Source: Chrysomallon squamiferum
Taxonomy: Eukaryota > Animalia > Mollusca
Direction of reading: 5' to 3'
DNA: 64,000 bases
NCBI GenBank assembly: GCA_012295275.1
Contig: CM022670.1
Location: forward strand, 14,880,001-14,944,000
Below are positions 1 to 64,000 of the stretch, in pieces. Within the stretch, counting starts at the first letter, position 1, and every line of letters starts with the position of its first letter. The position numbers and the translations under genes were made by a program. Under the pieces are notes generated by a model. The model was not told the origin of the DNA, searched no databases, and saw only the letters and a list, made by a program, of their open reading frames with translations.

Positions 1-488
1 TCGAACTGTCATCTGGTATCTATATGTAATCACATTTCATGTAAAAACGATATGAACTTTTGTGTGCATTTATGGTTCTTGCCTGCATTTGATCACTTTC
101 TAAATGTATCTTGTTTAGTAAAACTGTGTTTAATAATGTTTTCTGTCTTGTGTTTTAAATATTCATTGAGCAACTCACAATACCATTAGGAACACAGCCC
201 TTTCAGATTTATTTGCCAGTGAAATTATACAGTGAAATAATTCATACAATGATATACAAACAGTCTTTCATAATATACAGATTAAACGTCACTTGTTCTT
301 AAAGTATTATTGCTAATGCCTGTAAGATACAAAGAAATCAAAATGTACACAAGTTAATAATGATGTCTCTAAATGACAAATTATATGCAGCAAATATATT
401 TTTTTGCAAGTGATATGGTATAAATGATTTCTAAAGCAATGTCTTGGTCATGGTGATATAAACACAAATATCAAAACACTATACATTA

Positions 489-2050
489 TCAATCTTTCTT
501 AAAATCAGGCATAGGTTTAGAATCCTCATTCCAGGCCACATATATAAAACCGCCAAGAATTATATGCACCACAACAATTGAAACAATTGCTGCATAGAAA
601 TAACTGCTGGTATTTGACAGTCCCAAAATACCTGAAAGATAAAAAAAACAAAAAAACAAAACATTTTATAAGGATGTTTGTTATTTCATCTATCAACAAC
701 TGTCATATGACTCTTTACTAAGTTTTCAGACATTACTGTTTTGTAGAACATAATTAGTTTAGTTTGACATCTTAGGAACAAAGAAATGGCTCTACACAGA
801 AATGACCTGTACGTGTCAATAAAGACATCAAAGTAATCAGTCAGTAACAGTCTGAGGTATCTATGTTTTCATATTTCTCTCTTGCATTATTATGCTAAAC
901 AGTGTCTCACAGTTGATGAAATGATGGGATGCTAGAGAAACCATGGAATAACCCTTCTTTTGATGTGTAATAACCACTGGCTAAAAAGTTTAGTATACCT
1001 AGTGTATTTTCAACAACGTAATAATAATAAAACCAATTCCTCATTTAACTGTGTTATTAACTTTTAATGGGTATTCCTTGTGAGATATTACAAATTACAA
1101 ATTTAAATTTGGTTTAGTTCTTTTTCATCATATCTGATACACCATACATCAAACAGTTTTAGAGTTACATCTGCAAATGTATAAAGGAGGTAACTTCTCT
1201 AAACCTGGAAGTTACTAGTCTATGGGTTGCAGGAAAAGAAAGGGCGAACAAATTTTGTTATTATTATTATTATTATTGTTGTTGTTGATGTAACACTTGG
1301 AACAAAACTTAAGACTACAATTTTAAAATGTCTATGTGTAATCAATCTTGCATGGTATACTTAATGTACTGACTCTTTGTCTGTCTGTTTATAAAGAAAC
1401 ACTCCATATGCAGTGGGATTTCCAGACTATTGGAGTAACTGATGTCTCACCATATATATATGTTTAAGAAAAACCACTATATTAAAAACACTATCAATAT
1501 AAGATATATTTAATAAAGGAAATTTTAAATTCTCAAAAAAATGACCACATTAAGTACATAAAAAACATAATATCAACTGCACCAGTTCACCTTGTAGGTT
1601 TAAAGGTTTCCTTTCTAGAATATGTTATATATATCCCACATAATGATAAATTAAAACAATGATAATAAAATACCACATTGTGGGTGCTTTTTTCTCAGCA
1701 TTTTCACCTTACATTTACTGCCATTATTGATGGTAACATTTTTTTCATACCATTTATAAAAAAATATATAATTACCTGAAATGAAATTTAATTTTAAATA
1801 TTGGATATTCTCCATTTGATAAGGTTTGTACCACTATTTACCCCTCACCCCCCCTACAAAATCATCCCAAAACACCCACATGCCCATCTGCCTTTCACCC
1901 CATAAAGCTCAATATTAAATCATTACCTTCAAAGACAAAGCTCTTGGAGAAAAAATAAGAAAAGATAGGACATGTCACCATTGCTAGACTGAAACCTATC
2001 ATTGTTTTCATCACTTTGCTGCTGCTGCCAGTTCCATTATCCCGCTGCAT
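489..2050 (-). CDS. VMA21: V-ATPase assembly factor VMA21; coding exons 2050-1927 and 631-489
   Basis: Manual splice (GT/AG, phase 1) gives MQRDNGTGSSSKVMKTMIGFSLAMVTCPIFSYFFSKSFVFEG-ILGLSNTSSYFYAAIVSIVVVHIILGGFIYVAWNEDSKPMPDFKKD*. It has two hydrophobic segments and the VMA21 signature SYFYAAIV..V.VH..L..F.YVAWNE. An acceptor at 2057 implies an upstream exon that I could not resolve. Confidence 0.93.
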
Positions 2051-2589
2051 TGTTATCTGAAATAAAAACGAAATGACATGACTAATTATCACCCACATAA
2101 ACTAATAGTACATCAGTTGTTGGAACATAATTAGGAATTAGGAATTAGGAATGTGAAACTGCTCGACGGAAACAATATAAAATTAAGAAAAAAGTTAAAA
2201 TATAATTTTTAAAAATACAGTCAAGGAAACTATACAATAAAAATCCTGGATAAACTATCTTTTTTTTTTCGATCGACTCAGTGATGTAAAATATTCATTA
2301 TATTGACAATACCAAATCAGTGAATACACGCGTGTCTGTAGAGTCTATACTTGGAATGAATCAGTGAATACAGAATTTTGAGAATACTGAATAAGTGAAT
2401 TATGAATACTAGAAACTAAGAAAGTAGAATAGTGATTCTGAATAGTCCTTATATTGAATAGATTTATAGTTCCTAATTTGAAAATAAATCTTACATCTGG
2501 GTAAAATAAGTGTTTGATATCAAGTTTTGTTAATATCTTTTGATATTCTTATTATAAACTAAAAATGACTTAATTATAGTAACGTATTT

Positions 2590-2989
2590 ATTATTATGGT
2601 GTGCGCCATTTTTGTAGTACTGCAGAATTAAATATTACAAAACGCTGTTTACAAATTCATAAATATTAATGTGTACACTTTTTAAAGCTGATAATTTCAA
2701 AAGCATATTTAAATTATGAAAATAATGATTCAAATAAACGTGCTTTTTAAATTTTGTTTTTGTTTTTGTTTTTATTTTTTCTGTTCAATCCCGCAGCAAC
2801 TTTAATACATTTCCTGTTTTGGTGGGCAGTTCCCTTACTGTGATTCTGCTATTGAAATAGATTTAGCTGTAGATGATTTAATTAAATTGTTTGGTGTTGA
2901 CACACTGTCATATCATCTTAATATGCAAAGGATATAATTTACTTAATTATAATACCCAAAATAAAACTTAAATAATCCTGTATAACAAA
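2590..2989. promoter_or_regulatory. Probable shared (divergent) promoter region of VMA21 and COMMD5
   Basis: Head-to-head start codons ~940 bp apart. A YY1-like GCGCCATTTT lies at 2603-2612, with a local rise in CpG. Confidence 0.45.
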
Positions 2990-4709
2990 ATGTCAATACT
3001 TCAGGTAACGGGTTCATTGTCGGGCCCAGGAGGAAAATTGTCATCTGCTTCAGAAAGAATGTCTTTTGTGGGAGCTCGAGTGCCATCAGAAATTAAAGAA
3101 ATAATTAAACCATTGTCAAAGCTGGAAAAGGAAATATTTCAAAAACTGTTGAAATGTATGCTTTATAATAAATTAACAATTTTCAAAATTTTACATAAAT
3201 CTGCAAGATTTTATAAATTATTTTTATTATAAGGTATTGTGAATAATATATATGACTTGAAAAAATTATTTACTGTCATACTTCATTAGAAAAAATGAGT
3301 GTCCAACGTACACAAAATTTATGAAGCCCATTTGTTCGTACCATAGTTTACAGTTCGATTTTATTTCAGTAATTGTGTCATCTTTGGAAGGGCAGCAGAT
3401 TGGATACACGCAGTTAAAACAGCTGGAATCAAGTATTCATAAAGAAGAACTTCTCACTACTTTATACACAGGACTTTACACACTAATCAAATGTGCACTG
3501 AAACACCCATCATCAAGCCTAAAAATAGAGGTGAGTGAAAAATTAACATCAATCACACTTAAGTGGAGGTGGAATAATGGTAAAAATGTTTGGTTGTATT
3601 TGTCACCTGTCATCTATAAATGCATAATGATACATTTTTTTTTTTAAATAGATGATTCACTTTTGTTTTCAGCATTTCAAGGAAGATTTGAGGGAACTTC
3701 AGTAAGTGTTTGATGGTGACGTAAAGGAGAAATTTTATAAAAACATCAGTTAGGTTAAAATTCAAAACACTCTTTCAGACTAATTTTTTGTTATTTTGTA
3801 AGTCCTTCCTATATAATTCATTTATGTGATGTATCATTATTTTAGCTACATGGTGTTCAGCAGTGTTCATTAAGAATCCATGAAAATACAGTAGACAACT
3901 TTTCATTTTATTTCCACATTTTAGGGGGATATCATTTTTAACAGGGTGGTAATATAAATGTTACAGTACAGAAGTTGTTTTTGATTTCTAAATTACCACT
4001 TAATTACATCCAACAATCTCCTATTAATTAATTATTTATTACTATTATATATATATATATGTATATATACATATGAATTGTTTTTCAGAATTCCTGAAGA
4101 TTTACATGCTGATATTGCAAGTGTTGTTTTTGGAAACAAGTAAGTTGAGTTATGATGAACATGTATTTGGTAGCATTTTGTTGTATGGAACTGAGAAACA
4201 TTTATATTGTTACGTTTAAGAAATAATCATTTTTAATTAACTGTTTAAGTGGCAGAACTAAAATTTTATGAATTGCAGTAAAAACATCCCTATAACATAT
4301 TTTTACCTCATTAATTCTTTAACAAGCTAAAACTGTTATTAATAATACTTGATTCAGGCTAATTAATTAAGAAAATATTATCTAGAGTCCTCTATAGTTA
4401 GGAAAATAAATCAGTCATTAAGTTTTATCCCAAGTATTGCAGAATTTAGAATTTTTTTTATTGTTACAGACGACCGCTGATAGACAAATCTATGCTGGCC
4501 AAGTGTCCTCGTTTTCCATCTCTTGATTTGTTCCAGTGGAGAGTTGATGTAGCAATTTCAACAAGGTGATTGTTGGGTTTTTTTAAACTAAATTACTGTA
4601 CAAAAAATTAAATATTCCATGCCAACAACAAACATATAATTTTATCACTGAATACAAATCTTTAACAATCATTAATTATGGTTTATTTTTATCATTTATT
4701 ATTTCAAAC

Positions 4710-4741
<32 letters not shown>

Positions 4742-5263
4742 ATATTTTATATTAGAGTTTCTTATATACAGTTTTTTTAGTTGTTTTTTTCATGGTACTT
4801 TTACATCATTATTACATTCTTTAACTATTCTGTTTTTAGTGTACTAAATCGTGTCCTAGAACCTACAATTCTTATGGAAATGACACTTGGAAATGGAAAA
4901 ATACACACATTTGAAGTATGTTTCTTGTTTCTTTATATATAGTATATACAAGTATCAAGTTACTTTCATTTGGATAATGGTCAAAATTAACATTCCTGGA
5001 ATTTTAATCTCAAACCATTAAGAAAATATAAATAAATGGCAGTTGGTACATAAACAAAGATTAATTAAAATTAAATTATTATTATTTTTTTTTTTTATAA
5101 TAAAATTCCTGTTATCAGTCCTGAATATAGAATGATTTTAATTACTTGTGTTTTGTTCCAGGTACCTGTGCTAAAATTTCATGAACTGCGATATAATGTA
5201 GCTTATATTTTAAAAGAAATGGAAGAACTGGAAAAAAGAAGCATACTCAAGATTCAAGACTGA
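2990..5263 (+). CDS. COMMD5: COMM domain-containing protein 5; exons 2990-3155, 3370-3530, 3673-3701, 4089-4139, 4470-4565, 4840-4915, 5162-5263
   Basis: Seven exons with GT/AG ends and compatible phases. The C-terminal COMM domain WRVDVAISTSVLNRVLEPTILMEMTL...FEVPVLKFHELRYNVAYILKEMEELEKR..IQD* matches COMMD5. Confidence 0.95.
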
Positions 5264-5601
5264 CTTAATCATCTGTGTATCATCCCTCACAAATAACTGA
5301 AATATTTAATATGTATCATTTGCTGGTGACACAAAGAAACACAAACAGAATATCAGTTAAAGACATTATTATTGAGTCAATAATAAAATACAACTCTTTT
5401 TACACATTTTCAATATTTTTAAATCAGTTAAATTGCAACAAGTTTTTTTATTGTCACTTTCAATTATTTCTGATTTTCCTTCTCTGTCTTCAAATATCCT
5501 GTCAGTTAAAAGCACATGTCTGATAATTATGATAAATATATTTTTGAATGTAAATTGTCCTTTGACATGCTCTATTTAAAACTTAATTATTTTTTTTTAT
5601 G

Positions 5602-8600
5602 TTATCTCTTCAGTGCTTTAATGAATGCATCTCTTGGAACGTCCACATTGCCAATTTTTCTCATTTTCTTCTTGCCTTCAGCTTGTCTTTTTAAAAGTTT
5701 CATTTTTCGGCTGACATCACCACCATACTAAAAAAATAATATATCTATACATTGCATTTCAGTTTTATATGATTAAGATAAAATAATTTAGCAGTTTTCT
5801 CTGTATGAATAATAATAAACAAGTTAAATAGTGCATAGAAAGTTAATGAAGATTCATTTTTTAATATGTCACCTAAGTTGAAACGTAAAATATTTTTCAA
5901 TATATTATAAAAATGCCCAATTTACATAAAAAAACATGATGTTGAGAAAGGCATGTTTAAAAATTTTAATACAATATTGCTAAACATGTTCATGCAGCTG
6001 TTAAAAGTAATACTTTATTTACAACTAATCAAATACTAACACATTTGGCTAGAACATCTTTGCGAAGTGGTCGGATATCTTCCCTTGCTAGAATCTTTGA
6101 TCCAACTGCTCCTTGTAAAGTGATGAGAAAAAGCTGACGTGGAATAGCTTCTTTCAACTTTGCACAGACACGCTTAGCTATACTCCTTGCCTTGCTAGTG
6201 TGACAGATCAAACTCAATTCTTCCACAGGGTTCCCATTGAGAAGAAAGTTTACCTGCAAAACAGTAATAATAATTCATTTGCATGTTCACTTTCCAGTCA
6301 TGTTGTCCATTGAATAATCATTTATCACATTTTCTGTAATTATTTCAAAATTACTAATTTAGGAACTTTTAGCTTTTTCTTTGAGAAATGGTTTAATAAC
6401 ACTAATTACATTTACTTGTATGTAATATTTGTACATAATATTTTTATAGCATTAAACACTGGAATGTCAAATTGATTCATAATCACAACACACTGACAAT
6501 GTAATTTCTCTTTAATATTTGTCTATGCAAATAATTTTTTTTAAATCTGTCAGAATGAAGTATACAAAAAGCTATCTCTTGAGCAAAATATTTCATCCAC
6601 CTGTTAAAATTTCATAAGAAACAGCTTTTATTTATTATTTTAAGACTTTATCATTATCTAAATTAAACATGTTATTGAATGACATTTAAAAACATATATT
6701 ACCTTTGTTAAACTGGAAGATTCAAATCCTAAATCTTCATAATCAAAGCTATATGAAAATTAAAAAAAAGAAATTATTGTACTTTGTATGAAAAACCTGA
6801 TACATATTTGAGAACTGGTATCAAATGCTTCTCTAAACCTTTGCAGTACTAACAATTTTGAAATAATTAGAAAATAAATTTATGGCATTTGTAAAGTGAG
6901 AATCCAAAAAAGGTGTTTAAGATGCAAAAAGATAAAATCTGCATGTTTCTATTGTGATGAATAGATAACTATATGAATGTAAAAAAATATAGAATATTAA
7001 ATTATATTTTTTTAAATTGACAGATAAAGCATTTAATCTATAACTATACAATGTGTGTATATGAATGTTTCTATTTGTGTATATATATGTCTGATAGAGA
7101 AAGAAATACTATTACAAATATACTCAAAAAAAGTATTTATGTATGTATGTAAGTACGATTGTGAGTGTGAAGAAATCTGTAAGAGAAATTTTCCAGTTTG
7201 TTATCAGTTATAATAATGTCTGCTACAGAACATCATCACAAATTAAATTATAACATCTCATAAACTGAATTTTTAAAAATATTCTTTTGAAGATTATCTC
7301 ACCTTGCATAACCTGAAGTCAGTGACTTCAGCTCATCATAAAAATCTATGAGAATTTCATTGAGTGGAAACTTGGCTTTTAACATGATTCTTTTCTCATC
7401 CATGTATGTCTGGTCAACAAGACTTCCTCTTCTGTCCTAAACACAAACACAACAACTGTTAAAAAAAGAAACTAAATTCCTGAAGATAACATATTTAAAA
7501 ATGTTCAGTATCCTAAATCACATGGATAAAAAAAGGAAAAAAAAAGAACAAAGAATTAATACAAACTAAATAAAATAAATTTTCAGTAAGGCATTAACTG
7601 TCTCACAATTCTATTTTAACAGGTTCAGACTTCTTTTTACATTAAAAATTTTAAACTAATTCTTACTAAAATGAGATTTGTGATGTTTCCAAGGTAATCA
7701 TCTGGTGTTATTATAGTTCCCATAACAACTGGTTCTTGGAAGTCTGTGATTATGCTTTTATCAGGAAGCTGAAAATATATATTTTTTAAATCTTTATTTA
7801 TAAAGGTTTTTAGTCTTAACAGTTAAATGAAACCATGAATAAACTGTCTAATGAAATTCTTTACATTTCAAAGTTGTATTTAATTGTCTTGGAAGACCTA
7901 TCATCCTCATAAAATTTGATAACTCAACATTTGAATGCTGCTCATTAACAGCCTCAGTTACGAGGTCATCAAGAATTTGAAGGGCTGATAACATACTGAT
8001 TTTGATGACTACAAGAGACTTCATAGTAAATATGCCTAATATATTAAGATTGTTTCTTTATATCTCCAAAGGCATACTTTAACATCATAAACTGGAAACC
8101 ACTAAACCAAAATAAATAATGTCCTTCTTAATTCAACTAACAAAAGAAAGAAATGTTTATAAGCAGCAAAGATTTTAGGATACCAGTTCTTACTCATTTT
8201 GTGAAATTCCCAAAATTAAAATGTAAATATAAAATTAAAGAGCCTCACAGGTAAGTTATAGTTGTAAATACAGAGCAGTTTAACATCTTATTTTAGAAAT
8301 ATCTGTTACATTAAAGCTGCAGACTGTAACATGCAGTAGCTTGTTAACTTACATGACAAGGATTCAAAACTGTGACTTCTTCTGAACCGTATTTCTTTAT
8401 GTTTCTGGCACCATGAATTTTCACTGAAAAAATGATAACATCACCTTTAATTCAGTATTTGTCAAATAATTCAAAACAATGCATTATTATTAGTTTTAAA
8501 ATCACATTCTAAAGAAATAATATATAAAAAAATAACAAATAATTCAGAAGGTAAAACGTACAGACATAACCAACATTGTGACAAATTTAAAAAGCTTTCT

Positions 8601-11600
8601 TCCTTGATATTCAAAACAAGAGCAGTAACAGAAAAAATACTGATAAGATATCCACAATTTATAATAAGTGCATCTCTTTAATAGTGAATGTCTTCATTAT
8701 GAAACTGTTAAAACTTTCTGAGGATGCTACTTTTAGTCATGCCTTTGACGACAATACCCACAAACAATTATTAACATTTAAACAATAAACGAAATAGCTA
8801 AACTGTTCTAAATGAAAGAAAATATGTAACTTTCATGATATTCATAAAAAATGTGAACTATTGCTGGTATAAATGTGAAAGTGAAGAACCTAGGGCAAAT
8901 TATTAATTATTTTCTTACCTTTGTAAGGAACATTGGGACATGTAACAATAACAGAGGCTTTGTGCTCCTGTTCTAGTCGCTGGTTAAACACTTCCATGTG
9001 TAACAAACCCAGAAACCCAAGTCGCCAACCCTGACCTAAAGCTGGGCTGTAAAAGTTATTAGTTTACTAATTAATAATTAAAAAAATACCAAAACAACAA
9101 ATCATTAAATAAAGAACAAGAACCAGGTACTGAATAAAGCACAAAATTACTTTTAAATTTTTAATTTAATGTTTAACACTAATGCATTTTTTTGTTTGTT
9201 TTATGGCTAATCATGAAATACTTCAGCAAATTGTTAGAATTTCTTTACATAAAATATTTCATTGATTTTCTTTCAACTTAATTACTACAAGTATTGTATC
9301 GAATTAATGATATCAAATATTTTTTTACCAATTGAATTTCTATATTATTAAATGAGCTCCTTGAATTTTATAAAAAAGAATACAATTATTTTCCTTTTGT
9401 TAATTAATGAAAAAGTTTGAAACCTGTTGTCAGCATGTACAGAAACACTAGCATCATTGAGGGTTAGTTTCTGAATGGCACTTTGCAGAGCGTTATATTC
9501 AGACTGATCAGAAGGATAAATACCAGCAAACACCTGCAAGAAATAAAAATTCCTATTATATAAAACAAATATACCTCCACTAAAATAGCACTAAAAATAT
9601 ACCACCACTAAAATAGCCATATATCAATCTGTTTGCACTTTTTGGTAAAGCATGATATAATCCACAGTTATTTGGGAAAATAATTAAACTTATATTTACT
9701 GAATATTTTAATACAGGGGATCCTCAACATATGTTCTCATGCAAATATGAAAACATGACAAATAACAAAATGTCATATAAAGAGGAATTTTTGTAATAAC
9801 ATAGATACATTTCAAATAAACCATATTTTCGCAACTTCACTTACACAAGCATACTGCAATGTACCTACAAACAATAATAAATGTGTAACATATAACCAGC
9901 TATACCATATAAAAATAAATATTGACTAAAAAAAAAATAACAAATTAGTGCCAAGGTGTTCACTCATTCCTTATTTGTTGCCAGTGGAAGTGCAAAACAA
10001 TGTACATAGGATAAACACAGCATGATACTCTGCATTAAAATCTATAAATCTAAAAAATACAGGTACCAGTGCAACCTTGTTAAAACAAATCTAACACCCA
10101 CAGTTACTGGAATTTGTACATTTCAAAGGCATCACATATCTAATTAGTGGCTTGTTACCATTGGCTTAGCAGGTTTGAATCCAGGTAGTGGTTCAACAGG
10201 TATGTCTTGGTGGTGAAAGGTATCCCCAACTTGTGCTTCCTTTGTATTTCTCATATTAGTTATCACATAGCCTACCTGACCAGCATATCTGAAACAATAA
10301 TTAATAATTTTTTTCGAACAGAATAATTTGTGTAATATAAAAAATATTTTAATTTTTTTTTAAAAAGATGTTTCGCATATCAGAATTATCTTCAGCAAGA
10401 TCGGAACTGGAAATATAAATTTCTGGGAGGCTCAAATTATAACTTTCAGTTAAGCGTTTTTCTCAAGACTGAACTTTTTTGATGATAATGAACGAAACAA
10501 GCAGGTTTATTCCATATGATCCAGATTAAGAATAAATATACAGAAAAACAATTTTAATTAATTAACATCTATTTACTGCCTTTTATGAAATAAAAATATA
10601 TAACAGAGCACATCTCTGGGACTTGTGTAATTATAAAAACATAATTTTTTTAATAAATTATAATCCATTTTTTGCCTTTTATAAAACTTAAAGATAAACT
10701 AGAGATAGTCTCTTGAATAATTATATTGTGATTACTAACAGTGTGGGAATGGAAATTTCCAGTGGATGCATCACACCAACGTCATGAACTTCATACACCT
10801 TGCGACTGGAGGCTGAAGTAATCTTGTCTCCTGAAATCAGAGTACTACATAGATTACACTAAAATTATTAATTAAAACTGAATTTTTATTTGTTGTTTTT
10901 TTTTGTTGTATTTATTTACTTACATATTTAATTCACTTATTTTTTCAATTATTTATTATTTGACATATTTACTTATGGGTCATTCCGTGTCAAATCACCC
11001 AAAAAAAAAAGAAATTTAAACCCGACCGTCTCAGATTTTTATAAAATTTGGTATACTTGTAGACTGGGATCCCACAGCACCAAATCTGAAATATTAGCCG
11101 AATCAGACCAGTGGTGTGGGAGATACGGCCCACGGAATTTTGAGATTTTTGCCAAAAATGGGTGTGACCACCAACCTTAGAACCCTCATATCTCAGGAAC
11201 TACTGGGCCAATCTTCACAAAATTGGTATTGTTAGAAAGGCAAAATGACAAGGATACCAAATCTGCCATTTTTGTTTAGTTTGGAAAATATTGGAGTACC
11301 TTGACCTTTTGACCTTTGCTATGACCTTGAAATTGACCGTGTGGATCACGTGATCTTGAGATGACCTTTATTGAAATTTAATCTCCCACATGTTAACTAA
11401 AACATATAAAAGTTTCCTGGGTGTAATATTTTTTGTTTAGCCACAATATAGATTTAAAAAATGCACATACCTGAAAATAACACGTTTACAGCAATTAACA
11501 TCTGATTGACTAAAACCTGAATGATCAATTCTGGATGCTAGGGATCACTATCTTTCTTGATCATCCAGTAAGACATTGTAGGCCTACATGTATGCATAAA

Positions 11601-14600
11601 GTTCACATAAATTTGAGAGAACTAGGTGTTTCTGATGCTTAACCTTCTCACTATGTTTGTTTCAAATGCTCACTGTATCCTTCATTCCCAGACACATTCT
11701 ACTGTTCTCATCACTTTCATAAAATTGGATTATTTCCTCCTTCAATTCATTGTCCTTTCAGTGGTAAATGGTGACAAAATCAAGATTTGCACACGCTCTG
11801 GGTAGGATTCAGACATTAAGATGTCATTTTAATGTTACTGTAGCTGATGCTAGTTTTTTTCTGTCCTTTCATTCATTTAGTGGAATGTGCTAGTGAATGG
11901 AGTTTGACAGGCGTTTCGCCTAAACTCAACAGAATAGAATTCAAATCAAAGTCCTTTTCTGGGGAAACAACAACCAGCGGTTTGTCTGGCAAGTTATCAC
12001 CAAATTCTCCCATTGTAGTACCACCCATACTAAAGCCATCCTCTGCAGGACCTTTGATTTCTGAAGGGTAATCAGACAGTCACAGCACAACTTGTCTCCT
12101 GGCACTAATGTCTTTGGAGGATTTACTAAGCATTTGTAAGTGCCCATGCTAACAATTCTTAAAGATCTAGTGTGTGCTTGCTCAGGGTGGCGATTAAGGG
12201 GATCACAACAGTTTTTCTGCGATGTTGAAAATTTGATGAAACGTTCTTGTTCATGATACTTTGATGTCCCGTGTTTTGATCCCACTTCAAAGAGTGAGGA
12301 GTTCGATTTCCTCAGTTTTCCATACATTAACAACTCCTTTTTGATATGATGGTGTTGATAACACACATTTTCAGGAGAGTTAAAGCTGCAGTTAGCCCTG
12401 GAAGAAATAAGGATTTTCAGTATTGGCCTGCACCTTCAATTCAAAGTCAGTTTTCCTAAATATTAAATCAAATCCTGAAACCCTTTCAGTAAAGTTAAGC
12501 AGGTCATAAAATGGCAGCAGAGTACATGTGTTATTGCCAAAGGCCCACAAGTCTTGGGCATTTATGTCAATCTTCTCAAGTATAAATCACAGTTTATTAA
12601 GGTGAAGTAGACCTTGTTCATACTCTTGCCAAGACTGGGTTACAAATACATTATGCAGTACATTTGATGACATCTGATTTCAGACTGGGTTGTACTGTTG
12701 TTGACTGAAGCCTTGTTCAAAACCAATGGCAAGGCCCACATGACATGATAAAATTACTTAATAGGTTTTATGAAATAAAAATATTGTTTATATATCAACA
12801 TCTGACATTGTGTCCAACTTAAAAAGCTTCAGATTGTCAAAGAAATGCAGATGAAGAAACTTCTTTGTCTTAAACTTCAAATTGCCATGTGCTCAATGGG
12901 GATTACCAGGGAATCTAAAGGAGTTCCTGACCTGTCTGAAGCATTACTTCCTGTTAACCCTTTGAGCCTGATTGTGTAGAACATGTCATGCCATTTGGCA
13001 TCTTTTCATATCCTTCAGGCATTCCTTCAGACATGTCAGGTGGGTTTTAACTCCAAAGATGAGTTTTTAGTCTCAGAGAAAATGTACATTGTAATGCATT
13101 GTATCAATCATCCATGCAGGTATGCATTTTTTTAAATCTCTATTAAGGCTAAACAAAAAATATTATACCCAGGAAACTTTTATATGTGAACTTTATGCAT
13201 ACATGTAGGCCTACAATGTCTTACTCGATGATCAAGAGAGATGGTGATTCCTAGCATCCAGAATTGATCATTCAGGTTTTAGTCAATCAGATGTTTAATG
13301 GCTGAAAAGGTGTTATTTTCAGGTATGTGCATTTTTTAAATCTATATTGTGGCTAAAACAAAAATATTACACCCAGGAAACTTTTATATGTTTTAGTTAA
13401 CATGTGGGAGATTAAATTTCAATAAACGTCATCTCAAGATCACGTGATCCACACGGTCAATTTCAAGGTCATAGCAAAGGTCAAAAGGTCAAGGTACTCC
13501 AATATTTTCCAAACTAAACAAAAATGGCAGATTTGGTATCCTTGTCATTTTGCCTTTCTAACAATACCAATTTTGTGAAGATTGGCCCAGTAGTTCCTGA
13601 GATATGAGGGTTCTAAGGTTGGTGGTCACACCCATTTTTGGCAAAAATCTCAAAATTCCGTGGGCCGTATCTCCCACACCACTGGTCTGATTGAGCTAAA
13701 ATGTCAGATTTGGTGCTGTGGGATCCCAGTCAACAAGTATACCAAGTTTCATAAAAATCTGAGACGGTCGGGTTTAAACCATTGGGTGATTTGACACGGA
13801 ATGACCCTTATTAATTCAGTTACTTACTTACTGTTTTGTTTATTTACTTTATTTATTAAAAGCAAACCTCTTTTAATCATTCCATCGACAACAACCATGT
13901 GAGTTATAACTCCTTTGTATTGGTCAAACCAGGAATCAAACAACAGAGCTTTCAGTGGCTTGGAAACATCGGAGCAAGGCCTGAAGATTTAAAAAAAACA
14001 TTTTGCTGTATTTAATGAATCAGATACTGTCCAGTCTAACTCTTCAACTGATTCCTGCAAATTTCAGATACTCCAACTTGTGAAATAGATAACATTTATG
14101 TGAACTCTTTTTTTTAATTTATTTTTATTTTTTATTTTGTCTCATTTCAAATATCTTGGATTAAAATATGATTTTTTTAATATAACCAATATTAGTTAGT
14201 ATGAAAGGTCTTTGGAACTGGGTTTTTTTGTTTATTATCATTTGTATTTTCAAAACTCTTAAACCCCAAATAGTGTATTTTAGAAATAAAATAACAAAGG
14301 TAAACATTTAATAATAAGTATTATAATTTACCTACGGTGGAATTCTGTCAATAATAGTCTTCAGAACATCTTCCACACCAGTTCCTTGCTTGGCTGATAT
14401 CTGCATACACAAAAATACTTTCTTTAATCACTGAATATATTTACTAGTTTTATAGAGATATTAAAATGCAATGGCATCCTTTATTAAATAAGTAATACAC
14501 ATAATAAATAAATAATTATTATATCTTGAAAGAAAACAATAAGATTTTATGTGCATACAAATATACTAAACCTTTTTCAGTTTAAAATTGAAGTTATATT

Positions 14601-17096
14601 TCTGAAATGTGAAGGAAAACTATTTTTATTTTTGTATATAATCTTCTAGTTCAAAACGAAATTCATGTTTTCCAAACTCAAATTATAGTTTTGTACTAAA
14701 AGGAAAATATCATGTATTTAAAATCTTATGAATTTGCAAATTTTTTTAATGTTTTTTTAAAATGCTTTAATCTATTGAACAGATTTGACTTTTTCATTCT
14801 ATTTATAGGCTAGTACTAAAAGTGTTTGTTGGTTTTTTTTAAATTATTTAAACTCATGTGAATTGTTGAAATTTTTTTTTTTTTTTTTATATGTTTACTT
14901 CTGTTAGCAGATTAAACATTTATACTCTGTTGTAATAAGTAAATGAACTATTTTTCAGTTCTGTTCATAAAATTCAGGAGTATTACCTTGAGAACTTCTT
15001 CAGGAGAAATGTCAAAAACATTCTTCATCTGTAATAAAACTTCTTCTGGCTTTGCAAGTTTGAGATCAATTTTGTTGAGGACAGGAATGACAGTCAACTC
15101 GCTCTCAAAAGCAAGATAGAAGTTTGCAACAGTCTGTGCTTGTACACCCTTCCATAATAAAACACAAGTCATTTAAGTAAGTGTTGTAATTGCTTTCAGC
15201 CACGGAAATGTTTTACAAGGTTTCAATGAATAAATATTCGAAATATAACAGATAATATCTTGAAATTAAAACAGATTTTGATAATGGTTGAGGATCTCAT
15301 TTTTTAAATACTAGGGATAAGAACTATTATAGATTTTTGAGTATAAGGTGATAACATTAAAATATGATAAAAGTTTAAATATGAATTTCATTCACATTTC
15401 ATATTCAATTTGAACAAATAGTTAAACACTCTGCACAATTCAAATGAATAACCAAATATACAATCAAATATCTCTCTAAAATTTAAACTTTTAGTTTGCA
15501 ATAACTGTTCTAGTGTAAGGTTAAACTAGTAATAACACAAAAAAATGATTTTTTTTTTCCCACAAATACAAATTAAACAGAGATTGCACTTCCATAAAAT
15601 TCAATCTCCCAGTTTAACCGTGATTCCATGCTGAAGGAGGATTCAAACTTTGTTTAAATGTAAGTATTTCTGATCACCATACATATTTAAATTGAAAATG
15701 AAAGAACCAAACAGTTGAATATAAAGATACCTGATTGGCATCCACAAGAAGAATAACCCCCTGACAGGCAGCAAGAGAGCGAGCCACTTCATAACTGAAG
15801 TCAACATGACCCTGAACAAAACAAGAAAAAAACACATTCCAAGCATAAATTACACATGGTCCTGATTAAACCATTTCAAAATGAACTTAATATAGTTTCA
15901 TGGATTAGTTTTAAGCTTCACTGCAAATACATGTCCAATAAAAGTTTTTACTGCCATATATTACTTTTAATATGTGTGAAATTTGGAGTTTTTTAATAAG
16001 AAATAACTGTTAGTAACATATTAAATAATTTAAGAAGAAATGTTATACATATGTTCAATGAATGGGAGAAAATTAAGTATTAAAATTGTAATTTAGTAAC
16101 TAATTTTAAATATAAAAATAAATGATAAAAATATCTTACAGGAGTATCGATAAGATTGAGTAGGTATGTTTGATTGTGGTATTTATAGAACAGTGACACT
16201 GTCTGAGCCTTGACAGTTATTCCTCGTTCTCGTTCAACTTGCAGTCTGTCGAGAACCTGCTGATTGTCTGCTGTTTTGGGAATAACTCCTACAAAACATA
16301 CAATTCTTGACTATACACAGATTTAAAAACAACCTGTTGAAAATAAAATAAATGTTTAGATGTTCTAAGCATTTCAGATTGCAGAATTAAGTCATGTATT
16401 TAAGATTTAACAAAAAAAAAAAAAATATGCCATCCATTGTGAGAATATCAGACTTTTACAACATTCTCAGAAAAATGCTTTTCTTTGAATGACAGTTTTA
16501 TAGAATTTTCTAACATGATTTCTTTTAATTTTTTATACTAAAACTGAAAGGTTTTAATATTTAAAAAAAAGAAAAAAAAAAAGAAATTAATGAGAAAAAA
16601 GAAGAAGTTATATAATGATTACAAGAAAGGTATCCTATTTTAAATGTTTAATTATAGGGTTTCTGGTAAGTGTCTGGGATTGTAGCTGTAACATGACCAA
16701 TCCAAATCACTCCAAAAATATGCTTAAATAAATAACCTGTCAATTCAAGAAGCCGATCAGCCAGAGTACTCTTTCCATGGTCAACATGGGCTATTATACT
16801 GAAATTACGAATTCTCTCCACAGGAAACTCTGATAAATCATAAGGTAGCTAAAATAAAAAATTAAATAAACAAATTTGTTTTAAATTTAATAACAGTTAA
16901 CTTTGCATAATTAATAAAATAATTTATTGATATTTAAAAGTCTAATATAATTTAAGGACCAAATGTAAAAAATATTTTTCGTAAAGTTTCTCTCTTAGTA
17001 ACAACAAATATATTTAAAACATCATCATGTCAGAATGTTATGTTGTAAAACACATTATTACAATTACATGATTATTATCTGTCTTATTTCAAATTT

Positions 17097-17134
<38 letters not shown>

Positions 17135-17202
17135 TTTAAAATATTTAATATTGTTACAGTACCTTTGCTGCATTCCTGTTCTGTATGGATCGATATAAGT
17201 AT
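5602..17202 (-). CDS. GUF1: Mitochondrial translation factor GUF1 (LepA/EF-4); exons 17202-17163 (probable), 16848-16737, 16288-16140, 15811-15731, 15148-14987, 14400-14336, 13980-13868, 10830-10740, 10288-10159, 9533-9424, 9046-8919, 8423-8353, 7768-7667, 7436-7303, 6748-6703, 6253-6041, 5727-5602; start-codon exon unresolved
   Basis: GTPase motifs [44 protein letters not shown] and NKID. Also [18 protein letters not shown] and the LepA C-terminus [27 protein letters not shown]. All exon phases are compatible. Confidence 0.97.
10977..13807 (-). mobile_element. Internally deleted, non-autonomous Sola2-type DNA transposon in a GUF1 intron
   Basis: Terminal inverted repeats of ~630 bp (10977-~11609 vs ~13183-13807) starting GGGTCATTCCGTGTCAAATCACCC and ending GGGTGATTTGACACGGAATGACCC. 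A 4-bp TTAT duplication flanks both sides (10973-10976, 13808-13811). GRG termini, long TIRs and a 4-bp TSD fit Sola2. Confidence 0.85.
11587..12366 (-). pseudogene. Degenerate N-terminal part of a Sola2-like transposase
   Basis: Broken reading frames give a Cys/His segment ([11 protein letters not shown]...[11 protein letters not shown]), then [11 protein letters not shown], then [39 protein letters not shown]. The last resembles the FY..D..SR..PG.KD...QKRL.L.NL.ELY motif I recall from Sola transposases. Stops are present and no catalytic DDD core is seen. Confidence 0.75.
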
Positions 17203-17966
17203 CTGTAAATAATAACTTCATTGTTATATTAAATATTATTTTATTATTGTTGTTCATATTTAGATTTTAATATTTTGTTCTTCAAAAGCCGTGAATACTG
17301 TAATGATAAAATCTGTAAAATGTCTCCAAATTAATTAAATTATAAACCGTATTTTAACATTTTCCAAAAAGAGTGAAATGTGTAGACAATGGCAATCTCC
17401 TCATCTCTCCTGATCGTTTGGTCGAGGATAACTGGATATACTCCAATTATGTTTTCCAAGAAAAAGACGTTGAACTTGAAGGCGTAAAAGTTAAAACGGT
17501 TTGGTCATTTTATATCATATCACCGCAATAAAATTAATCACATTATTACATAAGTGTGTAATACACAGTAATTATTTATAGGTTTCATATTTTATTTTTA
17601 GTAGAAATTTTGACCTTGAGTACATCAAATGATTCAATGAATCGTGATATTAAAGACATTACTAACGTTATAGAGTTTAGTTTCTTGACGATGCGTGACA
17701 ACAATAGACTTCTATAACGACAGTAATTGAAAATTACTTCTGAAAACATACTAGAATGCTTAAATATATATAAGCATAAAAGACCTAACGATCGTTCGAA
17801 AAAAGTTCAAAAATAATAAATGTTTCAATGGGAGCAGACATCTTTATTCGTTTTTGTTGATTTTCTACCTTTTTAGATTGCACCAGTTACGTTCAGTACG
17901 GGTACCGAACCATTTATCCGGCAAGTTTGGAATTGCCGGATCCATGGATCCCGGCTAAATATATAC

Positions 17967-17971
<5 letters not shown>

Positions 17972-18039
<68 letters not shown>
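17972..18039. repeat. (GA)n microsatellite
   Basis: Perfect GA dinucleotide run of ~34 units. Confidence 0.97.
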
Positions 18040-18042
<3 letters not shown>

Positions 18043-20715
18043 TATATTCAATAGATATAAATTAATACTCTTAATTTGATTTTTTTTTTTAATCCATTAC
18101 ATTTCTTAAAATTCACAACTGTTGCAGTTATGAAGGACGTGGTGAACTGTTCAGCTGTATAATTTATTTCTGGTGTCAAAAAAAAACAACAAAAAAAAAA
18201 AAAAGAAAAAAAAAACCCATAAAAGATTAAAAAATGGTAAGAAGAAGACGAAGAAGAAATAGAAATAGATTAGTGGATTAGTGAAAATGACAGATCACAG
18301 AAGGATTATTGCTAACAGTAACTTTATACTGTGCATTGTGGCAGAGCCAGGAGCGTATCACTCGCATCCAACCCAGTTTTTTCTAGAGTTATCTTTAATG
18401 GCTATTATATCGTGTTTTCGCCTCATTCTCTTTATTCTCTGGGGCCATATTTGGGTTAAATAAACAGCAAATGGTATTAATAAATACAGGAAAATTAGCA
18501 GGAATTGCTTGCATCTGTTTCTTAAAGTAAGTTACCGCGTAAACAGATCTAGGTCCATACATGTAATGAGCAGAAGTAGTATCGCTTCTATGCGCGGGAA
18601 ATTTAATATTGTGGTGATGCGGGAAATTTAAAATTACGGTGGTACGGGGTATTTGAAATGAGTGCCGGAGCAAAGGAAAGGGATTAAAGGTAGGCGTACT
18701 CGCGAATTGTACCACTTGTCATTTTCATCGTCTCCAAATAAATGATTTATTTATTCCTCTACAACTGCACAAATTGTACATGACAAATCATTTCATTTGA
18801 TACAGTTGACCTAAAGAGGTATTGCTTAAAATACTGATCATACCTTAGTCAGGGCAAGATTAAGCTAATGCAGAGGGTGTAGCATATTTTATAATCTGTA
18901 TGGGGTCCTAAATTTAAAAAACAGAGGACATTGTCGTGAACTAATTTGTTTGTGACAGATTGAAAATGAAGTTAATGCATATATATATATATATAAAATG
19001 ATAAATAAACACTATTCTAAAGAAAATTAATTTATTAAATTCTTGTAGGTTTTAAGGCTTAAATTAGCTTTGCAGACAGTAAGTATGTAAGTATATATTG
19101 TAGATATATATGCCCTTTTCACTGGACCGCTTGGAAGTAGCTTTACTTAGTGCGGGGCCATAGTATATTCTAATTTTCCTACTAGATTAACCCGGCGCTG
19201 GCCTTATTGTTGCACCATATTTAATATTAATTTTACAGTCAATGAGGAAAATTATCAGAATGGTCTTAGTAAGAAAAAAACAAAAAAAACCCATTAAATT
19301 TTTTTTTTAAAAGAATGTTTTTTTTTTCTTTTTATAAGCAATTATTATTTTTATTTTATTTTAAAGATAACAGAACAAACTGCATCAGAAAAAATTAGCA
19401 AACACACATACACACATGCACACACACATCACAATTGTTGTAACATTTACTGAAAAAAGATAAACTGTTATACTTGTATGTTATATCAAAATTATTTTTT
19501 TATGTGAATTTTATTTGTTTGGGTGAATTTTATCTCGCTGCACGTTTTATTTCCAGACAGAACATTTATAACTTTTTTTTATTTCTTTAAAATTTTAAAA
19601 CTGTTTTAGGGGTTCATCTTGAATTTCACGATGAAGGTGAATAAGGGGGGGGGGAATGACTACGACCACAAAAGGGTAACAAATCATGCACCAAGCATAC
19701 ATTTCAGTTTAGTTTCATGATTTTCGGCAAAGGTGACATAGTTTTCGTTCACCCAGGGGTGAAAAATCACGACGAATTAGGATTCTTGCTGTTATATCCT
19801 TTATATCATGATGTCAGTAGATCCATTTTGAATGTCTCTTTTATTGAATAATTAAACCCTGAATGCCGATCAACAATGTTGCTCGTACGTAGGTATACGT
19901 ATATCAGATATTGTTTGTAGCATTTTTATTATGTAAGCCCATATTGTCATTCAAAACTTTAATAAAAATAAAAAAGAATATATAAAAAATACATTTAAAT
20001 CTGACTGGCTGCTAAATCTCTGCTTTGAGTGGGTCAGATGATGATTACGTTTTCTGTCAGAGAGTTGGTTTTTCTTTTATTTTGCATGAAAAGTTTCTCG
20101 AATAAAGTGGCCTGCTCTTGCAAGACCTTTCGACCAATGGGAATGAAGCTGCATTTATAATTTTTGGAAAGCCAGAAATTGTGGATTTTTCCTGGAACGA
20201 AATGTTTAGTAAGTTACTAAGGCTAAGGTGTAGTTATTTTTATACAGTTATTGTTGTAGCTGTTGTAGTTGTTCTTTTGCTATTGTTTTTGTTGTTATTA
20301 TTATTCTTATTTTAATCCCAAATATGTAGCCTTTATATATTGACATGTTGTTGTTATTTCTTTCCTTTGTTTATTTCTTTTTCTCTTCTTTCAATTTTTT
20401 TTCATTTTTTATTTTTCGTTTCCTTATAGTATTTTATTTTATTTTATTATTGTTGTGGATTTTTCTTTTATATCAATGTTATGTTTTATTTTTTATTTTT
20501 TTAATACGAACTGTTGTCAGCACTGTTAACAAAGAGACAGACCGTTATTAGTAATATTTTGTGTGCGTAAATTGGTTTTATTAGACATTTTCAGAGTTAA
20601 GTTGTACTTTTAGGAACATATCTTCAAAATTTAAGGATTATCCTTTTTATCATTACTGATTATAATATTTTTTCTTGTTGTTTTTATTTGTTTGTTTATT
20701 TAATTATTTATTTTA

Positions 20716-20761
<46 letters not shown>

Positions 20762-21289
20762 TTGTTGTTGTTGTTGTTTTTGTTTTGTTTTGTTTTCTTG
20801 TTGGAGCAGACTTTTGCCCAAAAGTCAAAGCAAAGTCTCTTGCTACACTTTACTGTTTCGATCAAAATCTTTGTCATCACGCACAGACTATGCATTTATA
20901 ATGGTTAAAATTATATACACAGAAGAAAATATTTTCTAAGCAGTCCTGGGGGGGGTTTTCATGAATTCATATATACTCCTTTTTCACGTAAACGCACACA
21001 CACACACACACAAACAAACGTCTGTAAATAAATTTGTTTGGCATTCTCTATTTCACTAATAACTTTTATTTTAGCACAGAGGTCGAAAATTAATTAGCGC
21101 CTGTTAATAATTAGGATAATTATTTTCTTTCTAATACACGTTAATAATATTTTTCTCTGATGTGAATGCCTAAAGTTAACAAATACGAAATGTTTATGTA
21201 ATATCAATATGTTAATGGAAACTTATTTTTTAAAACAGGCGAACAGTTAGTCTCAGTTTTCAAGATTCAATAAATAAGTACTGAATTAT

Positions 21290-21960
21290 AAAAATCTCTA
21301 CTCTGTTACTAAAATTCTACTCTGTTAGTAATACTTCTACTGTGTTATTAAAATTTCAACTGTATTTTTAAACTTCTACTTGTCATTAACATTTCTATAG
21401 TATTATTTAAATTTTACTGTACTATTAAACGTTCTAGTGCATTATTAAAGTTTCTACTCTGTTATTCAAATTTCTACTGCATTATTAAAGTTTCTACTCT
21501 GTTATTCAAATTTCTACTGCATTATTAAAATTTCTACTCTGTTATTCAAATTCCTAGTGCATTATTAAAGTTTCCTACTCTGTTATTCAAATTTCTACTG
21601 CATTATTAAAGTTTCTACTCTGTTATTCAAATTTCTACTGCATTATTAAAGTTTCTACTCTGTTATTCAAATTCCTAGTGCATTATTAAAGTTTCTACTC
21701 TGTTATTCAAATTTCTACTGTATTATTCAAATTTCTACTGAATCATTTAAATTTCTACTATATTATTAAACTTTTTATTGTTTTATTACATTTCTACTAT
21801 ATTATTGAAATTTCAACCGTATTTTTTAATTTCTATTGTGTTGTTAACATTTTTTCTGTTATTAAAGTTTCTACTGTACTATTAAAATGTCTACTGTATT
21901 ATTAAATTTCTACTGTATTTTAAAATTTCTACCGTTATGTTAGAATTTACACTGTATTAT
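21290..21960. repeat. Minisatellite, ~21-bp monomer with a ~42-bp dimeric core
   Basis: Tandem copies of (T)ATTATTAAAGTTTCTACTCTGTTATTCAAATTTCTACTGC. They are near-perfect at ~21440-21720 and degenerate toward both edges. Confidence 0.9.
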
Positions 21961-22269
21961 TAATTTGACATTTGACTTCAGCAACGAATGGGAATTTGCC
22001 ATATGTCGATATGTGCAGCTTAATGAAACGTTCGTCCTTAAGAGCCTTATAACGATTTATCTTAGATCGTGAGTAAGATTATCAGTCGCCATGGTTTCTT
22101 TCCAGACAAGCAGAGGCCAGTCATCAGGGTTAATGGTTTTCAGAGTTCATGTTCATTATATGGACTTGTAGGAACCGCAGCTTTTTCTGTGGTAGAGTTT
22201 GAAAATACCGCATTTTGCAGTCTGATTATTTATTAATTGAATATGAATCAGCCCTGACTTGCTCGTTTC

Positions 22270-22338
22270 TAGCCAATCATTGCGAGGCAGTAGTCGGAGA
22301 AGACGGGGGAATATTTTCTTATGTTCATTTAGGTAAGT
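22270..22338 (+). promoter_or_regulatory. Probable promoter and non-coding first exon of the pore-forming protein gene
   Basis: AGCCAATCA (CCAAT box) at ~22271-22279 in CpG-retaining sequence, followed by a consensus donor AG|GTAAGT at 22333. An acceptor TTTCAG at 24309 precedes the ATG. Confidence 0.55.
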
Positions 22339-24326
22339 AAAATCCTTTTTCTCTTCTCATTTACCTGAAAATCATAATGATGTTGATATCTATGTTGAAA
22401 CTGATGTTACAGTCTATTTTGTTGTAGCTGCCTGAAGTTAAATTGTTAACAGAATATTGTATATTCGTCAATTTCGTTGGTTGCTATTTTCATTTCATCT
22501 GAATTGTTTTTCTACCTAGAAACACCAATAACTTCGATTACTCGGTTTTATTAGTTCACTTTTATACTAAGATTTTAAATTGTATATGATTTTTATGAAA
22601 ACCAACGACTACAGATTAATTGTAGATGGTTTTTTTATGGATATATTTATTAAACCTCGTTGTTTCAAATGGTTAAACTCACAAATGACGGCCATATTGG
22701 TTAGTACTTATAAGGAAGTATCAAAATGGGTGTATATACGTAGGTAGGCAAAAAATATATATTAACATACTTTGTTGCAAACTAAAAGTGAGTATCCATA
22801 CTAACTAGGATGCAGGTTCTCTTGAAGTTTGAGATTTTAAAGATTTTGAAATGCCATTTCGCGACTACTGCTTTAGATTAATGAACATTGTTTGACGTCT
22901 AGCAGTTATGCATGAATGTTATGTACAGACTTGCCTCGGGGTACTGCTTTGTTAAATGGGTCAGATCTAATTCACTGGCTTAATTTAGATAATACGATGT
23001 AGACCAAATTATTTAGTTAAATATAAGGTTAATTGTATTTCTTTTTATTTATATTAGTTATTGTTTTTTTTTTTTTTTTTTTTTTTTTTTTTGATTATTA
23101 TATTTTCTTGATAAAACTTGTTTTCAAGACTGGACCCAGGGTAACCTGTATATTTTATATTTTACCATCTGGGTGTATAAATCTACGTCATACGCCACAC
23201 CCTTACTCTGTATATGCAATGCATCATCTATTCAGCGGGTTTATCCGCTGATGCTTTTGACTGCGTGTGATAACACATGGCTACAAGTCTGAACACGTTA
23301 CGAGTGCTAGCGCGCTCTGTTTTTTATTTATTTATCTTGTACGTGTTTATTCGGAGTATTATTTTTCAGAACAACGGAACTAAAAATACTGATTCGATCT
23401 TAAGTAATTAGTTACGTAGATAATATTATTAAAATGTAAATTACTTTCGTAATTGCAGTTAAAGGTATTAACGTTGCCGTGAACGTTCAAAGCATAATCG
23501 TATCTTGCACGGAAATGTAACTCAGTGATTAATAATTAATTCCATTCATCAATTTTTTTATTATTATTATTATTAGACAGCTAATTGTTAAGACTAGATA
23601 TAGGAGATGAAAGATTTTTTAATTATTATTATTTGTATTATGTGTTATTTTATATATATTTTTTGTTCTATGTTAATTTTTTATTACTGCTGTTACATTC
23701 TTCGTTATTATTACTGTTATTATTATTATTATTATTATTATTGCTTTTATATGTACTTAATTTATACATTTTTATTTTATATTGTTATTTTTTTTAGTAT
23801 ATAAACAGTTACAATTTTAATTTTCATTTTAACTAAAATTACTTTATAGTAATATAAATATTATCGGTTATGTTTGGAATTAGCGCAGATAATAATATAT
23901 AGACAATTTAAGATATATAAAAATGGTTTTAGGCTCTCGGTTATATTTAGAATTACCTTGTTAGGGACGTTGACTAGAACGTGATAATATCTCAAGGCTG
24001 ATTCTTCGTTCTCGCAACTATTCGTTTCCGGTCTGTGCGGTATTATGTTTAATATGAAATAAAAATAATAATTATACATACGTGATGTTAGTAAAAAATA
24101 ATTTTAAAAAATTGGCTAGACGATTGAATATAAAAAAAACCCAGTGAATTTAAATTTTTGTGTACAAAATTCTAAAATGATCAAACTTAAAATATCATTC
24201 TGACGTTAATAAATCTTTGTATGGATTTTGTGCTATGGAAGTTAAAGTAAAACAACGTTAACCTAGTATTATTAACCTGTTACTGATGTGAGATCTAAAT
24301 CTGTTTCAGAGGCGGCGACAGTGAAA

Positions 24327-25100
24327 ATGTCAATCGAAGTTGTGGATATCGAACAGGTGGTAAAGGATTACATAAAGAACGACTGGCTAGAAGACAAAGT
24401 GCGGAAAGACGCTGACATGGATAACGCAGAGATCAGGTGGGACAACGTGAAGTTCACTCATGAACCAGCAAAGTACACTTACGATGGCGAGGTGATAGAT
24501 AACGAAAGTGATCCTCATGCCGGAAAGTTGGTCTCACCCGGCGCTCACATAATCTTCACCGCGTATTTCACCAACAATACCAGCACTCAGCAGACGCACA
24601 CGTTAAGTACTGAACGACGTACGGAGTCCACGTGCACGGTGTCGTTATCCAAGACGTACACGCTGGGTGGTTCGTTCAACATCCGGTTAACTCCTCCGAA
24701 TCCAATAATCGAAGCTAATGCTGGATTTAAAGGAGAACTGAATAAAATGTCTGGACTCAGTGATACCTTTGCAAAAGAAATGACATGGTCAATTAACAGT
24801 GAGATCATAGTACCACAGCGCTGTTGTACCAAAGCTGATCTGGTTATCAAAGAAGACAACTTTGATGGCAATTTTACACTTCGTACCAAATTAGAAGGCA
24901 CGATTGTTTATACAGTGTGGGACAAAAAGAAAAACCATTTGTCAACTGGACGTTTGAACGTAAAAAACATTTTTAAATCTAACAAATCATTTCAGGTAGA
25001 AAAGGACTGCGTCTGGTTCACCACTCGAGGAAATTGTAAATGTCGATTTGGTGTCGAACAGAAAATGGATTTAACTGAGACAAAATTAGAGGATCCTTGA
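24327..25100 (+). CDS. LIN-24-like / aerolysin-ETX/MTX2-type beta-pore-forming protein, 257 aa, single coding exon
   Basis: ATG in AAAATGT context 17 nt after an acceptor. Motifs: F.NNT...QT..L.TER.T.STC, an amphipathic Ser/Thr/Gly-rich hairpin (TVSLSKTYTLGGSFNIRLTPPNPIIEANAGFKGEL), TWSINSEIIVP....KADLVIKE..F.G.F, and C-terminal G.C..RFGVEQ. All are typical of LIN-24-like pore-forming modules. No signal peptide is evident. Confidence 0.85.
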   Translation: MSIEVVDIEQVVKDYIKNDWLEDKVRKDADMDNAEIRWDNVKFTHEPAKYTYDGEVIDNESDPHAGKLVSPGAHIIFTAYFTNNTSTQQTHTLSTERRTESTCTVSLSKTYTLGGSFNIRLTPPNPIIEANAGFKGELNKMSGLSDTFAKEMTWSINSEIIVPQRCCTKADLVIKEDNFDGNFTLRTKLEGTIVYTVWDKKKNHLSTGRLNVKNIFKSNKSFQVEKDCVWFTTRGNCKCRFGVEQKMDLTETKLEDP

Positions 25101-25665
25101 TTTACTTAACACGTTCTGAAGTTAATATGTTTAAATTACTTCAAGTGAAGAGCTAGAAAAAAAACAAAAACAAAAACAACTATAACAAAGAGACAAAGCA
25201 AAAACACGCAGTGAAACTACACCTTCAACTTTTTCTTCTTTTTTCATGGCATTAGCCGTTTCTTTCTGGTTTTCGGACAGTTCATTTTTCTCTCCATATG
25301 TCAAAGGTAAGCCAACGATCCTTTCAATAAAGTACAGTAAATCATTACATGTAATTTTTAAAAACATCTTTCTTTTTTATATTGTGTGCACATACGCAAA
25401 CATATCCACATATACATATATACCTAACTAGAAACATTCATTTATACATACATGCATACATAGATACATGCATACATACATACATACATGCATATTTACA
25501 TATTAATATAAATACACAATACGTTTATGATAATATTTGTTTTATTAATATTATTCGCACACAGATTATTTCATTATAGTTAGTTAACAAAACGTTAAAA
25601 TAAAAAGTAATTTTTAAAATTTGTCAAATTCCTTACATCAAACAACTGTATACAGAAAAAATCTA

Positions 25666-25719
<54 letters not shown>

Positions 25720-25770
25720 TTGGTGATTACTTAATTCGGTAATAAATAAATAAATAAATAAATAAATAAG

Positions 25771-25802
<32 letters not shown>

Positions 25803-26588
25803 AATAATATAACACAAATAAATAAAAGAAAAATGAAAGAAAGAAAACATATTTAAAAAAAAAAAAAAAAAAAAATAAAGATAAAATACGATCCCTACAG
25901 TGTATTTGTAACTAGGTTCTTTGTTATACATTATTATATTCTCACTTTCATGTTAACAACAACAAGAAAAAAAAAAAAAAATAATAATAATAATAATAAA
26001 TTCTATATATATATTCAGAACCTTAACTGTGTTATGCTTGGTTTACGCTACTGTATTCAGCACAGACTGTTGCTAGTAAATAAGATATTTCTATTATGTA
26101 TGTCGTCAAGGAAAGAAAACAACTCGACATTCTTTGTAATGTAGGTCACATAGTCATTACACAGGAATAAAACACCACACTGAAATACGGAACATAAGAA
26201 TGTGACCAGTTATTAGTCATTTTTCAGTTTACATAATGATTTAAAGCATAATTTTTAAGTACACTGTTGATGTATCATACATTGCTGTGAAACTATAACA
26301 GAAAATTATTATCTTTAATTGAATGATTTTAAAGAGATTAAAGTTTGACGATTTTATAAACATTATGAAACACTTAACATTATGTTATATTTCTTTTTAA
26401 TCTTTATATAACAACAAAATAATGTCCATGTTAATTTTTCTATTAGTCTTTGTATTTCAACTGTTTGTCTATTTTACTGGTTATCACAAATACTAAAAAT
26501 TAGTGTCACTACAACTCGCTAAACTCGAAAAAGGGAAATAATCGACACAGAAAGTTGCCTGAAAATTCGTCTTCATCTGTGTATTGTT

Positions 26589-27182
26589 TCAGATCAGTTC
26601 TCTGAAATATCTTTCGCAATTCTCTTTTGCGTTCTTCTTCTTCAGGAAAACCATAATAAAATCATCTTCAACCTATTAAAATAATTTAAAATATCCATTA
26701 CAAAATAATAACAGTTAACTTAATGCTGATAATAATAATAATTTAAAAATAATAATAATAAATAAAAAATTAACTAAAATAAAAAAAATAATAATAATTA
26801 TAATAATTAAATAATAAAAAATAATAAATAACAGTTACTAGTTTTATTGTATTTCAAAAATATCATTTTAAATGTATTTTATGTTTATACCGTTTTAAAA
26901 CTAAAGAAAATCTTAACGTAGAACATTTGTTTATACATCTTATGTAAATACGTGAAATGTAACTTTACCTCAATCAAACACTCAGAAAGATCGATATCAA
27001 ACTCACAGTCCCAGGACTTCTCTTTCGTGTACTTCGTACCGTCACAGTTGACATCTATTCTGTAAAACCTACAGTATTTTGTTTGTATATAATTTTAGAT
27101 GTATTTATCTGTTTGTACATATAAACTGCTTCTATATTTTTTCACCTGGCAAAGCTAAAAGATATTTACAACAGAGGATGAG

Positions 27183-27240
<58 letters not shown>

Positions 27241-27543
27241 ATAATTAAAAGTGGAAATCATTAATCAGTGATTCTATAGTTCAAATACTTTCAGTTTTAA
27301 ATCTATCCAAACTCACTTCTCTTAATTAATTTAAAATACTTGTGTTAAGTCAATTTAAATTAAATAAAGAAGTAAATAAAAAAGGGTACTGTTAACAGAC
27401 CTCGAACCAAACTGATGGTCGATAGTGGCATTCTTGGCGCTTGTTTTGTTTTGTGTTGCAGCCCACGAATTTTAATTCTGATTCTAACGAAACCGTTCCT
27501 TGAACGCTCGTCACAGTCTGTAAAATGACACATTTATAATTAT

Positions 27544-27595
<52 letters not shown>

Positions 27596-28006
27596 GAATA
27601 AATAATTATAAATAGATAGCAAGAAATAAAATGAAATGAAAAGAAATGAAATAAAGGTCAAAGAAATGAAATAAAGGTCAAGGAAAACCACGTTACTCAT
27701 TAATGGATAATTTGTTAATTCAAATCTGTAGCTGAAACCAGTAAATAAAAATAAAGTGTTTAATTATAATTTTAATTAGTAATATTTCGAAATTATTATT
27801 AAAATAATCATTTCAGTTTATCTTAATTAATATTTAAGGACAATGAAAAAAAAAAATATATATATATATTGTCATAGCCTATAAATGAGAAATAATAACG
27901 AATAGTGATAATTATAATAAATAAGTAAATAAAGTACGGAAGAACCGGTACACATTTATAAAAGAAGAAGTAATTATACTTTACCACAATCTGGTATTTC
28001 TGCCAT
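26589..28006 (-). pseudogene. CS/p23-like small protein, paralog C (divergent, frameshifted); exons 28006-27985, 27517-27401, 27068-26969, 26672-26589
   Basis: MAEIPDC-DCDERSRNGFVRIRIKIRGLQ..(frameshift)..TSAKNATIDHQFGS-RFYRIDVNCDGTKYTKEKSWDCEFDIDLSECLIE-VEDDFIMVFLKKKNAKENCERYFRELI*. Intron positions match paralogs A and B. Exon 2 is 117 nt where 3n+1 is needed. Confidence 0.7.
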
Positions 28007-28468
28007 AATTTCTGCTTAATCTTGTTGCGATGTTGGATTTGTCTTGTTGGTTTTCACTGCTACCTGGCAACGAAATGTACACAAAAATATTTAAAACTAA
28101 ATTTCTTTTTAAAATAATTATTGAAATATGTTATATTTTGTTTAGAAATTATCTAAACCAGTTGAAAAAATAAAAAATATTTATATATATTTATTAAACA
28201 AATTAATAAATAGACAAAAGAAACAAAGGAATTATGATAATAACTGCATGTTATTTTCGTATATTATGCTTGATTAAAGAAAATCTTTAATTGCAAAAAA
28301 TATCTTAGGTTTTTTTCACAGCAGTTTACTCCTTATTTAAATGTAAACTTTAATTTCAGAAATACGAATAAAAACGTTATGTGACTCCACTTACATTTAT
28401 GATATATTATTCTTTTGGATTCTAAAAATAGAATTCCACATGTATTTTGGTGGAGACATAAGTAAGTC

Positions 28469-28647
28469 ATGGCTGGATTTAGACCTATGAGAGGCCCCAA
28501 GTTAATAACACACGATGTCGAGGCCCTGTTTGGTGCGCTTTAATAGTAAATAAATATTATACCAAAGAAACGAAACTTTAGAGGCCGCTAAAGACTGCGA
28601 GGCCTTACGCTGCAGCAAATTTTAGATTATACGTGAATCCTGCTCCG
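28469..28647. mobile_element. Short degenerate hAT-like MITE (paralogous truncated copy ~35612-35760)
   Basis: Imperfect inverted ends CATGGCTGGATTTA / TGAATCCTGCTCCG, with repeated internal GAGGCC(C) motifs in a GC-rich patch. No clear TSD. Confidence 0.4.
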
Positions 28648-28926
28648 TTATCTGCAGTCTGATTAGAACACAAGTATGTAGTAATTATTATTAATCTCCT
28701 TCTTCTAAAATCAATACAGCGTATTTGCATATTCTGATGTGAGAAAATTGTCTCCGTTGGGTTTGAATGTGGATGTGAAACTTCAGTTAGGTTATCTCCC
28801 TACGCATCGATGGATGCAGCAGTTTATTCAATGGGGCAGGCGAACGTACAAACAGTATAACATGTTATTATGTCATATTTGTTCTTTATATAGTACTATT
28901 CTAAGTTCTGGATTAATTAAAAAGAG

Positions 28927-28974
<48 letters not shown>

Positions 28975-29286
28975 TTTGTTTGTTGTTGTTTTCTGTTAAT
29001 TCTTTCTTTCTTTATTATTATTGTTACTATGATTGTATGAAATGTATTAATTACTGCCCGAGAACGTTCGAATATGTTACTAGGTTACATGAATGTGTAA
29101 GCATGTCAGCTGATTTTTTTTTGTTTGTACTGTCAATATTAAGCGATTTATTTCCTGGTTATTAAAGAAAATATGATGCCTGCATACATATCATTACTTA
29201 CAAGAATATTCATGCCACACACCAGAGCTTACAAATTAGCATACGTATTCAGCTATATTAAATTCATTAACATCAGTATTTATTAA

Positions 29287-29333
<47 letters not shown>

Positions 29334-30513
29334 GTGTTTTTCTTTTTACTTTTTAAAATGTGAAATATATATCAATATTTACATGTACAATTATTAATTT
29401 GTCATAGAAGATGTTAGGAACCTGTATATACATTTAAAAAATCATAAAATCATTCTGAGTTTAGCAGGTTTCTAAACTACTATAGTCTAAACATTGGGTA
29501 TACTGATGAGAACAAAATATGTAAGTTATTTGATAAGCTAACCAGGAGTAACTTTAAATTACAAACAAGTTCTAACTCAGTATTTTAAGCCTCTGGTAAA
29601 TAATTAATTTAGAAAGCTTTTTTTGAATTTAGACACTGGATTCAATATCTTTTATACAAATCAGGAGAAAAAAAAAATAAAAGAAGTATTTTACATGCAT
29701 TATTTTATTATTTTCTTTTAGGATTATGTCACTGAATGATTAATTTGTTTTTATTATCATTAATATGTGTCTCAGTATTGTGAATTATACAAAATACTTA
29801 GTGTTTCTGCAAGTACCATAGCATATAATTTAGCAGCATTTTTAAATTTCAGTTTGTAAACATTTACATATTTATACATACATTCATATATACATACATA
29901 CTGTGTGTGTGTGTGTGTGTCATTATATGCACACATACACATGTATACAAACACATGTACAGTGAAATATGAATATATGTCATCATTCTTTTCCATAACT
30001 CACAGAACTCTAATACCACTGTGATATTTAATGAAAACATTATTGTTTCAAATGGTATTTCCAAGAGGACACCATGCATATTTGCATGAGTTTGTGTGAA
30101 ATACACAAAACTAACATTATACATACATAGCCCATAGCATATCAACTACATATAATTACATGAATACCTATGTTTAACAAAAACAATAAAGAGAATAAAG
30201 AAATAAAGAACTTGAAAAATGTTACGAAAAGATTTATCATTATTTATTGACAGTAAAAATGTTCACAGTGATAATACATTTAATAGATAATGTTATTTAT
30301 CATTGACAGATTTATATCATTCATTCAAATCATCTTTATTTAATTGGTAAAGAGTAAAACAATTAAACTCTAGTGTGAATTAAAATAAGTGAATCTACTT
30401 TTAATAATCTTGAATACAGTCATTCATTATCTGCTTATATCACTATTTATTAGTTCTGGTTATGGGGTAAAATTCATTGTATTCGCTGTTTCTGGTCATT
30501 GATGACACAGTTA

Positions 30514-33395
30514 CTAAGCAGCATCTAGGTTTGCATTTCGAATAAACGTCATCCAGGACTGATTTTTGTCCTTTTTCTTCAGATATACATGCACCCAGTC
30601 TTTGTTTACCTATAACAGTAAAATAAACTTTCATTAAAAAAAAATAACAACACACACACACATACATATATATACACACACACACACATATATATATATG
30701 TAATTATTATTATTATTATTATTATTATTTGTATAGAGATGTCCTAGAAACCAAAGAAAATCTGCTTTTTACTATTCAGTTTTTTGACTATTATTAATTA
30801 TTATCTGACATTTAGGTATTAAATCAATAATCGAAGTATACACTTTGTATCCATATATTAATTATATGAATTGGAAGCTATGTATATGTATATATATACT
30901 CAGTGAATAATTATTTCACCTATAAACATATAATTTAAAACATTCTCAACACAAAATGTACAGTGTAAACTGTATTATTATTGTTTTTCAAACAAAAATT
31001 ACCTGTGTATCAAAATCTATTAAAATGAATATAAAAAATTTAAGTCACAATTAGTTTCTTTGTTTTAAGAAATCTCTGATGTAGTAAGCATGTTAAATTA
31101 GAACAGTGGGCTGCCAGTCTTCTTTGAATATCAACTCTTTTATAGAATTATTAATCCTCACTGTATTTTACATACATTTTATTAATTTTTTTTTTTAAAT
31201 ATACCAAAGTATGGTGACAGACAAAACCCTGAGATAATTATAAGCAAACTGTTCCTTAAACAGACTTAATTTACCTTTCCTTGAAATTATTTTAATATTA
31301 TTAATGAACAGATATGCTTGACAATGTTCAGTGTTATTAATATTTGATATCAAACTTGTGAGTTTTAGCACTAGTCTTCATATTCTTGCAGGCTTATTTT
31401 ATTTCTTTACTTTGTTAACGGAAACATTAGCATGGGTTAATGCCAACTTGAATGGTCTATGAACCTGGATAAGCAAACAACAATAATATTTATTAATATT
31501 AACCCAAAATGAACTGGGATATTCTCAGTTTGAATATTCTGCACATTTCTAGAATAATGGAGAAATTTGGTTTCTGCATTACTTTTCATTTTGTATATTA
31601 TAATCAAAAACAATGTTTCATATATTACAATGTATATAATCTGGAGACAAAAAAAAAAAAAAATGAATGTTTAATATTGAAAAAGAAAAGTTTTTAAATA
31701 TGTGTTTTTGCAGGCTTCAAAAATGTGTTACATATTTTCATTCAATTTAAATTCTAATACTAAAACTGACCAGGTACATAGTTGTATGTATCTTTAGAGA
31801 GAACTGAAATAAAATCAAAGAAAGATTGTATATTCACTAGTATATGCATCTATGGTGCATCAAAGAATGGGTTGTGTGTTTTTCAAATTTCACTGAGGGC
31901 AATGTATCTAAAATATCTCTATTTCTTTGAAAGCTGATATACAGTATTTTTTACATAAAGTAAGCCAAAACATACCTCAAGGGTGCAACCTGCTGGGATA
32001 ATTTCATAGGGAAGCTGTCTGACTATGAAAGCATAGTTCTGTCCCCTCAGGTCAGATTGTCCAATAATCTTCAGGTTATAGTGCCTGTCACACATTTAGG
32101 AAATAAAAATTAAAAAAATAAATAATAAAAAACAAAATAAAATTAAAATAAATTAAAATAGGTAATTGAATTAAATGATTTGGAAGTGCCATTTGTGTAT
32201 CATTAATTTGCTGTAATAGACTAACATATATTGAGAGTTTGTGCCAGAATGTGAAAAATACATTAAATATTATATATTTAATTATACTGTTTAGTTATTA
32301 TTTGTGATTTACTGAAATTCACTTTATGAGCTGATGTAATAGAAAAAGGAATATGGAAAACAAATTTTTACCTGGTACCAATATCTTTATTGATCTCGGC
32401 ATTTTGAGCCTCTGTACCTGTTTGCGTCCATTTTTCCCAACATGAAGATGATTGGGGCTTTATTCCAGGAATTTTCATCCGGATATGAACATTGCCAAAT
32501 GAACTTTCATCGTAATCTGAAAATTAAGAACTTCAGTAACAGACATTTGTTTTCTGTTTACATACAACAAACAATAAACCACTCGTCTTTCCTCACATAA
32601 TATTCAGCCTGTTGGTCAAGAATCAAATATAAACTATTAAATTATTTTACATGAGTTGAAAGTTTTGTCATAAGTTTGAATATGTAAAGGTTTTTTTTTT
32701 TACAGGAATATCAATGTCTATCTTTATTAAATATAAATGTGTTTTATAAATTTTTCTTGTGTTTCAGTTTAATATTCTTTAATTATTAATATGCTTTGAA
32801 TTTACAATAGTGAACTAATTACATCACTCTCTTCAGTTTTAGGTAAAGTTTTGTCAGCTGTTTCTGAACAAGCAAGTAGTACAGATTAATATGGTGTTAC
32901 AGGCAGTAAACAATTCTGTACATTAATGTTCTTTTGTTCTTTTAATTCTGTTTGAGATAAATAAACTTTCATTAAAAAAGATAGTAATAACAACTTTCAC
33001 ACACACAGAGATGCAACATGACTGATGCATGTTTTGTTAAAACGGTCAATTACGTTTCAAAACGTTTAACAGACTATCTGTGGTATTATTAGAAACAACG
33101 TACAGTTAAGACTGCTTACACAAATATGTTTGTATATATATATGTTGTACAAATCAGTCCATTCATTAATTTTCACAACATGCGGATACGTTGGCACATC
33201 GAAAACGGCATTTATCCAGGTGTTTCGAACATAATATGAAAATTGTTCGGCAAAACCACATTGAACTTTTATGCTTTAGTTTATAGGTAAACATTTAGAC
33301 TGATGTAAAAATACTCATGTCACACACTGATTTAGATTTATTTGTTTATTTATTTACCACAGTCTGGTTATTCGAACACGATCAGATCATCTGTT
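30514..33395 (-). pseudogene. CS/p23-like small protein, paralog A (exons 2-4 open, exon 1 damaged); exons ~33395-33358, 32516-32372, 32084-31976, 30609-30514
   Basis: Exons 2-4 read YDESSFGNVHIRMKIPGIKPQSSSCWEKWTQTGTEAQNAEINKDIGT-RHYNLKIIGQSDLRGQNYAFIVRQLPYEIIPAGCTLE-VNKDWVHVYLKKKDKNQSWMTFIRNANLDAA* with canonical splice sites. Exon 1 lacks the ATG and has an in-frame TAA at 33370-33368. It could still be coding from another start. Confidence 0.7.
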
Positions 33396-34809
33396 CGGTT
33401 ACTTCCGCATCAAACTATTTCAATGTTTGCCGAGTATCAGTGTTCAAGTATTTACCAAAGATCTCAAAACAATTTTTATTTTTATTTTTATTTTTTTCAG
33501 AATTAGTAACATCTTTTAACTCATTATCATTATGGTCAATTTTCTTGACTAATCAAAACGAAAAGTAAGAAACAAATTAACAATGAAACGAAAATAAATA
33601 ATATTACTTAATTAATTAATTAATTAATTATTTTTTTTTTTTTTCAGTGAAAACAGCGTAAAATTGAAGCGGTGTTCATTTCAATAAGTTGCTTTTCAAA
33701 ACACTGAAGTGTGTCACGATAAAACAATTACAGTGAAATGAACCAAAAATGCAAACGAAACCCATCGAGGGGGAAAAAATAAAATTATCCGAGGGGGGGG
33801 TTGAAGAAAAAGAAAGAAAATAACAACAAACAAAAAATATACACAAAAAACAAAAACAAAAAAACCAATATAGTATCCGCTGGCGTTGTTTCTTTTAAAA
33901 ATAACGTTCAGTTTTCATTTACATAAATACCAACAGCAAAAAGGGGGGAGAAAGAAAGAAAGAAAAATGATTGATTTCACAGTAAACGTAAACGCTTTTT
34001 ATATTTGCGCTGGCAGCAGAACAATAAATCGCAGCAAAACGTAGACTGTAATATTACATTGTTTTCATTTCTTTTCAAACAACGTATAACATTATTATTA
34101 CTATTTTTAAATTCTACAATTTCTTAATCCTTTGAACATCATTACTGAAACAATGACAATAACAATGACTTTATTCTCATAAACTGTAGGATTATAGTAC
34201 AGAGACGAATGTATTACAGATATATAATAACAAAATTAAAATGCACATGCGTGGAAGTTTAACGTGGAGGACATACTCTCTCACGTATAGATCTTATTAA
34301 CAAACACTTATTAATTGTTAAACAAATTATTATATGAAATTGTATTTAGATGTCTCATGTATTTATTTAGTTCACCTTTTCTAGCATTTAATAACACAGG
34401 ATTATTACATTCAAATACATAGTGATATATTCATCTCCAATTTTGTTAAGATTACAAATATGACATTTTCTATTTTCTTTTAGAATATTAGACCATCAAC
34501 CAGTTTCAATAGGAAGTTTAGCATTAAAGATTCCAAATTTACATGAGACATTAACATTCTTTTGAGATAGCAATTTAAGATAGTTTTCTAATTTCAATTC
34601 ATTTTTACAATTTTTACAATTAATATCCTTTGAAGACGTTTCAGTTTGATTTTTCCATGTTTGTTGATATTTGGTTCATGTGTAATTTATCAAAAAAACA
34701 TTATTGTTACAGAGAGAAAAATATGATTATTTAAAATCAGAACACACGTTTATAATCTATAGTCATATCCGCCGAGCCTGAAGATATGACACAAACAAAT
34801 CAGTCTTCC

Positions 34810-34869
<60 letters not shown>

Positions 34870-35135
34870 TGAAAAATAAATAAGTAAATATAATTTTAAT
34901 TAGTAATATTTCGAAATTAATTACTTAATGTCAGTCATACTGTTGTTAAAATAATCATTTCAGTTTATCTTACTTAATATTTAATTACAATGAATATATA
35001 TATAATATATATAGTTACAGTTATAGCATTTAATAGAGAAATAATTACGAAATAATGATAATTATAATAAATAATTAAATAAAGTACGGAAGAACTGGTA
35101 CATTTTTGTAAAAGAAGTAAGTTAGTATAATTTAC

Positions 35136-35215
35136 CACAATCTGGTGTTTGTGCTATAGTTTCTGCTTAATCTTGTTGCGATGTTGGATTTGTCTTGTTG
35201 GTTTTCACTGCTACT
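35136..35215 (-). pseudogene. Orphan duplicated first coding exon of paralog C
   Basis: Copy of 27985-28063 with ATG changed to ATA and the acceptor CCAG changed to CAAG. Its own downstream exons are absent beyond the (TAA)n junction at ~34810-34866. Confidence 0.75.
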
Positions 35216-36053
35216 TGGCAACGAAATGTACACAAATATTTTTTAAACTAAATTTCGTTTTTAAAATAATTACTGAAATATGTTATATTTTGGTAAGAAA
35301 TTATTTAAACCAGTTGAAAAAAAAAAAAAAAAAAAAAAAATACAAAAAATTGTTAAACAAATTAATAAACAGACAAAAGGACCAAAATAATTATGATATT
35401 TTCGTATATTATTCTTGATTAAAGAAAATCTTTAATTGCAAAAAATATCTTAGGTATTTGCACAGCATTTTACTCCTTATTTAAATGTAAACATTAATTT
35501 CAGAAATACGAATAAAAACGTTATGTAACTCTACTTTCATTTATGATATAGTATTTTTTTCGATTCTAAAAATAGAATTCCATATCTATTTTGGTATAGA
35601 TATATGTAAGTCATAACCAGCTTTAGACCTATGAGAGGCCCCAAGTTAATAACACACGATGTCGAGGCCCTGTTTGGTGTGCTTTAATAGTAAATAAATT
35701 TTATACCAAAGAAACGAAACTTTAGAGGCCGCTAAAGACTGCGAGGCCTTACGTTGCAGCTATCAGCAGTCTAATTAGAAAACAAATATGTAGTAATTAT
35801 TATTAATCTTCTTCTTCTAAAATCAGTACAGCATATTTGCATATTCTGATGTGAGAAAAGTCTCCGTTGGGTTTGAATGTGGATGTGAAACTTCAGTTAG
35901 GTTATCTGCTGCGCATCAGTGGATGCAGCAGTTTATTCAATGGGACAGGCGAATCGTAGAACATGTTATTATGTCATATTTTTTCTTTGTTTAATACAGT
36001 TTTAATAAAAGTTTTGGATTAATTAAAAATAGATAATAATAATAATAATAATA

Positions 36054-36103
<50 letters not shown>

Positions 36104-36864
36104 TTTTGTCAGGGGTTTGTTTGTTGTTGTTTTCTATTAATTATTTCTTTATTTGTTGTTATTATTGTATGAAAATTATTAATACTGCCCGAGAACATTC
36201 GAATATGTAACTAGGTTACACGAATGTGTGAGTATGTCAGGTGATTTATTTATTTTAAACTGTTTTTGTATAGGCATTATCCAAATGAAAGAATTTACAA
36301 TTTCTTATATTTTTTTTTTTTTTCCAGCTAATTAAACGTTAATAGTCTTTGCTTTTAATAATTATAGATATCTTAGAACCCGTCCCTGTATTGTAAGTTA
36401 ATAATCATATCTTCTTTTGATGGCAATAATTGTTTCGTTCCCACGAAATATTCGTCTCCTTGTCAGTTTGTATGGTCTAACTGCTAGCGCACCATCGTAA
36501 GAACTAAGTTATTGCTTAACGTGAAAAATAGCAAAGAAATATGCTTTTATTATTATTGGTGGTAATTTTTTGTAAAAAATATATAAATTTTTTGCATGTG
36601 CAATAAATAATTTAACACAGATGTTAGGAACCTATATATATATACATTTTTAAAATTATACAACCACACTAAATTTAGCAAGTTGCTAAACTATTCACTC
36701 ACTATAGTTTAAACATGAGGTATACTGATGAGAACAAAATATGTAAATTGCTTGATAAGCGGACCAGGAGCAACTTTAAATTACAATCAAGTTCTAACTC
36801 AGTGTTTTAAGCCTCTGGTAAATAATTAATTTAGAAAGCTTTTTTTTTTGTATTTTAATTAATT

Positions 36865-37260
36865 AATGTTCAGTGAAAACAGCGTAAAATTGAAGCGGTG
36901 TTCATTTCAATAATTTCCTTTTCAAAACACTGAAGAAGTATCCCGGTGAAACAATTACAGTGAAATGAACCAAAATGTAATCGAAAACTAGAGAGCGGAA
37001 AAAAACAAACAGCAATAGAAAGCTTATATAGTATACGCTGGCCATGTTTCGTTTAAAAACAAAGTTCAGTTTTCACTTACATAGGAAACCCATAAATACC
37101 AACAGCAAATTACCGAGAGGAAGGGGGGGAGAAAGAACGAAAAGAAGATCGATTTTTCAGTAAACTTAAATGCTTTTTATCCTTGCGCTGGCAGCAAAAC
37201 GCAGACTGTAATATTACATTGTTTTTATTTCTTTTCAAACAACGTATAACATTATTATTT
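36865..37260. repeat. Third copy of a ~400-470-bp block also at ~33640-34100 and ~40485-40930
   Basis: Shared strings AGCGTAAAATTGAAGCGGTG, TTGCGCTGGCAGCA, AGACTGTAATATTAC and TTCTTTTCAAACAA occur in all three copies. Confidence 0.9.
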
Positions 37261-37575
37261 ATAAATAAAGAAATAAATAATAAAAATAAAGAACTTGATA
37301 AATCTAATGAAAAGATTTAATACATGTTATTTATCACTGACAGATTTTTATATCATTCATTCAAATCATCTTTTTTCACTGTTGAGTAAACAGTAAGACC
37401 ATTAAAGTCTAGTATGAATTAAAATCAATGAATCCACTTTTAATGCTCTCGATTAGAGTCATTCATTATCCTTTGGTATTGAGCATGGATTGTTCACAAT
37501 TCCACCTCACTCACTTTAGATCCACTTTCAACAGATCATTCATAGTAGTTCTGGTTATGCAGTGAAATGACACAG

Positions 37576-40250
37576 TTACTCGTCAGTTTCTAGGGTTCCT
37601 CTCTGAATGTACCTCTCCCAAGACTGATCTTTGTCCTTTTTCTTCAGAAATATGTACACCCAGTCTTTCTGTAGCTACAACAGCAAAACAAAACTTTAAT
37701 TAAGAAAACAAAATAATAACCATGCCCACACCCACACCATCACTACTATTACTGTTAAAGTAATAAACTAGAATGCAAAGAATACCTGCTTTTTAATATT
37801 CACTTTTTAAACTATTAACTGTATGATATTCAGGTTTAAATAAATAATTACTGTTTCCAAAATAAATTCAACAATGTATACAGACAGTGTATAATTTATT
37901 CATGACAACACATAATTTAACTTATGAAGATATAGATTAAAACATTCTCAACTGAAAAAGTGCAGTGTTAATTGTATTTGTATTGTCTCACAAGTAAAAA
38001 TTACCCACATATTAAATTTCATTAAAATGAATATAAAAAAGTTAAGTCATAACTAGTTTTAAGAAATCTCTGATGTAGTAAGCATGTTAAATTAGAACAG
38101 TGGGCTGCCAGTCTTCTTTGAATATCAACTCTTTTATAGAATTATTAATCCTCACTGAATTTTACAAAAATTTTAGTTTTAAAAAAAGTACCAAACTATA
38201 TTGATTGTAATAATATCCTCAGATAATTAAAAGAAAACTGTTCCTTAAACAGAATTATTTTACCTTTCGGTGAGATTTTTTTGATTTGATTAATGAAGAG
38301 ATATGCTTTACAATGTTCAGTGTTATTAATATTTGATATCAAACTGGTGAGTTTTAGCACTAGTCTTCATATTCTTGCAGGCTTATTTTATTTCTTTACT
38401 TTGTTAACAGGACACTAGCATGGTTAATGGAAATTGAACAATTTATCAACCTGGATATGCAAATAACAATAATATTAACTCAAAATGAATGAGGCTGTAC
38501 TGAATTTGCATTTTCTAGAAAAATTCTAGAATAATGAAGAAATATATTTTCTGCATTACTTTTCATGTTTATAATTTAAAACAATGTTTATATATTACAG
38601 TGTATATAATCCGGAAACATAAAATCCAAAGAAAAACTGACAAGATTCACAGTTGTATATATCTTTACAGACAAATGAAATAAAATCAAAGAAAGATTGT
38701 ATATTTACTAGTATATGTATCTATGTAGCATCAAATAATGGATTGTGTGTTTTTCAAATTTCACTGAGGACAGTGTATCTAAAATATCTCTATTTCTTCG
38801 AATGTTGATATACAATCTAATATTCTTTATATAAATTATGCCAAAACATACCTCAAAGGTGCACTTGTGTGGGATAATATCAAAGGGAAGCTGTTTGACA
38901 GAGAAAGCATACTTCTGTTTACTCAGGTCAGACTGTCCAATAATCTGCAGGCTATAGGACCTGTCATAGGGAAAAAAAAAAAAATAAAAATAAAAATAAA
39001 TAAAAATAATAATAATAATAATAAAATTAAACTTGGTAAAGGAATAAAATGATTTAGAAATGTTAATTCTAGGTCATTAATTTGCTGTAACATGCTAACA
39101 TATACTGAGAGCTTATACCAGAATGTGAAAAATACATTAAATATTATAAATATAATAATTTTTTTAGTCTTGATTTGTTATTTACTGAAATTCACTTTAT
39201 GAGGAGATGTAATATATAAAAAGGAATATGAAAGACAAATTTTTACCTCATGTCAATTATAGGACCAACAAACTTGGCATTTTTCGCCTTTGGAATGTTT
39301 AACAGCATTTTGTTAAACACTGAAGCTGCATGGGGCTCTATTCCAGGAATCTGCAGACGGATTCTAACATAGCCAGGTCTTGATCTTTCATCGTAATCTG
39401 AAAATTAAGAGCTTAAAATAACAGACATTTGTTTTCTGATTACATACAACAAACAATAAACCACTCGTCTTTCCTCACATAATATTCAGCCTGTTGGTGA
39501 AGAATCAGATATAAACTGTTGTATTATTTTACACGAGTTGACGGTTTTGTCATGTGTTTGAATATGTAATATTTCTTTACAGGAATATCAAGGAAATACT
39601 GCAAAATATATATCACACGTGTATCTTTATTATATATAGATATATAAATGTGTTTTACAAACGTTTCATGTGTTTGTGTTTTATGTTCTTTAATATATTC
39701 CAAATAGTTATACTCGTTTTCTTCGCTCTCTTCACTTTCAGGTACAGCTTTGTCAGCAAGACGTAAAGATGACTATAATTCTTATAGGCAATAAACAGTT
39801 CTGTAAATTAATGGGTTGTTGTTGTTTTAATTCTGCTGGAATCCGCTTGTTACAAGGCATGGATCGTTTAATGCCATATCTGGTGTGTAAACGTTCAGAT
39901 GGTAAACATTATCAATATATATCATTTACATTGAGCTGTTCAGATTAGAATGAATGAGGCACATTTCAAAAACAGTTTAACAGCCTGTGTAATATTATTA
40001 TAAGTGTACAGTAAGCACTCCTCACACAGATGTATGTATATACATCGTATACAATTCAGTCTTTGAAACAAGCCGACACCCTGACGTCATCGTTGACAAA
40101 TATAAAACATCGTCCTGCAACACTACATTAAACTTTTATGATTTTTTATAATTTACACATCAACGATTGTTATCTGATGTAAATATTCAGATTTAGATTT
40201 ATTTACTTACCGCAGTCTGGTTCCTCAAACTCGGTCTTATCATCTGTCAT
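37576..40250 (-). CDS. CS/p23-like (CacyBP/SGT1-type CS domain) small protein, paralog B, intact, 132 aa; exons 40250-40211, 39397-39247, 38960-38852, 37674-37576
   Basis: GCCATG start and exon lengths 40+151+109+99=399 nt with GT/AG ends. Protein: MTDDKTEFEEPDCDYDERSRPGYVRIRLQIPGIEPHAASVFNKMLLNIPKAKNAKFVGPIIDMRSYSLQIIGQSDLSKQKYAFSVKQLPFDIIPHKCTFELQKDWVYIFLKKKDKDQSWERYIQRGTLETDE*. The pattern Y....V.I...G / RS..L......Y...V..L...I.P..C / V.I.L.K.....W resembles the CS beta-sandwich. The gene structure is solid; the domain call is by eye. Confidence 0.8.
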
Positions 40251-40262
40251 GGCCCTGTTGGG

Positions 40263-40272
40263 TTACTTCCGC
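40263..40272 (-). promoter_or_regulatory. ETS-type motif (GCGGAAGT) just upstream of the paralog B start, conserved in paralog A at ~33401-33408
   Basis: ACTTCCGC on the + strand in both units, ~15 nt upstream of the ATG in paralog B. Confidence 0.4.
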
Positions 40273-41164
40273 ATTTTTTTTTGCCTCGAATCAATTCCTG
40301 TGTTAATAGTTTTAAAGTATTTACCAAAGATCTCACAACACAGAAAATATTTTTCAGAATTACTAACATCTTTTAACTTTTATCATGATGGTGAATTTTC
40401 TTGACTAATCAAAACGAAAAAGTAAGAAACAAATTAACACTAAAACCAAAATAAATAATATTAATTAATTAATTAATTAATTAATGTTGAGTAAAAATAG
40501 CGTAAAATTGAAGCGGTGTACTTTTCAATAAGTTCCTTTTCAAAACAGTGAAGAAATATCCCGGTGAAACAATTACAGTGGATGAACCAAAAATGTAAAC
40601 CGAAACAAGCGAGGGAGAAAACAAAACAAACAAACCAAAAAACCGATCTGGTCAAAAAAAAAAAAAAAGAACCTATAGTATCGGCTCTCTTCGTTTCGTT
40701 CAAAAACAAGGTTCAATTTTCATTTTCGCCGGAAGCCCATAAATGCGAAGTGAAAAAACAAACAAACAAAAAAAAAAAAATCAAAAAAAAATAAATAAAT
40801 AAAAATTGATTCACAAGCCACAGTAAACATAAACGCTTTTTAAACTTGCGCTGGCAGCAGAACAATAAATCACAGACTGTAATATTACTTTGTTTTCATT
40901 TCTTTTCAAACAAAGTATAACATTATTATTATTATTTTTAAATTCTGTAAAATAAAATCTATTTGATGTACAATATTTTTAATCCTTCCAACGTAATTAC
41001 TATTAGCGAAACAAAAAATTTGGTTCATAGCTTAGGGGTCATTTATTAAAAAACATTGTTGCTGAAGAGATAAAAATACAGTTTAACGTCACAATAACAC
41101 ACGTTCATAATCTACAGTCATATCCGCCGAGCCTGAAGATATGACTCAAACAAATTTCTCTTCC

Positions 41165-41203
<39 letters not shown>

Positions 41204-41661
41204 TATTAAGGATTAACAGACTATTTCTTTGTGAATTTAAATTAAATTGTATAACAAATTAGTTACAAAAGAAGATTTAAACTGTCGTTTTAACATAATT
41301 ACTTGAATTATAAAAAATAATAACTAACTAATAATAATAATAAGAAGAAGAAGAAGAAAAACAAAAAAAAACAAAAAAAAAAAAAAAAACAAAAAGTCCC
41401 CAAAACAAACAGTTCGGCGACTTTCTGTCCTGTTTCATCAGTCGGACGAATTTGTAGGTAGAGCAGTATGATCACACACACAGACACACAAACAAATAAA
41501 TAATTTAAAAAAAAATAATAATAATAACACTTTTTGGCAACAAAAATAAACCGAGTTTGTAGGTTTAAATATTTGTATAACAATGTTACTGGGCATCAGC
41601 TGTTAAAATTGTTGGCAAATCACTTGCCGGTATATTGACGTTTTATTATTATTATTTATTA

Positions 41662-41693
<32 letters not shown>

Positions 41694-42891
41694 TATTAGA
41701 AATGAAATAATAATAATAATAATTAAAAAATCATAATAGTTCTATTTATTTAAAAAAAAATTGTCACTATGACCATACTGGAATCAAAGGGCTATAGTCA
41801 TGGAAATAGGTTAGCAACAGAAAGAATGCAGCAGTAATAATAATAATGTGAAATTCTGACATAAAAACATTCTCAAGCAAAATGTTGTACACTTTTTAGT
41901 TTTGTTTAGTTTCATGCTCGTCATTTTTGTGATTGATGCATAAAGAAACATATTACATATTGTTCTTCGTTCAAGGAATTAGCCCCATTTAGCTTTCGTA
42001 AAGAAAAAATAAATAATCCATTGATTTTGTAATTGGCGGAGATCACAGACACTGTAGGGGAATGGTGTGATGAAGCTTCTGGAATGTGTGTTAGCTATGG
42101 ATGTTGATAATACGTGCAAACAAAGCCAGGTAAGTTACTTTGTTAAATAAACAATACATGCTGACCATTGATTTAGTTTGGACGCCATTACTGATATTGT
42201 AAAATGTTCTGTTAATTCATGTAATACAGTTTGCTTTATTTATTTTTGCTTCTTATTTCTGTCACACTTGAAATGAATTCCAGTTTACGTTACCCCTTTG
42301 ATAACGATCACCTATGCCACGCTCAAGTTTTTCTGCTGTGTAACTAGATACTTTGATCGTTTAACTTTATTTTCGTCAAGTGTCATTCTTAATTGCACTA
42401 TATGAATATAAATGGACTTAAGTTACCGCTGTTCAAATCTCCGAGTAGACCACTGAATTAAACTAAATTCATTCTTTAGCAACACACACACACACACAAA
42501 GTATTTTGTTTTGTTACAGTAACTTACGTGTTAAATAACTAAATAACAAATTCAGCCCCATCTGCTAAGTTATTAAAAAAAAAAAAAAACCACCAACAAC
42601 AACAACAACATTATAGCATTGTAGTTAATTTACTTCAAATATATTTAGCCACATGGGCAATAGTTTGGCCATTGTGTCAAAATTCAGCTAAAGAATCCAT
42701 CTCCACATTTTCATAACATTAACTGCATTTTGCAGTGAATTGGGTTAATCGTGCTTAGTGAATTAGCTGCCTGTTATATGTGTTAAGCCTGTTAACTTGC
42801 CTTTTGAACACCACGAATTAAAAGATCAAAGACATTATTAGTTCACAGTGCTGACAATACGTTTTCACACATCAAAGTGATTTGCGGCATA

Positions 42892-43385
42892 TAGTCCGGT
42901 GGCAGGGACCGATAAGCGTGCATTGCGGTCCGTACAAAGATTTTTTTGCTGTTTCTATACCTCTGAGATGTGCTCTTTAAGAATCTGAATCATGCCACTC
43001 TGTCATCCTTGGGCAATCCGCACAATATGCAAAACAAGGCCGCCATTACTGAAAATCTTGTTTTCGACAACTATGCATGGTATCAAAATAATTTTGGTGT
43101 CTATCCCCATGTTTTGAGGGGTAAAGAATCAGATTAAGCCATTTCAGTCAAGATCACACCAATATTTTGTGCTGAATAGATATATTAAGGCCGCCATTAC
43201 TGAAAATGTCGTTTTCGTCAATATCTCAATTAACTACACATGGTATCAAAATAATTTTGGTGTCTCTACACGTTTTTAGGGGTAAAGAATCAGATTAAAC
43301 CATTACAATATTGATCACACCAATATTTTCTGCAAAATATGCAAAAATCAACTTCAGTGTATATCCGAGTCGTTGCAGAACATTC
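42892..43385. mobile_element. DNA-transposon end fragment with two ~150-bp internal direct repeats
   Basis: GC-rich start TAGTCCGGTGGCAG. The repeat AAGGCCGCCATTACTGAAAAT...CATGGTATCAAAATAATTTTGGTGTCT...GGGGTAAAGAATCAGATTAA...GATCACACCAATATTTT occurs at ~43036-43168 and ~43187-43329. Superfamily uncertain. Confidence 0.5.
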
Positions 43386-44250
43386 CCTTTACTTATGCTG
43401 ATGCGGATTTTATTAATATTTTCTAAAAGTTTTCTTCACAATAAAATAAATAAAATAAAATAAAATAAAATAAAATAAAAATAAAAATTATATTTAATTT
43501 ATTTGTTCACTGAGCTTGTTATCACGAATACAGTTAAATTAAATCTCAAGTTTTCCATTCCGTGTAGATTTTTACAGTTTAATTAGAGATAATTGGAAAT
43601 TATGAAAAATACATCGCGCTAACGGGAAATTGTTTAAAATGCGCAGTTTCCACGAACATTTTAATTATAAGTTATAAACATTTATCATGTTACACACAGA
43701 CTAACGGACGAAGGATATTTGAACAAATTTACGACAATTAAAAGCGGTACATACAATCAAGTGAGAAATACACAAGAAAGAAAAAAATCAACAAAAATTT
43801 AAGAAGCATAACCGGGCATTGCCAGCAAATCTATTACCAGCAAAACCAGTTAAATATCTGAACATGGTCTTGGGGAATTCGGACAACATTCAAAATTTAA
43901 TACCGTCAAACATACGGATAGCGAAATAATGCGAAACACTTGTCTATCGATTTGAAATTCACCCTGAATTACGACGTGATGCTTAACAAAATGTTACTTG
44001 GAAGCGCGCGCACACACACACACAGACACTTGACGTTTTGGAACAGCTTCATGCATGTAACCATTGATCGTGATCTGACTCAGCGCGCCAGGCTATCAGC
44101 TTTCATCAGTGAAAGATAAAATCGCGACGCTCTGGGGTGATTACCAGAATCGAGAACATCTATCATTAATGTTCAGTCAATAATAATGATCTTCAGTTTT
44201 TGGACGCATATATCATGTAACATACACAGTGCGGTTTTTTTTATTTGTTT

Positions 44251-44286
<36 letters not shown>

Positions 44287-47200
44287 AAAATTCCAAAAAA
44301 AAAAAAAAAAAAAAAAACACCTACAAAAAAAACACAAACAAAACCAACAACAATAATAAAACCACCAGCCCCCCATAAAAAAAAAATAATAATTTTTTTT
44401 TTTTTTTTTTTTAGAAAAAATAAAAAATATCTTGCAATCTGTTATTGTGATATTTTTCAAGTATATTTTGTATATTTTATACAACTTTTTATTTCTGTTT
44501 AGGTTACAAATAAGTCCAACAAAAATACATGAAATTATACTGCTGTACAGATCTAGTCTTTTAAATATATGTTTAATTAATTAGCTATTTTATTTTTAAT
44601 TTTTTTCATTGATGTTCTTTTTGCGTTCTCCACTAAGAAGAATCATCACAATAATTTCTTATAGTATACATTTTATATTGCATCCAGACATGACATATAT
44701 ATCTTAGAATTATCATAATGCTCAAAGAATAAAAAGTTCAAACAGCTAACTACATTACCATCTTTTATTATTATTATTATTATTATTCTGTTATCACTGA
44801 GATTGATCGTTTAATAAAAATGTTCATTCACTTTTTTTTGTTTTTTGTTGCTGAAATCGTGGCATAATTTTGAAAACACTGGACTAATTAGCCCTATATT
44901 TTTTTTAATCATGAATAAAATTCTTTAAGAACATAAATTCATACACTTGTGAGTGTAGTGTGAAACTATACTGAAACTGCATGCACAACAGGAACATGAA
45001 ATTACGCATATATACTTGGCAACTTACTGCTTTGTTTGGATTATCACGCTTGTGAATATTTAGTAACACACGGCTGAATCTTTGCCATACTGCAAACTGG
45101 GACAATACATTACACTAAAGAGTCAAACACAGGAATACGGTAGGTAACATTTTCAGTTACATTGTGCAGTTTGTTAATTTCTGAAATGAAATATACAAAT
45201 GAAATAATATATTTATATTAATTTTTTAAAACGGAATCTTTGTTTTCATTTACACTATTGTTTTAGACAACAGTTATGGCAATTTTGTTATATAAAAATA
45301 CAACAACAACAATCTATTATTTTATTTCTTTATTACTTTTGTTTTTCTTCTTTCCTATACAGTCATTCTGATTATTGCATCATTAATACAAAAGTTAATT
45401 CTCTGATGAATATAATACATGAGATTGCTATCAGAGAATCATTATTCAAATAACAATCTTGTATATCTAAAATGTTAGAACCTCAGATTTAACAAAATTC
45501 TCCTTTGAACAATGAAATATTTTCTCAAAAGGATAGCAGGAAGTTATTTCTGCTGAACTGTGTTAATAATTTATGTATCTCACATAACAGTAACAATAAC
45601 AACAACAATAATCAACACTGTTTTCAACAAATACTTTTCACCTTCAATACAGTTTAATAACATTCCTTTAACAACTCATATAATTTCATGTGGTTTCCTA
45701 AAGAAATAGTCACAGAAGAAAGTACATTATCATAAAAAAACAAAAAACTGTATAAGTTAGAGACATTGCACCTGTGAATTTACAAAATAGTTACAATGGA
45801 ATGTTTGGACATGCGGAAAGAAGATAATGAGATAGTACAACAAAATAATAAATTACAGATAATATAAATAAAAGCCATTTCAAACAATCCTGAATGGTTC
45901 TGACAGATAAAAGCATATTTTAATTTGCCCAAAGGATTATATTAAGATTAAACTGTTGGTGTATCTGCTTGAATACAACATCAGTTCATTCAGGTTAAAT
46001 AACTGAAAAATCATGTCTGTGTCAAAGAAATAACTTAAACCATTCTGTAAATACCTTTTTTTTTGCACACACGCACACACACAGATATGCACACAGACAT
46101 ATATGTATACACACACACACATATAAACAAACAGAGACACACACACACAGTTTTAATAAACAAAAATGTATAATGAAAATACAAACCAACTAGTTAATTT
46201 TCACTCTGAACACAAACGGGTAAATTACTGAAGTGTGTCTTTAATGGTACAAATAAAATAAAGGTAAAAATATTTTTATTTTATTTAATGTTTTCATGGA
46301 AACCTAACAAAATATGACGGCATAACAATACTGTTACAAAATATTTGAATACTGCCATTTTATTATCTTCACAACTACAGTGATGATGTAATAACTGTGT
46401 AATATTCAGTTTAATAAATAAATTAATTAAAAACATATAAAATAAATAAAAACCAAATAATATTTATACTGGTAACAAGGATCTCATTTTATTACAAGTT
46501 GCAAACAACTTGAAAAACATGACAACCTATTATGTTAAAATTTCAGTTAAAAGTACCAAAAAAATAAGTTTCTTAAATGCAGCTTTTTTTTTTTTTTCAA
46601 TGAAAGCCTACACATGCAAAATATTAAATGCCAGTATTAACTATGAGACGAATAAAGCTGCTACTAAATAAACTTTGTCTTTGAAGCTTATGCTGATTCA
46701 GGTTTGATGCAAATATCTAAGAAGTAATTTTAATTCATGCCGTATTTGTTTGTTGTTAATTTTTCTTTTATCACCATTAAAAATTTGAATCATAGGAAAA
46801 TCAGAGCTTTCCATCTACAGTAAATTTATTCTGATAGTTTCAGTCTTAGAAAAGTGTGACAGTTTATGAACAAAGTACAAAACAAATGTTGATGCAAAGA
46901 ACAAAGAAGTTTTCTAGTTATTTACTTTGAAACCATTTGGAATGTAATGTAAAGCCCTGAATAAAAAAAAGCTACAACAAAACTACCAGTTATAGAAACA
47001 AAACTTTAAATATGTATAGTGTCATCATTAAAAATAATCTGCTATCCTTTATGTGTACATGTGTTTAATGGTGTGCAGACAAATGCTCACATATTTAAAA
47101 AAACAAAAACAAATTAGTGATACACAGGTGTCATACATGCTTGATAAGTCCCTCACTTCTAGCTATACCATTTTAAAGTTTAAAGGGTTTCACCAAAATG

Positions 47201-47359
47201 CCCTGTTTTTAGTGGTTTATCCCTATATTTTATGGCAAGTTCTCATTCGTAAAACATTGTCAGTGTTCGGTATTGCTTGTAAATGATTATTCAGTCATGT
47301 GCGTATGTTACTTTAGAAATAGCCCTTTTATCACAGTTTTGGAGATGAAAACTGCAATG

Positions 47360-48851
47360 TATTGGATTAGACATTGCATCAACACATCTGGAAGTTAACA
47401 AAACTATGTCAGAAATCTGGATGTCCAGGTGCTGAAAGATGCTATTTGCTGTAAAGAACACACACTATATATCCTGTGATTCTGCTGTAGCAGAGGCACC
47501 TCAAGTCTGCATCTATTCAATGCAATGGTGGTTCTACTGAAGACATGGACAATGAACAGAAGCTATCGAAGAAAATAAAACATGCAAAGAGCAAACAACC
47601 AACGAAAAAAAGCATGACATTTCTTCTGACGAAGACACGCTAATTGTAGTTGGTACTGAATTTTTCTTTAAAAAGGAACATGTGTTTGATTGCAAGAAGT
47701 GGAATTCCAACATTTATAGAAAGGCACATGTGGCTCTGTCAGAACAATGTTTCTGTAGACTCTGAATACAGCTTGCAGTTCCCAAAGTTGGCACTGGACT
47801 TCAACTCATGTATGTCTTTCAGGTTTTAGTAAAATTTGCTGTCTTCCGATGCATGATAGCATAAAATTTGTTAAAAATGAATACACATACCACATTTGAT
47901 CAAAATTTGATGTCATATATAATGAAATTTCAGTGAACTGGATCCTGGCGAAGTTACATACATACACCAAGTAGCAGACTGGCCTGGAAAATGGAGATGT
48001 TTCTCTTTGGCATAGAATGCAACACACTTGACATTCTCCTAGAAAACATAATCAATGAAGACATCGTTGCATTGTGGGGGACCACTTCTCTGTTTTGCAA
48101 TTCAATACAACATGTTCGAAGAAGCTCAATAACGTATTCAACATATTTTGTTTTATGAGTTTCAGAAAAGGTTTTAACACCTCAAATGTAAATTAAAAAT
48201 GACTGGAAAAGCATCTGAAGAAAATCCCAACAACGTGTCAATTATTGGAAGTCTGCTTACACGACAGCTTCAAGATCCATTATGAACAGGATCATTACTG
48301 GTGATGAGAGATGAATGTTAGGAGTTGTTATTAGTGGATCAGTCAGGTGGACCATGCAGTCCATGACCCATCCAGGAACCAAATAGAAGGCCTTCTTCCC
48401 AACAAGACTGTCTTTTCTGTAAGTGGAATATCCAAGTGATTACCCATTACAAACTGATGGAGAATAATCAGACAATCAACACTAATCTGTACTTCCAAAA
48501 TTTGACGTTTGTAAATTTCTTTTTAGAAGAATTTGGCTGGGAAAAAAATACTGCATCCACTTTATTCTCTTGATCTTGTTCCTTCCGATTATCATTTGTT
48601 TAGTTTACAAAACAACTTTGATGGACTATGACTGACATAAAGAGATGAGGTTGATATTGTTTGGTTTCTTATTTCTCATCAAAACCTAAGGAATTTTACA
48701 AATGAGACATCAATAAATTCACTGAAAAATGGAATAATATTATAAGCAACAACAGAAGATATATCTATAATTAAGTGGGTCTAAAAGTATTAATTTTTAA
48801 AATTCCATTGTACATGACACAAACGGATCAAACATTCATTCCAACCCGATA
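47360..48851 (+). mobile_element. Decayed mariner-type element (left boundary approximate)
   Basis: Fragmentary translations RIITGDER (~48288), NQTINTNLY (~48466), HPLYSLDLVPSDYHLF (~48554; mariner YSPDLAP.D motif) and SKPKEFY..I.K..EKW..II.NN (~48678). The right end CCAACCCGA-TA at 48841-48851 is mariner-like. Confidence 0.8.
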
Positions 48852-49799
48852 CATGATGGCAAACACTGCTAAAACTACAAGGAACACATGTTGGGAATAT
48901 TCCTGAAGGCACTGGACTTCAACACATGTATGTCTTTCAGGTTTTACTAAAATTTACTGTCTTCTGATGCATGATAGCATAAAATTTGTTAAAAATGAAT
49001 ACACATACCATATCTGATCAAAATTGGATGACACGTAGAATGAAATTTGACCATTTAATGTTTTAAAAATAATTTTGAACTTGATAACTGTTTTACTGTG
49101 GACACTGAATCCTGCTATTTTCTTTGTTAAAATTGAGGCTTTCAGTTACTATACTGCACCTGAGGAAGAATGTTTAAAACAGCAAAGTCTGGACCTGCAG
49201 TACAGGATTTCCTCCCATTCCAGTAAAAGCCAAGGAAAAGAAAACACACAGACACATGGAAAGACAACAGCACTGGACTGCTACCTGAATTGGATGGACT
49301 GACAATAATAAGAAAATGCAGCAAAGATGAATTCCCCAGTACTGGTTCACAAGCAAAGATACAAATTAACATGACCTGCTGAAGAAAACTGATTATCACT
49401 GGTTGAAACTGACGGACATGCCTCTCCATCAGATTAAATGTCTGATGGAAATCAAGTCTACTCTGAGACTAGAAGAACAAAGTTCTCGTAGTCTATCATG
49501 AGAAAGACTACATCTGAATGTAAGAAAACTCAATCAATTGATGCAACATTATGAAATTAAAATGCTGATCTGAAAAATCACCTGAAAATTTTTTCCTTGG
49601 CAGATGTTAGGTGGAAAGAAAATTTTTCTCAGGGAAGAAATCAAGATCGACACGGTCAATCTTGACAATACAAAGATTTTCTAAGTGGTGCTAAAGTTAG
49701 TTGTGAATACAAATGCACTACACCTGTTTACTGTAAAGCAGATCTTTCTTTATTTAATTCCAACATGCCGCTTGGAATTAACATAACTTCTTCTCAACT

Positions 49800-51270
49800 T
49801 TTGACTTTGAAATGTCAGATTTTTCAGTTCAAAGGTTTGAAAAAAGTCGTCATGAAGAAGACTTACAATCTCCTAACCAAAACTGTATTAAGCAGGACTT
49901 TCAGCCTTCAGCAACAATCAATCTTATTCTGACAATAACCCCATTGAATAGGAAGGCGACCCTACCATGGCCGGATGATACAGTGTCACTGATTTTCACG
50001 ATTGGGCAGTCTTTGATCAAGATCTGAAAGAATGCATCGAGAGAAAGAGATAAGATGAAAAATGTGAAAAAGAAAGAGTGGAAATTGACATCAGTAACAG
50101 ACTTTTCATTGATGAGTCTGATCTCAAAGAACAGTCTAGTCAGTTTCCTGATTTTGTCAGTTGTTCTGATTCCGATAAAGACGAAAAAAAAAAGAAAAAA
50201 GAAAAAAGAAAAAAGAAGAAAAAGTGTGATCTTGGCAGTAAACATTCACAAGAAGATCGTTCCATATTCTAATTATGATGATCTTTTCAGCAGCAACGAT
50301 GAAATCAACAGAATCTTGAAAGGAACTGATCCTCTCAAAACATCACCTGTTGCATGACTCGTCCGAGAACGATTCTTTTCCATCAAAGAAAAAAAAAAGA
50401 ACTTTATAGAAAAAAAAAACAGAAATGAAAATAACTTTTGCATGCTTTTGTATTTTTGGATTATCAATAAATGCTATTTCGCTTCACTTTAGTCTTGTCT
50501 TCTTTTTTATTGCATATGCATGTATATTAAATCAAAGGAAAGAAAAATGGATACCAAAAGACAAGAAAAAGATTCTAGAAAAAGTGGCATCTGGTGAATT
50601 GCAGGAGTAACATGTGCTCTGCGTCTGAAGTATGTTACTATTCACCAGTATGCCACACATCAACCTGGGAAATCATCTTGTACTTAAAACTTGACTTAGT
50701 CCAACAGTTGGTAAGTAACTTTTAAACATGAATGAAAGCAGAGTGTGACTGACCTGAGTGATGTGTCTGTTTGTTGTGACTTGACAAGTAGAACCATCTA
50801 TCTGTGTCAGGTGAAGCACATACCCAGCTGTGCTATGTGTGACAGAGAATACAGAAAAAAGCAAATCCTGGTGTTCACTACTCAAACAAACAAACAAAGA
50901 ATAAATTATCTGTATTATAAACAAAAAATTACCTGTTTCAGAGATTTTCAGGTAAGTTTGTAGATTTAGAATCATACCTGCAAATACTGTTTTTAACTTT
51001 AAGTAAATACACATGTATCGTTGTGCAGATCTATTCAAACAATTTTTTGGATTTAGACAACATCAGTGTTTATGTAACCTGGCTGCAAAACCTTTGTGAG
51101 TATAAATGTAAATTTATTTAGGAATGTTCACGAACTGATTACCTAATGTGAAAAAATTATTAGTGGATTAATCAGTTTTAGCCATTAACCAGCATGATCA
51201 AAAAATCTTCTATAAAATCAATGTACAAGAAATTATAGAGATGTGGAACTTAGTGGTGAAAAGAGTTAAA
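49800..51270 (+). mobile_element. Possible decayed piggyBac-like element (may extend left to ~46756)
   Basis: Acidic low-complexity segment (~50078), a LDLVQQLV-like segment (~50690) and a Cys/His tail (HIPSCAMC...TCFRDF). It ends GTGGTGAAAAGAG-TTAA at 51254-51270, with a weak inverted match near 46756-46780. No catalytic core is recognised. Confidence 0.35.
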
Positions 51271-53792
51271 AAAAAATCCAAAACCCCCCAGAACAATAAA
51301 TATACAAGAAAACATAATTATGACACATTAAAAGCCATATTTTTAATCAAGATAATTAAACAACATAAAAAAAGCTTATAGCTCTAGATTTCTTTCATAT
51401 GTTGAATAAATAGAATTAGAAATCATTTAATTATTAATGAAATACCACAGTTACCACAACCGACATGTTAAACTGTTTGATTACACATATTTATAATAAA
51501 AGGAAAATGCACTGCAGTTTAAAAATCTCTTTATGACTACAATAAAACTGAAGAATAATTAATCCCATGTATTAGGTTAACAGAATATTTTTCAGTGATA
51601 TATATTCATGTTATAACAAATAAAGAAATATTACTGGTTATTGCATTCAATTCCCGAGTACATGCAGAAAACAGGACAGGTATGAGAAAATTTGGCACAT
51701 GGGTGTCAAATGAAAGGTCAAATAATTATAAACCTACCCAAGGATATCCATATTTAACCTTCTTCTTTTTCAACAAGTCTTCCTGGAAGATCATGAATGA
51801 TTAAATTATCTGCAAGTAACAGGTCAGAAAATATCTGTATTGGATTATTCACAAAATGGTGAAACAAAAAACCAAAAATTGGAAATTATAATATTTGCCA
51901 AACTTGCCCTATGAATGATTATCTACACTATCTTTGGAGGCATGTAATTCAGACTTAATTTATCCCGGCTGAAATGTAATTATGTACAAATTTGTGTTTG
52001 CAAACAGAAATAACACTGTGAGACATACTGTCCTCTTCTTATCATGACATTAATTAAATCATATATGTCTTCATGTTTTTCTTTTATTAAATTATTATTA
52101 ACCAGTGGTTCAATGAAGCAACAGCATGATCAGTTGCATGGTTGGAGAATTTCAAATATCTTACCTTGGTACAAACATAGCTATTCAACTGTTCCTGTGG
52201 TCTTCTATATAAAATGATCCATTTGAGACATTTTTTATAAATTAGTTTTTGGCTTTGGAAAAGACAGGAATTTGACATCATGACCCTCCTATCTCTTTAC
52301 CATGATTGTGGTTAAGCTTCTGTAAACCCTGAGTTACTATATGAATTACACAAAATAATCTTTGTTTGTGCAATGGTTGATGAACAATGATTTGCCATCT
52401 GCTTATAATTCACTGGTCAATACTGGATGTCAATCACAGAGGGCAGAGGTGTCAATTGATAGTCTGAACACATTTTCCTATAAACATTCGACAATTAAAT
52501 AATTTTTCAAAATTGTGAGCATTTGTCTTAACTTCATTCATTTTTTTTTGTGGAATTTTGTTGTTTTTAGTTTGTATTTAAATATCTTCCATGTGTAAAT
52601 CTCTGCAGTGAATAATAAAAAAAAAATGTTGCACACAGCTGTTTAAAGATAGCTATAACCCACTTATTTATATTTACTGTAAATAAAATCTTGTTTGAAA
52701 ACATTTTGAGGTTACTTATTTACTGATAGTTTTATTAGGTTTAAAAAACAATGAATGTTACTATTTTTTTGCTGATACAAAGTTTAAGCACAAAAAATAA
52801 ATAAAAAATTGTAAAAGTCACAGGACAAATATGTATAGTTCATGTCATGTTACATACAAACCTAAGCTGTGTTTTGCCTTATTCTACTGAAATATCGCTT
52901 TATTTAACTTCAACAAATTATTATTAAAAACTTTTCACAGCTCGTACAATAAAAATTTCTCTTTTTGTATACGTGTTGAGGTAAAGACAGTTGTAGGGAT
53001 AAAACATAAAGCAAGTTTAATATTAAATGATTAGCTCTTACTATTTTGTACGCTTATACATCAAGGACATAAGCTTTGCAAAAATCTTCTGCAAAGTAGT
53101 ATTAATTAAGGCATTCTTGTAACACAGTATTGTTTTGAAACTGTTCTATGTGTGTAATTCTCTACTTCAAAAAGCTGCCTGGATCTAGATTAGTGGCTAC
53201 TGATCACAAAAACAAATTCTGCATCTTCTAAACTGTACTACACTTTAGCATCCTTTGTAATTACTACAACTAACAAGGATGACTGCTTCTTAACTATTTG
53301 CTCCCCGGTAATGTTAATAAATGTGGGGATCAAATTTGTCTTTTTATAAAATGCAACCCTGCCATTGCAAATATGTATCTTTTCATAATATGTAAATTTC
53401 AGCTATCATGTAATAATTTATTTTTTAGTATTTTGTTAAATCATTTTGAAATATCCATCATAATTTTAAAAATAAAAATTCTTTGGAAATAGGTAACTGT
53501 TCAGGTTTATAAGTTAAGTAAAATAAACCACTGTAATATAAAACATATTAATTTATATTATTATATATATATACATATATCCTTTAATTTTGTTTTAAAA
53601 ATATGGACACACACACTTCTTTATAAAAAGTATATAAAGCGAGAAAATATATTTTAAATACCAGTAAATACCAAAATTTAACGGACATATAATACAAACT
53701 AAAAACATGGATGATACATTTTCACGGCAAGGTAAACTGAACTGTGGTTGCTGTTGTTAGTTTGTGGTTAGTTGCCTCATTATTGCTTTCTG

Positions 53793-63871
<10,079 letters not shown>

Positions 63872-64000
63872 CTGAAATACCAATAAGAAAAATTTCATTT
63901 TAATAAAAAAAACATAAGTGCATCAGTACAAATAAAATCTAAAATCTTGACTTATTGTATTTTCAAGTTATTTGGCTTCTTGTTTTAAGTTAAAGAATTA

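Follow-up and report, generated by a model that had tools for sequence, protein, structure and literature searches.

Do two neighbouring copies of a gene, whose exons differ more than their introns, record positive selection on the encoded proteins? The locus studied here, in a 64,000-nucleotide stretch of Chrysomallon squamiferum DNA (hereafter the window), raises this question because an initial annotation had read the divergence between paralogs A and B as a strong diversifying-selection signature. A and B are tandem duplicates; most of the amino-acid change fell on A, which now carries an early stop in all haplotypes read there, and we lean towards the view that episodic positive selection on an insert was responsible. 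To the earlier description the present analysis adds exon 1, the lesions of A, an older paralog (gene C), and the fact that the change is one-sided.

Organization of the locus

Tandem duplication has left two copies, A and B, of one four-exon gene (Table 1), in which all the borders of exons 2-4 are GT-AG on the minus strand. The spliced model of exons 1-4 of gene B is open, encodes 132 aa, and is colinear with the Gigantopelta aegis protein LOC121375817. The model of gene C has an open frame of 102 aa, in which the border between exons 2 and 3 is modelled; its exon 2 matches exon 2 of B with a tblastn E of 1e-5 in a search within the window. An aerolysin-like gene is located 1.5 kb away from gene C. 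The GC content of the window is ~28%; the genome means of 34.5% and 37.5% (PMC7736800) are both higher.

An (AAT)n tract marks the junction of the A/B duplication, which presumably arose by unequal crossover between AAT tracts. The 102-bp intron block previously noted as identical in the two copies is present, but it is not representative of the introns, which differ by 17-21% overall. The identity tracts of 102, 62 and 59 nt all exceed the permutation maximum of 56 nt (10,000 permutations). Gene conversion may have produced these tracts, and the 102-bp block is probably an outlier tract of this origin, with regulatory constraint as the alternative in this comparison of the two copies. No additional long copy of the tracts is found within the window. 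Roles as snoRNA, miRNA or hidden exons were considered and rejected, as the tracts have no match in Rfam and no stable fold (folding z from −0.2 to 1.05), and most of their frames contain stops; one duplex with z = −2.2 among three pairs was put down to chance.

Table 1. Features of the A/B/C locus, in window coordinates.
Feature	Position	Strand	Remarks
Gene B exon 1, coding part	40211..40250	-	ATG to phase-1 donor
Gene B exon 2	39247..39397	-	first CS strands plus inserted helix and strand (predicted)
Gene B exon 3	38852..38960	-	
Gene B exon 4, including the stop	37576..37674	-	
Co-duplicated copy of gene C exon 1	35136..35157	-	ATA replaces ATG
(AAT)18 duplication junction	34812..34865	.	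left flank resembles 41167-41202 tract, right flank 27547-27591 tract
Gene A exon 1	33358..33460	-	5' end approximate; in-frame TAA 33368-33370
Alternative upstream segment joined to A exon 2	33120..33205	-	donor 33120; one X3 contig
Identity tract, 59 nt, intron 1	32558..32616	.	
Gene A exon 2	32372..32516	-	hypervariable insert ~32375-32455; in-frame ATG 32476-32478
Gene A exon 3	31976..32084	-	letters equal loose ends at exon-2 donor, X1 and X2
Second near-identity tract, intron 3	31321..31419	.	36 + 62 nt
102-bp A/B identity tract, intron 3	31062..31163	.	copy at 38056-38157; candidate gene-conversion tract
Gene A exon 4, including the stop	30514..30609	-	model and colinearity with outgroup protein
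Gene C, older paralog	26589..28006	-	model exons 27985-28006, 27401-27517, 26969-27054, 26589-26672

Divergence between copies A and B

The codon counts first given for exons 3 and 4 were reproduced: 13 of the 36 whole codons of exon 3 and 16 of the 31 codons of exon 4 are amino-acid-changing, with 1 silent-only difference in each. In exon 2, where A and B are separated by the net 6-nt, frame-keeping length gap already described, the corresponding numbers are 28/47 and 2. Counts of this kind overstate selection, because the silent steps in 29 multi-hit codons are ignored, and the identical intron block overstates it as well. The multi-hit codons could in part be the product of multi-nucleotide mutations.

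Overall, 97 of 350 columns differ in exons 2-4 (0.28); the introns differ at 456 of 2193 columns in raw form (0.21) and at 336 of 1951 after filtering (0.17). The Fisher p for this difference is 0.003 with the raw and 6e-6 with the filtered introns, and rises to 0.06 when the identity tracts are removed from the raw set. The exons do diverge faster than the introns, but by an excess that had been overstated. The NG86 method gives dN = 0.35 and dS = 0.26 (ω = 1.33, bootstrap P = 0.15; ω = 0.87 for exon 4 alone), which is not significant, while GY94 maximum likelihood (ML) over 114 codons places ω near 2 (1.9-2.0) with borderline support (LRT p = 0.041-0.058). As the A/B nucleotide data consist of two sequences, a site model is impossible.

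In a block-resampled, intron-patterned neutral simulation run at the raw intron divergence, the count of amino-acid changes is not in excess (P = 0.055-0.64) and the share of silent-only codons is significantly low (P = 0.009-0.05). Exon dS (0.21-0.26) matches the intron distance (0.20-0.28), and therefore a greater age of the exons is not the reason for their divergence. Exons 2-4 of A contain zero stops (P = 0.04-0.2) and zero frameshifts (P = 0.08, one lineage), indicating that A was coding through most of the divergence. The hot spot of change is a 28-residue insert, in which 21 of 27 residues differ between A and B; among 21 core residues, 2 have lost their hydrophobicity.

Polarization of the change

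The outgroup used to polarize the differences, G. aegis LOC121375817 (XP_041359408.1), is represented by its protein sequence only, and for this reason synonymous change is not polarizable. The 57 differing sites divide into 29 derived in A, 6 derived in B and 22 unresolved (p = 1e-4); identity to the outgroup is 51/114 for A and 74/114 for B. In a 3-taxon codon ML analysis with equal synonymous lengths, ωA is ~4 and ωB ~1, and ωA = 1 is rejected (p = 1.3-1.8e-4); with lengths fixed from the introns ωA is 2.4-3.6. When synonymous lengths are allowed to be unequal, ωA = 1 is rejected in five of six settings (p = 3e-8 to 0.03), the least favourable fit (no insert, top intron distance, unequal lengths) having p = 0.16; the free ML fits of this type ended at a boundary. 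The selection signature of the initial annotation is therefore supported when the outgroup is included (29 versus 6 sites; ωA = 2.4-4), but not as a symmetric one, nor by the pairwise tests beyond a borderline level. Judging from these alignments, positive selection was likely episodic and directed to copy A rather than shared by the two copies.

Lesions and transcript versions of copy A

Reads from three of four RNA runs (X1, X2, X3) and one DNA run (X5) were examined over positions 32340-33480. The in-frame TAA of exon 1 is present in the window and in all three runs that cover the position, with no letter change listed; since every haplotype read there has this premature stop, recent decay may account for some of the signal. 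At 33390 the window haplotype is without a 14-nt segment bearing the ATG, which is present in X1, X3 and X5; the loss of the exon-1 ATG is polymorphic. The spliced joint 33358->32516 between exons 1 and 2 is seen in X3, in a contig that carries the ATG segment and leaves the TAA position unchanged, and thus represents spliced RNA with a disrupted frame. The alternative upstream segment of Table 1 offers no in-frame ATG.

Run X2 contains a further, very different A-like transcript. All 12 listed exon-2 differences fall in amino-acid-changing codons, 11 of them within codons 22-35, and exon 3 adds 2 amino-acid changes in 30 nt. The replacement excess has P = 0.04-0.06 on the 12 listed differences, and P = 0.4-0.5 if 3 further unlisted ones were all silent. 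A B-type intron piece from the same run is identical to B of the window at 9 of 10 diagnostic sites. With regard to the lesion, the X2 contig stops one base before the diagnostic position. The version in X1 and X3 shows 3 listed differences, which lie in 2 amino-acid-changing codons. In the X5 DNA run intron 1 of A is recovered at ~99%; its listed pieces leave most of A exon 2 uncovered, a gap that carries no weight.

Predicted fold and relatives

A and B are predicted to encode small cytosolic proteins with a CS (SGT1/p23-like) fold, based on models of the G. aegis outgroup protein rather than of spliced A or B. The Atlas model of this protein has pTM = 0.74, and superimposes on CS regions and clusters with TM of 0.62-0.69. 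Our own model is of low confidence (pLDDT = 47), but in a comparison with 48,161 chains its top five matches are all CS domains, the best being an Sgt1 CS (Z = 6.3, rmsd = 4.0, 93 aligned), with other Sgt1 CS domains at Z = 5.4 and 5.3; the best Foldseek E is 1.4e-3. At the sequence level, there is no match to Pfam CS (PF04969) at E≤1 for the G. aegis protein or for six single exons, and PDB sequence searches yield no significant match; the profile of the A5 alignment, from which C exon 3 and the 3' half of A exon 2 were excluded, finds 0 PDB sequences. A hydropathy scan, as distinct from a dedicated predictor, reveals no hydrophobic N-terminus or signal peptide in B, C or the outgroup (maximal KD11 over the first 30 aa of −0.3, 0.59 and −0.22, respectively).

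The predicted β-sandwich and the absence of a signal peptide are common to the CS domain family (CHORD-SGT1, PF04969; SGT1, p23/Sba1, CacyBP/SIP, Shq1, NudC). Canonical CS co-chaperones, such as those of the SGT1/p23 type that serve Hsp90, are conserved; proteins of the A/B type differ from them in evolving fast, in standing alone, with TPR, SGS and CHORD domains all absent from their 132 aa, and in carrying an insert of ~28 residues predicted as a helix plus a strand. The uncharacterized G. aegis protein has the length of B and aligns with it ungapped, with 84 of 132 residues identical; it was the one kept of three homolog hits, the other two (P0002, P0003) being repeat-rich. A mollusc Atlas cluster of ~136-aa proteins counts 171 members, mostly from Mollusca, with CS assigned to 15% of them (score 0.92). 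Word-based searches for homologs found nothing, whether A/B exon 3 (5 candidates) or C exon 2 (4 candidates) served as the query, which is weak evidence. In metagenomes, a 33-residue match in a GC-rich, bacterial-looking locus was judged to be due to chance, and another scan gave no relatives.

Interpretation

If selection did act on A as we favour, B would keep the ancestral role, and the insert would act as a partner-binding surface; the protein would likely be an adaptor or co-chaperone, with the insert binding a client that itself changes, and the TAA haplotypes would be nulls in a birth-and-death family. SGT1 has a role in immune-receptor chaperoning. By analogy with it, we tentatively name a symbiont or pathogen protein as the most likely candidate for the selective agent, and an intracellular host-microbe conflict is possibly what lies behind the change in A.

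The same data have to be weighed against a mere loss of constraint, in which A would be an early pseudogene with ω ~1, and the contrast between exons and introns would be inflated by intron conversion and clustered mutations. We consider this rather unlikely, although the TAA in the window and in each of the covering runs, the second lesion in the window, and the identity tracts longer than the permutation maximum are all in its favour, as are the borderline pairwise tests, an amino-acid count within the simulated neutral range, and the least favourable ML fit. Against it stand the equality of exon dS and intron distance, a silent share too low for the neutral simulation, the preservation of the core and of exons 2-4 without stops or frameshifts, and the rejection of the null in five of the six ML settings with unequal lengths.

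It is also conceivable, but quite improbable, that the TAA-bearing A is functional through re-initiation at the exon-2 ATG, with production of a 103-aa protein that would be devoid of the first two CS strands and perhaps act as a decoy. This ATG arose in A, with Leu at the site in B, the outgroup and the X2 version, the frame downstream is open for 103 aa, and A is spliced; however, the ATG context is weak, the window haplotype has upstream out-of-frame short ORFs (four with exon 1, six with the alternative segment), and losing strands 13-16 and most of 23-29 would likely unfold the CS sandwich. Least credible of all, in our opinion, is an arms race outside the cell, with a secreted toxin or a protein of gamete recognition, roles that the initial annotation had named: high dN with alignable introns does resemble the abalone lysin/sp18 duplicates (PMC9022041), and gene C has an aerolysin-like neighbour, but B, C and the outgroup protein all lack a hydrophobic N-terminus and the predicted fold is of the cytosolic type, which argues that these are not toxins or gamete proteins.

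Returning to selection on A, the pattern is a textbook one, in which one duplicate accelerates, introns are partly converted, and lesions come later. The substrate is unusual: the protein is small, is predicted to be cytosolic with a CS fold, and carries a hypervariable insert, and its mollusc family is widespread yet uncharacterized; full-text searches of the literature for such a CS-fold family found no relevant paper. A broader proposal, which we regard as unlikely, is that in vent snails with symbionts this stand-alone family serves inside cells as a hypervariable module for recognition or co-chaperoning, and that locus A segregates alleles ~10% divergent in exon 2, and at about a quarter of the insert sites, together with nulls under balancing or arms-race selection, in the manner of an immune-receptor locus. 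Should allele-level diversity prove true, it would point to a so far undescribed surface for recognition within the cells of animals hosting bacterial symbionts.

Known duplicates offer two parallels. In PMC9022041, the abalone sp18/lysin duplicates are in tandem and have common exon borders, and one copy is far from the outgroup (41% versus 69%); likewise, A and B are in tandem, have exon borders in common, and include one copy far from the outgroup. The abalone proteins are secreted sperm proteins with no pseudogenizing mutation reported, whereas A is predicted to be cytosolic and has a stop. The GOT1 paralogs of Tigriopus (PMC3728101) form a mosaic of identical and divergent tracts, with some copies non-functional. 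A mosaic is also found between A and B, but here the identity tracts make up little of the intron sequence, and exon dS is equal to the intron distance.

Divergence between the duplicates

The GT-AG exons placed on the minus strand by the initial annotation are there in both tandem paralogs, A and B, and we located in addition their first exons, absent from it, along with C, a third paralog that is more distant. The codon counts reported for A against B stand (13/36 codons changed and 1 silent-only in exon 3; 16/31 and 1 in exon 4), and exon 2 has 28/47 changed and 2 silent-only. The reading built on them, that exons diverge faster than introns under strong selection, is less clean than first scored: the amino-acid change count lies within a neutral simulation preserving the raw intron mismatch pattern (not significant, P 0.055–0.64), while the silent share falls significantly below it (P 0.009–0.05). 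Pairwise dN/dS does exceed 1, but NG86 (omega 1.33, bootstrap P 0.15) is not significant and GY94 (omega 1.9–2.0, p 0.041–0.058) is borderline, with 29 multi-hit codons. Differences occupy 97/350 exon sites, 456/2193 raw or 336/1951 filtered intron sites, and 125/1253 sites of the duplicated flank; exon dS (0.21–0.26) equals the intron distance (0.20–0.28), which means that the exons have no greater age than the introns.

The window is AT-rich and eukaryotic (GC 25–37% per 2 kb). Self-BLAST recovers the tandem duplication, whose (AAT)18 junction resembles the tract at 41167 in its left flank and that at 27547 in its right; flanks of this kind would be expected from unequal crossover at a pair of AAT microsatellites. 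The identical intron block noticed initially is present, but as an outlier against the rest of the introns (permutation maximum 56 nt) rather than as typical of them. Because this block and two other identity tracts gave no RNA family, no fold and no further copy in the window, gene conversion likely made them, constraint being the alternative; divergence islands amid gene conversion between paralogs are described in PMC3728101. The low divergence upstream of C points to a duplicated promoter that is under constraint or has been converted.

Features of the locus and its surroundings, in window positions
Feature	Position	Strand	Remarks
Paralog A, exons 2, 3, 4	32372–32516, 31976–32084, 30514–30609	-	
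Paralog B, exons 2, 3, 4	39247–39397, 38852–38960, 37576–37674	-	
Paralog C	26589–28006	-	102-aa model; exon-2 insert shorter, exon 3 far more divergent
Tandem duplication	~27.7–34.85 kb vs 34.87–41.2 kb		
(AAT)18 tract	34812–34865		duplication junction
Identical block, intron 3	31062–31163 / 38056–38157		102 bp
Duplicated region upstream of C	27765–29100 vs 34870–36260		10% divergence, half the A/B intron value
Copy of C first coding exon	35136–35157	-	same phase, ATG to ATA; 1.7 kb upstream of A exon 1
ETX_MTX2 ORF	24327–25100	+	intact, single-exon, 257 aa; aerolysin-type domain, E 1.7e-8
Inverted repeat	10974–11609 / 13183–13810		637 bp, 95% identity; ~1.6-kb core with degraded ORF
Flanking gene	~6100–17200	-	multi-exon
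Flanking gene	~54300–60850	-	multi-exon
Minisatellite	21279–21966		~20-bp unit, degenerate; higher-order period 80 bp

Fold of the encoded protein

Among 1.84 billion representatives searched with HMMER, exon 3 had three matches, one of them credible: P0001, the uncharacterized Gigantopelta aegis LOC121375817 protein (E 2e-14), to which the four-exon model of B (132 aa) aligns without gaps (84/132 identical); by this relationship the host is likely a peltospirid vent snail. Exon 2 of C found no database homolog in a word-based search. Pfam gave no match to the SGT1/p23-like CS domain for P0001 or for single exons. In the Atlas, P0001 adjoins CS-bearing mollusc and flatworm clusters (0.89–0.93), as does exon 3 alone (0.80–0.82, a lead only), and the Atlas model of P0001 reaches TM 0.62–0.69 against CS regions. 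Our own structure model is weak (pLDDT 47); when it is compared with 48,161 chains, CS domains fill the first five places (Sgt1: Z 6.3, rmsd 4.0, 93 aligned), and Foldseek points in the same direction, under its significance bar. The insert is modelled as a helix and extra strand at residues ~36–63, after the second strand.

One-sided change and its interpretation

Polarised by P0001, the 57 differing residues comprise 29 that changed in A, 6 that changed in B and 22 that stay unresolved (p 1e-4); this asymmetry is a stronger signal than the pairwise test. A codon model of the three taxa, in which the outgroup enters as amino acids only, puts omega at ~4 on A and ~1 on B under equal synonymous lengths (omega_A = 1 rejected, p ~1.5e-4), and at 2.4–3.6 on A when lengths are fixed from introns. 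The insert is the hot spot, with 21/27 residues altered; comparing exon 2 of P0001 with that of two further proteins, P0004 and P0005, gives differences at 5/51 residues, of which 4 lie in this insert. Hydrophobicity is lost at 2/21 hydrophobic strand positions (alone not significant, P 0.05–0.56). Exons 2–4 of A contain neither stops (P 0.04–0.2) nor frameshifts (P 0.08 for one lineage), although 32/40 indels in the introns have lengths not divisible by three; A therefore likely remained a coding gene for most of the time it was diverging.

Reads from three of four RNA runs and one further run were aligned over 32340–33480. A is spliced, an exon 1–exon 2 joint and a second donor at 33120 being seen in RNA run X3, and exon-3 letters follow the exon-2 donor in RNA runs X1 and X2. 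A 14-nt segment holding the ATG is missing from the window and present in 3/3 covering runs (X1, X3 and DNA run X5); the gap is therefore either private to this allele or an error of the assembly. The window and all three covering runs, spliced X3 contig included, carry an in-frame TAA at codon 10, and neither 5' form of A has an in-frame start ahead of the derived ATG in exon 2; such haplotypes are likely nulls. The two X2 contigs examined do not show this type of A; over 147 nt, a spliced A-like transcript of X2 shows 15 differences and has Leu in place of the derived Met, and its contig ends one base short of the diagnostic stop position. Its 12 listed differences all fall in amino-acid-changing codons (P 0.04–0.06 for 12/12, or 0.4–0.5 were the three unlisted ones silent), 11 of them in the insert. 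A B-type intron piece of X2 matches window B at 9/10 diagnostic sites, so by sequence the sample is likely the same species. Its A-like version would be either an allele or an extra copy. An allele with an ATG in the copied first exon of C could also supply a replacement first exon for A.

We consider it somewhat probable that B kept an ancestral adaptor or co-chaperone role, that positive selection would have driven the insert and surface of A toward a putative changed binding partner, and that the locus may now be turning over, some versions being null and others divergent. The leading guess for the selective agent, by analogy with SGT1, is a symbiont or pathogen protein. Relaxed selection on A combined with intron conversion is a doubtful but serious alternative: with the insert dropped, the highest intron distance and unequal lengths, the null is not rejected (p 0.16), while it is rejected in 5/6 unequal-length settings, where alternative fits mostly hit a boundary, and the low silent share also argues against it. 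That A yields a functional truncated protein of 103 aa from its derived exon-2 ATG seems improbable. The toxin or gamete-recognition role first proposed is unlikely, as hydropathy finds no hydrophobic stretch at the N-terminus, and a secreted arms-race protein is the least credible reading. For this uncharacterised CS-fold gene, episodic selection on a single duplicate is moderately supported as real, with the lesions in the fast copy a complication.

In PMC9022041, abalone sp18 duplicates also have one fast copy, with no pseudogenisation reported there, whereas A bears lesions. A fast-evolving or expanded mollusc CS-domain family was absent from the searched literature (mostly non-subscription journals), and gene tables of snail genome papers could mention the locus. 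Two peltospirids diverged ~66 My ago according to PMC7736800, which also reports genome GC.

Neighbours in the window

The ETX_MTX2 ORF, its N-terminus not strongly hydrophobic, lies tail-to-tail with C, 1.5 kb apart. The flanking genes at ~6100 and ~54300, which by their motifs look like GUF1/LepA and FAM135, respectively, are usable synteny anchors. The inverted repeat looks like a DNA transposon within an intron.
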